A stretch of DNA of 35,415 nucleotides, taken from the IMG/VR virus record IMGVR_UViG_2711768052_000009; one strand, written 5' to 3'. A model generated the notes under the pieces. That model was not told the origin of the DNA. It did not search any database and saw only the letters and a list, made by a program, of their open reading frames with translations. The position numbers and the translations under genes are program-made. This document shows, one piece after another, positions 1-35,415 of this stretch (position 1 is the stretch's first letter; the number at the start of each line of letters is the position of its first letter). The stretch comes from a virus (lineage: Duplodnaviria > Heunggongvirae > Uroviricota > Caudoviricetes).

Positions 1-744
1 TCACACGAAGGTCGATGCGGCGGCCAAATCGTTGCAAATCCCCGTAAAGGCAGATGCGCGCCATGCCCGGTGACGCCAGAGGGAGTGTGTGCGTCGCTGC
101 CATTTGTCGGTATACCTCTCTCGTTTGCTCAGTTGTTCAGGAATATGGTGCAGCAGCTCGCCATCACCACAGTAAATGGCGGCATGATTCGGCACCGATG
201 AACCAAAACAGCACAGCAGCACATCGCCCGGTTGTGCTGATGACAACGGCACCTGATACAGCCCTGTGGCCTCCAGATTATCCAGATAGAGATTCTGACC
301 GTGACGCCACCAGTCATCCCCGCGATGAAAATCCGGCATCTCAATCCCCGCCAGATGATAAGCATCCCGGAACAGCGTGTAACAGTCCGTCACCCCGTGC
401 TCAAAGCGCCGCCCGGTGAGATGCGGCACACAGCGGAACTTGTGAATCGCCCCCCGGCAGACCAGCCACCACGGCAAATCACTCTGCACCTGCAGCCGCC
501 GGTCAGCCTCACTCAGCCAGGGCAGACCACCGGGATGACTGTGGACCAGTGCCACAATCTCACCCTGCATCTCTGCCTGCAGCCAGTCCTCCGGAGCCAT
601 CCGGAAATAATCCTCCGGCTCACCGGAAATATTCACGCAGGGAAAATATCTTTCCCCCTCCGGCGCTCTCACCACGAAGCCGCACGACTCCGCTGGCGCA
701 CATCGCCGGGCGTGCGCCAGAATCGCTGATTCTGTCTCTGTCAT
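1..744 (-). CDS. K: Tail tip assembly protein K (MPN/JAB plus NlpC/P60-like)
   Basis: ORF translation from internal ATG (MTETESAILAHARR...) matches lambda gpK as remembered; HSHP and DCYTLF motifs visible; ATG at 742-744, stop at 1-3. Confidence 0.88.
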   Translation of the reverse strand: MTETESAILAHARRCAPAESCGFVVRAPEGERYFPCVNISGEPEDYFRMAPEDWLQAEMQGEIVALVHSHPGGLPWLSEADRRLQVQSDLPWWLVCRGAIHKFRCVPHLTGRRFEHGVTDCYTLFRDAYHLAGIEMPDFHRGDDWWRHGQNLYLDNLEATGLYQVPLSSAQPGDVLLCCFGSSVPNHAAIYCGDGELLHHIPEQLSKRERYTDKWQRRTHSLWRHRAWRASAFTGICNDLAAASTFV

Positions 745-748
745 GGGA

Positions 749-1447
749 TTACTGCGAAAGTTTGTTAATGGAAAGGAAGCCGCCAAAGTTGCCGACGTTA
801 TTGCGAAACTTACAGCCGCTCAGGCATTTGCTGCATTTATCCTTCGTGATATCGGACGTCGGCTGGTCATATTCATCCGCGACTGCCGGACCGTGATAAC
901 CGCACTCATCACCGCGATAGGTCCAGGTGCAGGTGTTGGCCAGCATGATACGTCCCGGAAAAACAGCGCCATCCGTTTCCGTCGGCGTGGACAGTACAAA
1001 GGAGGCACTCACCGCGCTCAGTTCGCTGCACTGCTCGATGCGCCAGCGGCTGATCACCTCCTGCTCCGGATCGGCGTCACTGTTTCCGTTGACGAAGTTC
1101 ACCGCATCCAGAAAACGGGCGTAAACCTTACGCCGGACCACCGTTCCGCCGACCAGACTCTGCAGATCTTCCGCCATCCCGGTGACCATACCGTACAGGT
1201 TAGAAACCGTCAGCGTGGGGCGCGTACTGGTGCCTTTGCCATTCAGTTCAAAACCGCTCCCCTGAATGGGATACGGCTGATACTGTCGCCCCTGCCAGGT
1301 GACCGGCTCACCTTTTGCGTTCTGCTCATTACAGAAAAAATAACGTTCTCCACCGACCTCTGTCAGGTCGATTTCCCAGAGCACCACGCTGGCCGACTGC
1401 TCCGAACGGGTGCATTCATTCAGTGTTTCCTGCCGGATATCCTGCAT
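749..1447 (-). CDS. L: Tail tip protein L
   Basis: 232 aa, MQDIRQETLNECTR...; matches lambda gpL length and sequence; ATG start. Confidence 0.92.
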   Translation of the reverse strand: MQDIRQETLNECTRSEQSASVVLWEIDLTEVGGERYFFCNEQNAKGEPVTWQGRQYQPYPIQGSGFELNGKGTSTRPTLTVSNLYGMVTGMAEDLQSLVGGTVVRRKVYARFLDAVNFVNGNSDADPEQEVISRWRIEQCSELSAVSASFVLSTPTETDGAVFPGRIMLANTCTWTYRGDECGYHGPAVADEYDQPTSDITKDKCSKCLSGCKFRNNVGNFGGFLSINKLSQ

Positions 1448-1776
1448 CAGTTCACCACCTGTTCAAACTCTGCGCTGAACTCAACACGCAGCATACTGAC
1501 CCGCGACGACCATTTTGCGCAGGTCACCTTTATCTGCCGCCACTCATAAGGCGGCGTCCACAGAAAGGATTTCCAGCCCCCGTGCTCTTCCAGAAACGAC
1601 TCCAGTACCGTGGCCTCCTCACGGGGGACAGAAAGCGTCACGCTGTACGTTTTCAGGTTGGCATTCAGCCCGGCAGGCGCTCGCTGGGAATAGCCATCAC
1701 CAAAGCGCACCTTTCTTACAGAAGGGGCCGAAGCCACATCCATACCGGGTTTCACTTTCCAGCGGAAGGTTTTCAT
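1447..1776 (-). CDS. M: Tail tip protein M
   Basis: 109 aa, MKTFRWKVKPGMDV...; matches lambda gpM; its stop overlaps the L start. Confidence 0.92.
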   Translation of the reverse strand: MKTFRWKVKPGMDVASAPSVRKVRFGDGYSQRAPAGLNANLKTYSVTLSVPREEATVLESFLEEHGGWKSFLWTPPYEWRQIKVTCAKWSSRVSMLRVEFSAEFEQVVN

Positions 1777-4334
1777 CGTCCACCTCCGGAGAACAGGCCA
1801 CCATCACGCATCTGTGTCTGAATTTCATCACGGGCACCCTTGCGGGCCATGTCATACACCGCCTTCAGCATCTGTGGACCTGGCAGACCATTCGTACCGT
1901 CGTTCTGAATCACCACGTTGTTGTTCTGCTCAAATCTGATACCCTCTGAACGCCGCATCTGCGCCGGACTTCCGGTGCCACCGACATAACCGCCGGTGGC
2001 ATAGCCGCGCATCAGCCGGTAGAGATTCCCCACGCCAATCCGGCTGGTTGCCTCCTTCGTGAAGACAAATTCACCACGGTGAACAATCCCCGCTGGCTCA
2101 TATTTGCCGCCGGTTCCTGTGAATCCTCCGGTTGCAAAATGGAATTTCGCCGCAGCGGCCTGAATGGCTGTACCGCCTGACGCGGATGCGCCGCCACCAA
2201 CAGCCCCGCCAATGGCGCTGCCGATACTCCCGACAATCCCCACCATTGCCTGCTTAAGCAGAATTTCTGTCATCATGGACAGCACGGAACGGGTGAAGCT
2301 GCGCCAGTTCTGCTCACTGCCGGTCAGCATCGCTGCCATATTCTGTGCAATACCATCAAAGGTCTGCGTGGCTGCACTTTTTACCTGCGACATACTGTCC
2401 GTGGCGCTCTCTTCCCACTCACTCCAGCCGGACTTCAGGCCTGCCATCCAGCTCCCGCGAAGCTGGTCTTCAGCCGCCCAGGTCTTTTTCTGCTCTGACA
2501 TGACGTTATTCAGCGCCAGCGGATTATCGCCATACTGTTCCTTCAGGCGCTGTTCCGTGGCTTCCCGTTCTGCCTGCCGGTCAGTCAGCCCCCGGCTTTT
2601 CGCATCAATGGCGGCCCGTTTTGCCCGTTGCTGCTGTGCGAATTTATCCGCCTGCTGCGCCAGCGCGTTCAGGCGCTCCTGATACGTAACCTTGTCGCCA
2701 AGTGCAGCCAGCTGGCGTTTGTACTCCAGCGTCTCATCTTTATGCGCCAGCAGGGATTTCTCCTGTGCGGATAGCTGGCGACGTTGTGCCGCCTCCTCCA
2801 GTACCGCGAACTGACTTTCTGCCTTCCACAAATCCCGGCGCTGCTGGCTGATTTTCTCATTTGCTCCGGCATGCTTCTCCAGCGTCCGGAGTTCTGCCTG
2901 AAGCGTCAGCAGGGCAGCATGAGCACTGTCTTCCTGACGATCGCCCGCAGACACCTTCACGCCGGACTGTTTCGGCTTTTTCAGCGTCGCTTCATAATCC
3001 TTTTTCGCCGCCGCCATCAGCGTGTTGTAATCCGCCTGCAGGATTTTCCCGTCTTTCAGTGCCTTGTTCAGTTCTTCCTGACGGGCGGTATATTTCTCCA
3101 GCGGCGTCTGCAGCCGTTCGTAAGCCTTCTGCGCCTCTTCGGTATATTTCAGCCGTGACGCTTCGGTATCGCTCTGCTGCTGCGCATTTTTGTCCTGTTG
3201 ACTCTGCTGTTCAGCCTTCTTTCTCGCGGCTTCAAGCGCAAGACGGGCCTTTTCACGATCATCCCAGTAACGCGCCCGCGCTTCATCGTTAACAAAATAA
3301 TCATCCTTGCGCAGACTCCAGATGTCGTCCGCTTTCTTAAACGCAGCCTCTGCCTTAATCAGCATCTCCTGAGCGGTATCAGGACGACCAATATCCAGCA
3401 CCGCATCCCACATGGATTTGAATGCCCGCGCAGTCCTGTCTGCCCAGGTCTCCAGCGTGCCCATGTTCTCTTTCAGGCGGCGGGTCTGGTCATCAAACCC
3501 TTTCGTTGCGGCCTCGTTCGCCGCCTGCAATGCCCCGGCTTCATCGCCGGAACGCTGCAACTGAGCAACATACGCAATCTGCTCCGCCGTCACGTTATGG
3601 AACTGGCGTGCCATCGCCGTCAGCCCCGACGTCGGGTCTGTGGTCAGCTTCCCGAAGGCTTCAGCGACCTTGTCCACCTCCACGCCGGATGCAGAGGAGA
3701 AACGCGCCACACTCTGGCTGATGGACGCAATCTGAGCCTCACCGCTTACCCCCGCCTTAACCAGTGCGCTGAGTGACTCGCTGGTCTGGTTAAACGTCAG
3801 CCCTGCCGCCTGCCCGGCTCTGGACAGGACCAGCATACGATCTGCCGTCAGCCCCGACTGATTGCCGGAAAGGACCAGCGTTTTGTTGAAATCGGACAAG
3901 GTTGAGTTGCCCTGATACCAGGCATACGCCAGCGCACCGGTCGCCACCGCCAGCGAGGTGGCCCCCACCATCGGCAGGGTGATCGCACCGGCAAGCCCCC
4001 TGAACATGGGGATCATCCCGCCGAAGGAGTCCTTAACCTGACCACCCTGTTGCAGCAGGATCAGCCACGGACTTTGCCCGCCTGCAAGCTGCGTGGCCAC
4101 GTCGGTGAACTGCGCAGGCAGCATACGCATGGCAGCTTTATACTGCCCGACGGAAATCCCCGCTTTCTGTGCAGCCAGCGCCTGTCGGCTCAGCGACTGT
4201 TCAACGACTGCCGCTGTTTTTTTCGCATCACTTTCCGTACTGGAAAAATGACGCCTGACTCTGGCCATCTGCTCGTCAAATCTGGCCGCATCCAGACTTA
4301 AATCAACGACCAGATCGCCTACCGGTTCAGCCAT
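1773..4334 (-). CDS. H: Tail tape measure protein H
   Basis: 853 aa, same length as lambda gpH; coiled-coil-rich middle and Gly-rich C-terminal region; ATG start overlapping the T end. Confidence 0.93.
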   Translation of the reverse strand: MAEPVGDLVVDLSLDAARFDEQMARVRRHFSSTESDAKKTAAVVEQSLSRQALAAQKAGISVGQYKAAMRMLPAQFTDVATQLAGGQSPWLILLQQGGQVKDSFGGMIPMFRGLAGAITLPMVGATSLAVATGALAYAWYQGNSTLSDFNKTLVLSGNQSGLTADRMLVLSRAGQAAGLTFNQTSESLSALVKAGVSGEAQIASISQSVARFSSASGVEVDKVAEAFGKLTTDPTSGLTAMARQFHNVTAEQIAYVAQLQRSGDEAGALQAANEAATKGFDDQTRRLKENMGTLETWADRTARAFKSMWDAVLDIGRPDTAQEMLIKAEAAFKKADDIWSLRKDDYFVNDEARARYWDDREKARLALEAARKKAEQQSQQDKNAQQQSDTEASRLKYTEEAQKAYERLQTPLEKYTARQEELNKALKDGKILQADYNTLMAAAKKDYEATLKKPKQSGVKVSAGDRQEDSAHAALLTLQAELRTLEKHAGANEKISQQRRDLWKAESQFAVLEEAAQRRQLSAQEKSLLAHKDETLEYKRQLAALGDKVTYQERLNALAQQADKFAQQQRAKRAAIDAKSRGLTDRQAEREATEQRLKEQYGDNPLALNNVMSEQKKTWAAEDQLRGSWMAGLKSGWSEWEESATDSMSQVKSAATQTFDGIAQNMAAMLTGSEQNWRSFTRSVLSMMTEILLKQAMVGIVGSIGSAIGGAVGGGASASGGTAIQAAAAKFHFATGGFTGTGGKYEPAGIVHRGEFVFTKEATSRIGVGNLYRLMRGYATGGYVGGTGSPAQMRRSEGIRFEQNNNVVIQNDGTNGLPGPQMLKAVYDMARKGARDEIQTQMRDGGLFSGGGR

Positions 4335-4767
4335 ACCGGACTCCTCCTGCGATCCCTTCTGATACTGTCATCAGCATTACGTCATCCTCCGTCATGTCCG
4401 CCTCATCCGGGGAAACGGGGATAACTTCATTCACGTCCGGGCCAAAGCGGACGCCTCCGGCAAGCCCTGCCGCTTTCTGCATCAGCACATCATCTTCAGG
4501 CTCTTCGTCAGCCTCACGCCGGTTCAGCAGACTGAAATCCAGCGGATGCATATCCGGATCGCTGAAAAACAGGCTGAGCACGGTGTACGTCAGCCCGGAA
4601 AAGTGCATATCCAGCAGAACATCATGAAAATAATGGGTACTGTAAAAGCGGTGCCAGTCGGCATACTCCGTGGATGACATCCCGGCAAGCATGGCACGCC
4701 AGTCGGGTCGCCCCATCTCGCGCGCCAGTTTCAGGGCAAAGCTCAGCTCACCGTCGAACACTTTCCC
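4327..4767 (-). CDS. T: Tail assembly chaperone T segment, expressed only as G-T fusion via -1 frameshift
   Basis: ORF in -1 frame relative to G continuing from the slippery site; translation VFDGELSFALKLAREMGRPDW... matches lambda gpT; no independent ATG (track M is GTG). Confidence 0.85.
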   Translation of the reverse strand, partial: GKVFDGELSFALKLAREMGRPDWRAMLAGMSSTEYADWHRFYSTHYFHDVLLDMHFSGLTYTVLSLFFSDPDMHPLDFSLLNRREADEEPEDDVLMQKAAGLAGGVRFGPDVNEVIPVSPDEADMTEDDVMLMTVSEGIAGGVRYG

Positions 4768-5165
4768 GCAGAAACAGGCTCTGCAGGCCCGGCGTCCTCT
4801 GCCTGTTCAGGGGCATCATTCACCACAAACTCATACATACCGGACAGCCGGTACACCACGTTTTCAGCATGAGAAATTGCCTCTGTGGGCCAGGTGGTAA
4901 GCACTTCCTGCTCAATCTGTTTAACGGCTTCATTCATGGAAGGCTGCTTTGTCTTCTGCGGATGGTTATGCCACAGGGACATAGCCACCACAAAAGCACC
5001 GGTTCTGATGGCGTCTTCCACAGTAAACTTCCGGTTGCTGTCTGACTCCGCCTGTTCTGCCTGCCGTTTCATCAGGGCGAGATGCTCAATACGCTGCAGG
5101 GCTGACAGTTCAGAAAGCGTGACGGTCACGCCGTTATGTTCAAATGATTCGGTTTTCAGGAACAT
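4743..5165 (-). CDS. G: Tail assembly chaperone G
   Basis: 140 aa, MFLKTESFEHNGVTVTLSELSALQRIEH...; matches lambda gpG; ATG at 5163-5165. Confidence 0.92.
   Translation of the reverse strand: MFLKTESFEHNGVTVTLSELSALQRIEHLALMKRQAEQAESDSNRKFTVEDAIRTGAFVVAMSLWHNHPQKTKQPSMNEAVKQIEQEVLTTWPTEAISHAENVVYRLSGMYEFVVNDAPEQAEDAGPAEPVSAGKCSTVS
4761..4767 (-). other. Programmed -1 ribosomal frameshift slippery heptamer G GGA AAG (G to G-T)
   Basis: Plus strand reads ctttccc at 4761-4767, i.e. GGGAAAG on the minus strand, located 6 codons before the G stop and at the junction with the T frame, as in lambda. Confidence 0.85.
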
Positions 5166-5180
5166 CGCTGACTCTCCGGA

Positions 5181-5921
5181 TTAACTGTCGGTGACAGTGA
5201 TTTCTGCAACCGCAGCAAGTTCACCATTACCGGATACAACCGGAATGTTGACCTTACCTGCAGCAACGCCTTTCACGGTGATGGTCATACCACTGACCGA
5301 CACGGTGGCTTTTGTTTTATCCGCAGACACCGCACGAAAGCTCTTGTCGGTTACGCCCTCCGGCTGGAAGGCCACGGTCAGCGTGGTGCTCTGCCCTTTC
5401 ACCACCGAGGTGCTGGCAGGCGTCACGGTCATGCCGGTTGCCGCTGTTACCGTGCTGCGATCTTCTGCCATCGACGGACGTCCCACATTGGTGACTTTCA
5501 CCGTGCGGGTGATCACTTCCTTCGCCGTCACCGCCTTACCGATACTGCTGACCCAGCCACGGAACACATCGACCGTGCCGTTCGGGAAGCGGATTTTATA
5601 GGCACGGGTATCGCCTTCATTAAACCACGCCAGCAGCGCCTGCTGCCCCTGCTCTCCGGGCATCCACGCCAGCGTGAAGCTGGTATCTCCGGCAGATTTC
5701 TGCCCCTGCCCGGTCGCAGTCCAGTCTGCATCTTCATCATCGAGATAGCTGTCGTCATAGGACTCAGCGGTCAGTTCGCCGGGCGTCAGGTCTTTAACTT
5801 TTGCCAGACGCGACCAGTCAACGTCTGAAAGCGGATTCGCATAAGGGTCACCGCTCCCCTTATAAACCCACAGGGTGGTCCCGGCACCTTTCACCGGCAT
5901 TGTAGGATTTGGTACAGGCAT
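5181..5921 (-). CDS. V: Major tail tube protein V (with C-terminal Ig-like domain)
   Basis: 246 aa from internal ATG ([22 protein letters not shown]...), preceded by GAGGA RBS; matches lambda gpV; the track ORF extends 10 codons upstream. Confidence 0.92.
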
Positions 5922-5928
5922 AGCGTCC

Positions 5929-6324
5929 TCACATTTCATAGGTAATGACATAAGTCAGATCGGCTGAACTCCACAGGCCCGCATCATCGTCGCGCCGGTA
6001 GTCATAGCCGCTGGCCACCATACTGGTGATCAAATCTGACAGTGCCGGGATATCGCTCATCACCGGATAAATCCGGGACTCCATCCACGCATCCAGCTCT
6101 GAATCCGGCACCTGAGCAGGCAGGAAAACTTCGATATGCAGCTCCGCCTGCCAGGTATCGCTGTCCAGCTCTTCGCCCGTGTATTCAGCGCCGGTGAGAT
6201 AAACGGCAACTGCCGGAAAATCCGCCTCATCAAAAACAGCGGGGCGACCATCAAAAAACGTCGCCCCGGTGTCATGCTTCTCCAGTGCATCCAGTACGGC
6301 TGCACGGAGTTCAGTATGTTTCAT
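5929..6324 (-). CDS. U: Tail terminator protein U
   Basis: 131 aa, [31 protein letters not shown]...; matches lambda gpU. Confidence 0.92.
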
Positions 6325-6899
6325 CGCTTTATTACCATCCTCAGTTGATGCTGCAGCGCATAGCCCAGCTCTTTCGGAAGACGTTCACGCCGTATCCGCT
6401 CAATATTTTGTTTAAACGCCGTGGTCAGCGGCACCGCCATCGGGATTTTCACCACATCAATGGGGTAACGGTTTTTCCCGGCCACACGCTGCATGACATG
6501 CCACCGGCCATTTTTCAGTTGCTGAATAAACGCGCCGGGAATACGACGGTTTCCCACCACAAGCACGCTGCCGCCACCTTTCAGGGCTGAACGCTGCCCC
6601 TTTTTACGACGCCTGCGTCGGGACAGGACAATCCGCGCGTTACCCAGCTTTATTACGGGCAAATCCCCCCGGTTAACCTTGATTCTGGCCTGCGGATTTT
6701 TGACCGTGGCCCTTTTCAGCCTGGCCCTTTCCTTTACCAGTTTCCGGCGTACCTTTGTCTCACGGGCAACCTGTGACGCCGACTGCGATATCGCGGATGA
6801 AGCAACGCGGTTAATGGCCATTGCGGCGGCACCGGGCACCGCCGTTCTGCTGATACGGCTGAGGTTTTCAACGGCCTGCTCAAGACCTTTTATGGCCAT
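6321..6899 (-). CDS. Z: Tail completion protein Z
   Basis: 192 aa, MAIKGLEQAVENLSRISRTAVPGAAAMAINR...; matches lambda gpZ. Confidence 0.92.
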   Translation of the reverse strand: MAIKGLEQAVENLSRISRTAVPGAAAMAINRVASSAISQSASQVARETKVRRKLVKERARLKRATVKNPQARIKVNRGDLPVIKLGNARIVLSRRRRRKKGQRSALKGGGSVLVVGNRRIPGAFIQQLKNGRWHVMQRVAGKNRYPIDVVKIPMAVPLTTAFKQNIERIRRERLPKELGYALQHQLRMVIKR

Positions 6900-6910
6900 A
6901 CATCCCCCTT

Positions 6911-7264
6911 TCAGCGGCGACGGTTAACGGCAGGCGGTACGCCCCGCCCAAGCCAGAGATGACAGCTTCCGCCATCATCCGGCGAAATCCGGTCCACCCA
7001 GAAGTTTTCCTCGCCGATGGTCAGTGTGTCTCCACGCCGCAGCTGCCGCACATCATCAGTCCGGACAAACAGGGACGGGCTGGAGCCTTCAACGCGCACC
7101 CCCTGTCCGGCATAGCTGATATTTTCAGGGTCATCAAAAACACCACGTATCACAGCACCGGACAGCTCACCGGATGTCATGGTGGCTGACGTTCCCATGT
7201 ACCCGCGTATCGTTTCATCGGCGCGGGCAATGGCAGCATCGAACAGGTTATCGGAATCAGCCAC
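6911..7264 (-). CDS. FII: Head-tail joining protein FII
   Basis: 117 aa, (M)ADSDNLFDAAIARADETIRGYMG...; matches lambda gpFII; start codon is GTG at 7262-7264 with GGGAGG RBS upstream. Confidence 0.88.
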   Translation of the reverse strand: MADSDNLFDAAIARADETIRGYMGTSATMTSGELSGAVIRGVFDDPENISYAGQGVRVEGSSPSLFVRTDDVRQLRRGDTLTIGEENFWVDRISPDDGGSCHLWLGRGVPPAVNRRR

Positions 7265-7275
7265 AGCGCCTCCCG

Positions 7276-7671
7276 TTATTGCATTCTGGCCAGGCCATGT
7301 TCTGTCATTTCGGCTGCCACACCGGCAGAGACACGAAACGCCGTTCCCGGCAGCACAAATGCCACAGGCTCATCCCGCGTGGCGTGAAGTGCATCAGTAT
7401 GCAGCGTCACCAGTGCCACGACCGTGACCAGAGCAGCCGTATCAATCACGGTATCCGGCTGCGCTGATACCACCTCATTTTCATGCCCGGTCAGCGCATT
7501 TTCCGGGCTGACAGATGTGTCCTGACCGGCAGCGTCATCCGTGTCATCAAGCTCCTCTTCCAGCTCTGCCACACGGAGTGCCAGTTCTTCTTTCGTCCCC
7601 GTCAGGCTGACATCACGGTTCAGTTGCTCACCCAGCACCTGAAGACGGGCAATCAGTTCATCTTTCGTCAT
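7276..7671 (-). CDS. FI: DNA packaging / head assembly protein FI
   Basis: Internal ATG (MTKDELIARLQVLGEQLNRDVSLTG...) preceded by GGAGGA; matches lambda gpFI; the track ORF extends 13 codons upstream. Confidence 0.88.
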   Translation of the reverse strand: MTKDELIARLQVLGEQLNRDVSLTGTKEELALRVAELEEELDDTDDAAGQDTSVSPENALTGHENEVVSAQPDTVIDTAALVTVVALVTLHTDALHATRDEPVAFVLPGTAFRVSAGVAAEMTEHGLARMQ

Positions 7672-7712
7672 GGACTCCTCCACAGAGAGAAAATGGCCCC
7701 GAAGGGCCATGA

Positions 7713-8738
7713 TTACGCCAGTTGTACGGACACGAACGCATCAGGGTCAGCCAGCAGCATCAGCGGTGCTGACTGAATCATGGTGAACTCACGCGCCGGA
7801 TCGCCGGTGGTCACCCAGTTTTTCGGGTAGCGGGCAGAGGCGTTAATACCTTCGCGCTGTGCGTCCGCATCCTGAATGCAGCCATAGGTGCGCAGACCGC
7901 GTGCCTGAGTGTTCCCCAGCACCATCGTGTTGTCCGGAAGGAAGTTCTTTTTGACGTCGTTTTCCACATACTGTCCGGAATACACGACGATCGCCGTATC
8001 GCCATACATCCCCTTATAGGACACCGCTTCGCCCAGGTCTTTTACCGCTGTCTCCAGCTCGGAATTAGAGCCGCGACGGGTATCCAGCTTCTCCTTGACG
8101 GCTTTGAAGGAACGGAACAGCGCCCAGCCTTTCGGATCAAACACGATGATATTCACCACACCGCTGGCGTTCAGCGCGTAGGCTTCGATATCGTCGGTCG
8201 GGTCATACGTGGACTTGTCACGCTTGCTCCACTCCGTACCGCCGGACTGCGTGATGTTGTTCGCCACACTGCGGCCCATATCCACTTCAACCGGATCGAA
8301 GGCTTCACCGGTCATGGTGTATTTGCCCTTAAGCACGGCAGAAACTGCCTGCATCTCTTCGACCTGAGCAATGGCCAGCTCTTCGTCTCGCATGTTCTGC
8401 AGGATGATGCGACGGCGGCGGTAAGCCGGGTCCGCCAGATTCTGTGGATCTTCATCCGGCAGGCGACGCAGGGTCATCTGCGGATTCACCTCATGCTTGG
8501 GTTTGACATATCCCGGTGTAAATTCAGAGGTGGAGCCGCCACGGGAGCGGATAACCTCACCGGAAACAATCGGCGAAACGTACAGCGCCATGTTTACCAG
8601 TCCCGGAATTTGTGAGAGATAGACTTTCTCCGTGGTGAAGGGATAGCTCTCACGGAAAAAGAGACGCAGAAACAGCGGATCAAACTTAAATTTCTTCTCA
8701 TTTGCCGCCAGCAGCTGGGCGGTTGTGTACATCGACAT
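7713..8738 (-). CDS. E: Major capsid protein E
   Basis: 341 aa from MSMYTTAQLLAANEKKFKFDPLFLRLFF...; matches lambda gpE length and sequence. Confidence 0.93.
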   Translation of the reverse strand: MSMYTTAQLLAANEKKFKFDPLFLRLFFRESYPFTTEKVYLSQIPGLVNMALYVSPIVSGEVIRSRGGSTSEFTPGYVKPKHEVNPQMTLRRLPDEDPQNLADPAYRRRRIILQNMRDEELAIAQVEEMQAVSAVLKGKYTMTGEAFDPVEVDMGRSVANNITQSGGTEWSKRDKSTYDPTDDIEAYALNASGVVNIIVFDPKGWALFRSFKAVKEKLDTRRGSNSELETAVKDLGEAVSYKGMYGDTAIVVYSGQYVENDVKKNFLPDNTMVLGNTQARGLRTYGCIQDADAQREGINASARYPKNWVTTGDPAREFTMIQSAPLMLLADPDAFVSVQLA

Positions 8739-8793
8739 AAAAAAATCCCGTAAAAAAAGCCGCACAGGCGGCCTTTAGTGATGAAGGGTAAGG

Positions 8794-9126
8794 TTAAACG
8801 ATGCTGATTGCCGTTCCGGCAAACGCGGTCCGTTTTTTCGTCTCGTCGCTGGCAGCCTCCGGCCAGAGCACATCCTCATAACGGAACGTGCCGGACTTGT
8901 AGTACGTCAGCGTGGTGCTGGTCTGGTCAGCATCAACCGCCAGAATGCCAACGGCAGCACCGTCGGTGGTGCCATCCCACGCAACCAGCTTACGGGTGGA
9001 GGTATCCAGCATCAGCGGGGTCATTGCAGGCGCTTTCGCACTCAATCCGCCGGGCGCGGTTGCCGTATGTGCCGGGTCACTGTTGCCCAGCGGTTGGTAA
9101 TGGGTAAAGGTTTCTTTGCTCGTCAT
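8794..9126 (-). CDS. D: Capsid decoration protein D
   Basis: 110 aa from [27 protein letters not shown]...; matches lambda gpD. Confidence 0.92.
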
Positions 9127-9135
9127 AAACATCCC

Positions 9136-9531
9136 TTACACTGGTGTGTTCAGCAAATCGTTAACGGCATCAGATGCCGGGTTACCTGCAGCCAGCGGTG
9201 CCGGTGCCCCCTGCATCAGACGATCCAGCGCAGTGTCACTGCGCGCCTGTGCACTCTGTGGTGCAGCTGCCAGAATGCGGCGGGCCGTTTCCACGGTCAT
9301 ACCGGGGGTTTCGGCCAGCACGCGTGCCTGTTCTTCACGTCCGTGAGCCTCCTCACAGTTGAGGATCCCCATAATGCGACTGTTTTCTGCCGCAACCGCT
9401 GCGGTGATCTGCGCGTTTACGTCCGGCTGCGCCGCGCTGGCGTTCTCGCCCTCCGTCGCTTGCACCACGCCAGTAACGTCAGCCTGCGAAGCAGTGGCTG
9501 AAACAGTTGTTGATTGAGTCTCTTTGGTCAT
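9136..9531 (-). CDS. Nu3: Capsid scaffolding protein Nu3 (in-frame internal start within C)
   Basis: Internal ATG at 9529-9531 preceded by CAGGAGGG; translation MTKETQSTTVSATASQADVTG..., 131 aa, shares the C stop. Confidence 0.8.
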   Translation of the reverse strand: MTKETQSTTVSATASQADVTGVVQATEGENASAAQPDVNAQITAAVAAENSRIMGILNCEEAHGREEQARVLAETPGMTVETARRILAAAPQSAQARSDTALDRLMQGAPAPLAAGNPASDAVNDLLNTPV

Positions 9532-10435
9532 TCGCCCTCCTGAGAGACGGGATTTACGTGCATCCAGTGCATCACGCATGACGGTGATCGCATCGGTACT
9601 GTTAACAAGTTCATCAGCCAGTCCGGCATCAATGGCCTCCTGACCGCTGTACACTGCAGCCTCGGTATCCAGCACAGCCTGCACAGACAGGCCGGTATAT
9701 GCCGACACCTTCTGTGCAAACATCCGGCGGGTTGCATCCATCCGGGACTGCAGTGTTTCCCGGACATCATCCGGTAGATGGCTGTAGGGGTTGCCATCCA
9801 CCTTATGGCTGCCGCTGTAAATCAGCGTGATTTCCACGCCCTGTTTCTCCAGCGCAGCGCCGTAATTACTGTGAGCCATCATGACGCCGATGGAGCCTGT
9901 CCGGGCGGTCTGCGTGACCAGACGCCGGGAGGCGGCACTGGCAAGCAGCTGACCTGCGCTGCAGTTCATGTCATTGGCCAGCGCCCATACCGGCTTTATG
10001 TCACGCACACGGGCGATGATGTCAGCGCAGTCAAATGCCCCCGCCACCATTCCGCCTGGCGTATCCATATCGAGCAGAATGCCGTCCACCATCGGGTCAC
10101 TGGCAGCCTGTTGCAGACGGGCGATAATGCCGTTGTAACCGGTCATTCCCGAATACGGCTGCAGCGCCCGCGTCCGACTGACCAGCGTACCGGACACCGG
10201 CAGCACGGCGATGCCGTTCATGACCTGATAACTGCGGGCCTGTCGTGGTCCGTCATCATCACCGGATAACGCCAGCGCCGCGGGTGCCTCTCCGGCAGTC
10301 AGGCTGTCGCCGGATACTGCATCCGTCAGGCGGCTGATCCCAAGCTGGCCTGCAAGCGCACAAAAGAAAACCCGCGCATAGGCGGGTTCAAGCATCAGCG
10401 GCTCATTAAAAGCCATGCTGGCAATATGCGGGAGA

Positions 10436-10455
<20 letters not shown>
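9136..10455 (-). CDS. C: Capsid assembly protease C
   Basis: 439 aa if started at GTG 10453-10455 ((M)TAELRNLPHIASMAFNEPLMLEPAYARVFF...), equal to lambda gpC length; overlaps the B stop by about 20 nt; S49/ClpP-like fold family. Start codon choice uncertain. Confidence 0.85.
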
Positions 10456-14136
<3,681 letters not shown>

Positions 14137-14162
<26 letters not shown>

Positions 14163-14682
14163 TCAGCAACCCCGGTATCAGTTCATCCAGCGCGGCTGCT
14201 TTGTTCATGGCTTTGATGATATCCCGTTTCAGGAAATCAACATGTCGGTTTTCCAGTTCCGGAAAACGCCGCTGCACCGACAGGGGGATCCCGTCGAGAA
14301 TACTGGCAATTTCACCTGCGATCCGCGACAGCACGAAAGTACAGAATGCGGTTTCCACCACTTCAGCGGAGTCTCTGGCATTCTTCAGTTCCTGTGCGTC
14401 GGCCTGCGCACGCGTAAGTCGATGGCGTTCGTACTCAATAGTCCCTGGCTGGAGATCTGTCTCGCTGGCCTGCCGCAGTTCTTCAACTTCCCGGCGCAGC
14501 TTTTCGTTCTCAATTTCAGCATCCCTTTCGGCATACCATTTTATAACGGCGGCAGAGTCATAAAGCACCTCATTACCCTTGCCACCGCCTCGCAGAACGG
14601 GCATTCCCTGTTCCTGCCAGTTCTGAATGGTACGGATACTCGCACCGAAAATGTCAGCCAGCTGCTTTTTGTTGACTTCCAT
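14137..14682 (-). CDS. Nu1: Terminase small subunit Nu1
   Basis: 181 aa, MEVNKKQLADIFGASIRTIQNWQEQGMPVLRGGGKGNEVLYD...; matches lambda gpNu1 (winged HTH N-terminus). Confidence 0.93.
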
Positions 14683-14859
14683 TGTTCATTCCACGGACAA
14701 AAACAGAGAAAGGAAACGACAAAGGCCAAAAAGCCCGTTTTCAGCACCTGTCGTTTCCTTTCTTTTCAGGGGGTATTTTAAATAAAAACATTAAGTTACG
14801 ACGAAGAAGAACGGAAACACCTTAAACCGGAAAATTTTCATAAATAGCGAAAACCCGCG
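14683..14859 (-). promoter_or_regulatory. cosB (terminase small-subunit binding region with R-site repeats)
   Basis: Between cosN and the Nu1 start: inverted copies of TGTCGTTTCCT at 14711-14721 (as aggaaacgaca) and 14749-14759, and a GGTGTTTCCG-like element at 14812-14821, resembling lambda R3/R2/R1. Confidence 0.7.
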
Positions 14860-14871
14860 AGGTCGCCGCCC
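14860..14871. other. cosN, 12-nt cohesive end sequence (GGGCGGCGACCT on minus strand)
   Basis: Plus strand aggtcgccgccc at 14860-14871 is the reverse complement of the lambda cohesive end; the flanking cgtaacctgtcggatc matches the lambda right-end sequence as remembered. Confidence 0.85.
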
Positions 14872-15071
14872 CGTAACCTGTCGGATCGCCGGAAAGGACC
14901 CGCAAAAATGATAATAATTATCATCTACATGTCACAACGTGCATCTACGCCATCAAACCACGTCAAATAATCAATTATGACGCAGGTATCGTATTAATTG
15001 ATCTGCATCAACTTAACGTAAAAACAACTTCAGACAATACAAATCAGCGACACTGAATACGGGGCAACCTC

Positions 15072-15266
15072 ATGTCAACGAAGAACAGAACCCGCAGAAC
15101 AACAACCCGCAACATCCGCTTTCCTAACCAAATGATTGAACAAATTAACATCGCTCTTGAGCAAAAAGGGTCTGGGAATTTCTCAGCCTGGGTCATTGAA
15201 GCCTGCCGTCGGAGACTAACGTCAGAAAAGAGAGCATATACATCAATCCAAAGTGATGATGGATGA
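15072..15266 (+). CDS. Small ribbon-helix-helix-like protein (64 aa; possibly DLP12 ylcI-like DUF3950 protein)
   Basis: ATG at 15072; N-terminal basic stretch then IRFPNQMIEQINIALEQKGSGNFSAWVIEACRRRL, compatible with an RHH fold; family assignment is from memory only. Confidence 0.55.
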   Translation: MSTKNRTRRTTTRNIRFPNQMIEQINIALEQKGSGNFSAWVIEACRRRLTSEKRAYTSIQSDDG

Positions 15267-15626
15267 ACATCCCGGTTTCTTCCACCATCGCACCGGAAAA
15301 GCGACTATGAGGGTAACCCTGCGTCTGTCAGCACAGTAAAACCCGGTGTGCATCGTTTTTGATTATTCCCGCACACTCACGCAGAAGGAATTCCCCGTCG
15401 GGCTACGGTCATGGTTAATGCGGGAATACGGCGACGATACAGCGCAGCTAAAAGGGTAATGGACAGATAGAGCGGTTTATTTCATTCCACAGGATTCTGA
15501 GTGCCCCCCCTCCTCCAATAGGCTGAGCATCCACCTATATAGTTTTAATTTTCATCAATCCATTTAACTATCGTTTAATTGTTGTCACATAGGATTCTGC
15601 CGTTTTTAACAATGCAGGATAATAAG

Positions 15627-15920
15627 ATGAAAAAAATGTTGTTTTCTGCCGCTCTGGCAATGCTTATTACAGGATGTGCTCAACAGACGTTTACTGTTGG
15701 AAACAAACCGACAGCAGTAACACCAAAGGAAACCATCACCCATCATTTCTTCGTTTCGGGAATTGGACAGGAGAAAACTGTTGATGCAGCCAAAATTTGT
15801 GGCGGCGCAGAAAATGTTGTTAAAACAGAAACCCAGCAAACATTCGTAAATGGATTTCTCGGTTTTATTACTTTAGGCATTTATACTCCGCTGGAAGCGC
15901 GTGTGTATTGCTCACAATAA
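15627..15920 (+). CDS. bor: Bor lipoprotein (serum-resistance, lysogenic conversion)
   Basis: 97 aa from ATG 15627 (MKKMLFSAALAMLITGC AQQTFTV...); lipobox LITGC; matches lambda Bor; opposite strand to the late genes as in lambda. Confidence 0.9.
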   Translation: MKKMLFSAALAMLITGCAQQTFTVGNKPTAVTPKETITHHFFVSGIGQEKTVDAAKICGGAENVVKTETQQTFVNGFLGFITLGIYTPLEARVYCSQ

Positions 15921-15951
15921 TTGCATGAGTTGCCCATCGATATGGGCAGCT

Positions 15952-16413
15952 CTATCTGCACTGCTCATTAATATACTTCTGGGTTCCTTCCAGTTGTTTT
16001 TGCATAGTGATCAGCCTCTCTCTGAGGGTGAAATAATCCCGTTCAGCGGTGTCTGCCAGTCGGGGGGAGGCTGCATTATCCACGCCGGAGGCGGTGGTGG
16101 CTTCACGCACTGACTGACAGACTGCTTTGATGTGCAACCGACGACGACCAGCGGCAACATCATCACGCAGAGCATCATTTTCAGCTTTCGCATCAGCTAA
16201 CTCCTTCGTGTATTTTGCATCGAGCGCAGCAACATCACGCTGACGCATCTGCATGTCAGTAATTGCCGCGTTCGCCAGCTTCAGTTCTCTGGCATTTTTG
16301 TCGCGCTGGGCTTTGTAGGTAATGGCGTTATCACGGTAATGATTAACAGCCCATGACAGGCAGACGATGATGCAGATAACCAGAGCGGAGATAATCGCGG
16401 TTACTCTGTTCAT
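15952..16413 (-). CDS. Rz: Spanin inner-membrane subunit Rz (i-spanin)
   Basis: 153 aa from ATG 16411-16413 ([40 protein letters not shown]...); matches lambda Rz. Confidence 0.9.
16011..16193 (-). CDS. Rz1: Spanin outer-membrane lipoprotein subunit Rz1 (o-spanin), embedded in Rz +1 frame
   Basis: 60 aa, [24 protein letters not shown]...[16 protein letters not shown]; lipobox VVGC and proline-rich region; lies entirely inside Rz in another frame, as in lambda. Confidence 0.88.
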
Positions 16414-16907
16414 TGCTGACCCCACAAACAGATTTCACGCTCAATCTCACGACGAGTCATGAGACCTTTCCATTGCTTACCGCCAGCATATGTCCAGCGA
16501 CGTAGCTGATCACATGCGCCTTTGATATCGCCCTGGTTTATTTTGCGAAGAAGCGTCGATGTTCTGAAATTGCCAGCACCCACGTTGTAAACGAATGAGT
16601 AAAGAGCGCCGCGCATTGTTTCCGGTATATCGACTTTGATGTACGGGTTAATTTGTCTGGCGACCGTGGCAAGGTCTTTATTCAGGAGGGCTTTGCATTC
16701 TGCTTTGGTATACGTTTTACCGAGCATGATGTCTTTTCCTGTATGCCCGTGACATACAGTCCATACACCAACAATATCTTTGTATGGTATGTAGCTGACA
16801 CCTTCCAGACCATCGTTACCACTTGGGCCAGTGATTAACACTGATGCTATAGCAATTGCTCCGCCACCAATAGCAGCAGCAACGGCTTTTCGTAATGATG
16901 GAGGCAT
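16410..16907 (-). CDS. R: SAR endolysin (phage 21 R-type lysozyme, T4-lysozyme-like fold)
   Basis: 165 aa, [39 protein letters not shown]...; Gly/Ala-rich weakly hydrophobic N-terminal SAR segment; recognised as P21 R21-like, not lambda R transglycosylase. Confidence 0.88.
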
Positions 16908-17122
16908 TATTCACCTCTCGCAGCCTTGCGCTTATCTTCTTTAATCTTGAAATAAAGGTTTGTCAGGTACGTCAGCAGGCCAAATACCAGGCTACCCAGC
17001 ACACCTATTGCTGCCCACTGTGAGGGCGTGACTTTATCGAGCAGCTGTAAAAACCAGTAACCGGCACTACCTGCTGAGGTGCCATAGGCGACACCCGTTG
17101 TTAACTTATCCATGGATTTCAT
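16907..17122 (-). CDS. S: Pinholin S (phage 21 S21 type, dual-start motif)
   Basis: 71 aa from ATG 17120-17122: [71 protein letters not shown]; second in-frame ATG at codon 4 (17111-17113) gives the 68-aa form. Confidence 0.88.
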
Positions 17123-17250
17123 AACCCCACCTCGCAGACAAAGCGGGTGTAAATTGAGGGAATACAACGTATCGCAAAAAAGCAGAAACGTAACAGACTC
17201 GGAGTCAGTGAATAACTCAGGTATTGGGTTATCAGCTAATATCGAGACTC

Positions 17251-17283
17251 AAAAAATGGAAAAACCCGCTCGACGGCGGGTTT
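17251..17283 (-). terminator. Rho-independent terminator-like hairpin upstream of S on the late strand (candidate tR')
   Basis: Minus strand reads AAACCCGCCGTCGAGCGGGTTTTTCCATTTTTTGAG: GC-rich stem followed by a T-run, about 130 nt upstream of the S start. Confidence 0.5.
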
Positions 17284-17710
17284 AAGCTGTGTGACGAAGT
17301 AACCACTCTTAACAGCATAACCAATTTTTTACGTACGTAAACCACAAAATGATATTTGCGAGAATGCTACCGAGTATTGAAAACACCACTACAAATACAT
17401 AAGCAAATCTCAACAAATAACCAACAAATAATTTCCAGTGTTATTTTTAGCCGATTTAAATTGAACCTTCAAATTACAGAGCACTTATAAATAACAGCCG
17501 TTAATATAAATTGGCTAATAGATTTATTTTTATTCAGCCAAGATCCATGAATAGGATTCGATAGAAAAAAGTTCAGATAAAAATAGAGATCTACTTCACA
17601 AATCAAACGAGAAACCAAAACTTACATCTTGAAATAATCACATTGATTAGATGAATATTTATCGCGCAGTGACATCATTTTTTAATAATAGTTCAAAAAA
17701 AGGGCTCACG

Positions 17711-18793
17711 ATGAAAAAATTAACAGTGGCAATTTCTGCTGTAGCTGCATCAGTACTGATGGCGATGTCTGCTCAGGCAGCTGAAATTTATAATAAAGAC
17801 AGTAACAAGCTGGATCTATATGGGAAAGTTAATGCCAAGCACTACTTCTCCTCTAATGATGCAGATGATGGTGATACTACTTATGCCCGTCTTGGCTTCA
17901 AAGGTGAAACCCAAATCAACGATCAACTGACTGGTTTCGGTCAGTGGGAATATGAATTCAAAGGCAACCGCGCTGAATCTCAAGGCTCCTCCAAAGACAA
18001 AACCCGTCTTGCATTTGCAGGCCTGAAATTCGGGGACTACGGCTCAATCGATTACGGCCGTAACTACGGTGTAGCATATGACATCGGTGCGTGGACTGAC
18101 GTTCTGCCAGAATTCGGTGGCGATACCTGGACCCAAACAGATGTGTTCATGACTGGTCGCACCACTGGTGTTGCAACTTATCGTAACAACGACTTCTTTG
18201 GTCTGGTTGATGGTCTGAACTTTGCTGCTCAGTATCAGGGTAAAAATGACCGCACTGACGTAACTGAAGCTAATGGTGATGGTTTCGGTTTCTCCACTAC
18301 TTATGAGTATGAAGGATTCGGTGTAGGTGCAACCTATGCTAAATCTGACCGCACTAATAATCAGGTTATCTACGGTAACAACAGCCTGAATGCATCTGGT
18401 CAAAATGCTGAAGTATGGGCAGCTGGTCTGAAATATGATGCGAACAACATCTATCTGGCTACCACCTATTCTGAAACCCAGAACATGACTGTTTTTGGTA
18501 ATAACCATATTGCCAACAAAGCACAAAACTTCGAAGTAGTTGCACAATATCAGTTCGACTTCGGTCTGCGTCCGTCCGTTGCTTACCTGCAATCTAAAGG
18601 AAAAGACTTGGGTGCGTGGGGTGATCAGGACCTGGTTGAATATATTGATGTAGGTGCAACCTATTACTTCAACAAAAATATGTCCACTTTTGTTGATTAC
18701 AAAATCAACCTGATTGATAAGAGCGATTTCACGAAAGCATCTGGCGTTGCTACCGATGATATCGTTGCTGTAGGTATGGTTTACCAGTTCTAA
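17711..18793 (+). CDS. nmpC: OmpC-family outer-membrane porin (NmpC/Lc-like), intact
   Basis: 360 aa from ATG 17711: [47 protein letters not shown]...VGMVYQF; signal peptide and C-terminal aromatic residue typical of general porins; position between Q and S on the opposite strand as in DLP12 / PA-2. Confidence 0.88.
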
Positions 18794-18929
18794 TTTGATT
18801 ACTAAAAGATATGTTGCGGGAGGCTTTGCCTCCCCAACATATAAGTGGCTCCCTCAAGCCACTTCCTTTAGGAGCACAACCTTGCTTCTAACTATATAAA
18901 CCTTCTGTTATATATTACCCTTTATTTTT

Positions 18930-18954
18930 GGGGGCGTTGCAACGCCCCATTTTT
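18930..18954 (+). terminator. Rho-independent terminator downstream of porin gene
   Basis: GGGGCGTTGCAACGCCCC perfect hairpin (18931-18948) followed by ATTTTTAATAATTTTT; two further hairpins at 18811-18840 and 18843-18864. Confidence 0.75.
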
Positions 18955-18981
18955 AATAATTTTTAGTAAACAATTGGCATA

Positions 18982-19365
18982 TTAATTAGAGTTATTAACA
19001 ACGATATCCATCTCTAACCGGATATCTAATGCCATTAACATCCCTTCAATTATGCCCTCAGCCTTCTGTAACCTTTTCCCGATATAACCATCAGAGCAGC
19101 AATGCTTACCTGCTAGTGACATGAATGTCATACCGACTACATAATAATCTACTAATAAATCGTGCAAATCGCTGTTGTTCTTTTTCAGACGGGCCATGCA
19201 CCCGCAAATAATCATCGCGTCATCGTCACAACATTGCGGGCGAGATTTTACTTTTGAAGTAATTAATCCCTTAAAACCGGCGGCAATGGACGACCAGGTC
19301 ACATCTTCATGATTATTAGCCGCCCACGCTCCCCAACGCTCAAGAACCATCTGAATATCACGCAT
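18982..19365 (-). CDS. Q: Late-gene antiterminator Q (DLP12 QuuD / phage 82-type family)
   Basis: 127 aa from ATG 19363-19365: [34 protein letters not shown]...[13 protein letters not shown]...; Cys-rich zinc-binding region; the track ORF starts 5 codons upstream at a TTG. Confidence 0.85.
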
Positions 19366-19450
19366 CAACTTACTCCACAAAAATCAGACCAGAACGCCAA
19401 TTACAAGCAAAAATCAACAAAACAGTATTAGTTGATTGTTATCTCTGACT

Positions 19451-19591
19451 TCATACTCCTGCTCCTGTCAGGGTTTTGGCGTAATTCTTCAGTATTCGGT
19501 AATCGGTCAAAACAGAACCGGGGAAACGATATAAGCGCAGATGCCCCCAGCGGTGGCGAAGAAGTTCTGCCATATAAAACTCAAACATCAT
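19451..19591 (-). CDS. ylcG: Small nin-region protein YlcG-like (46 aa)
   Basis: Not in the ORF track (under 60 aa). ATG at 19589-19591 overlapping the rusA stop (ATGA); translation [46 protein letters not shown]. Confidence 0.65.
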
Positions 19592-19950
19592 TCATTCCCC
19601 ATTTCGGTGATGGTCAGTTCCAGCCTCCCACCTTTGGTAACAGGCATCTTCACAACGCGGTAATCAACGACCTGAGCATCATCCAGCCAGAAACCTGCTT
19701 TGGTGAGTGCGTCAAAAGCGGCTTTTTGCAGATTATCCAGGTCACGGCGACGGCGATCCGGCATGTGGCACTCAATGCGGATTTTCACAGGCATAGCCAG
19801 GCCGATATCCAGCATTGCGTTTTTAATGATTCGGGCGACGTTATCGCGGTATGCCTGCCCCTCTGCACTGACGTGCGTGCGCCCGCGATTATGGCGGTAA
19901 TAGCGATTATTGCTCGGAGGCCAGGGTAATGTGATACTGTAGGTATTCAC
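19588..19950 (-). CDS. rusA: Holliday junction resolvase RusA
   Basis: 120 aa, (M)[36 protein letters not shown]...; matches DLP12 RusA; GTG start at 19948-19950 overlapping the ybcO stop. Confidence 0.9.
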
Positions 19951-20237
19951 GCCTTAATAACCCCCTCTTTCAGCCAGATAACCTGTGTTCTCGCCATACC
20001 TTCCAGCGCGCATTCTTTTGCATATGCAGCATCGACAAAATGTGTGCGGCGGTCGATTTCGTCGTGGCAGGCAGAACATGCAATGGTGGCAATCAGGTCT
20101 GGCGGTTTGATACCGGTACCGCACAATCCAGCCAGCCGGATATGTGCCAGTACAGACGTTTCAGAATTGCCATTACATACGCCAGGGATTCTTACCTGGC
20201 ATTCCCGACCACGCGCTGCTTTTCTCAAATCAGCCAT
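19947..20237 (-). CDS. ybcO: YbcO-like nin-region protein (DUF1364, putative nuclease)
   Basis: 96 aa from ATG 20235-20237 with GGAGGAAT RBS: [42 protein letters not shown]...[13 protein letters not shown]; Cys/His-rich. Confidence 0.85.
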
Positions 20238-20400
20238 GATTCCTCCTTGCTGCCAGTCGCAACCATTTTTTATCAACCAGGCTAGCGGTATATCCGAGCA
20301 GTGTTGGTATTTCGGATGGCTTCAGCTCAGGCTTACGCTTACGACGATTTGATACTCTGTAGATGTGTCCGTTCATGACACGAATAAGCGGTGTAGCCAT
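20230..20400 (-). CDS. ninE: NinE-like small protein (56 aa)
   Basis: Not in the ORF track. ATG at 20398-20400 preceded by GCAGGAGG, overlapping the ybcN stop; translation [56 protein letters not shown]; its stop overlaps the ybcO start. Confidence 0.7.
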   Translation of the reverse strand: MATPLIRVMNGHIYRVSNRRKRKPELKPSEIPTLLGYTASLVDKKWLRLAARRNHG

Positions 20401-20855
20401 TACGCCTCCTGCTTGTCGCGGAGCAGCTGGAACTCGCAGCTCTGCGGAATAGTCAGGTGGCAGCCAATATTCACCGCCCAGGCTTCAACCTTACACAGGA
20501 AGACATACATCTCTCCGGTATCAAGATCGGAGGTATGGCGTAACGACTGGATAGTGGTGATATCACCGGTTACGACATCAACCAGGTCTTTGGTTTCATA
20601 ACCGAGATATGTGTGTTTGAGAGCATCTTTTACCCAAGCTGGAGTGGCGAACGTTTTACCCCTGCTGATGAGGTATTCACTGATTTCGCTGTACCACATG
20701 TGGCTGAGTGCATTCTGGGAAAGACTGCGTTTCTCACGCCACGGTTTAAGCACCATGCGAAAGCATTTGCCCTCCTCCAGATAAGGCTGGATCTGCCGAC
20801 CGATAGCGGTGAAGTTGCCGCGATGTAATTTGATGCCGTCTTGTGAGAGGTTCAC
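20400..20855 (-). CDS. ybcN: YbcN-like (NinB/Orf-family recombination mediator, DNA base-flipping protein)
   Basis: 151 aa, (M)[47 protein letters not shown]...; GTG start at 20853-20855 with GGAGGTGA RBS. Confidence 0.85.
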
Positions 20856-20953
20856 GCTTCACCTCCGCAGAGGTCAAACGCTAGATGCAAAGAATTGCAG
20901 GTGCATTTCTGCATCTGTGAAGGGAGAAGAGAGTTTGGATTGTATGTGCGCAT
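20852..20953 (-). CDS. ylcH: YlcH-like small protein (33 aa)
   Basis: Not in the ORF track. ATG at 20951-20953; translation [33 protein letters not shown]; stop overlaps the ybcN GTG start. Confidence 0.55.
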
Positions 20954-21069
20954 AAACGTCCCCGTTTAGCGCAGAAGTCACCGGAGTTGTTCAGGCTCCG
21001 GTGACATAATTATGCCGTGTTGATTTCCCAAAATCAAAATCGATAGAATTGCTCCTTCTTAAAACACTT

Positions 21070-21867
21070 TTACTCTCTGGAAGCTTTTCTTATCTCTCTT
21101 GGTGTTATATTAAAACGATTATGAAATCTTTCAGTAAAACGAGAAGGACACTTATAACCATTTTCTCTGGCAATCTCGCTTATAGGTTTTACCGTCGTTT
21201 GTATAGCAGACAACGCATTATTTAACCTCACATCGTCCAGTATACTTTGGAAACTTACCCCCTCGCTTGCTAGACGGCGATGTAATGTAGAAACAGAAAT
21301 GTAGAGATATCGAGCAACCTTGTTTGCTGTCCATTTTGTGCCGGGTTCGGATAGCAGCAGGTTATAACAACGACTTATCAATGATTGTTTACTATATGAT
21401 AAAAGTAAATGATTAACATGATTCACTCCTAACGAAAGTAGAACGCCCATTGCTAAGTGCTCCTGAATTTTAGTTGAGAAGCCTCGGGAAACAGATGTTT
21501 TTAGTTGCTCCCAACAATATATTAACTCAGGATTCTGAGGTAAAAATAAACTTGTTTTGTTACGTATTTGATCAGTTACCGTATAAAGTTTTTGGAAACT
21601 CTCAATTAAATCAATGGGTAAGTAAAGCATTTCTGCAAGATAAAGCCCTGCTTCAGGATAATTCTCAATATAAAATTCATAACCACAAGGAAATAATATT
21701 ATTTGATTATTATCAACAGTTAAAGTATGCGTCTCCCAATTGATAACTTTCTTTCCCTGACGGATACGACACAAAGCTGGCATAAGAGGCTTAACCCTAT
21801 GAATCTCATGATGTTTATGCATCCGTATTTCTTCGATCTTTAAGTTAGTCTTACCTCTTGCCAGCAT
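21070..21867 (-). CDS. ybcM: AraC/XylS-family transcriptional regulator (YbcM-like)
   Basis: 265 aa; C-terminal AraC-type HTH ([45 protein letters not shown]...); AT-rich coding sequence. Confidence 0.88.
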
Positions 21868-21876
21868 ACTCTCACC

Positions 21877-22428
21877 CTACTTTATCTCATAAACTGGTGT
21901 TATCTCAGCGGTTGCGATTTTATTAGCATTAAGCATATAACCAACTAACGCTCCGCTGGAGTTAGAATCTACAGGAATCTTTTCAGTTTTTAGAGCCCAT
22001 ACTTTAAACTGGTAATGATGTGGTTTATCTCCTTTAGGAGGACATGCGCCACCAAACCCAGCATAGCCAAAATCATTTCGGCCTTGAACAGCACCAGTCG
22101 GCAGTTTTGTTCCATCACGTCTCCCTGCATCAACGGGCAAATATGTTACTGTTGCTGGAATATTAACAACAGTCCAATGCCACCAACCACTGCCTGTAGG
22201 TGCATCTGGATCATATACAGTTACGGCAAAGCTTTTGGTACCTTCAGGAACACCAGACCAGGTTAATGAGGGCGATGTATTACCACCTTCACACCCAAAT
22301 CCAGAAAAGACATGAGACGTTGTAAGTTGCTCTCCTGTTTTTATTTCATTACTAGTGACCTGAAATGCTGCAGCCTGCGCAGAAAATGTTATGAATGCCA
22401 ATACAGTTGAAACGATAAGTGTTTTCAT
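21877..22428 (-). CDS. ybcL: Periplasmic PEBP/RKIP-family protein (YbcL-like)
   Basis: 183 aa with signal peptide MKTLIVSTVLAFITFSAQAAA; PEBP-like motifs (YDPDAP...GWWHW...PPKGDKPHHYQFKVWAL). Confidence 0.88.
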   Translation of the reverse strand: MKTLIVSTVLAFITFSAQAAAFQVTSNEIKTGEQLTTSHVFSGFGCEGGNTSPSLTWSGVPEGTKSFAVTVYDPDAPTGSGWWHWTVVNIPATVTYLPVDAGRRDGTKLPTGAVQGRNDFGYAGFGGACPPKGDKPHHYQFKVWALKTEKIPVDSNSSGALVGYMLNANKIATAEITPVYEIK

Positions 22429-22892
22429 AAAAACCTCTTTGTTATGACCTATCGTTATTTTATTTGATATTCCTTTATCTCATTATGCATAAAGGCGCAA
22501 TGTTCATGCAAAAGCAATCACAATTGTACCCCCAACCCAATTATTTGCCACAATATACACAAAGCACATTGATACTATCTAAAAACTCTGCTTTATTATT
22601 AGTAATACCTACGAAAGTCGGTGTTATTTTTTAACCTACCATTCAAAATACGTGACATACACCATTTTGCTCATAATAATTTGTCACGTATTTTCAGTAT
22701 TTGAATCTGCGACCAAGAGTTCTCACCTAACAAATGATTAAGATTGTATAGCTCATTTACTACCCCAATACAGCCGTACAAAACTCGCTTGTGGGAGCAA
22801 ACAAAGTAATTACCCATTAAGTTTCGTCAAAGATAATTAATTCTGTCTTGCACTTTATCACCATAGCATAACTTAAAATCCGAGATCATTAT

Positions 22893-24419
22893 TTAGAAAT
22901 AAATCTCACCATCAACCATATATTTGAGAGCACTTATCGCCTGCTGGGCGGATATTACTTTCATTAAAGGATAGTGTTTAAAAACAATGCCATTCATAAA
23001 ATAGATATCACAGGTTTTATTATCCGTATTAATTATGATTTTTTCGAATGTTTTATAGGCAAGTGTACGGCATAACTCTCGTCCATTTTTACTGGTTAAG
23101 TCAATAGCATAAAAATCACTGAATGAATTTACACCTTTACTCTTCAAAGTTTTCAATGATACCGAAGCCCTTCGTAATTCCTTATCTAATAGTCTTATTT
23201 TCTCTGCTATAGCGGTAACTTCAGGCGCGACAGACAATGCAACGATTAAATTATTAATTTTCATCTGAAGCTCAATAATTTTTAACTCTAAAGTTTCATT
23301 AGCATCTTTCTTGTTTTCAACTGGTTGAATTTTGCTACAATTAAAAAGCAATTCATTAATGATATTATAATCAACCAAATCTCTTTTTATTGATGGCCTG
23401 TCACATCGATGTAATCTTCTCATCGGACAAACATAATAGCCATGCAAACTTCCAGATACCGCATGAACAATCATGGTATTACCACAAGCCTCACACTTCA
23501 TAACTGTTCGAAGTAGATTTATTAGCATAGGATTCTTGCTACTATTGCTAATACCAAAAGGTGCCAACCGAATTTCCTGTACAGCGTAAAACAAATCATC
23601 TGATATGACTCTGGGATAATAGCCAGCGATTTCACTTATCCCTTTCCCTCTTGCACGATATGAAGGTACGCATATACCTATCAGAGCTTTATTCGCTAAT
23701 AATTTTTCAATTACAGAAGGTCCCCATGCACTTTCTTTTCCTGAGAAATTCTTTACAGCATGATCATTTAAATACTTGGCTATTGCATTCAATGAGCGCC
23801 TTTCCATCCTGAGTTTAAAAATTAGCTCAATAGTTTTCACCCTGTCGGGGTCTGGAACAAAAGCCGTTCTTTTGTCATCTAAGGAGAGCCATCTCGGACA
23901 AGACGCCGTCATAATCGTACCTGATTCCAGTGCATCCTGCCGTTTTTTCTTCCATGATAATTTAACCCGACTTGACTTTATCTCGCTTTCTTCATTTGCC
24001 CTTTGTGCTATAAGTATGGCTTTTATTAATGAATATGGCTCATTCAAAGAGTCAATATTATAGACTGTATTGTCGCAAAGAGTTATAACATCAATACCGT
24101 GATTCAAAATCAATTTCAGACGTTCAATCGCTTCACCGACTTTTTCTCTTGAAAGTCTGTCCAGACTTTCAACTAACAATGTAGTTCCTGGCAATATATA
24201 ACCATGCTCTATAGCATCTAAAAATTCCGAAAAAGCTCCTGATTGTGCATGCTTTCCTTTGAATGCACTTAATCCTAAATCTTCATATGTTATGGTATCA
24301 AGATAATAATCACTATTTACCTTTAACCATTCAGCAATAAGTCTTCTCTGTCGGTTTAATGAGTCGCCAGACATCTGACCTGGTGATGAAAATCGCATAT
24401 ATGCTATGGCTTTTTTCAT
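22893..24419 (-). CDS. ybcK: Large serine recombinase (resolvase/invertase N-terminal catalytic domain, recombinase domain, zinc ribbon; YbcK-like)
   Basis: 508 aa; N-terminal AIAYMRFSSPGQ with candidate catalytic Ser; Cys cluster CEACGN...CPMRRLHRCD; AT-rich. Confidence 0.85.
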   Translation of the reverse strand: MKKAIAYMRFSSPGQMSGDSLNRQRRLIAEWLKVNSDYYLDTITYEDLGLSAFKGKHAQSGAFSEFLDAIEHGYILPGTTLLVESLDRLSREKVGEAIERLKLILNHGIDVITLCDNTVYNIDSLNEPYSLIKAILIAQRANEESEIKSSRVKLSWKKKRQDALESGTIMTASCPRWLSLDDKRTAFVPDPDRVKTIELIFKLRMERRSLNAIAKYLNDHAVKNFSGKESAWGPSVIEKLLANKALIGICVPSYRARGKGISEIAGYYPRVISDDLFYAVQEIRLAPFGISNSSKNPMLINLLRTVMKCEACGNTMIVHAVSGSLHGYYVCPMRRLHRCDRPSIKRDLVDYNIINELLFNCSKIQPVENKKDANETLELKIIELQMKINNLIVALSVAPEVTAIAEKIRLLDKELRRASVSLKTLKSKGVNSFSDFYAIDLTSKNGRELCRTLAYKTFEKIIINTDNKTCDIYFMNGIVFKHYPLMKVISAQQAISALKYMVDGEIYF

Positions 24420-24599
24420 GGTGACACCTGCTAACGTATGCTTTTATAAACCTTAGTGGTGGGATATAATTTTTGTTTAATTTTTATTTAAAAAGACAAT
24501 TAAGGTCACATTATCTTGAATATACAACAATAATCGTATTGCAATTTTCTTACGCCATAATCTTGAAAGCACAAAAGAATACATAAAAAATAAAGACAT

Positions 24600-24643
24600 T
24601 AACAAAAAGCATAAAACGAGGCTCATATAAATATAAGAGCCTC
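24600..24643 (-). terminator. Rho-independent terminator downstream of emrE
   Basis: GAGGCTC...GAGCCTC 7-bp inverted repeat (24618-24643) followed on the minus strand by GTTTTATGCTTTTTGTT. Confidence 0.55.
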
Positions 24644-24673
24644 CATATTTTAGTCGTTTAGAAACAAATTATT

Positions 24674-25006
24674 TTAATGTGGTGTGCTTCGTGACAATAA
24701 ATTAATAACCAACACACCGGCACAAATCAACATCATGCCTATAATGGCTGGCAGGTCCAGCCGTTGGCCGAAAAATCCCCATGACAGTAAGCTAATCAGG
24801 ACAATACCGACTCCTGACCAGATAGCATAAGCAATCCCTGTAGGAATATAAGCCAGCGTCTGAGCTAATAACCAGAATGATGCACAATAACAAATAATTG
24901 TACCAACAGATGGCCATAACCGTGTAAAACCTTCTGAAAACTTCATTAAGGTTGTACCAATGACCTCTGCAAGTATTGCACCACCAAGATAAATATAAGG
25001 GTTCAT
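24674..25006 (-). CDS. emrE: SMR-family multidrug efflux transporter EmrE
   Basis: 110 aa from ATG 25004-25006: MNPYIYLGGAILAEVIGTTLMKFSEGFTRLWPSVGTIICYCASFWLLAQTLAYIPTGIAYAIWSGVGIVLISLLSWGFFGQRLDLPAIIGMMLICAGVLVINLLSRSTPH; four TM helices with the conserved Glu in TM1. Confidence 0.92.
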   Translation of the reverse strand: MNPYIYLGGAILAEVIGTTLMKFSEGFTRLWPSVGTIICYCASFWLLAQTLAYIPTGIAYAIWSGVGIVLISLLSWGFFGQRLDLPAIIGMMLICAGVLVINLLSRSTPH

Positions 25007-25073
25007 AGCATATTCTTTCCTGTTCAAACTGGAGAGAATTGTACTACAGTTTGAACTCAACTCACCTGTTTCA

Positions 25074-25376
25074 TCATTGTGTTCCCATTGATGTTCTTTT
25101 ATATACCCTCAGTACCCGTTTCATCGCGGCACTCTGGCGACACTCCTTAAAAATCAGATTCGTGCTCACCTTTCCTTCCCGTTCTTCTCTGGTAGCGAAC
25201 CGGTAATACACCGTTCGCCAGACCTTACCATCAACGACCAGGATTCCTGCCCGCGCCATTTTAGCCGCAGCCTGATTTATGCTGGTTACGGTTGCGCCTG
25301 TTACCGCGGCAACGTCCTGTGCACAGAAGCTCTTATGCGTCCCCAGGTAATGAATAATTGCCTCTTTGCCCGTCAT
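25074..25376 (-). CDS. ren: Ren protein (confers resistance to Rex exclusion in lambda)
   Basis: 100 aa, MTGKEAIIHYLGTHKSFCAQDVAAVTGATVTSINQAAAKMARAGILVVDGKVWRTVYYRFATREEREGK...; matches lambda Ren; start overlaps the P stop. Confidence 0.88.
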   Translation of the reverse strand: MTGKEAIIHYLGTHKSFCAQDVAAVTGATVTSINQAAAKMARAGILVVDGKVWRTVYYRFATREEREGKVSTNLIFKECRQSAAMKRVLRVYKRTSMGTQ

Positions 25377-26074
25377 ACACTTGCTCCTTTCAGTCCGAAC
25401 TTAGCTTTGATTTCTGCGATCTTCGCCAGAGCCTGTGCACGATTTAGAGGTCTACCGCCCATGACAGGAAGTTGTTTTACTGGTTCAGGTATCGCCTCAC
25501 CACGGTTAATTCGCGCGGTCATACAGGACAGTTCATCGGCAGCCTTGCGCCGTAATTCCGCGTCAGTCAACGCATTGGCCCGCATGTTCTGATACAGGTT
25601 GGTAACCAGCCAGTAGTGCGCGTTTGATTTCCACGGATAAGACTCTGCATCCGGATACAGACCACGCTTCCGGCAATACTCGTAAACCATATCAACCAGC
25701 TCGCTGACGTTTGGCAGCCCGGCGGTAACGGATGCTTCTTCCCGGCACCATGCAACAAACTGCCCGGGTGATGGCAGAAATGGTCTATTCTGCCGACGGG
25801 CAACACGCATTCCGGCGCTCACCTGTTCCATCGTGGTGATCCCGTTTTCCCGGAAAGCCAGAACCCACTGGCGGCGGATTTCGTTCAGTTCGTTCTGGTC
25901 ACGATTAGCCAGGCTCGCCGGGAAAGTTGCCAGTAACTGGCTGAATACACCGTTGATTATCTGCGCTACCTGCTGTACCTGCGGCTTTTCGTCGTACTGT
26001 TCCGGCATGTTGTTGGCGATCCGACGCATCTGCTCACGGTCAAAGTTAATCATCTGTGCGGCGATGTTTTTCAT
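25373..26074 (-). CDS. P: Replication protein P (DnaB helicase loader)
   Basis: 233 aa, MKNIAAQMINFDREQMRRIANNMPEQYDEKPQVQQVAQIINGVFSQ...; matches lambda gpP. Confidence 0.93.
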   Translation of the reverse strand: MKNIAAQMINFDREQMRRIANNMPEQYDEKPQVQQVAQIINGVFSQLLATFPASLANRDQNELNEIRRQWVLAFRENGITTMEQVSAGMRVARRQNRPFLPSPGQFVAWCREEASVTAGLPNVSELVDMVYEYCRKRGLYPDAESYPWKSNAHYWLVTNLYQNMRANALTDAELRRKAADELSCMTARINRGEAIPEPVKQLPVMGGRPLNRAQALAKIAEIKAKFGLKGASV

Positions 26075-27000
26075 AGATCCACCCCGTAAATCCAGTCTGT
26101 GTTTGTCAGGTCGAGTTTTGGTTTGCTAGCTGTCACGCCTGCCTGTTGCTTGTTACGGTTGATTTCGAGTTGAGTCCACTTGTCGCGGAGTTTGGCCGGA
26201 CTTAGCACGTTACCGGACCAGAAGTTGTCCTGGCATGCCCAGCGGAAAAGCACGCACATGTCGCGGTGGTTACGTCCGTCACGTTCACGCATCAGGCGGA
26301 TATCGTTAGCCCACCCTGCAAAATTCGGTTTTCTGGCTGATGGTGCGATGGTCTTCACCATGTCAAACATCCACTCTGCGGCGGTCAGGTCTTCTGCTGT
26401 CCCCCACTTGCTGCCGCTCTGAATTGCAGCATCTGGTTTCACCACAGGAAGATCGTTTTCTGGTTGGTCAGAGGATTCGCCAGAATTCTCGGACGAAAAA
26501 GGTTTTATATTGTCTTTTGTTAGTTTGTCTTTTGTGTTTACCTGATTCGGGTAAACGCCTTTACCTGATTTGGGTAAACTTTTCTTACCTGATTCAGGTA
26601 AATTTACCTCTTTCAGGTAAACTTTATTTTTCTTACCTGATTCGGGTAATGTTGACCATTCACTGACCACATTATTAATACCGATATTCCGCCCGCTCTG
26701 AATCAAAATCCCACGCTTTACCAGAACACTTTTTGCAGCAGAACACTTGTGCGGTAATATCCCGGTCAATCCGGACAGTTGCTCGTTGCTCACCCAATCC
26801 AGTTTTTTATTAAAGCCATATGTTTTGCGCATGACAGCCAGGAAGACCAGAAGCTGGTGCTGTGTTAATCCGGCCAGCATCACAGCTTCCAGCAACTCAT
26901 TTGCAATGCGCGTATAACCATCATCGAGATCTGCCACGCGCGGCTCCTTTTGTGCCGCATCCGGCACTGGAAAATTGAATATCTCAGCAGTGTTTGCCAT
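26071..27000 (-). CDS. O: Replication initiator O (origin-binding)
   Basis: 309 aa from ATG 26998-27000 with GGGAGGA RBS: MANTAEIFNFPVPDAAQKEPRVADLDDGYTRIANELLEA...; N-terminal domain lambda-O-like; the iteron region is translated as repetitive LPESGKK linker; C-terminus with the P-interaction region. The track ORF extends 30 codons upstream. Confidence 0.88.
   Translation of the reverse strand: MANTAEIFNFPVPDAAQKEPRVADLDDGYTRIANELLEAVMLAGLTQHQLLVFLAVMRKTYGFNKKLDWVSNEQLSGLTGILPHKCSAAKSVLVKRGILIQSGRNIGINNVVSEWSTLPESGKKNKVYLKEVNLPESGKKSLPKSGKGVYPNQVNTKDKLTKDNIKPFSSENSGESSDQPENDLPVVKPDAAIQSGSKWGTAEDLTAAEWMFDMVKTIAPSARKPNFAGWANDIRLMRERDGRNHRDMCVLFRWACQDNFWSGNVLSPAKLRDKWTQLEINRNKQQAGVTASKPKLDLTNTDWIYGVDL
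26538..26650. repeat. ori: five tandem ~19-bp iterons (O-binding sites) inside the O gene
   Basis: tttacctgattcgggtaaa (26538-26556), tttacctgatttgggtaaa (26560-26578), cttacctgattcaggtaaa (26584-26602), tttacctctttcaggtaaa (26603-26621), cttacctgattcgggtaat (26632-26650); each internally palindromic (TACC...GGTA); adjacent AT-rich stretch at about 26480-26537. Confidence 0.85.
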
Positions 27001-27086
27001 AATTCCTCCCGCAATGAGTGTGTTACGATTTGCACCTGAAAGTCGGTTCTGTTCCCGCAGACCGACTTTCGCCATTTTTGAACCTG

Positions 27087-27632
27087 TCATATTGCCCCCA
27101 GCATGGTGGTGACCATCGCCATCAATGGACCAGCCAGATCCGGGTCCACTCGAAACATCGACACAATGCCTTCACTCATCTCCTTCAGTTTCTGGTGGCG
27201 TGGTGCGTTGAGAATGACCGCCTGCTTTGCCTCACAGAGTTCCTTTTCCATTTCAGCCAGCCGAGCCATGAAGCTATCCTGCTCAACCAGGTGGCCGCGA
27301 TATTCCAGCGGTAGTACCGCCAGAATTGCCGGGGTCAGTTCACGCACGTTATTTCGGTATTTTTCAGAATCGAATTTGTTATCGAGGAAGCGGAACAGCT
27401 TCTGGCGTGCACGGCTGACATCATCAGGGAAATCGATGGTGCCGCCGCCCTGCTCCCGATACTCATTCACAATGAGTGCGGCAACAACATCCTGATTATC
27501 TGCAGCCGACCAGGCGCGAACGGCATCACGGATTTTTTCGTGGCCTGGCACCTGTTTTATTTGAGAACGATTTATCACCGCAGTCGGGCTAAATCCGCTA
27601 GTCTGTTGGTATGTAAGTGGTTGCATAATCAT
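27087..27632 (-). CDS. YdaT-like protein (DUF1019) in the cII position
   Basis: 181 aa, MIMQPLTYQQTSGF...; segment NEYREQGGGTIDFP...LTPAILAVLPLEYRGHLVEQDSF resembles the Rac prophage YdaT core as remembered; not lambda CII-like. Confidence 0.65.
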   Translation of the reverse strand: MIMQPLTYQQTSGFSPTAVINRSQIKQVPGHEKIRDAVRAWSAADNQDVVAALIVNEYREQGGGTIDFPDDVSRARQKLFRFLDNKFDSEKYRNNVRELTPAILAVLPLEYRGHLVEQDSFMARLAEMEKELCEAKQAVILNAPRHQKLKEMSEGIVSMFRVDPDLAGPLMAMVTTMLGAI

Positions 27633-27656
27633 TGCCTTATCAGTTAACGCCGCAGT

Positions 27657-27884
27657 TTAGGCGGCAGAATTACTCGCGTTAAACAATGGTGCAAGGTCGG
27701 GACGAATATCTGCTGGTTTAATCTTTCCACCAGTGGCTGAGACAATTTTCATTACATAGCGGGCATCAATTCCGCCACCGTGTAGCCAACGCCAAACAGT
27801 GGGCTGGGCTACACCGCATAGATCTGCCAGTCGTTTTTGACTACCTGTAATACTGATTGCGAGTTGAATGGTTTGATTTGTCAT
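27657..27884 (-). CDS. cro: Cro-like HTH repressor (YdaS/Cro family)
   Basis: 75 aa from ATG 27882-27884: MTNQTIQLAISITGSQKRLADLCGVAQPTVWRWLHGGGIDARYVMKIVSATGGKIKPADIRPDL; HTH at QKRLADLCGVAQPTVWRW; divergent from cI across the operator region. The track start is TTG two codons upstream. Confidence 0.75.
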   Translation of the reverse strand: MTNQTIQLAISITGSQKRLADLCGVAQPTVWRWLHGGGIDARYVMKIVSATGGKIKPADIRPDLAPLFNASNSAA

Positions 27885-27994
27885 TATCAATTCCTATTGG
27901 TATTACAATGAATGGATAATAGCAATGCGTATTAACCCAATCAATAGCAAAACGTGTTTTGACCATCAATACGCAAGCGTATAAATTAAAACTT
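27885..27994. promoter_or_regulatory. Immunity control region: divergent PR (to cro) and PRM (to cI) with candidate OR operator repeats
   Basis: Minus strand: -35 TTGATT (27939-27944) / 17 bp / -10 TATTAT (27916-27921) for cro. Plus strand: -35 TTGACC (27959-27964) / 15-16 bp / TATAAAT (27980-27986) ending 8 nt before the cI ATG. Motif AATAGCAA at 27918-27925 and 27943-27950 (25-bp spacing). Confidence 0.6.
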
Positions 27995-28687
27995 ATGAAA
28001 AAAGAAACTCTTGCTGATCGCTTAAACCTAGCGATGGAACAATCTGGAATGTCTCAAGGCGCTCTTGCAAAGGCGTCTGGCGTAGCTCAACCCACAATCT
28101 GGAGACTGACAAGCGGCAACGCACGCGGCTCAACAAAAATTGTTGAAATAGCTAATGCATTGGGTGTTCGAACAGAGTGGCTCTCATCAGGCATAGGCCC
28201 GATGAGAAATGACGGTCAACAATCAGGGAAGCCTGCTGCCAACCATCCCAAATACTTCAAGATTGACGTTCTTGATATAGAAGTGAGTGCCGGGCCGGGA
28301 GTCATCAACCGTGAGTTTGTAGAAGTTCTACGCTCGGTTGAGTACTCGTTTGACGATGCTCGTCACATGTTCGATGGCAGGAAGGCGGAAAATATCCGTA
28401 TCATTAACGTACGCGGTGACAGCATGTCAGGAACGATCGAACCAGGTGATCTGCTGTTCGTTGATATCACGGTTAAATCTTTCGACGGTGATGGTATCTA
28501 TGCGTTTCTGTACGACGACACAGCCCATGTAAAGCGCCTGCAAATGATGAAGGATAAACTGCTGGTTATCTCTGATAACAAGAGCTACTCACCGTGGGAC
28601 CCAATCGAGAAAGACGAGATGAACCGGGTATTCATCTTCGGGAAAGTCATCGGGAGCATGCCGCAGACGTATAGGAAGCATGGATAA
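27995..28687 (+). CDS. cI: CI-type prophage repressor (N-terminal XRE HTH plus C-terminal S24 LexA-like autopeptidase)
   Basis: 230 aa from ATG 27995: MKKETLADRLNLAMEQSGMSQGALAKASGVAQPTIWRL...; Ala-Gly cleavage-site candidate in VSAGPG; S24 motifs GDSMSGTIEPGDLLFVD and HVKRL (Ser/Lys dyad). The track ORF starts at an upstream TTG. Confidence 0.85.
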   Translation: MKKETLADRLNLAMEQSGMSQGALAKASGVAQPTIWRLTSGNARGSTKIVEIANALGVRTEWLSSGIGPMRNDGQQSGKPAANHPKYFKIDVLDIEVSAGPGVINREFVEVLRSVEYSFDDARHMFDGRKAENIRIINVRGDSMSGTIEPGDLLFVDITVKSFDGDGIYAFLYDDTAHVKRLQMMKDKLLVISDNKSYSPWDPIEKDEMNRVFIFGKVIGSMPQTYRKHG

Positions 28688-28782
28688 TTCGACATAAATT
28701 CAACAAGTTAACTTTGGCTTCAAAAAAGCATCGATAACATTGCATTATATTTTTCCTTTTGTCTAACTTAAAAGGATGAACA

Positions 28783-29508
28783 ATGGAAGAACGTGGGAAT
28801 TACCTAATAGAACCCCTAGAAGTAATTGGTTCTGGCGGTTTTGGCCTTGTAGAAAAAATAAGGTTATATAACTCACAAAGAAAAATTTGTGGTCTATATG
28901 CCAGAAAAATTTTACGACCTGATGCAACAGATCCTGAACTCTTTACCAGATTTGAACGAGAAGTAAGATATCAAACTGAATGCCTGCATACTAATATTGT
29001 CCAAATATTCATATGCCACTTACAGAATGCTCAGCCTTGGTTCGTAATGGAACTAGCAGAAACAAATCTTGAAGAAGAAATAAAAAGTGGAACTCTTACA
29101 AAGGCTGAAAAAATCTCTATTGTAAAAATGGTACTAAATGCCGTCGGATGGATTCATAAGAAAGGATATCTTCATCGGGATATAAAACCACTAAATGTAC
29201 TAAAATTTAAAGATGGAATTTATAAGTTATCTGACTTCGGCCTTGCAAAAAATGTGTCACCAGATGCCAATACACAGCTATTAACACAAATTGGCCAATA
29301 CCCCGCTACTCCTAAATACTTTGATTACAACGTTTTCCTCAACGGATATTCAAAACAATCAGATATATATTCAATTGGTATTTTAATTGAAGAATTAAAT
29401 ATTGATGGTTTTGATGATATAATAAACAAATGTACGCATAGACAACTTAACAAAAGATTCCTGACCGTAGAGCAGATCTTTGAGGAATTGGAGTTGAAAC
29501 GCTTATGA
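28783..29508 (+). CDS. Hanks-type (eukaryotic-like) Ser/Thr protein kinase, minimal catalytic domain only (241 aa)
   Basis: ATG 28783 with AGGA RBS; Gly loop IGSGGFGLV (res 15-23); beta3 Lys in YARK (res 40-43); catalytic loop HRDIKPLN (res 131-138, nt 29173-29196); DFG in LSDFGLAK (res 150-152); APE-like ATPKY; DIYSIG (subdomain IX). No TM or sensor domains. AT-rich. Confidence 0.85.
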   Translation: MEERGNYLIEPLEVIGSGGFGLVEKIRLYNSQRKICGLYARKILRPDATDPELFTRFEREVRYQTECLHTNIVQIFICHLQNAQPWFVMELAETNLEEEIKSGTLTKAEKISIVKMVLNAVGWIHKKGYLHRDIKPLNVLKFKDGIYKLSDFGLAKNVSPDANTQLLTQIGQYPATPKYFDYNVFLNGYSKQSDIYSIGILIEELNIDGFDDIINKCTHRQLNKRFLTVEQIFEELELKRL

Positions 29509-30248
29509 TTAGCATACTCTCATCATCCATATTTTCTGTACCAAAACATAATGGCAGGGAAAATCAAGATAGCGTGCTTTATCCACTTCAAACACCAAAT
29601 GGTTATCTTATGGCTATAGCTGATGGGGTTGGTGGTTATAAAGGAGGAAAAGAAGCATCTGCAGCAGTAATAAATCATTTGTATAGTATTAAAGACAGCT
29701 TCACTCATGAAGACAATGTCTTATCCTTACTTAAGACCCTACAAGAAAAGGTGGCATCTCTTTCGTCAGTTGATAAAGAATTAGCATCTGCTGCTACAAC
29801 TTTAACAATGTGCCTACTTCACAATCAAGGTCTAACAATTATACATGTAGGTGACTGTCGTGTTTATTTAAAAAATGGAAATAAGCTAATCCAATTAACA
29901 ACAGATCATACTCAACATCAAATGTTGATAGATAGCGGTATTTATACAGCTCGACAGCTCAAAAATGCAAAAGGTAAAAATATTATTACAACTGCACTTG
30001 CTGCCAAGATCCCCCTTCAACATCAAGTCATAAATATTGATAAAGATGAACTTCCTCTTGACGATGGTGTTCTATCTCTATTCATCATGTCTGATGGCGC
30101 GCATACCTTTTGGGAGCAACGCCCACGATTTTCTTACCGTACATTGTCAACCGCATCAAGGTTTGCCTCCAGCCTAATGCGAAGAATAGAGACAAAAGGC
30201 CCGACTGACGATTATTCTCTTATAGCGGTAAATGTAAAGTATTTGTAA
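29505..30248 (+). CDS. PP2C/PPM-family Ser/Thr protein phosphatase (247 aa)
   Basis: ATG 29505 overlapping the kinase stop (ATGA); PPM motifs IADGVGGYKGG, HVGDCRVY (GDSR-type), TTDHT, FIMSDGA; compact bacterial PP2C size. Confidence 0.8.
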   Translation: MISILSSSIFSVPKHNGRENQDSVLYPLQTPNGYLMAIADGVGGYKGGKEASAAVINHLYSIKDSFTHEDNVLSLLKTLQEKVASLSSVDKELASAATTLTMCLLHNQGLTIIHVGDCRVYLKNGNKLIQLTTDHTQHQMLIDSGIYTARQLKNAKGKNIITTALAAKIPLQHQVINIDKDELPLDDGVLSLFIMSDGAHTFWEQRPRFSYRTLSTASRFASSLMRRIETKGPTDDYSLIAVNVKYL

Positions 30249-30253
30249 ACTTC

Positions 30254-30280
30254 CCGGCCACCGTGCCGGGTTTTCTTTTA
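30254..30280 (+). terminator. Rho-independent terminator ending the cI-kinase-phosphatase transcript (tImm-like)
   Basis: CCCGGCcaccgtGCCGGG hairpin followed by TTTTCTTTT, 6 nt after the phosphatase stop. Confidence 0.8.
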
Positions 30281-30404
30281 TCCCCTCCCCTCATCACATA
30301 TACCGTTCAAAAAACCACCACAATCTCCCTTCAGTTATCGCTATGCGATGCAAGTCACAAAATTAATTCTTTTTGCTATCAAACAGTTAATATCAAAACA
30401 CATC

Positions 30405-30455
30405 AATCAATAGCAATAAGTATTGATACCGCCAATAGCAATAGCTATTATTACC
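30405..30455 (+). promoter_or_regulatory. Candidate PL promoter with OL operator repeats
   Basis: -35 TTGATA (30423-30428) / 17-bp spacer / -10 TATTAT (30446-30451), oriented toward the downstream ORF and gam-bet-exo; CAATAGCAA at 30408-30416 and 30433-30441 (25-bp spacing), the same motif and spacing as at OR. Confidence 0.6.
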
Positions 30456-30644
30456 ATGTCGCAACAACACAACGATACGGCAACCGCCTGATTCACCGTT
30501 GCGATGACCGCTTAGATCCGCAGCTTGAATTTCGGCAGGCTCCGGGGAGTGCGAGGGGTGAAACGGACGCGTGAACGTCGGTGTGACCAGCTGAAATCAA
30601 CTCAACACCTCATACCTCAGTCGCTTCAACGAGGCGGCTTAGTT

Positions 30645-30935
30645 ATGACAACCGGCGGCCATCCACCGCCTGAATACGCGCAGAAGTCTCTATATGTTCA
30701 GCAGCCCAGCTTACGGGCAGGAGTTTTTATGGTTCATCAACATTATGGAACGCAGACCGTTAATCGAGGTGCGGTCATGCCAGGAATGCTGGTCAAACAC
30801 AAAGATGGTACCTGGACTGCATCAGCTAATTTACGCGGACGGCTTTATCTGCATCGCGGCATCGAGCGCACTTATACCCGTGATTTGCTCGTGGAAGTTT
30901 TTCTCGACGGACGCGGTAACGGCCTGAATCACTAA
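30645..30935 (+). CDS. Hypothetical protein, first gene of the PL operon (occupies the N/kil position); possible upstream GTG start at 30558
   Basis: ATG at 30645 gives 96 aa ([48 protein letters not shown]...); the frame is open upstream, and GTG 30558 (GGGGAG SD 8 nt upstream) would add an Arg-rich segment VKRTRERRCDQLKS. No family recognised. Confidence 0.5.
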
Positions 30936-31010
30936 TCCCCTTTCCTGTTTTCCTAATCAGCCTGGCATTTCGCGGGCGATATTTTCACAGCCATTTTCAG
31001 GAGGTCAGCC

Positions 31011-31307
31011 ATGAACGCTTATTACATTCAGGATCGTCTTGAGGCTCAGAGCTGGGCGCGTCACTACCAGCAGATCGCCCGTGAAGAGAAAGAGGCAGAA
31101 CTGGCAGACGACATGGAAAAAGGCCTGCCCCAGCACCTGTTTGAATCGCTATGCATCGATCATTTGCAACGCCACGGGGCCAGCAAAAAAGCCATTACCC
31201 GTGCGTTTGATGACGATGTTGAGTTTCAGGAGCGCATGGCAGAACACATCCAGTACATGGTTGAAACCATTGCTCACCACCAGGTTGATATTGATTCAGA
31301 GGTATAA
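31011..31307 (+). CDS. gam: Gam, short form (RecBCD inhibitor GamS)
   Basis: 98 aa, [56 protein letters not shown]...; matches the lambda Gam C-terminal 98 aa; AGGAGG RBS upstream; an in-frame stop at 30954 precludes a long form. Confidence 0.9.
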
Positions 31308-31312
31308 AACGG

Positions 31313-32098
31313 ATGAGTACAGCACTCGCAACGCTGGCAGGGAAGCTGGCTGAACGTGTCGGCATGGATTCTGTCGACCCACAGGAACTGATCACCACTC
31401 TTCGCCAGACGGCATTTAAAGGTGATGCCAGCGATGCGCAGTTCATCGCATTACTGATCGTTGCCAACCAGTACGGCCTTAATCCATGGACGAAAGAAAT
31501 TTACGCCTTTCCTGATAAGCAGAATGGCATCGTTCCGGTGGTGGGCGTTGATGGCTGGTCCCGCATCATCAATGAAAACCAGCAGTTTGATGGCATGGAC
31601 TTTGAGCAGGACAACGAATCCTGTACATGCCGGATTTACCGCAAGGACCGCAATCATCCGATCTGCGTTACCGAGTGGATGGATGAATGCCGCCGCGAAC
31701 CATTCAAAACCCGCGAAGGCAGAGAAATTACGGGGCCGTGGCAGTCGCATCCCAAACGGATGTTACGGCATAAAGCCATGATTCAGTGTGCCCGTCTGGC
31801 CTTCGGATTTGCTGGTATCTATGACAAGGATGAAGCCGAGCGCATTGTCGAAAATACCGCATACACTGCAGAACGTCAGCCGGAACGCGACATCACTCCG
31901 GTTAACGATGAAACCATGCAGGAGATTAACACTCTGCTGATTGCCCTGGATAAAACATGGGATGACGACTTATTGCCGCTCTGTTCCCAGATATTTCGCC
32001 GCGACATTCGCGCATCGTCAGAACTGACACAGGCCGAAGCAGTGAAAGCTCTTGGATTCCTGAAACAGAAAGCCTCTGAGCAGAAGGTGGCTGCATGA
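31313..32098 (+). CDS. bet: Bet (Red-beta single-strand annealing protein)
   Basis: 261 aa, [66 protein letters not shown]...; matches lambda Bet. Confidence 0.94.
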
Positions 32099-32775
32099 CA
32101 CCGGACATTATCCTGCAGCGTACCGGGATCGACGTGAGAGCTGTCGAACAGGGAGATGATGCGTGGAACAAATTACGACTCGGCGTCATCACGGCTTCAG
32201 AAGTTCACAATGTGATAGCAAAACCCCGCTCCGGAAAAAAGTGGCCTGACATGAAAATGTCCTACTTTCACACCCTGCTGGCTGAGATTTGCACCGGTGT
32301 GGCTCCGGAAGTTAACGCTAAGGCGCTGGCCTGGGGAAAACAGTACGAGAATGACGCCAGAGCCCTGTTTGAGTTTACTTCCGGCGTGAATGTTACTGAA
32401 TCCCCGATCATCTATCGCGACGAAAGTATGCGCACCGCCTGCTCTCCCGATGGTTTATGCAGTGACGGCAACGGCCTTGAACTGAAATGCCCGTTTACCT
32501 CCCGGGATTTCATGAAATTCCGGCTCGGTGGTTTCGAGGCAATAAAATCGGCTTACATGGCCCAGGTGCAGTACAGCATGTGGGTGACGCGAAAAGATGC
32601 CTGGTACTTTGCCAACTATGACCCGCGTATGAAGCGTGAAGGCCTGCATTATGTCGTGATTGAGCGGAATGAAAAGTATATAGCGAGTTTTGACGAGATG
32701 GTGCCGGAGTTCATCGAAAAAATGGACGAGGCACTGGCTGAAATTGGTTTTGTATTTGGGGAGCAATGGCGATGA
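32095..32775 (+). CDS. exo: Exo (lambda 5'-3' exonuclease, Red-alpha)
   Basis: 226 aa, [54 protein letters not shown]...; matches lambda Exo; ATGA overlap with bet. Confidence 0.94.
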
Positions 32776-32954
32776 AACATCCTCACGATAATATCCGCGT
32801 AGGCACGATCACTTTCGTCTACTCCGTTACGAAGCGAGGCTGGGTATTTCCCGGCCTTTCTGTTATCCGAAATCCCCTGAAAGCACAGCGGCTGGCTGAG
32901 GAGATAAATAATAAACGGGGAGCTGTATGCACAAAGCATCTCCCGTTGAGTTAA
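32766..32954 (+). CDS. Lambda orf60a-like small protein
   Basis: 62 aa, [62 protein letters not shown]; recalled as a lambda b-region ORF adjacent to exo. Confidence 0.7.
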
Positions 32955-33118
32955 GAACGAGTATCGAGATGGCACATAGCCTCGCTCAAATTGGAGTCAG
33001 GTTTGTGCCAATACCAGTAGAAACAGACGAAGAATTTCATACGTTAGCCGCATCCCTTTCACAAAAGCTGGAAATGATGGTGGCGAAAGCAGAAGCAGAT
33101 GAGAGAGACCAGGTATGA
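32927..33118 (+). CDS. Lambda orf63-like small protein
   Basis: 63 aa, [63 protein letters not shown]. Confidence 0.7.
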   Translation: MHKASPVELRTSIEMAHSLAQIGVRFVPIPVETDEEFHTLAASLSQKLEMMVAKAEADERDQV

Positions 33119-33198
33119 CAACCACGGAATGCATTTTTCTGGCAGCGGGCTTCATATTCTGTGTGCTTATGCTTGCCGACATGGGACTTGTTCAATGA
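33115..33198 (+). CDS. Candidate small hydrophobic peptide (27 aa), translationally coupled
   Basis: Not in the ORF track. ATG 33115 overlaps the orf63 stop (ATGA) and its stop overlaps the next ATG (33195); translation MTTTECIFLAAGFIFCVLMLADMGLVQ, one predicted TM helix. Confidence 0.4.
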   Translation: MTTTECIFLAAGFIFCVLMLADMGLVQ

Positions 33199-33410
33199 CA
33201 CCTCAGCAGGAAAACGCCCTTCGCAGCATTGCCCGTCAGGCTAATTCTGAAATCAAAAAAGCCAGACAGCAGTTTCCGGATAAAAACGTCGATGACATTT
33301 GCCGTAGCGTACTGAAGAAGCACCGCGAAACGGTAACGCTGATGGGATTCACACCGACTCATTTAAGCCTGGCGATCGGCATGTTAAACGGCGTCTTTAA
33401 GGAACGGTGA
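33195..33410 (+). CDS. Lambda orf61-like small protein
   Basis: 71 aa from ATG 33195: MTPQQENALRSIARQANSEIKKARQQFPDKNVDDICRSVLKKHRETVTLMGFTPTHLSLAIGMLNGVFKER. Confidence 0.65.
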   Translation: MTPQQENALRSIARQANSEIKKARQQFPDKNVDDICRSVLKKHRETVTLMGFTPTHLSLAIGMLNGVFKER

Positions 33411-33431
33411 ACATGAAAAGCAAAATCATCA

Positions 33432-33455
33432 GGGAGCTACAGGCTCCTTTTTTAT
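33432..33455 (+). terminator. Rho-independent terminator
   Basis: GGAGCtacagGCTCC hairpin (33433-33447) followed by TTTTTTATTG. Confidence 0.65.
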
Positions 33456-33508
33456 TGTTCGCATTCATCCTCAAGCGTATTAACCAACAATTCAGGGATT
33501 AATGGAAG

Positions 33509-33727
33509 ATGGCAGACATCATTGATTCGGCATCAGAAATCGAAGAATTACAGCGCAATACAGCAATAAAAATGCGTCGTCTGAACTACCAGACTGTATC
33601 CGCAACTCATTGTTGTGAGTGTGGCGATCCGATAGATGAGCGAAGACGCCTGGCTGTTCAGGGTTGTCGGACTTGTGCAAGTTGCCAGGAGGAGATCGAA
33701 CTTAAGAACAAACAATGGGGACTGTGA
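33509..33727 (+). CDS. TraR/DksA-family C4 zinc-finger protein
   Basis: 72 aa, MADIIDSASEIEELQRNTAIKMRRLNYQTVSATHCCECGDPIDERRRLAVQGCRTCASCQEEIE; CxxC...CxxC pairs; acidic N-terminal region. Confidence 0.75.
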   Translation: MADIIDSASEIEELQRNTAIKMRRLNYQTVSATHCCECGDPIDERRRLAVQGCRTCASCQEEIELKNKQWGL

Positions 33728-33774
33728 TGGCCTCAAAGCAGCAAATTTCAACATCGCCCAACTGAGGTGTAAAA

Positions 33775-34053
33775 ATGTTCAGAATCATTTTTCCTAACAC
33801 CTGGTACGTCGACCACCACGGCACTCCCTGCAAAATCCTGCGTTCTACCCACAACAAAGTTCACTACATCCGAAAAGGCAGAACATGTATCGCCAGCATG
33901 TTCCGCTTTAATCATGACTTTGAACCTGTGAATAAAGCTGATGCAGATCGGATAGCAGAAGAGATCGAAACGGCAGAACACATTAAGAAGTTACGTGACA
34001 TGCGTTCAAAAAGCAGAGGTAACCATGGAATCATACAGCCTCACACTCGATGA
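33775..34053 (+). CDS. Hypothetical protein
   Basis: 92 aa, ATG 33775 with GAGGTG RBS: MFRIIFPNTWYVDHHGTPCKILRSTHNKVHYIRKGRTCIASMFRFNHDFEPVNKADADRIAEEIE...; no family recognised. Confidence 0.5.
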   Translation: MFRIIFPNTWYVDHHGTPCKILRSTHNKVHYIRKGRTCIASMFRFNHDFEPVNKADADRIAEEIETAEHIKKLRDMRSKSRGNHGIIQPHTR

Positions 34054-34396
34054 GGCCTGTCAGTTTCTTAAGATATCCAGACCAACCGCCACCAACTGGA
34101 TACGAACAGGCCGCCTACAGGCAACACGTAAAGATCCAACCAAGCCAAAATCTCCTTACCTCACAACACGGCAAGCCTGCATTGCGGCGCTTCAGTCTCC
34201 GCTGCATACTGTCCAGGTGAGCGCGGGTGATGGCATAACAGAGGAAAGAAAATGTCACTCTTCCGCAGAAATGAAATATGGTATGCCTCGTATTCGCTCC
34301 CGGGCGGGAAACGAATTAAGGAATCTCTTGGCACAAAGGACAAGCGGCAAGCTCAGGAGTTGCACGACAAGCGAAAAGCAGAACTCTGGCGAGTAG
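34025..34396 (+). CDS. xis: Excisionase candidate (AlpA/Xis-type HTH)
   Basis: From ATG 34025: [37 protein letters not shown]...; HTH typical of excisionase/AlpA family; position immediately upstream of and overlapping int. The long C-terminal extent overlapping int by about 145 nt is doubtful. Confidence 0.55.
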
Positions 34397-35415
34397 AAAA
34401 GCTAGGGGATTTACCTGATGTCACTTTTGAAGAGGCCTGCCTAAGATGGCTTGAGGAAAAAGCTGATAAAAAATCTCTCGATTCAGATAAAAGCCGGATT
34501 GAGTTCTGGCTTGAACATTTTGAGGGTATAAGGCTTAAAGATATCTCGGAGGCAAAGATTTACTCTGCTGTAAGCAGAATGCATAACAGAAAGACGAAAG
34601 AAATATGGAAACAGAAAGTTCAGGCCGCCATCAGGAAAGGTAAAGAACCGCCTGTTTATGAACCAAAGCCAGTATCAACTCAGACAAAGGCAAAGCATCT
34701 TGCCATGATAAAGGCCATTCTCCGTGCTGCAGAACGCGACTGGAAGTGGCTGGAAAAAGCGCCTGTCATCAAGATACCAGCGGTCAGAAACAAGCGAGTC
34801 AGATGGCTGGAAAAGGAGGAAGCAAAACGCCTTATTGATGAGTGCCCCGAACCACTGAAATCTGTCGTCAAGTTTGCGCTGGCAACTGGTCTGAGAAAGT
34901 CGAACATCATAAATCTGGAATGGCAACAAATCGACATGCAGCGACGAGTTGCCTGGGTGAATCCAGAAGAGAGCAAATCAAACCGCGCCATTGGTGTGGC
35001 GCTGAACGATACCGCCTGTAAAGTGTTGCGTGATCAAATAGGCAAGCATCACAAATGGGTGTTTGTACATACCAAGGCGGCTAAGCGAGCAGATGGAACA
35101 TCAACGCCTGCGGTCAGGAAGATGCGCATCGACAGCAAGACATCATGGCTATCAGCTTGTCGTCGTGCAGGAATTGAAGATTTCCGTTTCCATGACCTCA
35201 GACACACCTGGGCAAGCTGGCTGATTCAGTCAGGCGTCCCATTATCAGTGCTTCAGGAAATGGGCGGATGGGAGTCCATAGAAATGGTTCGTAGGTATGC
35301 TCACCTTGCGCCTAATCATTTGACAGAGCATGCGAGGAAAATAGACGACATTTTTGGTGATAATGTCCCAAATATGTCCCACTCTGGAATTATGGAGGAT
35401 ATAAAGAAGGCGTAA
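34252..35415 (+). CDS. int: Tyrosine site-specific integrase (DLP12 IntD-like)
   Basis: 387 aa, [50 protein letters not shown]...; catalytic motifs HDLRHT and VRRYAHL (Tyr); GAGGA RBS; stop TAA at the window end. Confidence 0.92.

Follow-up and report, generated by a model that had tools for sequence, protein, structure and literature searches.

An intact nmpC/lc porin cassette lies antisense between Q and the lysis genes of a lambdoid prophage, probably upstream of the late promoter

Results

The window, which is the whole 35,415-nucleotide stretch of IMG/VR record IMGVR_UViG_2711768052_000009 analysed here, contains the nmpC/lc porin cassette known from lambdoid prophages of the DLP12/PA-2 type, placed antisense between Q and an S21-type holin gene. 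On the minus strand, the QuuD-like late antiterminator gene Q (18982-19365) encodes 127 amino acids from an ATG at 19365; the mechanically called open reading frame starts at a TTG at 19380 and has 132. Q matches PF06530 (E=4e-53), named the Q21/Q933W family elsewhere (bioRxiv 10.1101/651190), and is 99.5% identical in DNA to K-12 quuD and 78% identical in amino acids to Q933W, also a PF06530 protein, while the match to the solved Q21 structure is distant (E=7e-7). The sequence shared with other Q genes stops after GAGATGGAT (19014-19006). On the far side of the porin, a leader (17123-17250, minus strand; 16 bp of it are absent in K-12) extends from a hairpin to the first late gene, the S21-type pinholin gene S (16907-17122, minus strand; PF04971, E=2e-35). 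S has a dual start (M-K-S-M), is 98.6% identical to K-12 essD and is followed by a SAR endolysin gene (16410-16907, minus strand; PF00959, E=1e-45).

The porin gene (17711-18793, plus strand) is of the nmpC/lc/ompD lineage and encodes 360 amino acids, with a signal peptide at 17711-17779 and YQF at the C-terminus. The protein covers the whole Pfam Porin_1 model (PF00267, 1-337 of 337, E=3e-153), scores 518 bits against the NCBIfam 'porin OmpC' subfamily (above the cut-off of 484) and aligns end to end with solved OmpC, OmpK36, PhoE and OmpF chains, its residues 24-360 corresponding to residues 1 to ~342 of OmpC, OmpK36 and PhoE (E down to 1e-137). A signal peptide, the L3 motif PEFGG and a C-terminal Phe are defining motifs of the general porin family; PEFGG is found here, the chain ends in VYQF with the aromatic Phe last, and the 29-residue N-terminus is identical to the annotated signal peptide and mature N-terminus of Lc. 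Together with the PF06530 and PF04971 neighbours, these matches bear out the original prediction that an intact porin gene of the OmpC family lies between Q and the lysis genes on the opposite strand. We found no stops, frameshifts or insertion sequences in the gene, and the alignment with nmpC and lc proposed as a check left it uninterrupted. The protein shares 91.4% amino acid identity with PA-2 Lc and with NmpC as reconstructed for K-12, and the differences, including two indels (3 and 2 amino acids), are confined to three blocks of the mature protein. The gene is nmpC/lc, a porin gene well known from prophages, here in an intact copy, and as such already known.

After removal of IS5, K-12 DLP12 matches 16400-19500 in one collinear BLAST alignment (94% identity), as does phage PA-2 over 16400-19019 (93%). 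The gene order shared with DLP12 is rusA, ylcG, quuD, antisense porin, essD, rrrD, rzpD/rzoD and borD, and the non-coding flanks of the porin are 95-100% identical. K-12 nmpC is, as originally proposed, split by an IS5 element (IS5B, after about codon 346, with loss of the C-terminal Phe-ending strand), whereas the window copy is whole; it is also a different allele (360 versus 365 amino acids), and unlike DLP12 the window prophage retains full terminase and head genes. In PA-2 (lc, J02580) the cassette is carried by an active phage, with the porin antisense upstream of S21-type lysis genes and with the 5' region, 3' UTR and terminator in common with the window. The cassette alone is present (at least 80% in one contiguous place) in 2,463 of 5,426 complete E. 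coli genomes (~45%), so an intact copy is not unusual and the IS5-split gene of K-12 is the exception. Q, porin and S occur together (at least 80% in one place) in 2,396 of the 5,426, and 36 phage records, including PA-2 lc and 434B, have the cassette. Outside Escherichia the closest relatives are chromosomal ompD-type porins of Salmonella, Citrobacter and Enterobacter (74-79% amino acid identity, full length), which lack Q or S neighbours and whose loci have no detectable similarity to the 5' region or 3' UTR of the phage cassette.

The AT-rich 5' region of the porin (17343-17710, plus strand) is 92-99.5% identical to K-12 and PA-2 and includes, at ~17582-17602, a match to the second of the CRP sites in the PA-2 annotation. 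The GC content of 17300-17700 is 0.265-0.315, compared with 0.42-0.51 in the flanking genes, and a terminator is called on the plus strand at 18931-18948, in agreement with the proposal that the porin has its own AT-rich upstream region and terminator. This upstream GC content of 26-32%, and a consensus scan of the window that called no porin promoter, would also suit a porin that is intact but silent in the lysogen, repressed via the AT-rich upstream region and ordinarily giving no conversion phenotype; a 1998 paper, cited in PMC3333887, at least in its title terms nmpC of E. coli B 'quiescent'. We consider such silence doubtful: PA-2 Lc is described as expressed, with a transcript that lowers OmpC (PMC12197685), RybB is reported to target nmpC mRNA (PMC3333887), and conservation is higher in the non-coding flanks (95-100%) than in the porin coding sequence (87-88%), which suggests that the flanks are under selection.

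A porin transcript made in the lysogen, the reading we favor, would end in a highly structured 3' UTR (18794-18930, plus strand), homologous to the part of DLP12 and PA-2 from which ipeX arises. The 175-nt fold has an energy of -63.2 kcal/mol (z = -8.8), and none of 200 shuffles was equally stable. Three strong stem-loops abut one another (18809-18842, 18843-18864 and 18868-18891), as the original prediction of three 3' hairpins had it, but they are not the whole series, given that a weak A/U stem (18893-18914) and the terminator follow. Identity to both K-12 and PA-2 is 95.4% over 18794-18900 and 96.6% over 18901-18958. Covariation is seen at a single pair, which is C-G in the window, U-A in E. 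albertii and G.U in L033; no other pair is changed on both sides among these relatives, which are too similar for covariation, and a few rare variants among them disrupt stems. The stretch from the porin stop to the terminator (18794-18958) is 95-97% identical to that of DLP12 and PA-2, and the few substitutions relative to the ipeX sequence lie in loops or turn G.U into A-U. It is there that ipeX is reported to lie (PMC12197685). Castillo-Keller et al. reportedly placed it there in 2006 and reportedly found that PA-2 Lc is expressed and that its transcript lowers OmpC. An Rfam scan of 15000-21000 at E<=1 returned a chance miRNA match only; Rfam has no ipeX family. ipeX is described as a 167-nt RNA from DLP12, made within the porin transcript, that controls OmpC (PMC12197685), and lowering of OmpC/OmpF by ipeX transcription is reported for DLP12 and PA-2 (PMC12197685; PMC3333887).

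The intrinsic terminator of the porin transcript (18931-18955, plus strand) has the stem GGGGCGT/ACGCCCC, the loop TGCA and then A-TTTTT. Its hairpin, GGGGCGTTGCAACGCCCC at 18931-18948, folds with -13.9 kcal/mol, and the stem is invariant among relatives while the loop varies. The terminator scan calls the plus strand only; on the minus strand CAAAAAUAAAG follows the hairpin and a U-tract is absent, and judged by these features the terminator is one-directional. The Q stop codon lies 27 nt beyond its end.

On the late strand, a promoter, leader and hairpin module of the Q933W type occurs once in the window (17342-17251, minus strand), between the porin and S. It is separated from the Q stop by 1,640 nt that hold the porin cassette, and Q is not directly followed by a pR' unit. 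The inferred late promoter pR' (17314-17341) consists of a -35 hexamer TTTACG (17341-17336), a 16-nt spacer and a -10 hexamer TATGCT (17319-17314). It is 100% identical to K-12 DLP12 and homologous to the 933W promoter annotated at the end of Q, and in Sakai Sp5 the scan called the corresponding hexamers as TTTACG-16-TATCAT. More broadly, 17342-17260 is ~77% identical to a 933W stretch annotated as putative pR' and tR'. Next comes a near-invariant leader block, GTTAAGAGTGGTTAC (17299-17313, minus strand; GATAAGAGTGGTTAC in 933W), which is single-copy in the window and holds the predicted late start (~17311-17307) along with TAAGAG(T), a -10-like sequence that is a candidate for a sigma-dependent pause element. 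In an alignment of eight phages, 14 of the 15 leader-block positions and most of the hairpin are invariant and the flanks are unrelated; hexamers, leader block (14/15) and first hairpin are all conserved between the window and 933W/Sakai Sp5. Phage 21 has the same layout, with -35, QBE, -10, annotated start, the pause element TAAGCTG and terminator in order. As a hexamer, the -10 TATGCT is weak.

The position of the late start in the window is taken by homology from Sakai, where a dRNA-seq start and a Term-seq end are 258 nt apart (PMC7547250), and rests on one offset of +139 that we infer between record versions. With that offset, the Sakai starts (PMC7547250) fall where TAAGAG begins in each of the two Stx prophages, and the same single offset makes the 258-nt span in Sp5 and Sp15 fit from the TAAGAG start to the T-run of the second terminator. 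No relevant report of a late start site in K-12 came up in a literature search. The fragment used to report DLP12 lysis promoter activity corresponds to 17784 to ~17000 of the window, module included; the same study cites Q control of the lysis operon and gives another lysis-cassette start farther upstream, at ~17663 when its primers are mapped onto the window (PMC7918800).

Because the only Q933W-type module has the porin on one side and S on the other, the cassette fills the gap between Q and pR', and late transcription would start downstream of the porin. The expectation that late transcription must cross the porin antisense is therefore not upheld: the late promoter is probably beyond the porin, and late transcription across the porin probably does not occur. 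For such a crossing, pR' would have to follow Q immediately, as in lambda, 21 and 933W, and the late RNA would run through ~1.7 kb of porin antisense to a tR' at 17283-17251. The canonical Q cassette does have pR' directly after Q (bioRxiv 10.1101/651190), Lambda_ev087 has a promoter-like stretch and a terminator there, followed by an antisense lipocalin gene, and neither the terminator scan nor folding gave a late-strand terminator between Q and the porin. However, a consensus scan of the minus strand from the Q stop codon to the porin (18800-18981) gave no promoter-like site, the sole module, carrying the sequence of the Sakai late start, is on the far side of the porin, and a pR'-tR' spacing of 1.7 kb is unlike that of every phage compared, which makes this arrangement highly improbable. 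Early transcription is another matter, as the absence of a late-strand terminator after Q means that N-modified early transcription through Q could cross the porin antisense in lytic growth. Matches to a paQ-like CII site (TTGYN6TTGY) were fewer than expected by chance, with none within Q.

With late transcription starting beyond the porin, the first structure it would meet is the hairpin AAACCCGC-CGTCGA-GCGGGTTT followed by TT-CCA-TTTTTT (17251-17283, minus strand), our best tR' candidate. It has an 8-bp stem and -12.0 kcal/mol, is called by the terminator scan on the minus strand, ends ~50-60 nt past the predicted late start and is kept in 8/8 aligned phages. The earlier suggestion that it is tR' gains from its homology to the 933W copy, annotated as putative tR', and from tR' of phage 21, which has a matching compact layout at the equivalent position. 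The Sakai pR' RNA of 258 nt implies that polymerase reads through the homologous first hairpin, and by analogy termination may be partial, i.e., the hairpin may be leaky. Taken further, the hairpin could be a conserved leader structure that is mostly read through, with the lysis genes held off in some other way or leaky, as the Sakai 3' end at the second terminator (+258, past the homologous hairpin; PMC7547250) and the reported expression and physiological activity of the DLP12 lysis genes in K-12 (PMC7918800) would allow. We think this unlikely, given that the 8-bp stem and U-tract satisfy terminator criteria, that the scan found no other terminator-like site before S and that the tR' of phage 21 occupies the equivalent position; RNAs of ~55 nt would, moreover, easily be missed in standard libraries.

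The distance from the Q stop to the -35 varies among 49 related IMG/VR loci: it is -1 to 10 nt in 6 and 596-2,894 nt in the other 43. The leader-block 15-mer had 79 IMG/VR matches, of which 18 without the downstream hairpin were left out; five of these were inspected and lie inside unrelated coding regions. Some related phages have nothing in the gap, and in others it is occupied by different cargo, mostly antisense, that includes anti-phage defence genes (Kiwa KwaB, an OLD-like ATPase-Toprim protein, an HNH effector and several PADLOC candidate families). Lambda_ev087 was considered as a further occupant and rejected, its lipocalin gene being downstream of both a different promoter and a terminator that directly follow Q. 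Among IMG/VR loci with this porin allele, Q, 3' UTR and porin are retained together in 80/80 and the module in all that reach far enough upstream, and in four of the 80 everything downstream of the hairpin is replaced by Stx-phage sequence. The -35 of 933W and the 3' end of its Q gene overlap, whereas in the window the 1,640-nt gap with the porin cassette intervenes. The 933W cargo (tRNAs and stx2AB) lies downstream of pR', sense and Q-controlled; the cargo of the window precedes pR', is antisense and falls outside Q control.

Discussion

We consider it likely that the porin cassette is carried between Q and pR', outside the late operon, as a late start downstream of the porin would entail. 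The cassette (~17343-18958) would be self-contained, with an AT-rich promoter region, the porin, an ipeX-like 3' UTR and a one-way terminator, and would sit between Q and its target pR', in antisense orientation. Late transcription would start at ~17310 (minus strand), beyond the porin, and without Q would halt at the hairpin and T-run (17283-17251); with Q it would read through into holin, endolysin, spanin and then head genes. In the lysogen the porin would be transcribed from its own promoter, and its terminator would prevent antisense run-on into Q. If PA-2 Lc and DLP12 ipeX are a guide, a new porin would appear in the outer membrane and the 3'-UTR RNA would lower OmpC, and this gain and drop would together alter the receptor supply for incoming phages. 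The original suggestion of a lysogenic-conversion function affecting phage receptors agrees with the literature on ipeX and OmpC (PMC12197685, PMC3333887).

The porin itself is nothing new: nmpC/lc has been studied since the 1970s-80s, and close to half of the complete E. coli genomes have the cassette. The useful correction concerns architecture, given that a cassette between Q and pR', and not within the late operon, should be expressed as a function of the prophage state and be insulated from lytic transcription, with the hairpin before S as the gate of the late operon. More tentatively, the junction of Q and the late promoter in Q933W-type lambdoid phages might be a dedicated slot, usually for antisense, self-contained cargo that would be expressed from the prophage by virtue of its own promoter and terminator and its position outside late transcription; porin-ipeX would then be its commonest 'defence' cargo, acting through a receptor swap. 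This is a reading that we hold as possible, somewhat short of probable. We found no description of such a slot in the searchable literature, although it may be known. The defence genes in the gap of relatives would give a simple rule for finding prophage-expressed cargo in a large group of phages that includes the Shiga-toxin phages. In the 1986 record of PA-2, a CRP site (1067-1087) overlaps the presumed late leader block (1079-1091) on the other strand.

Results and discussion

The window is a lambdoid prophage whose late genes run on the minus strand. Read in order of decreasing coordinate, the region comprises rusA (19588-19950), a ylcG-like ORF, Q (18982-19365, minus; PF06530), a porin gene (17711-18793, plus; Pfam Porin_1), an S21-type pinholin gene, S (16907-17122, minus), a SAR endolysin gene (16410-16907), Rz/Rz1, bor (plus), nu1 and terminase A. 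Two genes upstream of the nin-region genes and on their (minus) strand (21070-22428) encode a 265-aa AraC-family regulator and a YbcL-like protein of 183 aa; going by the K-12 gene order, they are presumably ybcM and ybcL of DLP12.

The porin ORF (360 aa) matches Porin_1 over the entire model in a profile search, scores above the NCBIfam 'porin OmpC' subfamily cut-off, and aligns with solved OmpC, OmpK36, PhoE and OmpF chains from the mature N-terminus through the last residue. The ORF contains no stop, frameshift or insertion sequence, which confirms the original prediction of an intact OmpC-family porin gene lying antisense between Q and the lysis genes. After removal of IS5B and its target duplication from K-12 DLP12, 16400-19500 gives a single collinear alignment with that prophage (94%), and the PA-2 lc record is likewise collinear (93%). 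The difference from K-12 also holds: K-12 nmpC is an annotated pseudogene split by IS5B, whereas the copy in the window is uninterrupted. Phage 434B, which took up a DLP12 segment, has the IS5B insertion as in K-12, after codon 346 (PMC9119081).

At the protein level, the porin shares 91.4% identity with reconstructed NmpC, and likewise with Lc. The first ~170 residues are almost identical, and the differences, including two indels (3 and 2 aa), cluster in three blocks of the mature protein that, by comparison with solved porins, are probably surface loops. The non-coding flanks (17343-17710 and 18794-18958) are 95-100% identical to K-12 and PA-2 but the coding sequence (17711-18793) only 87-88%, hence conservation is higher in the regulatory DNA than in the exposed parts of the protein, a pattern suggestive of diversifying selection or recombination in exposed loops that adjoin conserved regulatory DNA.

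The 175 nt 3' of the porin stop fold at -63.2 kcal/mol (z = -8.8 versus shuffled controls) into three abutting stem-loops, a weak A/U stem and a terminator. The terminator (GGGGCGT-TGCA-ACGCCCC plus T-run) is called on the plus strand only; on the minus strand its hairpin is followed by A-rich sequence. Covariation is thin: one closing pair is C-G in the window, and is replaced by U-A in E. albertii and by G.U in one IMG/VR variant. The remaining common changes lie in loops or turn G.U into A-U, and stems are disrupted in a few rare variants. The 3' UTR is 95-97% identical to DLP12 and PA-2 sequence. Castillo-Keller et al. 2006 reportedly placed ipeX between the nmpC stop and its terminator, with identical sequence after lc. 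The 167-nt DLP12 RNA ipeX is part of the porin transcript, is processed out of it and lowers OmpC (PMC12197685); it is also cited as an ompC regulator (PMC3333887).

An intact copy is the norm. The cassette alone (17343-18958), at 80% or more of its length in one contiguous place, occurs in 2,463 of 5,426 complete E. coli genomes, and Q-porin-S, likewise at 80% or more in one place, in 2,396; 36 phage records carry the cassette, and 461 IMG/VR stretches encode a relative. The gene is ordinary and already known. Outside Escherichia, it is most closely related to chromosomal ompD-type genes found in Citrobacter, Enterobacter and Salmonella (74-79% aa identity); in those loci, no similarity to the 5' region or 3' UTR of the cassette was detected, and neither Q nor S is nearby. 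The cassette flanks are common to E. coli and E. albertii only. E. albertii NBRC 107761 (L111, 231-2700) has the porin (~89% aa identity) and 3' UTR (88% DNA identity) in a prophage remnant, with bor upstream and a Q C-terminus fragment followed by host genes (ycgN-like) downstream; the pR' module and lysis genes are absent from that stretch.

It had also been proposed that late transcription from a Q-dependent promoter must cross the porin antisense. This is not supported, as a unique 933W-type pR' module (17342-17251, minus) lies on the S side of the porin. In a sensitive search with the porin-S spacer as query, 17342-17260 (minus) matches ~300 Stx and other lambdoid phages, and in 933W the match falls exactly on the 'putative pR'' and 'putative tR'' annotations at the end of Q. 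The window Q is 78% identical to Q933W, and both contain PF06530, named the Q21/Q933W family (bioRxiv 10.1101/651190). Across an alignment of eight phages (window, K-12, 933W, SfII, PhiR55_1, mEp460, 1720a-02 and Stx2_499), 14 of 15 positions of the block GTTAAGAGTGGTTAC are invariant, as is most of the hairpin AAACCCGCCG...GCGGGTTTT, while the sequence surrounding both is unrelated. The block occurs once in the window and once in every compared locus but Lambda_ev087. The putative -35 (TTTACG, 17341-17336, minus) and -10 (TATGCT, 17319-17314, minus) are separated by 16 nt; a consensus scan picked up the equivalent pair in Sakai Sp5 and, in the window, called no late-strand promoter-like site from the Q stop to the porin.

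For DLP12, the lysis genes have been described as a single operon under the control of the prophage's Q, RpoE and Hha (PMC7918800, citing Rueggeberg et al. 2013 and 2015). The reporter fragment in PMC7918800 corresponds to window 17784 to ~17000 and contains the module, so a promoter between nmpC and essD was already accepted for DLP12; the only addition here is the tie, based on sequence, of that promoter to a 933W-type pR'. In the 1986 PA-2 record (J02580), an annotated CRP-binding site (1067-1087) overlaps the leader block (1079-1091) on the opposite strand, and may be a misread pR' module.

In both Sakai Stx prophages, the pR' start (dRNA-seq) and an RNA 3' end (Term-seq) are 258 nt apart (Sy et al., PMC7547250). 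The published coordinates refer to an older record version, for which we inferred a single offset of +139. With it, the two starts coincide with the initial bases of TAAGAG within the conserved block and the two 3' ends lie in the T-run of a second terminator, one value suiting two loci 1.66 Mb apart. By analogy, late transcription in the window would start at ~17311-17307. The layout is that of the curated phage 21 module, in which -35, Q-binding element, -10, start, pause element (TAAGCTG) and terminator lie within ~85 bp, and the pause element has its obvious candidate counterpart in TAAGAG(T) at the predicted start.

The hairpin and T-run at 17283-17251, suggested earlier as tR', gain support: they qualify as a terminator (-12.0 kcal/mol), are the sole such site from the predicted start to S, and, as in phage 21, would leave a leader 50-60 nt long. 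However, the reported Sakai RNA (258 nt) extends past the homologous hairpin, which is either leaky there or yields a short product that was missed. Two terminator-like hairpins follow pR' in the Sakai Stx phages (866-897 and 1072-1104 in the Sp5 locus, L012; also in Sp15, L173). The 258-nt StxS precursor ends at the second, and the first is undiscussed in that paper (PMC7547250); located at ~+27 to +54, it is conserved in all phages compared, and a ~55-nt leader RNA may have gone unnoticed in Sakai. Between hairpin and holin start (17123-17259), K-12 DLP12 lacks 16 bp (the CGTATCGCAAAAAAGCA region) that are present in the window and PA-2; identity to the window over this stretch is ~88% in some IMG/VR loci and 99-100% in the others, consistent with two alleles.

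The original interpretation is partly right. Porin transcription in the lysogen would begin in the gene's own AT-rich promoter region, where a putative CRP site is annotated in the PA-2 record, and end at the one-way terminator 27 nt short of the Q stop, leaving Q shielded from antisense transcription. From the 3' UTR, ipeX would be released and would lower OmpC, while the new porin would maintain membrane permeability and change receptor availability. Transcription from pR' would be constitutive and halt at the hairpin before S. Upon induction, Q would load at pR' and take polymerase past the hairpin into S, R, Rz and beyond. Late transcription would not need to traverse the porin, with N-modified early transcription exiting Q the only possible exception.

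A by-product of the analysis concerns the gap between Q and pR'. Q-gene homology breaks off directly after GAGATGGAT (19014-19006) and is regained at the -35, hence the variable segment is 17343-19005. We surveyed the IMG/VR loci with the exact 15-mer (n = 79, L174-L252); 61 also have the hairpin, and 49 of these a same-strand upstream PF06530 Q. In 6 loci the Q stop and the -35 are -1 to 10 nt apart, and in 43 they are 596-2,894 nt apart, the latter falling into ~20 distinct length classes with at least 14 cargo types (porin in ~19 of 43). In every length class except two, the longest cargo ORF is antisense. Anti-phage defence models matched KwaB of Kiwa (E = 2e-150), an HNH effector (PDC-M68A), PDC-S42, an OLD-like ATPase-Toprim protein (HEC-04) and PDC-M53A (SfII_50), the three PDC entries being PADLOC candidate families; the porin itself has no match in PADLOC. 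Among Q933W-type lambdoid phages (IMG/VR loci L174-L252 and phage loci L006, L007 and L008), some have nothing in this gap and others carry 0.6-2.9 kb of cargo there, mostly antisense; from sequence comparison, the gap resembles a hotspot for defence genes and other cargo. The slot is of modest interest and may or may not have been described already. Where the cargo is the window's porin allele, Q-3'UTR-porin is kept in all 80 IMG/VR loci, as is the module in all of those extending far enough upstream. In four of the 80 (L032, L033, L053 and L071), the cassette and Q are joined not to S21-type lysis genes but to Stx-phage sequence (StxS-like region, second terminator and tRNA genes), and the recombination joint lies directly after the first hairpin.

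Follow-up and report, generated by a model that had tools for sequence, protein, structure and literature searches.

An AT-rich emrE-ybcK-ybcLM block in a DLP12-type phage is probably a mosaic of separately acquired morons rather than a cassette moved by its serine recombinase

What assembled the AT-rich cargo found between ren and the ylcH-ybcN genes of a lambda-like phage, and is it moved by YbcK, to our knowledge the only large serine recombinase of E. coli? The locus lies in a 35,415-nucleotide stretch of viral DNA, analysed as a whole and referred to here as the window. A first-pass annotation, made from the sequence alone, had marked out positions 21070-25006, an interval that coincides exactly with the span between the stop codon of ybcM and the start codon of emrE, and read them as an independently mobile recombinase cassette. 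Delimited at 21043-25111, the block has a GC content of 0.363, against 0.509 and 0.511 in its flanks, the lowest of all 4.07-kb windows of the whole stretch (mean 0.493, SD 0.066), and GC3 is 0.25 to 0.35 in its genes compared with 0.44 to 0.61 in flanking genes. Such deviation in GC and GC3 from neighboring phage genes is typical of moron cargo. The earlier impression of a block more AT-rich than its surroundings was therefore correct, and base composition and gene identities likewise bear out cargo that is foreign-looking and unrelated to phage propagation. All five block genes, ybcM, ybcL, ybcK, ylcJ, and emrE, are on the minus strand (Table 1); Pfam and NCBIfam searches confirmed the four listed originally, and the 49-aa ylcJ had been overlooked. 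On the left, ylcH is followed by ybcN, ninE, ybcO, and rusA. A PADLOC scan of the four originally listed proteins gave no defense-system match.

Table 1. Features of the variable slot and its borders (window coordinates)
Feature	Coordinates	Strand	Description
ylcH	20852-20953	-	33-aa ORF; first conserved phage-side gene left of the variable slot, kept in all slot variants
GC-rich stem-loop, 10-bp stem	20977-21005	-	Just inside left slot boundary; RNA fold -19.8 kcal/mol, z -4.9
ybcM	21070-21867	-	AraC-family regulator, second gene of ybcLM operon; Pfam HTH_18 9.5e-17
ybcL	21877-22428	-	Periplasmic PEBP/RKIP-like; Pfam PBP 3.2e-42, NCBIfam PRK09818 1e-120
ybcLM upstream (promoter/operator) region	22429-22581	-	Travels together with ybcLM
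ybcK 3' flank, window/K-12-type allele	22582-22883	-	Missing from fliE remnant
13-bp perfect stem-loop	22645-22694		Within ybcK 3' flank; hairpin fold z -4.2
ybcK	22893-24419	-	508 aa; Pfam Resolvase PF00239 5.5e-19, Recombinase PF07508 2.3e-14, Zn_ribbon_recom PF13408 7.9e-08
ylcJ	24477-24626	-	Hydrophobic, 49 aa; Pfam YlcJ 2.4e-35
Stem-loop then U-run	24618-24643	-	Directly past emrE stop codon, overlaps ylcJ start; RNA fold -14 kcal/mol, z -3.9
emrE	24674-25006	-	SMR efflux transporter, 110 aa; NCBIfam SMR_efflux_EmrE 1.9e-72
emrE upstream region and variant ren 3' end	25007-25111	-	Right edge of variable slot
ren	25074-25376		Right-side phage flank gene

The block aligned to DLP12 of E. 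coli K-12 MG1655 with 6 mismatches in 4,121 bases and no gaps (99.854% identity), and the K-12 counterpart runs renD-emrE-ylcJ-ybcK-ybcL-ybcM-ylcH-ybcN (b0542-b0547), the block genes being b0543-b0546. The likeness to DLP12 put forward earlier is exact, in gene order as in sequence. The AT-rich block is the already annotated emrE-ylcJ-ybcK-ybcL-ybcM cargo of DLP12 and, being textbook K-12 annotation, adds no new object. Genes, order, and flanks are all shared, the YbcK amino-acid sequence is identical to that of K-12, and the near-identical locus of E. coli C5 shows integration beside argU with intD, as in DLP12. Unlike K-12 DLP12, which is a decayed remnant, the window and its near-identical relatives keep replication, immunity, lysis, head, and tail genes, and in the window prophage ren and the porin gene are free of IS interruption. 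The window is a near-intact lambda-like phage carrying DLP12 cargo. Its close relative PhiR68_2, covering 94% of the tested part at 99.1%, forms plaques and has been employed in plaquing assays (bioRxiv 10.1101/2025.11.03.685801). For integration, the phage of the window uses the tyrosine integrase IntD, at argU.

Judged from its sequence and predicted structure, YbcK is a complete recombinase. Its catalytic domain is joined to the Recombinase domain, four-Cys zinc ribbon, and coiled-coil insertion of large serine recombinases, and residues R9, S11, D47, D87, R88, and R91, together with the zinc-ribbon cysteines C309, C312, C331, and C339, were invariant across the same 30 homologs (down to 28% identity). 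In profile searches, residues 1-139 aligned to the TP901-1 catalytic domain and 140-472 to SPbeta SprA. The AlphaFold2 model (pLDDT 81.5) has long helices at 346-427, and its best Foldseek matches were full-length SPbeta, PhiC31, and Bxb1 integrases (E 1.5e-18), whereas a single-sequence search against the PDB returned no match. The first-pass view of an intact catalytic N-terminus and zinc ribbon hence stood, the catalytic serine (S11) being invariant and the fold matching serine integrases. YbcK shares three-domain architecture, catalytic residues, and predicted fold with SPbeta SprA and the PhiC31, Bxb1, and TP901-1 integrases, although identity is low (14 to 19% in structural alignments). 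Unlike them, it has no attP, attL, or attR found beside its gene, lies at no prophage or island edge, and is not the prophage's own integrase. The sole NCBIfam match was XisF (1.9e-12, far under its cut-off). With ybcK under purifying selection (dN/dS 0.077), the retention of all catalytic residues at a dN/dS of 0.08 implies that YbcK must act on some DNA; a literature search retrieved no paper characterizing its activity.

The slot itself proved variable among relatives. Perceval, 4A7, 1W, and related phages keep emrE-ybcK and have an esterase in place of ybcLM, while in the same position L011 has three small ORFs and E57 a P22AR-C protein and a hypothetical protein. In PhiR30_1 the slot is filled by a lipoprotein and an acyltransferase, with neither emrE nor ybcK, and in PhiR26_1 it holds PD-lambda-1. 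Among those relatives carrying ybcK, emrE-ylcJ-ybcK was constant while ybcLM was replaced. Replacement at the same position between conserved flanks (PhiR30_1, PhiR26_1, Perceval, L011, and E57) is a further hallmark of moron cargo. The ends of the block essentially coincide with the ends of conserved phage sequence in relatives, as had been envisaged for an ancient fixed moron, but the cargo is not fixed: it is swapped among relatives. Cargo breakpoints 3' of ybcK vary by variant (218, 255, and 326 bp) and, because they differ, are not site-specific. A candidate site-specific exchange just 3' of ybcK, with a common breakpoint at 22884, was rejected, as a second 3'-flank allele is common to Perceval, L011, and E57, whose cargo breakpoints nonetheless differ; EDL933, considered as an 'empty' ybcK-ylcH variant, is actually of the L011 type with two internal deletions. 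Like lambda morons and hotspots (bor/lom, rexAB, PD-lambda-1), the slot places extra genes of deviant composition among conserved phage genes, and relatives lack them there or carry other genes instead; a stem-loop or promoter region is predicted for each. It differs from them in stacking several modules, one of which, a gene of full-length serine integrase type, is an unusual passenger in a phage already equipped with a tyrosine integrase.

A ybcK-less arrangement, ybcM-ybcL-emrE, was present in 2,627 to 2,628 of 5,426 E. coli genomes (~48%), in all copies examined as a decayed phage remnant next to fliE. Upstream of ybcL, 22429-22581 is homologous to the ybcL-emrE intergenic region of this remnant, strongly to 22525 and weakly to about 22581. 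Homology to all variants stops at 21014-21043 on the left; on the right, it resumes for PhiR30_1 at 25112-25114, within ren, and the fliE remnant shares sequence with the window up to 25082. RNA folding predicted stable stem-loops 3' of emrE, ybcK, and ybcM, one per module. That of emrE, followed by a U-run, is likely its intrinsic terminator, and the GC-rich stem-loop at the left boundary, which Perceval, PhiR30_1, and the fliE remnant have in common with the window, is possibly a terminator or regulatory hairpin. A promoter consensus scan found sites no more numerous than in shuffles. In K-12, a ybcLM promoter with a YbcM site upstream of the operon (ChIP-exo), autoregulation of ybcLM, and an oxidative-stress phenotype are reported (PMC8464067). 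YlcJ, whose expression has been shown in K-12 (PMC6001520), is encoded within the untranslated leader of ybcK, and in K-12 this leader holds the Rho/NusG-dependent terminator t_ybcK, which silences ybcK (PMC4150792). Downstream of ybcK, Perceval and L011 carry the other 3'-flank allele (~255 bp), ~70% similar only over the first 80 nt. Relative to the fliE-remnant copy, dN/dS was 0.14 for ybcM, 0.09 for ybcL, and 0.011 for emrE, whose product exports cationic compounds and serves in drug and biocide efflux; purifying selection thus acts on all the genes.

Twenty-three enterobacterial loci encoding homologs were classified by Pfam scans of neighboring genes, marker-based tblastn being too insensitive. 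Relatives 39% identical to YbcK lie ~50 bp from the junction of 7- to 10-kb islands that split the T2SSE ATPase gene inside its GHLVLSTLHTN-coding motif in four genera (Mixta, Serratia, Leclercia, and Rahnella); as read from their loci, relatives of 36 to 39% identity are proven to be real edge-of-island integrases. Closer relatives were found at prophage ends, adjoining host genes, and the family that gave rise to YbcK is one of integrases of islands and prophages. The T2SSE-splitting islands resemble the gene-splitting skin/SpoIVCA (B. subtilis) and fdxN/XisF (Anabaena) islands, whereas the ybcK segment of the window does not visibly interrupt any gene and is not flanked by complementary gene halves. 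Other lambda-like prophages, too, repeatedly carry homologs in their nin region, and one of these prophages has, in addition, a terminal tyrosine integrase; further homologs adjoin tail-fiber chaperone genes, just 3'. For the latter, tail-fiber inversion was considered and dismissed, no convincing inverted repeats or inverted gene copies being found. Beside the YbcK homolog, L012 carries a diverged partial duplicate of the flanking phage gene DUF1367 (85 to 86% nt) and L038 one of the flanking phage gene P (76% nt), which appear to be scars of illegitimate recombination between phages. L005 and L012 have in common only the recombinase gene and 68 nt upstream.

That the whole four-gene block is one cassette mobilized by YbcK, as originally suggested, is extremely improbable. 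The similar low GC of the four genes and the intact recombinase among them would suit such a cassette, but ybcK is internal, separated by ~1.85 kb from the left edge of the block and by 0.7 kb from the right; emrE-ybcK is found without ybcLM and ybcLM-emrE without ybcK; and relatives whose cargo is unrelated and lacks a recombinase have the same outer slot boundaries, at about 21039-21043 and 25112-25114. A repeat search of the block and whole window gave short, chance-like matches only, with no inverted repeat spanning a boundary. When the ybcK flanks and block edges were scanned against shuffles, the best dyads had 11 to 14 of 22 matches and fell at or below the 95th percentile except at the right edge (13, a weak emrE-ren stem-loop), the best overall (14 of 22) being the emrE terminator hairpin. 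The att-like inverted repeats anticipated at the block boundaries thus do not exceed shuffled controls, and cognate att sites (imperfect dyads of ~40 to 50 bp) were detected neither by ybcK nor at element ends. Across 5,426 genomes and a plasmid collection, we found neither precise recent empty sites nor the block in unrelated contexts; only three large plasmid-collection records matched (0.39 to 4.9 Mb), and chromosomal genes or prophage sequence were present in both of those examined. Comparative data already contradict a whole-block cassette. Quite unlikely, too, is a smaller unit, in which only ylcJ-ybcK and its 3' flank (~22503/22582 to 24660/24667, 2.1 kb) would be, or have been, a minimal integrative element driven by YbcK that entered an ancestral phage at a point between emrE and the ybcLM promoter, with the fliE remnant as the empty site. 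The geometry of this sub-block is compatible with a recombinase at the edge of its unit, the window and remnant types show an insertion/deletion difference (22525-22581 / 24660-24668), and YbcK is complete and under purifying selection; the relatives at T2SSE-splitting island junctions and prophage ends, and the sharing of little more than the gene by L005 and L012, point the same way. Yet neither end shows a dyad or inverted-repeat signal above shuffles, and between the points where flanking homology ends and resumes the haplotypes differ by substitution (92 bp vs. ~2,165 bp), not by clean insertion. The best 25 of 2,627 junction-spanning ybcK-less copies were at most 93.7% identical to the window type (mostly 87.9 to 88.5%), with none above 94%, and the 5,426 genomes yielded neither a recent excision nor an alternative junction. 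Moreover, ybcK is tied to emrE via ylcJ, the emrE-ylcJ-ybcK junction occurring in 1,402 genomes vs. 1,398 with full-length ybcK, with no other upstream junction seen.

YbcK could instead serve the phage, providing a further recombination activity that does not depend on the tyrosine integrase and is induced by antiterminated read-through, for example to integrate at a secondary host site or to recombine with other prophages. The strong purifying selection seen in phages already having IntD, retention in plaque-forming phages, Rho-dependent silencing in the lysogen (PMC4150792), and the integrase family history, with homologs recurrent in nin regions and in one prophage also accompanied by a tyrosine integrase, are all consistent with this. 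We nevertheless consider it very unlikely: no permuted prophage or host junction was found beside ybcK in E. coli, neither an attP-like site near the gene nor a recombination directionality factor was found, and in the one system tested a K-12 ybcK mutant left H47 island excision unaffected (PMC5426353). It is also unlikely that YbcK is an active serine integrase, a second system of DLP12/82-type phages that is independent of the tyrosine integrase, silent in the lysogen behind the Rho-dependent terminator, and activated by read-through, and that could give the phage, or else the emrE-ybcK unit, a means of recombining at a secondary site. Were this the case, YbcK-family genes would form recurrent recombinase cargo at two Enterobacterales phage hotspots, the nin region and the position just past the tail-fiber chaperone gene.

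Most of the evidence is better accommodated if the slot between ren and ylcH/ybcN of DLP12/phage-82-type phages is a mosaic of separately acquired AT-rich morons, not moved by YbcK, and we regard this as probable. It builds on the observed gene identities, modularity, boundaries, selection, absent att signals, and integrase behavior of distant relatives. Against it, a conserved YbcK must have a DNA substrate, and none was found here; in addition, the ybcK segment is an insertion/deletion difference from the fliE remnant and its relatives are island integrases, so a site-specific origin of the ybcK module is possible; nor did the consensus scan reveal promoters beyond the level of shuffles. Under the mosaic reading there would be at least three passenger modules: emrE and its terminator; ylcJ-ybcK with ~300 bp of 3' flank; and the autoregulated ybcLM operon with its promoter. 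We infer that homologous recombination within the conserved flanking sequences would assemble these modules and swap them, with occasional illegitimate recombination between co-resident lambda-like phages. Expression of ybcK is kept low in the K-12 lysogen by the Rho-dependent terminator and would occur mainly on antiterminated read-through from the early-right promoter (PR) after induction. Live phages would bring the block genes to new hosts by lysogeny, where YbcL and YbcM may act in stress response or host interaction, and host-useful genes would outlive the phage, as in K-12 DLP12 and the fliE remnant.

Because the block persists in intact relatives of DLP12 that form plaques, infectious phages spread emrE and ybcLM, and about half of E. 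coli genomes keep a ybcK-less copy of the host-useful genes after phage decay. Should a substrate of YbcK exist, the enzyme could add an integrase of the tool type whose host is very tractable, and these phages could be an example of a phage with two integrase systems.

The AT-rich block is best read as the known cargo of DLP12, a stack of morons that joins the host-useful emrE and ybcLM to an orphan yet conserved serine integrase gene and occupies a recombination-prone slot in lambda-like phages; the finding itself is already known. The window is a lambda-like prophage whose minus strand carries the early-right and late genes, and five cargo genes lie between ren and ylcH/ybcN, the assignment of each being confirmed by domain and family searches. 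The first-pass annotation had delimited the block at 21070-25006, in exact agreement with the ybcM-emrE gene calls, and its four named genes were recovered, although it overlooked the small ORF ylcJ. The AT-richness it described is real: GC content across 21043-25111 was 0.363, versus 0.509 and 0.511 in the flanks, the lowest among 4-kb stretches in a GC scan of the window, and GC3 was 0.25 to 0.35 in the block versus 0.44 to 0.61 in adjacent phage genes.

Its resemblance to DLP12, proposed in the first-pass annotation, was borne out by alignment to emrE-ylcJ-ybcK-ybcL-ybcM (b0543-b0546) of Escherichia coli K-12 MG1655, with 6 mismatches in 4,121 bases, zero gaps, and an identical YbcK protein. 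Window positions 20300-25500 were 100% identical to the E. coli C5 chromosome, where the prophage adjoins tRNA-Arg (argU) and carries intD plus complete sets of genes for replication, lysis, head, and tail. Over window 10500-35415, the phage record PhiR68_2 had 94% coverage and 99.1% identity. Given that a recent preprint (10.1101/2025.11.03.685801) describes plaquing assays with this close relative, the cargo travels in infectious phages. DLP12 of K-12 is a decayed descendant, whereas the block described here sits inside a near-intact phage.

Features in the window and in comparison loci (L, followed by a number).
Feature	Locus	Coordinates	Strand	Content
ybcN	window	20400-20855		
ylcH	window	20852-20953		
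Hairpin	window	20977-21005		between ybcM and ylcH
ybcM	window	21070-21867	minus	AraC family
ybcL	window	21877-22428	minus	periplasmic PEBP
ybcK	window	22893-24419	minus	large serine recombinase
ylcJ	window	24477-24626	minus	small ORF
emrE	window	24674-25006	minus	SMR efflux transporter
ren	window	25074-25376		
Kinase/phosphatase pair	window	28783-30248	plus	directly 3' of cI
Late-region cargo	window	14500-18800		AT-rich
nmpC/OmpC-like porin gene	window	17651-18793		intact
Remnant	L003	3500-6000		porin gene, ybcM, ybcL, emrE
Remnant	L101	156-3600		porin gene, ybcM, ybcL, emrE
T2SSE-splitting island	L031 (also L032, L033, L035)	9517-21348 (L031)		edge YbcK-family recombinase, two AbiTii genes, small resolvase
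DUF1367 duplicates	L012	9652-9851, 12633-12831		flank YbcK-homologue insert
Gene P duplicates	L038	9281-9657, 12216-12592		flank YbcK-homologue insert
Heptamer run	L013	~9680-9810		~17 copies of TTGTTTC
tRNA-gene 3' fragment	L007	~9700-9790		

Further AT-rich cargo was found elsewhere in the window. At the position of lambda rexAB, a pair of genes (GC 0.34 to 0.37, GC3 0.25) combines a Ser/Thr protein kinase gene (Pkinase 2.5e-32; PADLOC PD-T4-6/mad6/Stk2-like) with one for a PP2C phosphatase and probably forms a prophage exclusion or defence module; the pair is absent from E. coli C5, and locus L011 has ImmA/IrrE and DUF4411 at that position. By analogy with locus L001, the late region carries ylcI and an iss/bor-type lipoprotein gene. 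The porin gene (Porin_1 3.7e-153), which follows a stretch of GC 0.32 to 0.36, is intact in the window, whereas IS5 breaks it in K-12.

Comparison of relatives placed the left edge of the slot at ~21039-21043, directly past ylcH and a conserved GC-rich hairpin, and the right edge at ~25112-25114, within the 3' end of ren. Cargo between these edges is exchangeable: PhiR30_1 has a lipoprotein and an acyltransferase and lacks both emrE and ybcK, while PhiR26_1 has PD-lambda-1. Even among carriers of emrE-ylcJ-ybcK, the stretch from ybcK to the hairpin differed: K-12 and PhiR68_2 share ybcLM with the window; Perceval, 4A7, 1W, and related phages have an alpha/beta hydrolase gene; L011 has three small ORFs; E57 has genes for a P22AR-C-domain protein and a hypothetical protein; and EDL933 has the L011 type with deletions. 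The breakpoints 3' of ybcK fell 218, 255, or 326 bp past the stop codon depending on the variant, and this difference argues against a single recombination site there. The hairpin (z -4.9) is kept in every slot variant and also occurs in X92588, an old record of phage 82, whose annotation places a possible regulator-binding site and promoter elements within the stretch.

The first-pass annotation had proposed that the block is, or once was, an independently mobile cassette, and had suggested a search for att-like inverted repeats of the recombinase at its boundaries. No inverted or direct repeats were found joining either the block edges or the ends of the ybcK segment, and a scan for 46-bp imperfect dyads returned nothing beyond shuffled controls, the top match being the emrE terminator hairpin. 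Across E. coli genomes, ybcK occurred in 1,424, full-length in 1,398, at no more than three places per genome, and the emrE-ylcJ-ybcK junction was unbroken in 1,402; hence, ybcK in E. coli is essentially always in one context. Matches in a plasmid collection were restricted to three records of 0.39 to 4.9 Mb, and the two examined carried chromosomal genes or prophage sequence. No recent excision, transposition, or spread beyond the slot was seen in the E. coli genomes or the plasmid collection. With modular cargo, differing breakpoints, no edge repeats, and no excision seen, the whole-block cassette fails. A former 2.1-kb ybcK element is possible but unlikely, as is a phage-level role for YbcK.

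A ybcK-less arrangement does occur: ybcM-ybcL-emrE was present without ybcK in 2,627-2,628 of 5,426 complete E. coli genomes (about 48%), and at each locus examined these three genes and a porin gene make up a decayed remnant flanked by yedK and fliE. Such remnants, as in L003 and L101, lacked phage genes. The best junction-spanning ybcK-less copies reached at most 93.7% identity to the window type, and most were about 88%. In strain HH45, remnant ybcLM and emrE are window-type alleles around a central 92 bp of remnant type, a pattern that places the heterology between the two types at about 22503-24667 and, at the level of alleles, is consistent with gene conversion.

Full-length YbcK homologues (36 to 61% identity) were found across Enterobacterales. 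In Mixta, Serratia, Leclercia, and Rahnella, the homologue gene lies ~50 bp from the edge of a 7-10 kb island that interrupts the T2SSE ATPase gene inside the motif that codes for GHLVLSTLHTN, in the manner of a classic integrase. Island-side junction sequence was near-identical between these genera, with host proteins only 41 to 50% identical. In Lonsdalea and Erwinia, the homologue abuts an N-terminally truncated SPFH/Band_7 gene. Closer homologues form the last gene of a prophage, after the tail-fibre chaperone gene and adjoining host DNA, in Atlantibacter (by ssrA), Erwinia (by lepA), two Yersinia species, Ewingella, and Pantoea, some next to yedK-like genes. Others occupy the nin region of lambda-like prophages, among them metagenomic L012, L019 (Atlantibacter), Candidatus Pantoea alvi, and Pantoea dispersa, whose prophage has a tyrosine integrase at its end. 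In two lambda-like prophages, a diverged partial copy of the adjacent phage gene immediately precedes the recombinase gene: DUF1367 in L012 (first 60 codons, 85 to 86% nucleotide identity) and replication gene P in L038 (C-terminal two-thirds, 76%). These copies are scars left when different phages underwent illegitimate recombination. Loci L005 and L012 have in common no more than the gene and the 68 nt preceding it. On a plasmid-like contig of Citrobacter koseri (L013), the heptamer run precedes a homologue divergent from a Shufflon_N-domain (PilV-like) gene and could confer phase-variable expression. In Yersinia enterocolitica (L007), a lambda-like prophage that ends in a YbcK homologue neighbours a P2-like prophage, and the tRNA-gene 3' fragment (...GGTTCAAGTCCCGCCCCGGGCACCA) lies between that homologue and the ogr end of the P2-like prophage; ARAGORN found no intact tRNA there, and the fragment marks a tyrosine-integrase attachment core of one prophage or the other.

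The catalytic intactness claimed earlier for YbcK held, S11 being invariant in 30 homologues along with R9, D47, D87, R88, R91, and four zinc-ribbon cysteines. The family profile aligned to the SPbeta integrase SprA and the TP901-1 catalytic domain, an AlphaFold2 model (pLDDT 81.5) matched the folds of the SPbeta, PhiC31, and Bxb1 integrases best, and dN/dS between window and Perceval alleles was 0.077. YbcK is thus complete as a large serine recombinase. Transcription of ybcK in K-12 is restricted by a Rho/NusG-dependent terminator in its leader (PMC4150792), and the only phenotypes reported for its overexpression and deletion concern sabinene tolerance (PMC7181518); the literature searched yielded no paper characterising the recombination activity of YbcK.

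Follow-up and report, generated by a model that had tools for sequence, protein, structure and literature searches.

A 50-bp inverted repeat beside the large serine recombinase gene ybcK of a DLP12-type prophage as a candidate attP-type attachment site

A dimer of a large serine recombinase (LSR) contacts 50 bp of its phage attachment site, attP, in which each half-site is 25 bp long and carries a 9-bp zinc-ribbon domain (ZD) motif at positions 16-24, as described for the Listeria A118/LI integrase (4KIS; Rutherford et al. 2013, PMC3783163). The proteobacterial LSRs Kp01, Vh19, Ec03, Kp03, Cs56 and Bm99, for which attB partners are known and activity has been measured, have attP sites with inverted outer arms of 8-13 bp around an asymmetric core of 25-32 bp, 44-54 bp in total, as computed here from the sequences listed by Durrant et al. 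2022 (PMC10083194). Here we describe a perfect inverted repeat of the same general layout, which lies beside ybcK, an LSR gene of E. coli.

The DNA analysed (the window, 35,415 nucleotides of IMG/VR virus record IMGVR_UViG_2711768052_000009) is a DLP12-type lambdoid prophage of E. coli, and its ybcK-ybcL spacer is 100% identical to that of strain Combat11I9. The local genes are, in order, ren, emrE, ylcJ, ybcK, ybcL, ybcM and ybcN, all on the minus strand (Table 1), and the emrE-to-ybcM block has a G+C content of 30-40% compared with about 50% for the phage backbone. The complete lambda-like phage PhiR34_1 carries the same block together with its own tyrosine integrase and a Pin-type invertase, and YbcK is thus an accessory recombinase there. 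The 48-aa open reading frame that ends in the repeat spacer is probably not a gene; roles as a directionality factor or leader peptide were considered and set aside, as it has no homologues and matches no family. Defence-system models gave zero matches.

Table 1. Position of the inverted repeat and of neighbouring features in the window
Feature	Position	Strand	Remarks
emrE	24674-25006	-	
ylcJ	24477-24626	-	
ybcK, large serine recombinase, 508 aa	22893-24419	-	catalytic, recombinase, zinc ribbon with coiled-coil insert, extra C-terminal beta domain
Orphan segment X, 268 bp	22584-22851	-	carries the repeat and the 48-aa ORF; confined to the ybcK-X-ybcL arrangement
48-aa ORF ending in the repeat spacer	22671-22817	-	hypothetical in phage PhiR34_1
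Right arm, TGTCACGTATTTT	22682-22694		positions 13-25 of the second putative half-site
Asymmetric spacer, 24 bp, TACACCATTTTG followed by CTCATAATAATT	22658-22681		3/12 inner positions symmetric
Left arm, AAAATACGTGACA	22645-22657		positions 25-13 of a putative P-type half-site
Promoter-like GTGACA-17-AATAAT (10/12)	22652-22680	+	consensus match only; -35 in the left arm, -10 in the spacer; antisense into ybcK
ybcL	21877-22428	-	
ybcM, AraC-type regulator gene	21070-21867	-	

A first-pass annotation of the window had reported perfect 13-bp arms separated by 24 bp in the AT-rich region between ybcK and ybcL, and a repeat finder returned the same coordinates and sequence, with 13/13 complementary positions and a total span of 50 bp; the sequence reads cattcAAAATACGTGACAtacaccattttgctcataataattTGTCACGTATTTTcag. 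With one mismatch allowed the repeat grows to 14/15 (22643-22696), and its symmetry centre falls between 22669 (G) and 22670 (C). The surroundings have about 35% GC; the repeat is separated by 198 nt from the ybcK stop and by 216 nt from the downstream ybcL start at 22428, in agreement with the roughly 220 bp first given, and its K-12 MG1655 equivalent is approximately U00096.3 570627-570676 by coordinate conversion. The initial opinion that such a repeat is unlikely by chance was borne out as well: in 200 dinucleotide-preserving shuffles, perfect 13-nt inverted repeats whose arms lay at most 60 nt apart numbered 0.01 per window on average, and the expectation for the AT-rich sub-region 21000-24700 was likewise 0.01 (1000 shuffles). 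The repeat is real and non-random.

Only one other perfect 13-nt inverted repeat with a gap of at most 60 nt was found in the window, at 14707-14763, where 15-nt arms are separated by a 27-nt gap (AGAAAGGAAACGACA, 27 nt, TGTCGTTTCCTTTCT). We take it to be cosB R3-I1-R2 of the lambda left end, with the Nu1 start ATGGAAGTCAACAAAAAGCAG after it on the minus strand; it probably comprises two binding sites for terminase (Nu1). Like the repeat beside ybcK it is perfect and long-spaced, and it illustrates that such repeats in these phages may be bound by proteins and need not be hairpins. On the other hand, cosB belongs to a different protein and has an IHF site in its spacer, whereas inspection by eye found no IHF consensus in the 24-bp spacer near ybcK.

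For comparison, the best inverted repeat was computed for each attP sequence of the characterised LSRs listed by Durrant et al. The total span was 42-54 bp in 11 of the 16 computed sites, among them Kp01 (arms 13/14, spacer 25, total 53 bp), Vh19 (11/12, 30, 54 bp), Kp03 (9/9, 26, 44 bp), Ec03 (8/8, 28, 44 bp), Ec04 (7/8, 26, 42 bp), Cs56 (8/9, 32, 50 bp), Bm99 (9/10, 30, 50 bp), Bxb1 (7/7, 34, 48 bp) and Cc91, Nm60 and No67 (48-54 bp). With arms of 13/13, a spacer of 24 and a total of 50 bp, the site beside ybcK has perfect arms that are longer than most and a slightly shorter spacer. Its dyad symmetry occupies the distal positions 13-25 of two 25-bp half-sites, with the distal arm motif CACGTATTT, and asymmetric cores are also found in the attP sites of Vh19 and Cs56. 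The A118/LI site is alike in its 50-bp length, its 25-bp half-sites and the distal position of its 9-bp motif, yet the A118/LI protein is too distant from YbcK for a sequence match and we claim no correspondence at the level of motifs. The site lies 3' of its gene, whereas several of the Durrant sites abut the 5' end of theirs, as read from the listed Si74 and Me99 sequences. Att sites predicted by Durrant et al. for an LSR 66% identical to YbcK (cluster10915) were left out of the comparison, the 26-bp terminator-like core being probably that of the host element's own integrase.

YbcK itself is an intact LSR with the architecture of the large serine integrases. It contains the Pfam domains Resolvase, Recombinase and Zn_ribbon_recom in the same order as in the recombinases of Kp01, Vh19, Ec03, Kp03, Cs56 and Bm99, and is 30-36% identical to characterised proteobacterial LSRs (Vh19 36%, E 2e-61). 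The catalytic residues R9 and S11, the ESLDRLSRE motif and the four zinc-ribbon cysteines are invariant across 21 YbcK homologues, and YbcK matches PHROG 95 (integrase) with an E value of 4e-120. Sequence searches alone gave no relatives of solved structure, but the best Foldseek matches of the AlphaFold model (mean pLDDT 79) are full-length SPbeta, phiC31, Bxb1 and LI integrases on their att sites, including 4kis_C, with E values down to 1e-18. In the model, long helices at residues 368-397 and 401-427 follow the zinc-ribbon strands, where LSRs have their coiled-coil motif. Beyond the coiled coil the modelled protein ends in a small beta domain (residues 458-507), and the C-terminal third (residues 348-508, window 22893-23375) matches a separate family, phrog_2371, of unknown function. 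The sequence TGTCACATCGATGTAATC at 23399-23416, inside ybcK, is a PhoB ChIP-seq site that was reported as intragenic (PMC10294691). The PhoB and sigma-54 sites reported near ybcK were discounted for the repeat since they lie elsewhere (window ~23399 and inside emrE, respectively).

The adjacency to ybcK, the LSR architecture of YbcK and a site geometry within the range of the family lead us to read the repeat as an intact attP-type LSR attachment site, most likely of the adjacent YbcK or of the YbcK lineage. We propose this tentatively, at somewhat less than an even chance. That a repeat far beyond chance lies so near an LSR gene with intact catalytic, recombinase and zinc ribbon/coiled-coil domains speaks for it, whereas the central dinucleotide speaks against it. 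Taking the centre of symmetry as the crossover returns the known central dinucleotides of Bxb1 (GT) and phiC31 (TT), but for the site beside ybcK it yields GC, a palindrome that would give the site no polarity. Since the actual crossover point may be displaced by 1 bp, the palindromic centre weakens the attP claim without overturning it. The inner halves of the repeat are without symmetry (3/12), which also counts against the proposal, and half-sites joined to foreign DNA, as in attL or attR, were found neither in 5426 complete E. coli genomes, where all 675 matches are full length, nor in IMG/VR (40 contigs) or JGI metagenomes (16 of 16 copies intact). Together with the lack of co-travel with ybcK described below, the asymmetric inner core, the palindromic centre and the failure of these searches to find a partner or hybrid site weaken the attP reading.

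The first-pass annotation had named a recombination or inversion site among its candidates. As an attP-type LSR site this idea is the best supported of the three that it offered, but the inversion part does not hold, because the repeat is single and its spacer has one orientation throughout. Small serine recombinases act at crossover sites (hix/gix, res site I) of 26-28 bp, with 12-bp arms around a core of 2-4 bp; at least two copies are present, accompanied by accessory sites or an enhancer. The repeat shares with these crossover sites a dyad symmetry suited, putatively, to a serine recombinase dimer, but it differs in being 50 bp long and single. Further copies of the 13-mer, which the annotation had proposed to look for, are limited in the window to two matches with at most two mismatches, at 21558 and 33988, a chance number, and every genome with segment X has a single copy. 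A DNA invertase or resolvase crossover site was accordingly rejected, given the 24-bp spacer, the one copy per genome and the invariant spacer orientation in 42 sequences.

How the repeat is distributed was analysed from the arrangement of the genes around it. In strain ETEC1749, emrE-ybcL-ybcM lies beside fliE without ybcK, and the locus is homologous to the window from ybcM to about 22583, then again from about 24665, at the emrE stop. Of 5426 complete E. coli genomes, 2628 have the same ybcK-less arrangement, with coverage of the junction query of 80% or more. Compared with it, ylcJ-ybcK and segment X together look like 2.08 kb inserted between emrE and ybcL (22584-24664 against locus L082 5001-5168). 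The ends of this insertion, at 22584 and 24664, show no clear target duplication and no inverted-repeat relationship, either to each other or to the arms. A 12/13 direct repeat at 22892 and 24657, TTTAGAAA(T/C)AAAT, was considered as attL/attR at the insertion edges and dismissed as being at chance level. Conversely, phages Turner and 4A7 and prophage L123 have ren-emrE-ylcJ-ybcK with YbcK proteins 92-99.8% identical, but their homology to the window ends at 22852, 41 bp past the ybcK stop, and resumes at 21038 just past ybcM; the repeat is missing from all three, as is any substitute attP-like repeat. Since segment X is missing from both kinds of locus, it is found only in the DLP12-type arrangement. 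The first-pass annotation had regarded a lack of conservation in related prophages as evidence against a function, and that evidence is now partly at hand, for the repeat is absent from related phages whose YbcK proteins are 97.6-99.8% identical.

Within the DLP12-type arrangement the repeat is uniform. Segment X is present in 675 of the 5426 complete genomes, always full length and in single copy, and is at least 99% identical in 673 of the 675; no other homologues were found in E. coli genomes, in collections of phages and plasmids or, even when translations were compared, in the loci fetched for comparison. Arms, spacer, orientation and context are all the same in the 40 IMG/VR and 16 JGI metagenome contigs, apart from an IS5 insertion 84 bp off in one and a small indel in another. 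The former, in IMG/VR contig L102, begins with GGAAGGTGCGAATAAG, presumably the IS5 end, at a CTAA target on the ybcK side of the repeat (~22729). Variants of the repeat were not encountered, but there are only about 14 variable sites in 400 flanking bp, and because nearly all of the approximately 730 copies are at least 99% identical, conservation is uninformative on constraint and covariation impossible.

The slot downstream of ybcK holds differing cargo between the sharp common breakpoints 22852 and 21038 (L128 4567-5784; L129 4567-6184): ybcL-ybcM in the window, a gene for an alpha/beta hydrolase in 4A7, and in Turner and L123 other small genes, one of which has a P22_AR_C domain. Directly past the slot and upstream of ybcN, a G+C-rich hairpin at 20977-21005 (GTCACCGGAG-N9-CTCCGGTGAC) is shared by Turner and 4A7; it is possibly a backbone terminator of the tR2 type.

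Orthologues of YbcK with 37-60% identity are likewise prophage passengers, for example in a lambdoid nin region (loci L127 and L004) and in a P2-like prophage (L132, Yersinia); Ewingella, Citrobacter and Pantoea supplied further ones. No attP-like repeat lies within 500 bp of any of these genes, and the short repeats downstream are no more frequent than expected by chance. No ybcL or ybcM was found near the orthologues in loci L004-L020 or in the L132 gene list. Several repeats of other kinds were seen at these loci. A 16-nt perfect inverted repeat, ATAAAAATACTGTATA, is present in L127 (5508-5523 and 6065-6080) and in L004 (9508-9523 and 10063-10078); one arm overlaps the 3' end of the gene for the 59-60% identical orthologue and the other a LexA-box-like sequence, TACTGTTTATTTATACAGTA, upstream of dinI. 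These arms flank a 540-bp segment with a KGG-domain gene, which could be an invertible segment or a recombination scar. The 16-nt repeat has AAAATAC in common with the repeat beside ybcK, and was treated as unrelated. In Pantoea coffeiphila (L020 9562-12476) a tandem 1.25-kb unit directly follows the 49% identical orthologue, each unit opening with iteron-like TTGGTTC repeats in inverted-repeat arrangement with a 46-nt spacer, and in Lonsdalea (L017 10044-10139) three 12-13-mer copies (CCTTTTGAGACT / AGTCTTAAAAGGT) of alternating orientation lie about 520-620 bp past the 38% identical orthologue. A hairpin of a metagenomic phage (L131) that has ATACGTGACA in common with the repeat was regarded as a single unrelated instance.

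The position of the repeat relative to known transcripts bears on the remaining explanations. Cappable-seq places the ybcL start site at U00096.2 570094 (window 22450), and genomic SELEX gave a predicted ybcLM promoter, GTGGCA-17-TACAAT (window 22551-22523), together with H-NS binding. As both lie downstream of the repeat, it is upstream of the ybcL promoters and outside the ybcL leader, and the long-loop attenuator suggested at first is unsupported, also because no published 3' end falls there. Instead, a hairpin where the ybcK transcript ends could be a weak intrinsic terminator, perhaps working in both directions, or could stabilise the RNA, and so insulate ybcK from ybcL-ybcM; the location between two co-directional gene units, with the ybcK stop behind it and the ybcL promoter and start site still ahead, would suit such a role. 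In the sense RNA the 13-bp stem is joined by an inner 6-bp helix that depends on G-U pairs (-17 kcal/mol for 50 nt, -18.9 with flanks, z = -2.9), whereas the antisense RNA, on which the inner helix is impossible, forms the 13-bp stem with an open 24-nt loop (-14.9 kcal/mol, z = -4.0). AAAAUA and UAUUUU frame the stem, as the A and U tracts of bidirectional terminators do downstream of genes, and a canonical hairpin, CCCTCCC-N10-GGGAGGG, follows the 59% identical orthologue in L127. However, terminators have loops of 3-8 nt, and here a 7-nt apical loop arises only via three G-U pairs within a 24-nt spacer; the stem is interrupted and AU/GU-rich (4 G-C in the 9 inner bp), the U tract is just four U's, all paired in the stem, and the tail after them is GAAUGG. 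A consensus terminator scan left the site uncalled, which together with the atypical spacer was counted in favour of the attP reading, and an Rfam scan gave chance-level miRNA and snoRNA matches with E above 3. The Term-seq supplement of Adams et al. 2021 (PMC7815308) lists no RNA 3' end at the repeat, although ybcK is Rho-silenced and its expression low. Moreover, a perfect 13-bp DNA palindrome of exactly 50 bp is unneeded for a terminator, and we consider this explanation unlikely.

The repeat had also been suggested as an operator of the AraC-family regulator YbcM. More generally, it might be a two-part operator for YbcM or another transcription factor, either bracketing the antisense promoter-like sequence of Table 1, whose predicted start lies under the right arm, or acting far upstream of the ybcL promoter. 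The nearby AraC-family gene fits this, as does the genomic SELEX result that places RNA polymerase as well as H-NS in the ybcK-ybcL spacer, but promoter-like matches are no commoner here than by chance, and the published Cappable-seq mapping reports no sense-strand start site near the repeat. With 37 bp (about 3.5 helical turns) between their centres, the arms would lie on opposite faces of the helix, which is unusual for a dimeric regulator. The 2628 emrE-ybcL-ybcM loci without the repeat weigh most directly on the YbcM proposal: segment X, in which the repeat resides, is missing from them, and the repeat is thus outside the ancestral ybcL/ybcM control region. A YbcM operator is accordingly disfavoured, and an operator of any kind appears to us quite improbable. 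Finally, the palindrome could be functionless, a relic of the element from which segment X came or a quasi-palindrome perfected by template switching, and perfect only because the segment is young. As X is an orphan without homologue and its copies are nearly identical, perfection needs no selection, and signs of use (hybrid sites, inversion, mapped RNA ends) were not found. Set against this are the very low chance expectation and the coincidence that would be required to put an exact 50-bp LSR-type geometry beside an LSR gene. A lack of function is on balance unlikely as well.

If the attP reading is correct, a YbcK dimer would bind the 50-bp site, with each zinc-ribbon domain and its preceding linker reading one 13-bp outer arm (half-site positions 13-25) and the recombinase and catalytic domains sitting on the asymmetric 24-bp core. 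The core would be cut at its centre, at about 22669/22670, for strand exchange with a partner attB. The YbcK module would then be an accessory or fossil integration module, whose site stays unsplit because these phages integrate by their own tyrosine integrase. In K-12 the module is probably idle, since a Rho-dependent terminator in the ybcK leader keeps the gene silent and the region binds H-NS. A bolder version, in which YbcK and its site form an active platform with which lambdoid phages capture or swap cargo downstream of ybcK (integron-like, LSR-based), or a second, integrase-independent route to lysogeny, seems to us highly improbable. Variable cargo does start just past ybcK in different phages, but the cargo breakpoints at 22852 and 21038 miss the repeat and no recombinant half-sites were found.

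Nothing about the repeat falls outside known kinds. If inactive, it is a harmless relic or a hairpin in an accessory-gene region silenced by H-NS and Rho. YbcK is, however, one of the site-specific recombinases of E. coli K-12, with uncharacterised substrate and function, and the 50-bp candidate site offers a concrete substrate for it. If active, YbcK and the site would constitute an orthogonal pair of serine integrase and attP from a model organism, and some lambda-like phages would carry a second integration module, which would be relevant to prophage mosaicism and to how stable ybcK-expressing strains are.

Follow-up and report, generated by a model that had tools for sequence, protein, structure and literature searches.

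Which proteins take the lysis–lysogeny decision in a phage whose recombination and replication genes are close to those of lambda, and whose cro and cII positions are filled by genes of another kind? The question is posed by a window of 35,415 nucleotides (IMG/VR record IMGVR_UViG_2711768052_000009, Caudoviricetes), for which an earlier note, made from the sequence alone, had described lambda-like genes around an immunity core where a YdaS/Cro-family helix–turn–helix (HTH) gene is followed by a 181-amino acid (aa) YdaT-like gene instead of lambda cII, an arrangement attributed to an immunity-module swap. The lambda-like flanks are borne out by identities to lambda of 96.8% for gam, bet and exo and 94.6% for the C-terminal part of O together with P and ren; lambda homology ends at 26537 and resumes at 30929. 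A non-lambda block within such flanks agrees with a swap, but the block exceeds an immunity core, as it also contains the N-terminal/ori part of O, an oop/M3-like RNA, a kinase, a phosphatase, pL and kil. Moreover, cII is not immunity-specific, as heteroimmune phages combine the same cII (protein identity of 96–98%) with other cro and cI genes. We conclude that the two genes very probably encode the regulators Cro and CII, in a phi80-like form of the lambda lysis–lysogeny switch.

The cro-like gene (27657..27884, minus strand, as are all genes in the earlier finding; ATG at 27884) encodes 75 aa with a YdaS/Cro-type HTH. Profile searches, suggested in the earlier note as a check, placed both products above their family cutoffs: the Cro-like protein matched Pfam YdaS_toxin (PF15943; E = 9.6e-15, 54.6 bits, cutoff 30) and PHROG 35 ‘transcriptional repressor’ (9.4e-24), with weak Pfam matches to P22_Cro and HTH_3, which upholds its assignment as a YdaS/Cro-family HTH. 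Counted from its first ATG, the following open reading frame (ORF; 27087–27632, minus strand) comprises 181 codons and begins 24 bp from the cro stop codon (27657–27659). The second ATG (27626), however, is the start in 24/24 aligned homologues, where MQPL aligns with MQSL or MHSL, and is better spaced than the first from an AAGG Shine–Dalgarno sequence, so we assign a protein of 179 aa (27087..27626, minus strand) and a cro–cII spacer of 30 bp (27627..27656). The 24-bp spacer of the earlier note thus holds as the distance to the first ATG and not as the real spacer, which has the same length in phi80 (30 bp) and is 29 bp in HK639.

The evidence that this gene is a cII of the phi80 type includes its match to Pfam YdaT_toxin (PF06254, formerly DUF1019; E = 2.6e-29, 101.9 bits, cutoff 21), which spans profile positions 1–90 of 92; its match to PHROG 163 ‘CII-like transcriptional activator’ (7e-66); and 66.1% identity to phi80 cII over its full length (residues 1–179), with 52% to the cII proteins of HK639 and HK225. 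As 697 homologues were found at E ≤ 1e-3, cro and cII are real genes and not chance ORFs, and PF06254 is present in all 120 of the cII homologues listed. The AlphaFold2 monomer model (pLDDT 79) has a disordered N terminus of ~25 residues, a POU-like HTH domain, all-alpha, that leads into a long helix (119–138), as in the YdaT family, and two additional C-terminal helices; its top fold matches are 8bt1 and 3c4r. The C-terminal tail is hydrophobic and might act as a degron. Neither a Pfam Phage_CII match nor a CII structure among the fold matches links the protein to lambda CII; the gene is YdaT-like, as had been proposed. NCBIfam has no model for the protein, and RefSeq names it ‘toxin YdaT domain-containing protein’.

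Much of what can be said about its function comes from CP-933P YdaT (PDB 8BT1) and Rac YdaT (with 3C4R from a related prophage), which share its Pfam family and predicted fold. Identity to these biochemically studied proteins is only ~25–28%, but the recognition-helix motif, nearly invariant across the subfamily, is retained (SRARQKLFRFLD in this cII, ARNTQKIFRWLD in the compared YdaT). The comparison with Rac and CP-933 prophages also extends to gene layout, in that cII directly follows a YdaS/Cro-type gene and a CI-type repressor gene is transcribed divergently. The protein studied here differs in having ~25 extra N-terminal residues and ~40 extra C-terminal residues that form the two predicted helices, and Rac and CP-933P are defective prophages whereas this phage appears complete. 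CP-933P YdaT forms a tetramer and binds TTGATT-N6-AATCAA between ydaS and ydaT (PMC9986795), its expression turns on the otherwise silent PRE933P promoter, and it has been described as homologous to phi80 CII (PMC8630535); Rac YdaT raises the reverse promoter for racR 29-fold via its box, and a published comparison notes that YdaT and lambda CII both combine an HTH with a tetramerising helix (PMC11879457). By analogy with these relatives, DNA binding, tetramerisation by packing of the long helices into an antiparallel four-helix bundle, a feature of the solved structures, and activation of a reverse promoter would all apply to this cII. A role in establishing lysogeny may likewise be carried over from phi80, where it follows from the name of the gene in the phi80 records. 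The suggestion that the YdaT-like product is the decision protein agrees with the similarity to phi80 cII and with the Rac and CP-933P experiments; it is also the established view of the family, for which PMC5917428 cites Casjens 2003 and Jobling 2018. As stated, the earlier finding is therefore a correct re-identification of a known alternative CII family and by itself matters little.

The closest overall counterpart is phi80, which has the same order of pR, cro (73–75 aa), 30-bp spacer, cII (179–180 aa), antisense oop-like RNA and O-like gene (gene 30/cro, cII, M3 RNA and gene 15 in phi80 terms). The cro and cI genes differ (34% identity of the Cro-like protein to phi80 gp30 across 44 aa), and the immunity of the two phages therefore differs; replication here relies on a lambda-type P and O C terminus, unlike in phi80, which also has an N gene and nutL, both absent here. 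Relative to lambda, the phage is without cIII, N and nutR/tR1. The earlier note had excluded a lambda-style nutR plus tR1 from the short spacer; the conclusion stands, and we see no nutR (boxA plus boxB) between cro and cII, but stronger reasons are that Kil is the only profile match between pL and kil, with no N gene there, and that neither early operon has a boxA, the single match in the window lying inside a porin gene at chance level. An Arg-rich stretch that precedes kil in the same frame (30525–30644) was rejected as an N protein, having only a TTG start and no profile match, and is taken as leader. HK639, an N-less lambdoid phage with a putL-like antiterminator RNA, resembles this phage in its cII, its M3-like RNA and its lack of an N gene; its putL-like RNA, however, has no detectable counterpart in the pL leader here (no blastn match, fold z-score −0.54), and an HK022/HK639-type put RNA was rejected on these grounds and on the Rfam search of 18000–35415, which returned no significant family and a sole match at E ≤ 1, a below-threshold microRNA inside cI.

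The remaining elements of a lambdoid early region are in place. A candidate pR (27916..27944, minus strand; TTGATT-17-TATTAT with TG) is accompanied by three operator-like 18-mers spaced 25 bp apart (OR1–3, 27918..27985; repeat family D1), to which AATAGCAA...TATT motifs at about 30410–30450 near pL are similar. The divergent cI repressor (27995..28687, plus strand) has an HTH (HTH_3) and an S24 peptidase domain (Pfam Peptidase_S24, 1.3e-18; PHROG 4, 8e-69), and its candidate pRM (27959..27987, plus strand; TTGACC-17-TAAATT) is so close to the ATG at 27995 that a leaderless or near-leaderless messenger is predicted. Candidate pL (30423..30451, plus strand; TTGATA-17-TATTAT) is followed by a leader of ~185 nt and directly thereafter by kil (30645–30935; PHROG 294 Kil). 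Beyond cII lie an oop/M3-like antisense small RNA (26975..27082, plus strand), with a promoter (TTGAAT-17-CATAAT, 26975–27003) in a region that aligns with phi80 M3, HK639 M3-like and lambda po, a hairpin (27038–27070) with a T run, a fold z-score of −3.78 and repeat I5, and the genes O (26071..27000, minus strand; Pfam Phage_rep_O), P (Pfam Phage_lambda_P) and ren. The likely O start is Met31 (ATG at 27000), the residue at which the PHROG 277 alignment begins; its C-terminal part is lambda-like and its N-terminal/iteron part is not.

By homology with the systems above, transcription from pR on the minus strand would yield the YdaS-type Cro and, 30 bp on, the YdaT-family CII, which would bind TTGAT(W)-N6-(W)ATCAA inverted repeats, direct leftward transcription of cI and so establish lysogeny. 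The main CII site would be Box A (27561..27578; GTGATAAATCGTTCTCAA on the minus strand, core TGAT-N8-CTCA), an imperfect YdaT-type palindrome in the 5′ coding region of cII itself, within the part that encodes the extra N-terminal residues. At the same codon position, 57 of the 61 unique homologous loci have the core TGAT-N8-ATCA (≤1 mismatch), and in 2 more it is displaced by 3 nt, against a background of 0.57 per kb, although coding constraint and common descent of the loci partly confound this conservation. The encoded peptide varies (MINRAQ, LISQNQ, MIYQNR, VISNYQ and others) though TGAT...ATCA is kept, and codon choice is constrained at core positions only (Ile18 as ATA in 44, ATT in 9 and ATC in 0; Ala21 as GCT in 20/20). 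Phi80 has Box A at the matching codon position. In the present phage it has four mismatches to the strict CP-933P consensus and one to the core.

Twenty nucleotides from Box A, the pattern TAnnnT (T1, A2 and T6) is invariant in 64/64 unique sequences, all pre-selected for ≤1 mismatch in the Box A core, while the overlapping codons 8–10 vary. Here it reads TAGTCT (27599..27604, plus strand), a weak hexamer that we predict to be the −10 element of a leftward pRE-like promoter starting near 27611, with a transcript that would run antisense through cro into cI. Box A would then be centred at −41.5, resembling the geometry of a class II activator; this spacing is our inference only, because the activated promoter in Rac lies ~190 bp from the YdaT box. 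The predicted logic is that of lambda CII and pRE, with a pR-made activator from the same operon place acting on a leftward promoter in its own 5′ part, and with an oop-type antisense RNA after cII in both phages. It would be carried out by an unrelated protein on an inverted rather than a direct repeat, and the lambda CII site TTGC-N6-TTGC (pRE, pI and paQ) occurs 0 times in the whole window, where 2.7 would be expected by chance. Rac and CP-933P have their main box where ydaS meets ydaT or over the ATG of ydaT; no match with ≤3 mismatches was found at the cro/cII junction here, and across the family the site falls at +49 of cII. Covariation between box and recognition helix was uninformative as evidence, the core half-site being the same in all subfamilies.

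The window has two perfect TTGATW-N6-WATCAA palindromes, whereas 100 shuffles gave 0; they include copies of the experimentally defined YdaT box. Box C (27873..27890) covers the cro start codon and ribosome-binding site, at about +20 to +37 of the candidate pR transcript; it is not clearly conserved in one heteroimmune relative, and its function is uncertain. Box B (21020..21037; TTGATT-N6-AATCAA) supplies the −35 and spacer of a rightward promoter that precedes ninB/ybcN, part of a module on the minus strand (20977..21014) with a −10 of CATAAT (21009–21014) and a conserved hairpin, GTCACCGGAG-N9-CTCCGGTGAC (20977–21005). The position is occupied, with variable N6, in HK639 (perfect, upstream of ninB, in a module with 82% DNA identity to ours), in phi80 (half-sites TTGATA/TATCAA against TTGATT/AATCAA here, in a box–promoter–hairpin module upstream of ybcN), in four genomic loci (perfect) and in others; an IMG/VR pattern scan yielded just 6 loci, too few for statistics. 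Prophages and heteroimmune phages from several genera retain Box B, and every one of them has a YdaT-type cII; neither lambda nor a Klebsiella phage with lambda CII and a homologous ninB leader has the box. The nin module travels with YdaT-type cII across Escherichia, Enterobacter, Klebsiella, Citrobacter and Lelliottia phages of different immunity, and this promoter–hairpin module begins exactly at a mosaic junction. That Box B goes together with YdaT-type cII could stem from the linkage of adjacent mosaic modules and not from function. A leftward promoter at Box B (TTGATT-18-TAGAAT) was rejected as a conserved feature, the sequences upstream of the box being unrelated in other phages, as was a pI-type box near int/xis, where only matches with 3 mismatches, at chance level, were found.

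The placement of these boxes bears on the likeliest alternative, that the YdaT-like protein is a DNA-binding regulator without CII equivalence, acting mainly as a repressor (for instance by occupying the boxes at 21020 and 27873 to shut off the nin promoter or pR, or by acting on host genes), with cI expression established otherwise. Both perfect boxes sit where binding would repress, over a −35/spacer and downstream of pR, and the intragenic Box A is the imperfect one in this phage; Rac YdaT also regulates the host gene rcsA and, via intergenic sites, lowers racR expression (PMC11879457), and published titles call YdaT a ‘repressor’ equivalent. We nonetheless consider this reading unlikely, given that both studied homologues activate a reverse promoter feeding the repressor gene (PMC8630535, PMC11879457), that Box A and the invariant TAnnnT at a fixed distance are the most conserved non-coding signal of the family, and that the phi80 orthologue bears the genetic name cII. 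Under the preferred reading as CII, Boxes B and C would be candidate secondary targets, where the effect of binding would most likely be repression or a roadblock.

Database labels suggest instead a YdaS/YdaT toxin–antitoxin module: Pfam calls the two families ‘Bacterial toxin YdaS’ and ‘Bacterial toxin ydaT’, in line with the RefSeq product name, and over-expression of Rac YdaT is toxic (PMC11879457). The toxin–antitoxin call is computational and unconfirmed (PMC5917428, PMC9986795), however; CP-933P YdaT shows no toxicity (PMC8630535), PADLOC returned no match, the cII fold is that of an HTH DNA-binding domain with an oligomerisation helix, and in a complete lambdoid genome the two genes hold the cro and cII positions, between operators and O, with a phi80 orthologue named cII. 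We regard this reading as largely refuted and highly improbable, and the ‘toxin’ labels as misleading for a module that about 40% of the complete E. coli genomes carry; phages D2, 1W, 3W, 4A7, Perceval and PhiR70_1 have the same DNA under the names cI, cII and cro, and of these 4A7, D2 and PhiR70_1 are 97–98% identical. Least probable of all is that cII serves the replication module as an accessory of O, for although the same cII allele occurs with different cro and cI genes yet always beside an O-like gene, and the cII and O ORFs, counted from their first ATGs, share 4 bp, the likely O start at Met31 leaves an 86-bp gap that contains the oop/M3-like RNA, in HK639, phi80 and ENT1 the family is paired with unrelated replication genes, no replication-protein domains were found in cII, and its fold and the literature indicate a transcription factor.

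With the two genes read as Cro and CII, the comparison adds two conserved boxes, an intragenic one with an invariant −10-like hexamer and another at the nin promoter, and hence testable promoter and operator coordinates that could be useful for a very common, little-studied lysogeny switch. It also suggests a way in which the CII decision might be tied to late-gene expression in lambdoid phages that lack N. We tentatively propose, as a possibility that we hold to be somewhat doubtful, that phi80-type CII controls a small conserved two-operator regulon (Box A at −41.5 of the pRE-like promoter and Box B at the nin module), in which Box B would let CII gate Q at the DNA level in N-less phages, a protein–operator replacement for the CII-dependent paQ antisense RNA of lambda. 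Among the papers searchable, none linked YdaT or phi80 CII to the ninB/ybcN promoter. The nin module itself is annotated in the phage 82 record X92588, with a −35, a −10 and a ‘possible regulator-binding site’.

The window derives from a lambdoid phage or prophage, with its rightward early operon on the minus strand. Three operator-like 18-mers at 25-bp spacing (27918–27985) accompany a candidate pR (TTGATT-17-TATTAT, 27944–27916, minus strand) and a divergent candidate pRM (TTGACC-17-TAAATT, 27959–27987) with a predicted start at or beside the ATG (27995) of cI, a plus-strand gene (27995–28687) with profile matches to an HTH plus S24 repressor. The earlier note had read the first gene of the operon as a YdaS/Cro-family HTH protein and the next as a 181-amino acid YdaT-like protein instead of CII, and profile searches bear out both assignments: the 75-amino acid Cro-like product (27657–27884) matches Pfam YdaS_toxin (PF15943, 9.6e-15), with weaker matches to HTH_3 and P22_Cro, and the following gene, here called cII (27087–27632 from its first ATG), matches YdaT_toxin (PF06254, 2.6e-29) and PHROG 163 (7e-66), labelled 'CII-like transcriptional activator'. 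The reported cro–cII spacer of 24 bp holds for the first ATG; an alignment of 24 homologues places the conserved start at the second (27626), so that the protein has 179 amino acids and the spacer 30 bp, a small correction.

This CII is longer than the 141-amino acid YdaT of the cryptic prophages Rac and CP-933P, as its subfamily carries an N-terminal extension of ~25 residues, predicted to be disordered, and two added predicted C-terminal helices (143–160 and 162–178) ending in a hydrophobic tail. The extra C-terminal part (27087–27200, ~40 residues, with the tail PLMAMVTTMLGAI) is absent from both prophage proteins. By analogy with the C-terminal tag of lambda CII, the tail might be a protease degron, yet no cIII gene is present.

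The observation and interpretation of the earlier note are both essentially right, but what they describe is not new: the phi80-type cro–cII module is known, carries annotations in deposited records and is extremely common. In tblastn searches of deposited phages, the window cII was 95–98% identical to the annotated cII of 4A7, 4C10, D2, 1W, 3W, Perceval and the PhiR series, 66% identical over its full length to those of phi80 and mEp237, and 52% identical to those of HK639 and HK225. Both phi80 and HK639 share the layout of the window (pR, a cro of 73–75 amino acids, a 29–30-bp gap, cII, an M3-type RNA and an O-like gene); their cII products have 180 amino acids and the antisense RNA is annotated as 'M3 RNA, homolog of lambda oop'. 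The corresponding small RNA of the window (26975–27082, plus strand) lies between cII and O, with a promoter (TTGAAT-17-CATAAT, 26975–27003) alignable with the phi80 M3, HK639 M3-like and lambda po promoters, and a hairpin (27038–27070; 10-bp perfect stem, fold z-score −3.78) followed by a T run. Whereas lambda oop overlaps cII, this RNA stops just short of the cII stop codon.

The module is ordinary and very widespread: part of the 909-bp cro–cII segment occurs at ≥95% identity in 2,216 of 5,426 complete Escherichia coli genomes, with ≥80% of its length covered in 717 of these, and a protein search returned 697 CII homologues across the Enterobacteriaceae. The RefSeq product name remains 'toxin YdaT domain-containing protein', and the 'toxin' in the Pfam names is a historical artefact. 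[quoted passage not shown] CP-933P YdaT has been described as a homologue of phi80 CII, and expression of this YdaT turns on an otherwise silent pRE-like promoter (Jurenas et al. 2021, PMC8630535); its tetramer has been solved and the box TTGATT-N6-AATCAA footprinted (Prolic-Kalinsek et al. 2023, PMC9986795), and Rac YdaT activates the racR reverse promoter 29-fold via its box (Wons et al. 2025, PMC11879457).

The proposed immunity-module swap by recombination also stands, in refined form. The flanking replication and recombination genes are lambda-like as claimed (blastn identities of 94.6% for ren, P and the C-terminal part of O at 25101–26537, and 96.8% for gam, bet, exo and onward at 30929–33704), with no blastn match to lambda in between, so the non-lambda block (26538–30928) exceeds the immunity core. 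Besides cI, cro, cII, the operators and the M3-like RNA, it includes the N-terminal, iteron-bearing part of O, genes for a Ser/Thr kinase and a PP2C phosphatase at the position of rexAB, and a terminator, pL, a ~185-nt leader and a phi80/HK639-type kil. Within the non-lambda part of O are 4–5 direct repeats of ~20 bp, CCTGATTCGGGTAAAC-like (26520–26650), presumably ori iterons with a specificity other than lambda's, since lambda homology begins right after them, at 26537. CII itself is not immunity-specific: PhiR47_2, PhiR34_1, PhiR5_1, PhiR26_1 and IdasGreatGrand share it at 96–98% protein identity with different cro and cI genes, and homology to these heteroimmune relatives breaks a few bases before the start of cII.

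The exclusion of a lambda-style nutR plus tR1 was likewise upheld: the cro–cII spacer offers no room and no boxA, and, more fundamentally, an N gene is missing. The region 30250–31010 contains no N gene, cIII or nut sites, and the only profile match around the pL leader is to Kil. Here the terminator of the cI operon (30253–30280) is followed by a candidate pL (30423–30451), the unstructured leader and kil (30645–30935). The sole CGCTCTTA (boxA) of the window lies inside the porin gene, at chance level; an Rfam search returned nothing relevant and a search for an HK639/HK022-type put RNA gave no evidence of one. The heteroimmune PhiR47_2 has the same cII behind a 69-bp spacer with CGCTCTTTAACA, a boxA-like or consensus boxA, which places the breakpoint between immunity types just upstream of the cII start; a nutR-like element may thus be retained in some relatives with this cII.

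The published box has one perfect match in the window (21020–21037, Box B) and one match with a single mismatch (27873–27890, Box C); both fit the degenerate TTGATW-N6-WATCAA perfectly, which occurred in none of 100 dinucleotide-preserving shuffles. There is no published-type box at the cro/cII junction. Elsewhere, comparison of 68 homologous loci from GTDB genomes revealed a family-wide site, Box A (27561–27578), which begins at +49 of cII. Its core TGAT-N8-ATCA (≤1 mismatch), starting at +50, occupies this very position in 57 of 61 unique loci and sits 3 nt off in 2 more, against a background rate of 0.57 per kb; of 39 exact core matches in 506 kb, 20 fall within ~10 nt of this position, 17 exactly there. 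Box A falls in the predicted disordered part of CII, and the palindrome is kept while the peptide over it differs (MINRAQ, LISQNQ, MIYQNR, VIYRNQ, LINQNQ, VISNYQ, LIKLNQ). Codon choice is constrained exactly at the core (Ile18: ATA 44, ATT 9, ATC 0, versus Ile32: ATC 35, ATT 11; Ala21: GCT in 20 of 20, versus all four codons at Ala35) and free in the spacer, with variable third bases in codons 19 and 20.

A hexamer TAnnnT lies on the other strand at a distance of 20 nt from Box A. Its T1, A2 and T6 occur without exception in 64 of 64 unique sequences, a set of mutually related loci pre-filtered on the Box A core; the overlapping codons 8–10 encode differing residues. If the window hexamer TAGTCT (27599–27604, plus strand) is a −10, transcription would start near 27611 with Box A centred at −41.5, a classical class II activator position. 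From this conservation we infer a pRE-like promoter whose transcript would run antisense through cro and into cI, a path on which no terminator is predicted. Lambda pRE has the same logic and location, within the 5′ part of the gene for the activator itself; unlike it, the predicted promoter would rely on an inverted repeat and on an unrelated protein. In Enterobacter phage ENT1 (L080, 3431–3997), cII is too diverged for tblastn and keeps the N-terminus MHSLAYQQ; a perfect Box A, TTGATTTCGATTTATCAA, sits at the same codon position, suggesting stronger conservation of the DNA element than of the protein.

Box C (minus strand, TTGATA-ATGACA-AATCAA) lies over the start codon of cro, roughly +20 to +37 in the pR transcript, and Rac YdaT also binds around the ydaS start (PMC11879457). 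The role of Box C as a CII site is uncertain, because a heteroimmune relative carries no more than a half-site at this position.

Read on the minus strand, Box B provides both the −35 (TTGATT) and the spacer for a promoter with the −10 CATAAT at 21014–21009, followed by a perfect 10-bp-stem hairpin (21005–20977) and the ybcN/ninB leader. The module (20977–21037) reads as a perfect YdaT-type palindrome doubling as −35, then CATAAT, then the hairpin GTCAYCGGAG-N9-CTCCGGTGAC; in phage 82 these three elements are annotated too (record X92588), the hairpin as a 'possible regulator-binding site'. It recurs in HK639 (42241–42300, perfect box TTGATTTTCTGGAATCAA), phi80 (38718–38810, box TTGATAAAACACTATCAA), HK225, CobraSix, KO-TP1, mEp237, ENT1, IMG/VR contigs and five GTDB loci. 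Of these five, four have a perfect box and the fifth a single mismatch, with ~0.13 perfect matches expected in 540 kb. In all carriers homology starts exactly at the box, a mosaic junction, with the half-sites kept and the N6 variable.

Every carrier with enough flank, ENT1 included, has a YdaT-type cII. Lambda has no Box B, and 19 Klebsiella phage records, none among the YdaT-positive ones, share only the ninB-proximal part without the box module; of these, the one examined encodes a lambda-type CII, and 18 kb of its sequence contained no box at up to 2 mismatches. The association could alternatively be explained by linkage of neighbouring modules. If CII does bind Box B, the box centre at ~−26.5 most simply implies repression of the nin promoter or blocked read-through towards Q, an effect that would functionally resemble lambda's CII-dependent paQ. 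The literature searched, which covers little older phi80 work, contained no paper linking YdaT or phi80 CII with ninB/ybcN; what may be new is confined to two comparative predictions, the intragenic pRE-like site and the conserved nin-promoter operator.

The nin region (17651–25060) is DLP12-like and cargo-rich, with an emrE-type SMR transporter (24674–25060), the large serine recombinase YbcK (22893–24419), the PEBP YbcL (21877–22428) and the AraC-type YbcM (21070–21867) besides ybcN, ybcO, rusA and Q (18982–19380); an NmpC-like porin (17651–18793) lies on the opposite strand. Directly downstream of cI, in the rexAB slot of lambda, the Ser/Thr kinase gene overlaps the PP2C phosphatase gene (28783–30248, plus strand). 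The kinase matches Pfam Pkinase (2.5e-32) and the PADLOC systems PD-T4-6, Stk2 and mad6-like, and the pair is likely prophage-expressed defence cargo. In relatives the rexAB-type slot holds GevT/GevA or other genes.

Follow-up and report, generated by a model that had tools for sequence, protein, structure and literature searches.

The window, a 35,415-nucleotide stretch of DNA from a virus of the class Caudoviricetes (IMG/VR record IMGVR_UViG_2711768052_000009), contains a repressor gene (cI) and a cro gene that diverge from a short gap, followed on the cI side by two accessory genes, a terminator-like hairpin and a second early promoter region (Table 1). The 110-bp gap (27885–27994) has the borders given to it in an earlier sequence-only reading, with cro (minus strand) starting at 27884 and the cI ATG lying at 27995.

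Genes and promoters at the cro–cI gap

CI has the N-terminal helix-turn-helix (HTH) and C-terminal LexA/S24 self-cleavage architecture of a lambdoid repressor (Pfam HTH_3, E = 1.8e-6; Peptidase_S24, E = 1.3e-18). Using phmmer against the PDB, residues 6–67 matched the 434 repressor (1sq8, 2r63 and 1per; E = 1.5e-5 to 6.5e-5), and UmuD was also among the matches. Compared to HK022 CI, identity was 40% overall and mainly found in the C-terminal domain. Cro was assigned by Pfam to YdaS_toxin (PF15943, E = 9.6e-15), with a weak match to P22_Cro and a PDB match to Xfaso1 Cro (3bd1, E = 1e-3). The recognition helices of the two proteins are nearly alike (AQPTIWRL in CI and AQPTVWRW in Cro), the HTH is invariant across aligned orthologues, and both proteins presumably bind the operators described below as dimers.

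For the kinase and phosphatase genes downstream of cI, PADLOC gave PD-T4-6, mad6 and Stk2. Based on the gene layout, the terminator-like hairpin and the cI-bstA operon of phage BTP1, which has one single transcription start site (TSS) in lysogens (PMC7067206), these genes are presumably co-transcribed with cI from PRM.

A consensus promoter scan independently returned the back-to-back promoters PR and PRM that had been claimed for the gap, including the hexamers and 17-bp spacer originally read for PR, and placed the PRM −10 7 nt from the A of the cI ATG, close to the 'about 8 nt' first estimated. Divergent repressor and cro genes separated by a short gap with back-to-back promoters are characteristic of a lambdoid switch. 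We compared the locus to 60 related loci from ~20 enterobacterial genera, in which the operator sites, the PRM hexamers and the 7-nt gap between the block TATAAATT and the ATG are fixed and the spacers are variable; these loci were chosen by a pattern including the recognition helix and are kin by descent, so counts among them do not represent independent events. The PR −35 region retained TTG among relatives, with hexamers such as TTGCTT, TTGTTA and similar.

Table 1 Features of the predicted switch region, in order of position; loci are those of the 60-locus comparison set and scores are from the operator matrix
Feature	Position	Strand	Sequence	Remarks
cro	27657..27884	−	HTH ...CGVAQPTVWRWLHGG	75 aa; YdaS-type Cro
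O4 (candidate)	27889–27904		AATTCCTATTGGTATT	Operator-like; ~+6 to +21 of predicted PR transcript; overlaps cro Shine-Dalgarno
PR	27944..27916	−	TTGATT/17/TATTAT	Consensus scan
PR −10	27916..27921	−	TATTAT	Preceded by TGC (extended −10); partly made of OR1 half-site
OR1	27918–27933		AATAGCAATGCGTATT	Score 20.9; −77 from cI ATG in nearly all related loci
PR −35	27939..27944	−	TTGATT	Promoter scan
OR2	27943–27958		AATAGCAAAACGTGTT	Score 16.5; −52 or −51 in related loci
PRM	27959–27987	+	TTGACC/17/TAAATT	Consensus scan
PRM −35	27959..27964	+	TTGACC	TTGAC near-invariant, 54–60/60 loci per position
OR3	27968–27983		AATACGCAAGCGTATA	Score 15.8; −27 in related loci
PRM −10	27982..27987	+	TAAATT	Within block TATAAATT, kept in 58–60/60 loci per position
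cI	27995..28687	+	...SGVAQPTIWRLTSG...	Repressor, 230 aa; 434-like HTH domain (sequence given) and Peptidase_S24 domain for autocleavage and oligomerization
Ser/Thr kinase	28783–29508	+		Pfam; accessory gene in rexAB position
PP2C phosphatase	29505–30248	+		Pfam; accessory gene in rexAB position
Terminator-like hairpin and T run	30253..30280	+		Intrinsic type; just before OL; would end immunity operon
OL3 (possible, weak)	30365–30380		AATTCTTTTTGCTATC	Score 8.9; right half-site alone good; 44 bp from OL2
OL2	30409–30424		AATAGCAATAAGTATT	Overlaps PL −35 by 2 nt
PL	30423–30451	+	TTGATA/17/TATTAT	Consensus scan
OL1	30434–30449		AATAGCAATAGCTATT	14/16 positions self-complementary; overlaps PL −10 by 4 nt

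Predicted operator sites and their conservation

The 8-mer AATAGCAA, which the sequence-only reading had proposed as the CI binding site, occurs exactly four times on both strands of the whole window (at 27918, 27943, 30409 and 30434), always in the same orientation and as two pairs with a spacing of 25 bp each. The number of copies is by itself unremarkable (1.4 expected; four reached in 8 of 100 shuffles), but two pairs within 40 bp were found in 0 of 2,000 dinucleotide shuffles and one pair in 4 of 2,000. Based on this clustering, the motif does not occur at a similar rate across AT-rich DNA; such an even occurrence had been named as evidence against the proposal. The overlap with PR is as originally described, with one copy covering 4 nt of the −10 and the other 2 nt of the −35, and the pair does recur at the left operator with identical geometry, beyond the immunity genes and over a second, leftward early promoter, PL.

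The proposal that AATAGCAA marks the CI sites holds, but the 8-mer is only the better-conserved half of the element: the predicted operator is a 16-bp pseudo-palindrome composed of AATAGCAA and TTGCTATT, with a 14-bp core of ATAS-N6-STAT. With a matrix trained on five sites of the window, the best match outside the operators scored ~12. As a general consensus, the palindrome ATACGCNNGCGTAT performed less well than the half-site matrix and was rejected (16 matches with three mismatches compared to 13.3 expected). Six operator 14-mers had no match in the searchable literature, in which we also came across no account of operators of this immunity type. Literature matches to the bare 8-mer were dominated by sgRNA scaffolds.

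Of the right operator region, the earlier reading had recognized the two copies spaced by 25 bp and overlooked OR3, as well as a conserved fourth site in the cro leader (O4). Three pseudo-palindromic operators, OR1, OR2 and OR3, follow one another at a 25-bp phase, two over PR and one over PRM, in the window and across the 60 loci. The right end of OR2 adjoins the PRM −35. OR3 contains the variant half-site AATACG, has perfect 6-bp arms (ATACGC/GCGTAT; a zero-mismatch palindrome, with 12 of 16 positions self-complementary) and overlaps the spacer and −10 of PRM, which is what a lambda-type switch requires. O4 was excluded from matrix training and nonetheless scored 16.8, at the level of the trained sites, while matches of this strength are expected at ~7e-4 per 110 bp of AT-rich random sequence. 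Its center lies 29 bp from that of OR1. The right half of O4, GTAT, is present in 54–60 of 60 related loci; the left half coincides with the position of the cro Shine-Dalgarno sequence, which gives another cause for part of the conservation, and BTP1 and ST104 have a degenerate version of the site (score 9.4). On the left side, the existence of OL3 in the window is doubtful, whereas relatives have a strong OL3 at 20–26 bp from OL2, often as the perfect palindrome AATAGCAATTGCTATT.

When the matrix was applied to Salmonella, Klebsiella and Yersinia phages and 55 prophages of ~20 genera, the top matches had constant positions relative to the cI ATG (−106, −77, −52 and −27), with a further cluster upstream of the leftward genes. 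Mean information across the 60 aligned loci was 1.76 bits at outer operator positions, 1.03 at operator centers and 0.44 in the spacers. Half-site positions 2–4 read ATA in 89–92 of 94 half-sites, position 5 was G or C and the center was variable. As a control for co-variation, we used PhiR47_2, which keeps the lambdoid layout (cro, cII of the YdaT type, O, P, the CI C-terminal domain, kil and gam) and a CI C-terminal domain that is alike residue for residue from ~residue 85 (~97% DNA identity). PhiR47_2 has different CI and Cro helices together with repeats of the AACAACCA type, and its OR and OL contained no match to the operator matrix of the window. This analysis directly establishes the sequences and their statistics, as well as how far they are conserved and how they co-vary with the recognition helices.

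Could the repeats be explained without a dyad? In a two-site model, the 8-bp direct repeats themselves would be the recognition units, two per region and without OR3. The exact 8-mer is indeed the most obvious repeat, its four copies are co-oriented, and the authors of a study on the related CP-933P switch left direct versus inverted repeats undecided (PMC8630535). Against this, the reverse complement GTAT(T) is retained in the right halves at 1.9–2.0 bits, palindromes are perfect or near-perfect at OL1, OR3 and many OL sites of relatives, a site with the AATACG variant lies at the 25-bp phase over PRM in 60 of 60 loci, and CI belongs to a dimeric, 434-like HTH class; we consider the two-site model very improbable. 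Scarcely credible is the idea that the repeats are mere promoter parts shared by a duplicated PR and PL rather than repressor sites. The motif does overlap the −10 and −35 hexamers of PR and PL alike, and part of the PR −10 (TGn-TATT) comes from TGCTATT, the reverse complement of the half-site. Against this, the operators are constant among relatives but the PR −35 hexamer is not, sites are also found away from any promoter hexamer (O4, and OL3 in relatives), and the motif is swapped wholesale with the CI and Cro helices while the lambdoid layout persists.

The remaining alternative concerns the start of cI, whose message had been proposed to be nearly leaderless. In 59 of 60 loci, TATAAATT and the ATG are separated by 7 nt, which vary in sequence; all 60 have a pyrimidine at −1, and no conserved purine run resembling a Shine-Dalgarno sequence was found in the gap across the 60 loci. 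These features fit a cI mRNA that is leaderless or nearly so, and thereby favor the proposal at the level of computational evidence; an alternative PRM −10 (TATAAA, 27980–27985) would leave a leader of 2–3 nt. Alternatively, the mRNA might be leadered or translated from an in-frame TTG at 27959, with the true lysogenic promoter farther upstream and PRM wrongly identified. The window, BTP1 and a Klebsiella phage all have an open frame across the 36 nt from TTG to ATG, and cI begins at the TTG in the GenBank records of D2 and BTP1. Yet TTGAC is near-invariant and lies 17 bp from an equally conserved TAAATT, and so reads as a −35 rather than a start codon; the TTG has no preceding Shine-Dalgarno sequence, one relative carries a 1-nt deletion between TTG and ATG, the ATG is the annotated start in RefSeq/PGAP and three other records, and the 6 nt preceding base −1 of the ATG are the least conserved stretch of the region. 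A leadered or TTG-initiated cI is therefore unlikely, and we retain the ATG start downstream of PRM. By mapping, the position orthologous to the cI start in BTP1/D23580 is ~379527 on the minus strand. No TSS coordinates for BTP1 cI were found in the expression tables accompanying PMC7067206, PMC5856525 and PMC6333337, and the searchable literature yielded no operator binding, footprint or 5'-end data for orthologues.

Comparison to known switches

The layout is that of phage lambda in most respects: cI and cro diverge, OR1 and OR2 lie on PR, OR3 lies on PRM and OR2 sits beside the PRM −35; operators recur ~2.4–2.5 kb away at PL, and the interval separating cI from OL contains accessory genes and a terminator; the repressor has an S24 domain for autocleavage; and the cI start codon is one promoter-discriminator length from the −10. 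The operators, in contrast, are unrelated to those of lambda in sequence, measure 16 bp (14-bp core) instead of 17 bp and are spaced by 25 and 25 bp, compared to 24 and 23 bp in lambda. The window also differs in its extra conserved site in the cro leader, its YdaS-type Cro and the YdaT protein at the position of cII, and no N gene was seen downstream of PL in the window.

The operator of phage 434 is 14 bp long, with four conserved outer, six variable central and four conserved outer positions, and 434 CI and Cro have a near-identical recognition helix, as is the case here. The same 4-6-4 layout is found in the ATAS-N6-STAT core, and the N-terminal domain of CI is homologous to the 434 repressor, aligning to its residues 1–63 (PDB 2or1, 1per). 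The specificity is nonetheless not that of 434: the recognition residues Q-Q-S-I-E-Q are replaced by Q-P-T-I-W-R in CI, the outer bases are ATAS (ATAG or ATAC) rather than ACAA...TTGT, and the C-terminal domain of CI is HK022-like.

While the sequence-only reading could not assign the repressor to a known immunity group, HTH motifs and operator layout match the ST104/BTP1 type, which was previously listed under 'ST104' as a distinct predicted repressor specificity (PMC2629481). Matching HTH motifs and layout were found in the Salmonella phages ST104, BTP1, ST160 and SE1, in four phages of E. coli (D2, 4A7, Lambda_4C10 and Perceval), and among the prophages of many other Enterobacterales. The first 92 residues of CI are ~75% identical to those of ST104 and BTP1, with an invariant HTH; Cro is homologous and likewise has an invariant HTH; and the CI segment MSQGALAKASGVAQPTIWRLTSGNARGS and Cro segment QPTVWRWLHGGGID are identical in all three. 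Their OR regions share ~79% DNA identity with the window and have OR1 (AATAGCAAT(T/G)AGTATT), OR2 (identical to that of the window), OR3 (AATAC(T/G)CAAGCGTATA) and PRM at the same offsets; an N-like gene (gene 24) is preceded by two OL sites with a 25-bp spacing. ST104 and BTP1 differ from the window in their virion and replication modules, in having this N-like gene and a classical CII/C1 activator where the window has YdaT, and in their accessory gene, with bstA (or an ORF23 homologue) taking the place of the kinase and PP2C phosphatase.

The PaaR2/YdaS/YdaT switch of CP-933P from E. coli O157:H7 (PMC8630535, PMC9986795) also has a YdaS-family Cro, a member of the YdaT family where cII would lie, a repressor gene without a leader (a candidate feature here), four phased intergenic repeats including one beyond PR, and matching sites at a PL-like promoter. 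However, its repeat consensus is GTTTAGTAA (PMC8630535), which was absent from 27885–27994 along with its complement, the two YdaT proteins are distantly related (E = 2.5e-4), and its repressor operon carries a toxin–antitoxin pair rather than a kinase and phosphatase. A potential YdaT operator, TTGATTTGTCATTATCAA (27873–27890), differs at a single position from the YdaT site of CP-933P; due to the remote relationship of the two YdaT proteins and a weaker site in phage D2, it was left out of the model.

We also considered HK022 immunity, as the cI and cro of the ST104 record are labeled 'similar to HK022', and rejected it: homology is limited to the C-terminal domain of CI, whereas HK022 has TGAACCATAAGTTCA-like operators and an N-terminal domain of the Phage_CI_repr type. 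HK022 CI binds adjacent operators with high cooperativity, mediates looping between OL and OR, and has an extra operator outside OR1–3 (PMC8053113), located ~300 bp downstream of OR compared to 29 bp between O4 and OR1 here. A put-like antitermination element or other RNA in the PL leader was likewise rejected, with no Rfam match at the gathering score and only sub-threshold noise; the leader showed no similarity to the HK022 PL-nun region and folded no better than shuffles (z = 0.35).

Proposed working of the switch and its occurrence

Taken as a whole, the gap is with high probability the right operator region of a lambdoid prophage and 30409–30451 its left operator and promoter. The following working of the switch is inferred, from binding and the order in which the sites fill to activation, looping and the precise point where transcription begins; indirect support for binding of CI and Cro comes from their near-identical recognition helices and from the comparison with PhiR47_2. 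Cooperative binding of CI at OR1 and OR2 would cover the −10 and −35 of PR, and CI at OL1 and OL2 would cover PL in the same geometry. CI bound at OR2, which adjoins the PRM −35, would probably stimulate PRM. Were transcription to begin at the A of the cI ATG (+1), the OR2 center would be at ~−44.5, slightly farther upstream than the −42 of lambda, so activation of PRM from OR2 is proposed by analogy only. At high concentrations of CI, OR3 would be occupied as well, covering the PRM −10 and switching off synthesis of the repressor, while Cro would use the same sites to turn down PRM first and PR later. The PRM start is probably at the A of the cI ATG or at most 3 nt from it, which would yield a leaderless or near-leaderless cI-kinase-phosphatase message ending at the terminator at 30253. 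Given the OL–OR distance of 2.49 kb and the HK022-homologous C-terminal domain of CI, looping between OL and OR is plausible.

O4, positioned over the ribosome site of cro, would probably add repression, either by cooperation with OR1 or as a roadblock. That OR is a four-site operator, with O4 as a genuine site for CI and/or Cro acting through pairing with OR1 at an unusual 29-bp phase or through a block to elongation and to translation of cro, is a tentative reading to which we give somewhat less than an even chance. If true, O4 would add a layer of repression that is absent from lambda, and the YdaS switch of CP-933P with its four repeats may do likewise; in BTP1, the very high spontaneous induction could then be due in part to the degenerate state of its O4.

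At least 80% of the cro-OR-cI segment was found in 718 of 5,426 complete E. coli genomes (~13%), and the same predicted specificity occurs in medically relevant Salmonella phages, including BTP1 of ST313 and ST104 of DT104. The operator map allows homo-immunity between prophages to be predicted and, because the TTG of the PRM −35 is used as the cI start in some records, annotations to be corrected, and it is useful for designing reporter or induction experiments. Except for the possible fourth operator, there is conceptually nothing here beyond the lambda/434 paradigm: this is an ordinary lambda-like on/off switch of a prophage, found in many other enterobacterial prophages too.

Predicted operator sites and promoters

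The 35.4 kb contain exactly four copies of the 8-bp element AATAGCAA, which start at 27918, 27943, 30409 and 30434. Four copies are unremarkable as a bare count; their arrangement in two pairs at 25-bp spacing was found in 0 of 2,000 dinucleotide shuffles. The sequence-only reading, which placed the pair both in the operator region of the cro–cI gap (OR) and at the operators of the leftward promoter (OL), is thus confirmed by the motif search across the prophage. A neutral consensus scan also recovered the two promoters it had described, PR toward cro (minus strand, TTGATT/17/TATTAT, with TG upstream) and PRM toward cI (plus strand, TTGACC/17/TAAATT), together with the leftward promoter PL (plus strand, TTGATA/17/TATTAT). 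OR and OL are 71% identical over a 49-nt stretch.

That reading holds in outline and needed completing: each unit spans 16 bp rather than 8, and OR contains three sites plus a probable fourth. Extended to 16 bp, each AATAGCAA copy is a pseudo-palindrome (Table). OR3 lies 25 bp beyond OR2, on the PRM spacer and -10, and was missed by an exact search for AATAGCAA because its half-site is the variant AATACG. We trained a half-site scoring matrix on OR1, OR2, OR3, OL1 and OL2, and it pointed to O4 as the predicted, and probable, fourth OR site. Matches of this grade are expected about 7e-4 times per 110 bp by chance, even at the local AT-rich composition, and elsewhere in the window scores reached at most ~12, save for one match of 13.4 overlapping O4 in another register. 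The best match without operator overlap (AATCCCCTTTCCTGTT, 30934-30949, score 12) lies at the end of the kil-like gene; a phage of different immunity carries it too (L069, position 5135), so it is not specific to one immunity type.

OR1 shares 4 nt with the PR -10 and OR2 shares 2 nt with the PR -35, a geometry copied exactly by OL1 and OL2 at PL. The PRM -35 begins where OR2 ends, and OR3 covers the PRM -10.

Table. Genes and predicted operator sites around the cro–cI region
Feature	Position	Strand	Sequence	Remarks
O, P, ren, emrE, ybcK				opposite side of the cro–cI region
YdaT-family protein	27632..27087	-		cII position
Cro	27884..27657	-		YdaS-family
O4	27889-27904		AATTCCTATTGGTATT	sixth site, untrained; matrix score 16.8, level of trained sites
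OR1	start 27918		AATAGCAATGCGTATT	
OR2	start 27943		AATAGCAAAACGTGTT	
OR3	start 27968		AATACGCAAGCGTATA	perfect 6-bp arms
CI	27995-28687	+		HTH_3 and Peptidase_S24 domains
Ser/Thr kinase, PP2C phosphatase				beyond cI; then terminator, kil-like gene, gam, bet
OL2	start 30409		AATAGCAATAAGTATT	
OL1	start 30434		AATAGCAATAGCTATT	self-complementary at 14/16

Conservation, DNA-binding domains and immunity type

The window represents an E. coli prophage of the lambdoid group. Segment 27600-28750 is 97–98% identical to the E. coli phages D2, 1W, 3W, 4A7, Lambda_4C10, Perceval and several PhiR phages, and at least 80% of it was found in 718 of 5,426 complete E. coli genomes. Part of the query is matched by 2,213 E. 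coli genomes and most of it by only 718, because of a mosaic joint inside cI near residue 80 (about 28236). From the joint to the stop codon, cI shares 93–97% DNA identity with PhiR47_2, IdasGreatGrand, PhiR5_1 and Turner, which have a different N-terminal domain, Cro and operators.

More distantly, the intergenic region could be aligned with the Salmonella P22-like phages BTP1, ST104, ST160 and SE1 (~79% identity), Klebsiella phages (~75%) and Yersinia phages (~68%). A scan of one genome per species yielded 55 further prophages (L008-L062) with CI N-terminal domains 61–95% identical, from genera that include Kluyvera, Citrobacter, Enterobacter, Raoultella, Erwinia, Pantoea, Mixta, Proteus, Providencia, Morganella and Serratia. 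In these relatives, the window-trained matrix gave its best matches at fixed offsets from the cI ATG, -77 (OR1), -52 (OR2) and -27 (OR3), often with another at -106 (O4), and two to four sites clustered downstream of the immunity genes, often including the perfect palindrome AATAGCAATTGCTATT. Because loci were picked by a peptide pattern containing the recognition helix and share ancestry, their conservation reflects constraint rather than independent origins: in a 60-sequence alignment, the mean was 1.76 bits at outer operator positions, 1.03 in operator centres and 0.44 in the spacers between operators; ATA occupied half-site positions 2–4 in 89–92 of 94 half-sites, followed by G or C at position 5; and every position of the PRM hexamers (TTGAC and TATAAATT) was retained in 54–60 of 60 loci. 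This half-site conservation defines a 14-bp core, ATAS-N6-STAT.

Operators of phage 434 have the same 4-6-4 layout. The CI N-terminal domain aligned with the DNA-binding domain of the 434 repressor (E 1.5e-5 to 6.5e-5), and Cro with the Xfaso1 Cro structure. The recognition helices of CI (GVAQPTIWRL) and Cro (GVAQPTVWRW) are near-identical to each other and invariant in E. coli, Salmonella and Klebsiella orthologues. PhiR47_2 provides a natural control: its CI C-terminal domain is identical from about residue 85 onward (DNA identity ~97%), and the neighbouring gene layout is unchanged (cII of YdaT size, O, P, kil, gam). Its helices differ (CI VSQAAIQKI, Cro VSQQAVYKW), repeats of the AACAACCA type occupy its OR and OL, and the window matrix found no match in either region. 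The operator motif thus changes together with the recognition helices, which is the behaviour expected of cognate sites.

The region is a lambdoid immunity region with a 434-like DNA-binding domain, and its specificity differs from those of 434, lambda, P22, HK022 and CP-933P. The sequence-only reading could not assign it to a known immunity group, but the group can be named: the 'ST104' repressor, to which Villafane and colleagues assign a distinct predicted specificity within the P22-like phages (PMC2629481), is of the same sequence type.

The cI start and flanking genes

TATAAATT is followed by exactly 7 nt before the cI ATG in 59 of 60 loci. Across the 60 loci these 7 nt vary freely, with a pyrimidine always at -1 and no conserved Shine-Dalgarno-like purine run. 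If TAAATT is the -10, transcription could begin at the A of the ATG: this base stands eighth after the hexamer, which is a normal distance for a start, and it would be a purine +1 preceded by a pyrimidine. If TATAAA serves instead, the leader would be 2–3 nt. Neither leaves room for a ribosome-binding site, and the mRNA is predicted to be leaderless or nearly so. GenBank records of D2 (L001 4360-5088) and BTP1 (L003 3590-4315) start cI at an in-frame TTG (27959), 36 nt upstream of the ATG. Since this TTG supplies the first three bases of the PRM -35 (TTGAC), which hardly varies among the loci, these annotations are probably 12 codons too long. No Shine-Dalgarno sequence precedes the TTG, one relative has a frameshifting deletion between TTG and ATG, and RefSeq/PGAP, ST104 and Klebsiella records start at the ATG. 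A single TSS serves both cI and bstA, the accessory gene downstream of it, in lysogens of BTP1 (PMC7067206).

At the rexAB position (28783-30248, between cI and OL) lie two ORFs that share 4 nt, one for a Ser/Thr kinase (241 aa) and one for a PP2C phosphatase (247 aa). PADLOC matched the kinase to the anti-phage kinase models PD-T4-6, mad6 and Stk2 (E 1e-39 to 1e-27), and the phosphatase weakly, to the candidate model PDC-M21C alone; related phages carry different cargo here (for example GevT/GevA, bstA or ParA-like genes). The pair probably forms a defence module that the prophage expresses from PRM. No N-like antiterminator gene was found between PL and the first leftward gene (30452-30738), a kil/dicB-like ORF (30727-30935). 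The PL leader (~270 nt) had no Rfam match, did not resemble the HK022 PL-nun region, and folded no better than shuffled sequence (z 0.35).

Straddling the cro start codon, TTGATTTGTCATTATCAA (27873-27890) differs at one position from the operator of CP-933P YdaT, TTGATTN6AATCAA, and D2 has a weaker copy at cro. A perfect copy (TTGATTTCCCAAAATCAA, 21020-21037; chance expectation ~0.002 per window) lies between ninB-like and ybcM-like genes. The YdaT of this window has only distant similarity to that of CP-933P (E 2.5e-4).

Predicted switch and its probable fourth site

The layout of operators and promoters is the classical lambda-type arrangement. By homology with lambda and 434, CI at sites 1 and 2 would silence the lytic promoters and probably stimulate PRM, CI at site 3 would limit its own level, and Cro would work through the same sites toward lytic growth. 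In its C-terminal domain, CI is a homologue of HK022 CI, a repressor that binds with high cooperativity and loops OL to OR (PMC8053113); looping over the 2.49 kb between OL and OR here is plausible by analogy.

O4 spans roughly +6 to +21 of the PR transcript and overlies the Shine-Dalgarno sequence of cro. Lambda has no such site; in the CP-933P YdaS switch there are four phased repeats, of which one lies beyond PR (PMC8630535). The right half of O4, GTAT, is essentially invariant; because the left half overlaps the ribosome site, its conservation is only partly diagnostic. O4 is degenerate in BTP1 (L003 3520-3535) and ST104 (L004) (TATTCCCTTTCGTATA, score 9.4 versus 14–17 in most relatives), and BTP1 OR3 has a G-to-T change. 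Tying either to the unusually high spontaneous induction reported for BTP1 (PMC7067206) is speculation.

As no paper containing any of the operator sequences was found in the literature searched, we take the predicted operator map as undescribed, yet it is entirely conventional. Its sole mildly unusual element is the fourth site, conserved within the leader of cro, and the switch is of modest interest as a system of a known kind.

What the first reader, a model, noticed from the sequence alone, without database searches (positions are those of the whole stretch)
28783..30280. Translationally coupled Ser/Thr kinase and PP2C phosphatase in the rexA/rexB position: candidate phage-exclusion module
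Immediately downstream of cI, on the same strand and before the tImm-like terminator and PL, lie two AT-rich cargo genes where lambda carries rexA-rexB. The first has a complete Hanks kinase motif set (GxGxxG, VAIK-type Lys, HRD, DFG, APE-like) in only 241 aa with no sensor or membrane domain. The second has PPM/PP2C motifs (DGxGG, GDxR, DH, SDG). The kinase stop overlaps the phosphatase start (ATGA at 29505-29508), which implies coupled expression. Placement in the immunity operon predicts expression in the lysogen. From memory, Stx phage 933W is reported to carry a kinase (Stk) near cI that excludes a superinfecting phage; an obligately coupled antagonistic PP2C partner is not something I can place in a described system. 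Working hypothesis (inference): a kinase effector with a phosphatase brake, giving toxin-antitoxin-like abortive infection.
Basis: partly seen in the sequence, partly recalled or inferred. Interest (0 to 1): 0.9.

Follow-up and report, generated by a model that had tools for sequence, protein, structure and literature searches.

The report
Prophage kinase–phosphatase pair behind cI
A lambda-like E. coli prophage carries, directly behind its repressor gene, a foreign two-gene cassette encoding a bare Ser/Thr protein kinase coupled to a PP2C phosphatase; the pair is real and belongs to a widespread, untested prophage gene family that most likely protects the lysogen from other phages, in the way a recently described three-gene kinase/phosphatase system (KKP) does.

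Summary
A 241-aa Hanks-type kinase (28783-29508) and a 247-aa PP2C phosphatase (29505-30248) overlap by ATGA. They lie between cI and a terminator, ahead of OL/PL. All catalytic residues are intact, and both AlphaFold models are confident.

The pair is a 33-36% GC swap cassette (28687-30251). Related phages with the same cI carry other two-gene cassettes in this slot, including a HipA-like kinase plus DUF3037, whose domain architecture matches an experimentally validated defence system (DS-6).

The pair belongs to a discrete family of at least 69 distinct versions in gammaproteobacterial prophages. The kinase comes first and the PP2C follows within a few bases in 58 of 59 informative kinase-seeded loci. 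The two genes co-evolve (r = 0.84) and are under purifying selection. The family sits in several accessory-gene slots: after cI, after Q, after Rz, and next to antirepressors.

KKP (Guo 2024) is a prophage kinase-kinase-PP2C toxin-antitoxin defence. This pair is not a KKP member: it has one kinase, no CSD or FHA domain, and the opposite gene order. It is also not a homologue of 933W Stk (26% identity).

Defence by a kinase toxin with a phosphatase brake is the best reading (about 0.5) but is untested. I rate it a new variant of a known kind, with moderate interest.

The parts
27890..27951 (.). OR-like operator cluster between cro (27657-27890, minus strand) and cI
   Evidence: Exact and one-mismatch copies of AATAGCAAT cluster here and at 30409-30449 only. 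The divergent cro and cI ORFs flank it.
27959..28687 (+). cI-type repressor (HTH plus S24 peptidase). The likely true start is the ATG at 27996.
   Evidence: Pfam Peptidase_S24 1.5e-18, HTH_3 1.5e-6, Phage_CI_repr. It is 97% identical in DNA to cI of phages 4A7, D2 and 1W. RefSeq calls the equivalent gene a 230-aa S24 peptidase.
28688..28782 (+). 95-nt AT-rich leader that belongs to the cassette. No consensus promoter or terminator was found in it.
   Evidence: Homology to phage 4A7 stops at 28686, so the leader is part of the cargo. The scan of 27500-31100 reports no promoter-like or terminator-like site in this stretch. An AGGA lies 8 nt before the kinase ATG.
28783..29508 (+). Bare-domain Hanks-type (RD) Ser/Thr protein kinase, 241 aa
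   Evidence: Pkinase 2.5e-32. Invariant K42, E60, HRD131-133, K135, N138, DFG151-153 and activation-loop T168. AlphaFold2 pLDDT 89, pTM 0.87, with the activation loop 163-171 disordered. Closest solved structures are S. aureus Stk1/PknB, StkP and M. tuberculosis PknB.
29505..29508 (+). ATGA stop/start overlap (translational coupling)
   Evidence: Read directly from the sequence. The same 4-nt overlap occurs in 17 of 37 genome and phage loci and in most viral loci.
29505..30248 (+). PPM/PP2C Ser/Thr phosphatase, 247 aa
   Evidence: PP2C_2 4.8e-12, PP2C 1.1e-7. Invariant metal-binding Asp D22, D40, D117, D197, D235, D236. AlphaFold2 pLDDT 91.5, pTM 0.88. Closest solved structures are PstP, Stp1, tPphA and PppA.
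30253..30280 (+). Intrinsic terminator (tImm equivalent). It belongs to the phage backbone, not the cassette.
   Evidence: 6-bp all-GC stem followed by TTTTCTTTT. It folds at -11.8 kcal/mol, z = -2.2. Homology to 4A7, PhiR47_2 and PhiR5_1 resumes at 30252-30253.
30409..30451 (+). OL-like operators and a PL-like promoter reading toward kil, gam, bet and exo
   Evidence: TTGATA-17-TATTAT at 30423-30451. Operator words lie at 30409, 30434 and 30440. Kil, Gam, Bet and Exo lie downstream.

Best explanation
Positions 28687-30251 are a horizontally acquired two-gene accessory cassette in the rex-equivalent slot of a lambdoid prophage. I propose that it is transcribed with cI from PRM and ends at the backbone terminator.

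It encodes a stand-alone RD-type Ser/Thr kinase and, translationally coupled to it, a PP2C phosphatase. I propose that the pair works as a phosphorylation-based toxin-antitoxin-like superinfection defence.

- **In the uninfected lysogen,** the phosphatase keeps the kinase's activation loop (invariant T168) and any cellular substrates dephosphorylated.
- **When a foreign phage infects,** a phage product or its effect on the cell tips the balance. The most likely route, by analogy with KKP, is inhibition or titration of the phosphatase. The alternative, as in 933W Stk and Stk2, is direct activation of the kinase.
- **The outcome** is that the kinase autophosphorylates and then phosphorylates essential host or phage proteins, which aborts the infection.

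**Shown here:** gene structure, catalytic competence, cassette boundaries, obligate pairing, co-evolution, purifying selection, prophage and accessory-slot distribution, and neighbouring defence genes.

**Inferred:** co-transcription with cI, kinase toxicity, the phosphatase acting as brake, the phage trigger, and the abortive outcome.
For: **1. The slot holds defence and toxin-antitoxin cargo.**
- Phages with the same cI carry alternative cargo here: GevT/GevA (annotated as a toxin/antitoxin pair) or a HipA_2 kinase plus a DUF3037 protein.
- The HipA-family kinase plus DUF3037 architecture is the experimentally validated defence system DS-6 (PMC13092281).
- Lambda rexAB and 933W stk occupy the equivalent position.

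**2. There is a mechanistic precedent.** KKP is a prophage system of Ser/Thr kinases and a PP2C acting as toxin and antitoxin. It confers abortive-type defence, and a phage protein triggers it by inhibiting the phosphatase.

**3. The kinase resembles defence kinases.** Its catalytic domain matches PADLOC models mad6 (3e-39), PD-T4-6 (1e-34) and Stk2 (2e-27).

**4. The pairing is obligate.**
- In kinase-seeded viral loci, 58 of 59 informative family kinases, down to 32% identity, have an intact PP2C directly downstream; the exception is L142, whose PP2C is frameshifted.
- In PP2C-seeded genome loci, 34 of the 38 family loci have a kinase ORF ending within a few bases upstream.
- The junction is mostly the ATGA overlap.
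- Kinase and PP2C identity matrices correlate at r = 0.84, with 0 of 999 permutations as high.

**5. Both genes are under purifying selection.** dS is saturated while dN is 0.07-0.34. Among close relatives the PP2C diverges about 2.5 times faster than the kinase, which fits a phage-facing sensor.

**6. The kinase looks switchable.** It is an RD kinase with an invariant activation-loop Thr and a disordered loop in the model. This is the textbook substrate for a partner PP2C, as in PknB/PstP.

**7. Gene decay is asymmetric.** The kinase is broken or absent with the PP2C intact in L022, L036 and L120. The reverse occurs once, in L142.

**8. Known defence genes lie nearby.** Neighbours include HamB (Hachiman), PD-T7-1, HEC-04, SduA and PD-Lambda-1.

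**9. The immunity-operon layout fits.** No promoter or terminator lies between cI and the kinase. A terminator follows the PP2C, and OL/PL lies beyond it.
Against: - No experiment on any member of this family was found. Toxicity, trigger and protection are all untested.
- About a quarter of the 69 versions have recognisable late-operon neighbours, after Q or after endolysin-Rz, against about seven after cI. Expression in those slots would peak during the prophage's own lytic growth, which does not obviously suit a lysogen defence.
- One locus (L142) keeps an intact kinase beside a frameshifted PP2C. If that is real, the kinase alone is not lethal.
- The decay asymmetry is 3 to 1, which is too small to carry weight.
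- Toxin-first gene order differs from KKP, where the phosphatase comes first.
- The PADLOC hits cover only the generic kinase domain.
- Defence neighbours were seen in only about 5 of about 33 genome loci.
- KKP also regulates lysogeny, so a regulatory role is equally precedented.
Confidence: 0.5

Rival explanations
1. The pair is a regulatory or lysogenic-conversion module. It reversibly phosphorylates host or prophage regulators, such as nucleoid-associated silencers or cell-envelope and division proteins. This would tune lysogeny maintenance, induction or host physiology, and anti-phage defence would not be its main role.
For: - KKP controls Pf prophage production by phosphorylating the silencer MvaU.
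- The closest solved relatives of both proteins are housekeeping signalling pairs: Stk1/Stp1, PknB/PstP and PpkA/PppA.
- The same prophage carries conversion genes, an Iss/Bor-like lipoprotein and a porin.
- The module occurs in many prophage slots.
Against: - Neither protein has a sensor, membrane, FHA or DNA-binding domain that would link it to a signal.
- The alternative cargos of the same slot are toxin-antitoxin or defence-type.
- Some neighbours are defence genes.
- The strict coupling and co-evolution of an antagonistic pair fit a poised switch better than a graded regulator. They do not exclude a regulator.
Confidence: 0.2
2. The pair is a defence, but not a toxin-antitoxin system. The kinase is inert until a specific phage protein activates it directly, as in 933W Stk with HK97 or staphylococcal Stk2. 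The PP2C only resets the system and limits collateral phosphorylation. There would be no addiction and no baseline toxicity.
For: - 933W Stk sits in the same operon position and works without any phosphatase.
- PD-T4-6 and Stk2 are single-gene kinase defences (PMC11341870 discussion).
- L142 keeps an intact kinase beside a frameshifted PP2C.
- In the model the activation loop is disordered, which is the unphosphorylated state.
Against: - The kinase lacks the C-terminal extensions that 933W Stk (348 aa), PD-T4-6 (436 aa) and Stk2 carry and that could act as sensors.
- The near-obligate presence of the PP2C and its translational coupling suggest that the phosphatase is needed for the module to be tolerated.
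Confidence: 0.15
3. The pair is a lytic-cycle host-takeover function. It would be expressed mainly from the late or early lytic transcripts of its own phage. The kinase would reprogramme host machinery, in the manner of T7 gp0.7, and the phosphatase would shape timing or specificity.
For: - About a quarter of the 69 versions have recognisable late-operon neighbours: directly after Q (E. coli 55989, E24377A, phiES15) or between Rz and terS (Flotzy and others).
- The kinase homolog search and the cluster look-up return only generic source names. The role of T7 gp0.7 is from my own knowledge.
Against: - In this window the pair is in the cI operon, which is shut off during lytic growth and on in the lysogen.
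- Accessory genes in late-operon slots are commonly expressed from their own promoters in lysogens (general knowledge, not tested here).
- A foreign-GC, freely swappable cassette is not a core lytic function.
Confidence: 0.1

Closest known systems
KKP (PfkA/PfkB/PfpC) kinase-kinase-phosphatase module of Pf6, P2/P4-like and Mu-like prophages (Guo et al. 2024, PMC11341870)
   Same: Both are prophage-borne and combine Hanks-type Ser/Thr kinase(s) with a PP2C_2 (PF13672) phosphatase in one operon. The opposing activities form a toxin/antitoxin pair. KKP defends against lytic phages, and the phosphatase is the point a phage protein attacks. Both are widespread in Gram-negative prophages.
   Different: - KKP has three genes in the order PP2C-kinase-kinase, each 900-1300 bp. 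Its kinases need each other and carry CSD and FHA domains.
- Here there is one 241-aa kinase with no accessory domain, the kinase comes first, and an ATGA overlap joins it to a 247-aa PP2C.
- A tblastn search of the PP2C against phage records found only Flotzy, phiES15 and Gram-positive Stp-like hits.
Stk of Stx phage 933W / phi24B (Tyler 2004; Friedman 2011, as cited in PMC3564112)
   Same: Both are eukaryotic-like kinases encoded downstream of cI and upstream of the PRM terminator and N/PL. The 933W kinase is expressed in the lysogen and aborts infection by a heterologous phage (HK97).
   Different: - Identity is only 25.7% over the kinase domain (E 3e-7).
- Stk is 348 aa with a C-terminal extension and has no phosphatase partner. 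It is preceded by DUF3024 and a resolvase-like gene.
- Stk is reported as a tyrosine kinase, whereas this kinase has the Ser/Thr-type HRDxKxxN loop.
Single-gene defence kinases PD-T4-6 (Vassallo 2022) and Stk2 (Depardieu 2016); MAD6 of the MADS system
   Same: They give the best PADLOC matches to the kinase domain: mad6 3e-39, PD-T4-6 1e-34, Stk2 2e-27.
   Different: - The matches cover only the catalytic domain: profile positions 15-205 of 327, 129-352 of 500 and 53-249 of 659.
- PD-T4-6 is a single 436-aa gene.
- None of them has a coupled PP2C.
- The NCBIfam MAD6 score is 66.8 against a cut-off of 460.
Housekeeping bacterial eSTK/eSTP pairs (Stk1/Stp1, PknB/PstP, PrkC/PrpC, PpkA/PppA)
   Same: These are the closest solved structures and the nearest NCBIfam models for both proteins. 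In them, an RD kinase is switched off by a partner PP2C acting on activation-loop phospho-Thr.
   Different: - Scores fall far below the equivalog cut-offs (105 against 450; 110 against 230).
- There is no transmembrane, PASTA or FHA domain.
- The gene order is kinase then phosphatase, whereas the Gram-positive pairs hit have the phosphatase upstream of the kinase.
- The pair is mobile, low-GC prophage cargo rather than a core gene.
Lambda RexA/RexB
   Same: Both are two genes between cI and the terminator, co-transcribed with cI, and RexAB is the classical abortive exclusion system (general knowledge).
   Different: There is no sequence or domain relationship. The window proteins are enzymes of the Pkinase and PP2C families, whereas RexA/RexB are a sensor and a membrane ion channel (general knowledge).

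Membership tests
Hanks-type (eukaryotic-like) protein kinase superfamily | Match to Pkinase (PF00069) above the gathering score | tested here: met
   112.8 bits against a cut-off of 31.7, E 2.5e-32.
Hanks-type (eukaryotic-like) protein kinase superfamily | Complete catalytic residue set: P-loop, beta3 Lys, alphaC Glu, HRD Asp, Asn, DFG Asp | tested here: met
   G16/G18/G21, K42, E60, D133, N138 and D151 are invariant, or in at least 90% of sequences for G16, across 42 sequences. HRDxKxxN marks the Ser/Thr type.
Hanks-type (eukaryotic-like) protein kinase superfamily | Bilobal kinase fold | tested here: met
   AlphaFold2 pLDDT 89, pTM 0.87. Foldseek TM about 0.8 to FGFR, PknB and Stk1 kinase domains.
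PPM / PP2C phosphatases | Match to PP2C_2 / PP2C above the gathering scores | tested here: met
   46.3 against 24, and 32.2 against 20.3.
PPM / PP2C phosphatases | Conserved metal-coordinating aspartates (motifs I, II, V, VIII, XI) | tested here: met
   D22, D40-G41, D117, D197-G198 and D235-D236 are invariant in 34-40 sequences.
PPM / PP2C phosphatases | PP2C beta-sandwich fold | tested here: met
   pLDDT 91.5. Foldseek TM 0.72-0.81 to PstP, tPphA and Stp1.
KKP (kinase-kinase-phosphatase) | Three-gene cluster in the order PP2C, kinase, kinase | tested here: not met
   There are two genes, with the kinase first. The flanks are cI and a terminator. The order is the same in all 69 family versions.
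KKP (kinase-kinase-phosphatase) | PfkA-like kinase fused to a cold-shock domain; PfkB-like kinase fused to an FHA domain | tested here: not met
   The kinase is 241 aa. Apart from the two overlapping kinase-domain models, Pfam finds only a weak, below-cut-off Chromosome_seg hit, and no CSD or FHA.
KKP (kinase-kinase-phosphatase) | Kinase toxicity neutralised by the catalytically active phosphatase; defence against lytic phages | not testable with these tools
   This requires expression and plaque assays.
933W-type Stk | Encoded in the cI (PRM) operon upstream of its terminator | tested here: met
933W-type Stk | Sequence orthology to Stk (348 aa, C-terminal extension, no partner) | tested here: not met
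   Identity is 25.7% over the kinase domain only (E 3e-7). The architecture differs.
PD-T4-6 / Stk2 single-gene defence kinases | Full-length match to the family profile, including the non-kinase region | tested here: not met
   Only profile positions 15-205 of 327 (PD-T4-6) and 129-352 of 500 (Stk2) are matched. PD-T4-6 is 436 aa.
Stk1/Stp1 (PknB/PstP) housekeeping pair | NCBIfam equivalog cut-offs; PASTA or transmembrane sensor region | tested here: not met
   105.4 against 450, and 110 against 230. No extra domains.
Toxin-antitoxin system with an enzymatic antitoxin (type VII) | Adjacent, co-expressed toxin and antitoxin genes that are co-inherited | tested here: met
   ATGA overlap. Pairing in 58 of 59 informative loci. 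Identity matrices correlate at r = 0.84.
Toxin-antitoxin system with an enzymatic antitoxin (type VII) | The toxin arrests growth; the antitoxin neutralises it by chemically modifying it | not testable with these tools
   The only indirect hint is the 3-to-1 decay asymmetry, which is inconclusive.
Prophage accessory ('moron') / defence-hotspot cargo | Foreign composition, sharp boundaries against a conserved backbone, and alternative cargo in the same slot in related phages | tested here: met
   GC is 33-38% against 50-53%. The boundaries are 28686/28687 and 30251/30252. Alternative cassettes occupy the slot in related phages.

The most novel reading that the evidence does not exclude
The kinase-first, domain-stripped kinase/PP2C pair is a distinct and widespread two-component anti-phage family of gammaproteobacterial prophages. 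It would be a minimal phosphorylation-based toxin-antitoxin system in which the fast-evolving PP2C senses a phage protein and releasing the kinase aborts infection. Like KKP, it might also feed back on the carrier prophage's own lysogeny decision, because here it is wired into the cI transcript.
Probability: 0.35. Interest if true: 0.65.

Novelty: new variant of a known kind. Interest (0 to 1): 0.5.

Why it matters
If the pair is a defence, it would be the simplest known kinase/phosphatase immune switch: two single-domain enzymes and about 1.5 kb. That makes it far easier to dissect than the tripartite KKP.

The material is easy to obtain:
- This allele is present in 15 of 5,426 complete E. 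coli genomes, and a diverged allele in 49 more, including the reference pathotype strains 55989 and E24377A.
- The exact kinase sequence was seen on 593 assembly contigs and the exact phosphatase on at least 1,000, the counting cap.
- NCTC9066, a culture-collection strain, carries it.

It would also add to the evidence that the cI-to-terminator slot of lambdoid phages is a defence hotspot. That slot holds rexAB, stk, a HipA-like kinase with DUF3037, GevTA, and now this pair.

If instead the pair regulates lysogeny or host physiology, it would be a second example, after KKP, of Ser/Thr phosphorylation controlling a prophage. In this case the prophage would be a classical lambdoid one.

Tried and rejected
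- **KKP membership: rejected.** The pair has one kinase, no CSD or FHA domain, and the opposite gene order.
- **Orthology to 933W Stk: rejected.** Identity is 25.7% and the architecture differs.
- **PD-T4-6, Stk2 or MAD6 membership: rejected.** Only the kinase domain matches.
- **A fused kinase-PP2C protein: not supported.** PHROG 5650's 565-position profile, matched only at positions 276-519, hinted at one. No fusion appeared among the 69 versions. L116 and the 366-aa Yersinia protein P0003 look like partial tandem duplications.
- **An own promoter in the 95-nt leader: not found** at the scan's threshold. A weak or non-sigma-70 promoter is not excluded.
- **A structured RNA or put-like element between PL and kil,** to explain the missing N gene: no Rfam hit above gathering, and only a sub-threshold ALIL hit on the other strand. 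The fold z-score is -0.4. Dropped.
- **More distant PP2C-then-kinase operons** in Binataceae and deltaproteobacterial genomes assembled from metagenomes (L046-L087). They are a different family: a 556-aa gene, a PP2C and one 338-aa kinase. Not pursued.
- **Literature.** 'GevT/GevA' and 'HipD' searches found no source paper for the PhiR phage annotations. Friedman 2011 is not held. No paper on a two-gene prophage kinase/PP2C pair was found.
- **dN/dS ratio.** It could not be computed because dS is saturated. Only dN is reported.
Full report
**1. Observation**

The two ORFs are as described: kinase 28783..29508 (+, 241 aa) and phosphatase 29505..30248 (+, 247 aa). They share ATGA at 29505-29508.

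Both pass curated Pfam thresholds. Pkinase scores 112.8 bits against 31.7, PP2C_2 scores 46.3 against 24, and PP2C scores 32.2 against 20.3. Pfam finds no other domain apart from a weak, below-cut-off Chromosome_seg hit.

Upstream lie a cI-type repressor (S24 peptidase plus HTH; ORF 27959-28687, probable start 27996) and a divergent cro (27657-27890). Five bases after the phosphatase stop there is a GC-rich hairpin with a T-run at 30253-30280. A PL-like promoter follows at 30423-30451.

The exact word AATAGCAAT occurs in the 35-kb window only at 27918, 30409 and 30434, with near-copies around each. Operator clusters therefore bracket the cI-kinase-phosphatase block. Kil, Gam, Bet and Exo follow.

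The cargo is 33-38% GC against 50-53% for the flanks.

**2. The enzymes look active**

In an alignment of 42 family kinases the following are invariant: G18, G21, A40, K42, E60, H131-R132-D133, K135, N138, D151-F152-G153, T168, D194, G199 and R225. G16 and T176 are conserved in at least 90% of sequences.

HRDxKxxN is the Ser/Thr-type catalytic loop. The Arg before the catalytic Asp makes this an RD kinase, the class normally switched on by activation-loop phosphorylation (established kinase knowledge). T168 lies in that loop. The loop (163-171) is the only low-confidence segment of an otherwise confident model (pLDDT 89, pTM 0.87).

The APE motif is degenerate in the window's subclade.

The phosphatase keeps every metal-binding aspartate: D22, D40, D117, D197, D235 and D236. 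It models confidently (pLDDT 91.5).

The nearest solved proteins are the classical bacterial signalling pairs: Stk1/PknB and StkP for the kinase, and PstP, Stp1, tPphA and PppA for the phosphatase. Both proteins fall far below the NCBIfam equivalog cut-offs for those families.

**3. It is a swappable cassette in a cargo hotspot**

Lambda-like phages 4C10, 4A7, D2, 1W, 3W, PhiR70_1 and Perceval share this cro-cI region at about 97% identity and have different genes between cI and the terminator.

Against phage 4A7, homology stops at 28686, the cI stop codon, and resumes at 30252, one base before the terminator stem. The cassette is therefore 28687-30251. It brings its own 95-nt leader and uses the backbone terminator.

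Alternative cargos in the slot are:
- a 353-357-aa protein plus an ASCH protein, annotated GevT/GevA;
- a HipA_2 kinase plus a DUF3037 protein, annotated HipA/HipD.

The HipA-family kinase plus DUF3037 architecture is the validated defence system DS-6 (PMC13092281). In 319 further complete E. coli genomes only the terminator-proximal flank is shared, and a DUF4411 protein is annotated under the match in four of the five such rows shown.

The window's prophage is itself a mosaic. Compared with the SCU-113 prophage, which carries the identical pair, cro and the N-terminal half of cI differ, while the C-terminal half of cI plus the pair are the same.

No promoter-like or terminator-like site lies between cI and the kinase. 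Co-transcription from PRM is therefore the simplest reading, but it is an inference.

**4. It belongs to a discrete, widespread, strictly paired family**

The phosphatase has 261 relatives at E no greater than 1e-5; all but one of the 120 listed are 222-263 aa long. They come from Enterobacterales, Pseudomonas, Vibrio/Photobacterium, Pasteurellaceae, Acinetobacter and Xanthomonas.

The kinase family is equally discrete. Scores fall from 150 bits at about 39% identity straight to generic kinases.

- **Seeding from the phosphatase (genome collection):** 34 of the 38 family loci have a kinase ORF ending within a few bases upstream, counting one cut by a contig end. The junction is an ATGA overlap 17 times and ATAATG-type 5 times.
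- **Seeding from the kinase (viral contigs):** 58 of 59 informative family kinases, down to 32% identity, are followed at once by an intact PP2C; the exception is L142, whose PP2C is frameshifted.

After removing duplicates there are 69 distinct versions. Kinase and phosphatase pairwise identities correlate at r = 0.84, with 0 of 999 permutations as high, so the two genes travel and diverge together.

Against relatives L092, L093, L094 and L008, synonymous sites are saturated. dN is 0.07-0.26 for the kinase and 0.19-0.34 for the phosphatase. Both genes are under purifying selection, and the phosphatase changes faster among close relatives.

Sources give only generic names. The exact kinase sequence was seen on 593 contigs and the exact phosphatase on at least 1,000, the counting cap.

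Among 5,426 complete E. coli genomes, 15 have this allele, always with both genes intact. A further 49 have a diverged allele.

**5. Where the family sits**

Neighbours are overwhelmingly phage genes: S24 repressors, N peptide, Q, holin, endolysin, Rz, terminase small subunit, integrase and antirepressors.

The recurrent slots are:
- after endolysin-Rz and before terS, about 12 versions, for example phage Flotzy;
- after Q and before the lysis genes, about 6 versions, for example Cronobacter phage phiES15 and E. coli 55989 and E24377A;
- after cI, about 7 versions, including this window and a Citrobacter locus;
- beside antirepressors, about 8 versions.

The pair is therefore a mobile accessory cassette. 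The immunity-operon position seen here is one of several.

A few loci lie next to known defence genes: HamB of Hachiman, PD-T7-1, HEC-04, SduA and PD-Lambda-1.

**6. What it most likely does**

[quoted passage not shown] The PP2C holds the RD kinase and its targets dephosphorylated. Infection tips the balance and the kinase aborts the infection.

Support comes from:
- the nature of the slot, which holds rexAB in lambda, stk in 933W and DS-6-like and TA-like cassettes in sister phages;
- the KKP precedent;
- the kinase domain's best PADLOC matches, which are defence kinases;
- obligate coupling and co-evolution;
- the faster-evolving phosphatase;
- a small decay asymmetry: the kinase is lost or broken with the PP2C intact in L022, L036 and L120, and the reverse occurs once, in L142.

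None of this is an experiment. The late-operon position of many family members and the L142 case cut the other way. I put this reading at about 0.5.

The rivals are:
- a regulator of lysogeny or host physiology, as in KKP's second role (0.2);
- a sensor-kinase defence in which the PP2C only resets the system (0.15);
- a lytic-phase takeover function (0.1).

**7. Comparison with known systems**

KKP is defined by three genes in the order PP2C-kinase-kinase, with CSD and FHA fusions and mutually dependent kinases. The window pair fails each of these tests, so it is not a KKP member, although it may work like one.

*933W Stk.* It shares the operon position and presumably the logic of expression in the lysogen. 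It is only 25.7% identical, is longer, and has no phosphatase.

*PD-T4-6, Stk2 and MAD6.* They match only over the catalytic domain.

No paper describing a two-gene prophage kinase/PP2C pair was found in four targeted searches. The library searched excludes most subscription journals, so a description elsewhere cannot be ruled out.

**8. Verdict**

The enzymology and placement are right, the functional hypothesis is reasonable but untested, and the claim of having no precedent is out of date.
- Novelty: a new variant of a known kind.
- Interest is moderate (0.5). A specialist who knows KKP, Stk and the lambdoid cargo hotspots would not be surprised. Still, the family is minimal, common in well-known E. 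coli strains and directly testable.

Noticed in passing
window 30280-30730: There is no N-like antiterminator gene between PL (30423-30451) and kil (about 30729-30935), only an untranslated leader of about 280 nt. RefSeq and phage annotations of the same backbone also list no N. No Rfam family reaches its gathering score, and the fold z-score is -0.4. How early leftward antitermination works in this phage group is unexplained.
   Followed up: partly
L004 1669-3085; L005 1521-2949; L006 1575-3148 (same slot as window 28687-30251): Sister phages with the same or a related cI carry other two-gene, overlapping cassettes in this slot. One is an unknown 353-357-aa protein plus an ASCH protein ('GevT/GevA'). 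The other is a HipA_2 kinase plus a DUF3037 protein ('HipA/HipD', the architecture of the validated defence DS-6). In other E. coli genomes a DUF4411 protein is annotated at the shared terminator flank in the rows shown. The slot behaves as a defence and toxin-antitoxin hotspot.
   Followed up: partly
window 27087-27890 (minus strand): The genes in the cro and cII positions match Pfam 'YdaS_toxin' (1e-14) and 'YdaT_toxin' (2.6e-29), as in the Rac prophage, rather than lambda Cro and CII.
   Followed up: no
window 29505-30248 compared with 28783-29508: Among close relatives the phosphatase accumulates non-synonymous change about 2.5 times faster than the kinase (dN 0.19 against 0.07 for L092; 0.32 against 0.13 for L093 and L008). 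Across the whole family the mean identities are similar, at 45% and 43%.
   Followed up: partly
window 30111-30143 (PP2C residues 203-213): A family-specific motif, W-E-x-R-P-R-F-S-x-x-T, is invariant or nearly so in 34-40 sequences. It lies in and just after the helix that follows the SDG metal-binding motif. I do not recall it from classical PP2Cs; this was not checked. It may be a partner or trigger interface.
   Followed up: no
L142 4461-5172: In one viral contig the PP2C is interrupted by two frameshifts while the adjacent kinase is 100% identical to intact relatives. This is either a sequencing error or evidence that the kinase can be tolerated without its partner.
   Followed up: partly
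L116 1-2534; protein P0003 (Yersinia enterocolitica, 366 aa): This is a rearranged version of the module, with partial tandem duplications of kinase segments and an enlarged 366-aa PP2C.
   Followed up: no
window 15579-15920 (+) and 17651-18793 (+): The same prophage carries other accessory genes. An Iss/Bor-like lipoprotein lies beside the lysis genes, and an OmpC/NmpC-like porin lies between the lysis genes and Q.
   Followed up: no
window 27630-28235 compared with L007: E. coli SCU-113 carries the identical kinase-PP2C pair behind a repressor whose N-terminal half, along with cro, differs from the window's. The C-terminal half of cI is shared at about 98% identity. Recombination inside cI appears to move the cargo between immunity types.
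   Followed up: partly

Follow-up and report, generated by a model that had tools for sequence, protein, structure and literature searches.

In lambda, the operators are 17-bp tandem dyads, OL/PL lies past the cI-rexAB terminator, and OR has three sites, the third of which lies on pRM. The locus studied here raises the question of whether a lambdoid prophage with a different repressor has a corresponding early-left control region, and whether one repressor serves both of its operator sets. The stretch of DNA that was analysed (35,415 nucleotides; hereafter the window) is an intact-looking lambdoid prophage of Escherichia coli of the DLP12/Bievrevirus type, whose map orientation is the reverse of that of lambda. 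It had been predicted from the letters alone that positions 30405-30455 contain a consensus-like promoter overlapped by two short repeats, spaced as at OR. Our analysis indicates that this segment is very probably the core of OL/pL, the early-left operator-promoter, repressed by the prophage cI through two 18-bp operators.

Results

Gene order and relatives of the window

The genes and signals that surround the early-left promoter (pL) are the following.

27657-27884, minus strand: cro, YdaS family
27995-28687, plus strand: cI, with HTH_3 and Peptidase_S24 domains (Pfam)
28783-29508: Ser/Thr kinase gene, between cI and the phosphatase gene
29505-30248: PP2C phosphatase gene, the gene just before the terminator
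30253-30279, plus strand: intrinsic terminator from the terminator scan, CCCGGCCACCGTGCCGGG followed by TTTTCTTTT
30458-30728, plus strand: untranslated pL leader, about 270 nt, conserved across immunity types
30729-30935, plus strand: kil, the first gene of the pL operon (PHROGs matches and RefSeq annotation of relatives)
Downstream of kil: gam (31011), bet (31313), exo (32095), several small ORFs, and int (from 34252)

Read along the plus strand, cI is followed by cargo genes as far as 30248, by the terminator, by the promoter (30423-30451) and then by kil, so that pL is oriented away from cI. The terminator, past which the promoter had been placed, is indeed found at 30253-30279, and it is kept in relatives with other cargo; it is the end of the cI-kinase-phosphatase transcription unit, insulates pL from read-through, and is the counterpart of tIMM in lambda. 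That the promoter points into the gam-bet-exo operon also holds, with the amendment that kil comes ahead of these genes.

The nearest sequenced phages are Bievrevirus 4A7, Lambda_4C10, 1W, 3W, Perceval and PhiR30_1, which show 97% identity on either side of differing cargo. The cargo between cI and pL occupies a rexAB-like slot and is variable among relatives; in the window, the kinase-phosphatase cargo has matches to anti-phage defence families.

The predicted promoter and its two proposed operators

The elements of the early-left control region are listed below.

30405-30455: OL/pL core, promoter and two operators
30408-30425: OL2, the promoter-distal 18-bp operator, CAATAGC-AATA-AGTATTG
30423-30428, plus strand: pL -35, TTGATA (promoter scan)
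30433-30450: OL1, the promoter-proximal 18-bp operator, CAATAGC-AATA-GCTATTA
30446-30451, plus strand: pL -10, TATTAT (promoter scan; TATTAT or TATTGT in relatives)
A30456 or G30458, plus strand: predicted transcription start, judged from the distance to the -10

Direct reading confirms the two copies of the 9-mer CAATAGCAA at 30408-30416 and 30433-30441, 25 bp apart from start to start, as well as the TTGATA hexamer, the 17-bp spacer (30429-30445) and the TATTAT hexamer. The promoter can rightly be called consensus-like, as it matches at 10 of 12 positions in the promoter scan. In that scan, however, the number of promoter-like matches in the region (8 found, 8.2 expected) is at the chance level, so the scan was rejected as stand-alone evidence and the assignment of pL rests on context and conservation.

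Both OL1 and OL2 are dyad-symmetric, with centres 25 bp apart, and a repeat search returns them as a pair of 23-nt copies with 83% identity at a distance of 25 bp. OL2 ends in TTG, the first three bases of the -35; OL1, the most symmetric site, covers the spacer and five of the six bases of the -10 (TATTA). The repeated unit is therefore not the 9-bp motif that had been noticed originally but extends over 18-23 bp. A 10-bp palindrome, AATAGCTATT, had also been described as abutting the second 9-mer; it is perfect and lies at 30440-30449, so that the two overlap by 2 nt instead. As a functional unit the palindrome was rejected, since it is missing where the 18-bp register is retained: neither the type-B OL1 of the O157:H7 strain MB9-1 (L004) nor either OL site of the Klebsiella and Salmonella phages described below contains it. 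It arises at OL1 because this site has two good half-sites.

The operator unit and its occurrence at OR

Alignment of the sites defines the operator as an 18-bp dyad, YAATASS-N4-SSTATTR, of which the 9-mer CAATAGCAA represents one half-site plus two of the central bases. Among 36 half-sites from four lineages, A is invariant at positions 3 and 5 (36/36) and positions 2 and 4 hardly vary, whereas the middle 4 bp of the operator are variable. The corresponding features at OR are these.

27917-27984: OR, three 18-bp operators starting at 27917, 27942 and 27967, 25 bp apart (direct repeats and matrix)
27916-27944, minus strand: pR, TTGATT-17-TATTAT, with TG preceding the -10; drives cro
27959-27987, plus strand: pRM candidate, TTGACC-17-TAAATT (promoter scan; predicted)

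The repeat search at OR recovers three 18-nt copies, starting at about 27917/27918, 27942/27943 and 27967/27968, of which the third, again 25 bp on, is diverged. The 25-bp spacing predicted to be common to OR and OL is thus found, although the motif is not identical throughout, the copy at 27917 reading TAATAGCAA. OR1 and OR2 overlap the -10 and -35 of pR in the same register as OL1 and OL2 at pL, and OR3 covers the spacer and -10 of the pRM candidate. The start of this candidate promoter would lie at or just before the cI ATG (27995), which would leave the cI mRNA with almost no leader.

With both strands counted, the 35.4 kb contain three exact copies of the 9-mer (27942, 30408 and 30433; 0.43 expected), the third copy being at OR, and 0 of 100 shuffles reached three. 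When one mismatch is allowed, the count is at the chance level (13 matches, 11.65 expected); searches of this kind were set aside as uninformative, and only an exact or an extended match carries information. A symmetrised weight matrix was built from the three OR sites alone and used to scan all 35.4 kb. Its best matches outside the training sites are 30433 (18.7 bits), 30408 (16.1 bits) and 27888 (15.9 bits), followed by a match of 13.1 bits; in shuffled windows the best match averages 12.7 bits (sd 2.0). OR and OL of the window have 26 8-mers in common, compared with a shuffle maximum of 14; over all cognate OR/OL pairs the number of shared 8-mers is 18-26 (shuffle maximum 10-14), and over non-cognate pairs it is 0. 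At OL only two operators are strong, and a possible third, 44 bp away, would be weak.

A natural exchange of the early-left module

The segment that contains OL and pL is exchanged as a unit between two immunity types found on the same backbone.

30364-30459, plus strand: immunity-specific mosaic module with OL and pL, 96 bp (window compared with L002 and L086-L089)

The flanks GTCACAAAAT and CGCAACAACAC are common to both immunity types, whereas the 96 bp between them differ; a scan with both flanks always returned an insert of 96 bp. Downstream of cI, this is the only swapped part of the interval from cI to kil, and its right edge coincides with the predicted transcription start.

The exchange is best seen in a prophage of E. 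coli R1 (L002), which matches the window in a single stretch of 98.1% identity that runs from within cI past kil. Its cI is 100% identical to that of the window over residues 86-230, the conserved stretch starting at residue 47, and the two prophages share the kinase-phosphatase cargo, the terminator, the 85-bp upstream flank and the leader. What differs between them is the helix-turn-helix (HTH) of cI (SQAAIQKI in R1, AQPTIWRL in the window), cro and OR. In R1, the 96-bp counterpart of 30364-30459 has a promoter in the same place and repeats of R1's own OR motif. The same type-2 module is found with other cargo in phages PhiR47_2, IdasGreatGrand, PhiR26_1 and PhiR5_1. Its promoter, TTGACG-17-TTAAAT, has the same position as pL, its OR and OL repeats belong to the family AAAACAAC...GTTGTTTT, and it has zero 8-mers in common with OR or OL of the window.

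To follow the linkage between cI and OL, IMG/VR was scanned with both conserved flanks as anchors, which gave 120 loci, and pairing was scored where cI was on the locus. Type-1 OL was found with the type-1 N-terminal domain of cI in 53/53 cases and type 2 with type 2 in 52/52, with 0 mixed pairs, the loci being related and the markers physically close, so that these counts are not independent events. A wider tally of loci, in which contigs are partly counted more than once, gave 160 and 67 concordant loci and again 0 mixed. Two IMG/VR scans revealed no third immunity type on this backbone, and the co-variation is accordingly a two-state contrast, replicated across cargo classes.

The cargo between cI and OL has been reshuffled (1-2.6 kb): about 20 different distances from cI to OL are seen in each type, and the two types have several nearly identical distance classes in common. 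An interval that recombines, yet yields no mismatched pairs, is what would be expected from selection against an unrepressed pL and hence against expression of kil. The operators thus co-vary with the DNA-binding domain of the repressor, the edges of the swap being 30364, 30459 and cI residue 47. Because the recombination joint in cI comes right after the HTH, where the shared part begins, the N-terminal domain of cI belongs to the specificity module.

Conservation in homoimmune lineages

The half-sites, the 25-bp spacing and the register with respect to the -35 and -10 are kept in diverged lineages of the same immunity, which are compared here.

E. coli type A (window): OL2 CAATAGCAATAAGTATTG; spacer ATACCGC; OL1 CAATAGCAATAGCTATTA; promoter TTGATA-17-TATTAT
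E. coli type B (O157:H7, O55:H7; L004): OL2 CAATACCAATTGCTATTG; spacer ACTACAC; OL1 CAATAGCCATTGCTATTG; promoter TTGACT-17-TATTGT
Klebsiella phage ST11-VIM1phi8.2 (L212): OL2 TAATATCAATACGTATTG; spacer CTATGGT; OL1 TAATACTCATTGCTATTA; promoter TTGCTA-17-TATTAT
Salmonella P22-like phage ST160 (L213): OL2 TAATAGCAAAACGTATTG; spacer ATATGAA; OL1 TAATACTCAATGCTATTG; promoter TTGATA-17-TATTGT

The HTH of O157:H7 type B, ST11-VIM1phi8.2 and ST160 is identical to that of the window cI, and each of these lineages has, at a spacing of 25 bp, three sites at OR and two at OL. The prophages of O157:H7 and O55:H7 have the same cI as the window and differ from it in the OL flanks, the inter-site spacer and the early leader. 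In ST160, OL is followed by boxA (CGCTCTTTAAC) and the N-like gene 24, which places the site at the classical position of pL.

Measured from the leader anchor, OL2 lies at -86 and OL1 at -61 in all homoimmune loci (78/78). A comparison of 55 different type-A haplotypes gave minor-allele fractions of 0.015 for the half-site columns and 0.075 for the neighbouring columns (Mann-Whitney p = 0.0096); the type-A variation is concentrated just upstream of OL2, in the 7-bp spacer between the operators and just after the -10.

The OR and the cI N-terminal domain of the window were found in 719 of 5426 complete E. coli genomes, including the O157:H7 and O55:H7 lineages. Type-A OL is present in 542 complete genomes and type-B OL in 166, together 708; neither OL query matched the remainder, about 11 genomes with this OR. 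The count of 542 was obtained with blastn; megablast with the 96-bp OL gave 263, an under-count caused by spacer SNPs that break the 28-bp words.

The element upstream of OL2

A further conserved element is located at the left edge of the swapped module.

30364-30381: upstream element TAATTCTTTTTGCTATCA, inside the swapped module; candidate weak OL3 or site for another factor

This element is 83% complementary to OL2 and has one good half-site (TGATAGC), but scores less than 8 bits on the OR matrix. Only 3 of its 18 columns vary, compared with 13 of 26 in the next stretch, and the same 26 nt separate it from OL2, downstream, in E. coli types A and B, in Salmonella and in Klebsiella. An IHF-like match, TATCAAACAGTTA at 30376-30388, overlaps it.

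Considering that pL of lambda is stimulated by IHF, the segment 30364-30388 might bind IHF and so stimulate pL, instead of being a third operator, a reading that concerns the upstream element only and that we regard as rather doubtful. It is favoured by the fit of TATCAAACAGTTA, and likewise of the Klebsiella version, to WATCAANNNNTTR, by the constant position of the element relative to OL2 in the four lineages and by its poor score as an operator. On the other hand, E. coli type B and ST160 lack the TTR part of the IHF consensus, and the element belongs to the immunity-specific module and is not found in type 2, as would rather be expected of a repressor site. Possibly, 30364-30381 is the site of some other factor instead of OL3.

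The early-left leader

No open reading frame was found between pL and kil, and the leader behaves as non-coding in the codon-position test (19/15/18, compared with 11/11/24 in kil). A longer Kil, encoded by the open frame 30525-30935, was rejected, because the part upstream of 30646 is non-coding by the same test. The last 83 nt of the leader (30646-30728) are nevertheless more conserved than kil itself.

In the N/nut systems of lambda, P22 and phi80, nutL (boxA and boxB) and a gene of the N family lie directly downstream of pL; HK022 has the put RNA, a two-stem structure of about 70 nt, immediately after pL and once more after pR. Unlike lambda, P22 and phi80, the window lacks an N gene and a nut site after pL, and unlike HK022 it has no recognisable put RNA. 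The leader contains no boxA or nut site, boxA-like matches in the window being at the chance level, and no N gene is annotated in the related phage 4A7; the nut explanation was therefore dropped for want of a boxA. A put element was likewise rejected, as the leader has no similarity to the early region of HK022 and is present in a single copy in the window. Folding of the leader is no better than that of shuffled sequences (z-score +0.57), and a structured leader was rejected on this ground, although a put-like structure of unrelated sequence is still conceivable. Rfam returned nothing credible either for the whole window at the gathering threshold or for 30250-30760 at a permissive one, the best match being ALIL on the minus strand (20.8 bits, threshold 50).

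It is conceivable, if unlikely, that the leader contains a cis-acting RNA element not yet described, serving as a processive antiterminator or as a switch for the toxic kil. If this is true, OL/pL heads a new kind of early-left regulatory unit.

The repressor and Cro

The N-terminal domain of cI has a 434-like HTH, in which the recognition helix reads AQPTIWRL; among PDB structures, the domain matches the 434 repressor (1r69, 2or1, 1per; E about 1e-5). Its C-terminal domain is of the self-cleaving S24 type, matches UmuD in PDB, and retains the cleavage motifs in the alignment (A99-G100, S143 and K180); cI is the sole repressor with such an induction domain. The recognition helix of Cro, AQPTVWRW, is near-identical to that of cI, the two having AQPT[I/V]WR in common, and the type-2 pair has its own common helix, SQxA[I/V]xK, read SQAAIQKI in the type-2 cI. 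The helices of cI and Cro therefore match within each immunity type and differ between types, and given their near identity in the window Cro probably uses the same operators.

Discussion

Which protein, then, do the repeats at pL serve? The proposal that one repressor acts on two operator sets is borne out by the agreement of the ranking with the OR matrix, the natural swap, the pairing of 53/53 and 52/52 loci, the sharing of words between OR and OL, and the four lineages. Part of this evidence could also be read in favour of Cro. It might be argued that Cro (YdaS), or another protein encoded in the module, is the main or sole protein to bind the sites, and that OL resembles OR on account of early shut-off by Cro. 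Cro does co-vary with the module in the same way as cI and has a near-identical helix, and co-variation alone does not separate the two proteins. The position of the recombination joint, however, puts the DNA-binding domain of cI itself inside the specificity module; kil must stay silent in the prophage, where cI is the only repressor equipped with the S24 domain for induction. Moreover, repressor and Cro share operators in lambda, 434 and P22, so that binding by Cro is more a complement of the cI reading than a rival to it. Taken as the main or sole explanation, binding by Cro is very improbable.

The similarity between OL and OR might, alternatively, be a matter of ancestry, pL and pR being duplicated promoter cassettes whose likeness has nothing to do with operators. 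The promoter-side half-sites do overlap the -35 and -10, and pL and pR have GCTATTAT and TATTGAT in common. Yet the hexamers do not include the distal half-sites (CAATAGC at 30408 and 30433), which are still the most conserved columns; OR3 carries the motif at pRM, whose hexamers are different; and across the four lineages the invariant half-site positions 3 and 5 (36/36) enclose a central 4 bp that varies. The heteroimmune module, finally, has an equally good promoter with entirely different repeats. Promoter paralogy as the whole explanation is thus hardly credible, and repression by cI at OL1 and OL2 is the reading that we adopt.

The sequence itself establishes the anatomy of the region, its departure from chance, its conservation and its strict co-variation with the DNA-binding domain of the repressor. 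On the reading adopted, which predicts that cI and Cro bind, that cI does so cooperatively, that pL is active from the start given below, and that OL and OR may loop, the region may work as follows. A sigma-70 promoter, TTGATA-17-TATTAT, would fire rightward from a start near 30456-30458 into the leader and then into kil-gam-bet-exo and the genes as far as int. In the lysogen, dimers of the prophage cI would occupy OL1 (30433-30450) and OL2 (30408-30425), probably in a cooperative manner at the 25-bp spacing. Since the -10 and -35 begin within the promoter-side half-sites, bound repressor would exclude RNA polymerase. cI would act on OR1 and OR2 at pR as well, and because OR carries three copies of this operator, placed on pR in the register seen at pL, one repressor could shut both early promoters. 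Self-cleavage of cI, stimulated by RecA in the SOS response, would release pL and pR, and during lytic growth Cro, with nearly the same recognition helix, would probably bind to the operators of cI.

Much of this layout is lambda-like, and the region shows every defining feature of a lambdoid OL/PL that can be judged from sequence. As in lambda, OL/pL lies past the terminator of the repressor operon (cI-rexAB there, cI-kinase-phosphatase here) and faces the recombination genes; the operators are dyads in tandem, their centres about 24-25 bp apart, and their promoter-side ends form the first bases of the -35 and -10. Common to both are also three OR sites with the third on pRM, a nearly leaderless cI mRNA (predicted in the window), a LexA-like self-cleaving C-terminal domain of the repressor, and a distance of about 2.5 kb between OL and OR. 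The differences from lambda are the operator of 18 bp (YAATASS-N4-SSTATTR) instead of 17 bp, a repressor N-terminal domain that is 434-like by sequence, the presence of two strong OL sites only, the lack of an N gene, nutL and cIII, with a leader that runs straight into kil, and a Cro and cII of the YdaS and YdaT families. With 434 the window has in common the type of HTH and the close relation between the helices of cI and Cro. The c2 operators of P22 are also 18 bp long. The helix AQPTIWRL and the half-site YAATASS nevertheless differ from those of 434 (half-site ACAA) and P22.

The closest relatives in specificity come from two directions. The C2 repressor of the P22-like Salmonella phage ST160, which is of the ST104 type, is 79% identical to the window cI in the N-terminal 83 residues, with no difference in the HTH, and ST160 resembles the window in its three OR and two OL operators and in the register at pL. 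It differs in the boxA and N-like gene 24 that follow pL, the window having no N system, and in the backbone, which is that of a P22-like podovirus as opposed to a DLP12/Bievrevirus-type lambdoid phage. The R1-type heteroimmune module, conversely, has the same cI residues 47-230, cargo slot, terminator, 85-bp flank, leader and kil-gam-bet-exo genes as the window, but a different cI helix, Cro and repeats at OR and OL. The specificity of the window corresponds to that of the ST104-type repressors (ST104, SE1 and ST160). The repressor of ST104 has been predicted to form a specificity type of its own, separate and unstudied (Villafane et al. 2008, PMC2629481). Literature searches on the motif, the PhiR phages, GevT/GevA and ST104/SE1 revealed no published operator, binding, repression or transcript data for this specificity.

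The kind of element described here is known from textbooks (OL/PL of lambda, 434 and P22), but the DNA specificity of its repressor has not previously been described. The textbook picture of OL/PL is left unchanged by the finding, and its interest, which is modest, stems from a specificity that is widespread and had been undefined: this immunity is common in E. coli, and the same HTH occurs in P22-like phages of Salmonella and in phages of Klebsiella. The natural two-state swap is a clean example of immunity modules that are kept matched across reshuffled cargo, and the layout helps to explain how the variable cargo in the rexAB-like slot is expressed. The definition of the operator could aid the construction of reporters and inducible switches orthogonal to those of lambda, 434 and P22. 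Together, the operator YAATASS-N4-SSTATTR and the arrangement of pL, pR and pRM make superinfection immunity groups predictable.

Recognition helices and the candidate pRM

The recognition helices of cI (27995-28687) and Cro (27657-27884) are near-identical inside each immunity type. In type 1, to which the window belongs, they read AQPTIWRL in cI and AQPTVWRW in Cro, and in the heteroimmune sister, type 2, represented by the E. coli R1 prophage (L002, 1428-2452), they read SQAAIQKI and SQQAVYKW, respectively. Residue 47 of cI, directly after the helix-turn-helix, is a recombination joint. A pRM candidate, TTGACC and TAAATT separated by 17 bp, is located in the region 27959-27997. This candidate ends 8 nt 5' of the cI start codon (ATG at 27995), ahead of which no Shine-Dalgarno sequence can be seen. 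On this basis the cI mRNA is predicted to have no leader or almost none, like the cI mRNA of lambda.

Operator-like sites and the surroundings of OL

A fourth operator-like site, CAATTCCTATTGGTATTA (27888-27905), scores 15.9 bits with the weight matrix derived from the OR sites only. It belongs to the 5' untranslated region of cro, downstream of the point where pR transcription is predicted to begin and at a distance of 29 bp from OR1, and the same relative position is occupied by a site in Klebsiella phage ST11-VIM1phi8.2 (L212, 4394) and in the Salmonella P22-like phage ST160 (L213, 4394). Downstream of pL there is no counterpart of this site.

The terminator is separated from the swapped OL module by an 85-bp stretch (30280-30363) that is conserved in both immunity types and with different types of cargo; the type-B version, the diverged homoimmune OL of O157:H7 prophages, is without it. 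A separate observation concerns the homoimmune contig L010 (IMGVR_UViG_3300028995_000007), where a 6-bp duplication (CAATAG) within OL1 gives a pL spacer of 23 bp instead of 17 bp. The duplication may mark an inactivated pL in a prophage undergoing decay, or it may result from a slip in assembly.

The leader between pL and kil

The leader that separates pL from kil (30458-30728, approximately 270 nt) is common to both immunity types and is non-coding according to the codon-position test; neither an N gene nor a nut site nor put RNA was detected in it, and it gave no match to Rfam. Its last 83 nt (30646-30728) contain 7 variable columns, whereas kil contains 46 in 207. Three small hairpins are present from about 30620 to about 30720, and the part 30610-30670 is homologous both to the phi80 segment directly after N and to the HK225 segment directly before kil.

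Cargo, right arm and possible integration site of phage 4A7

The slot between cI and the terminator, whose counterpart in lambda is occupied by rexAB, holds the following cargo:

28783-30248, Ser/Thr kinase and PP2C phosphatase genes

Defence families matched by the kinase are PD-T4-6, Stk2 and mad6, with E-values as low as 3e-39. The same kinase-phosphatase pair is found with both immunity types, and in relatives the slot is filled by SIR2, GevT/GevA, HipA/HipD, a lipoprotein or a pair with an ASCH domain.

Judged against phage 4A7 (L214), the right arm (22893-25376) looks DLP12-like, and the genes assigned by this comparison are ren, an emrE/qacE-like gene, a ybcK-type recombinase, ybcN, ninE, rusA, ylcG and a Q-like gene. 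In 4A7 a fragment of isocitrate dehydrogenase adjoins int, which suggests integration in icd, as read from 4A7.
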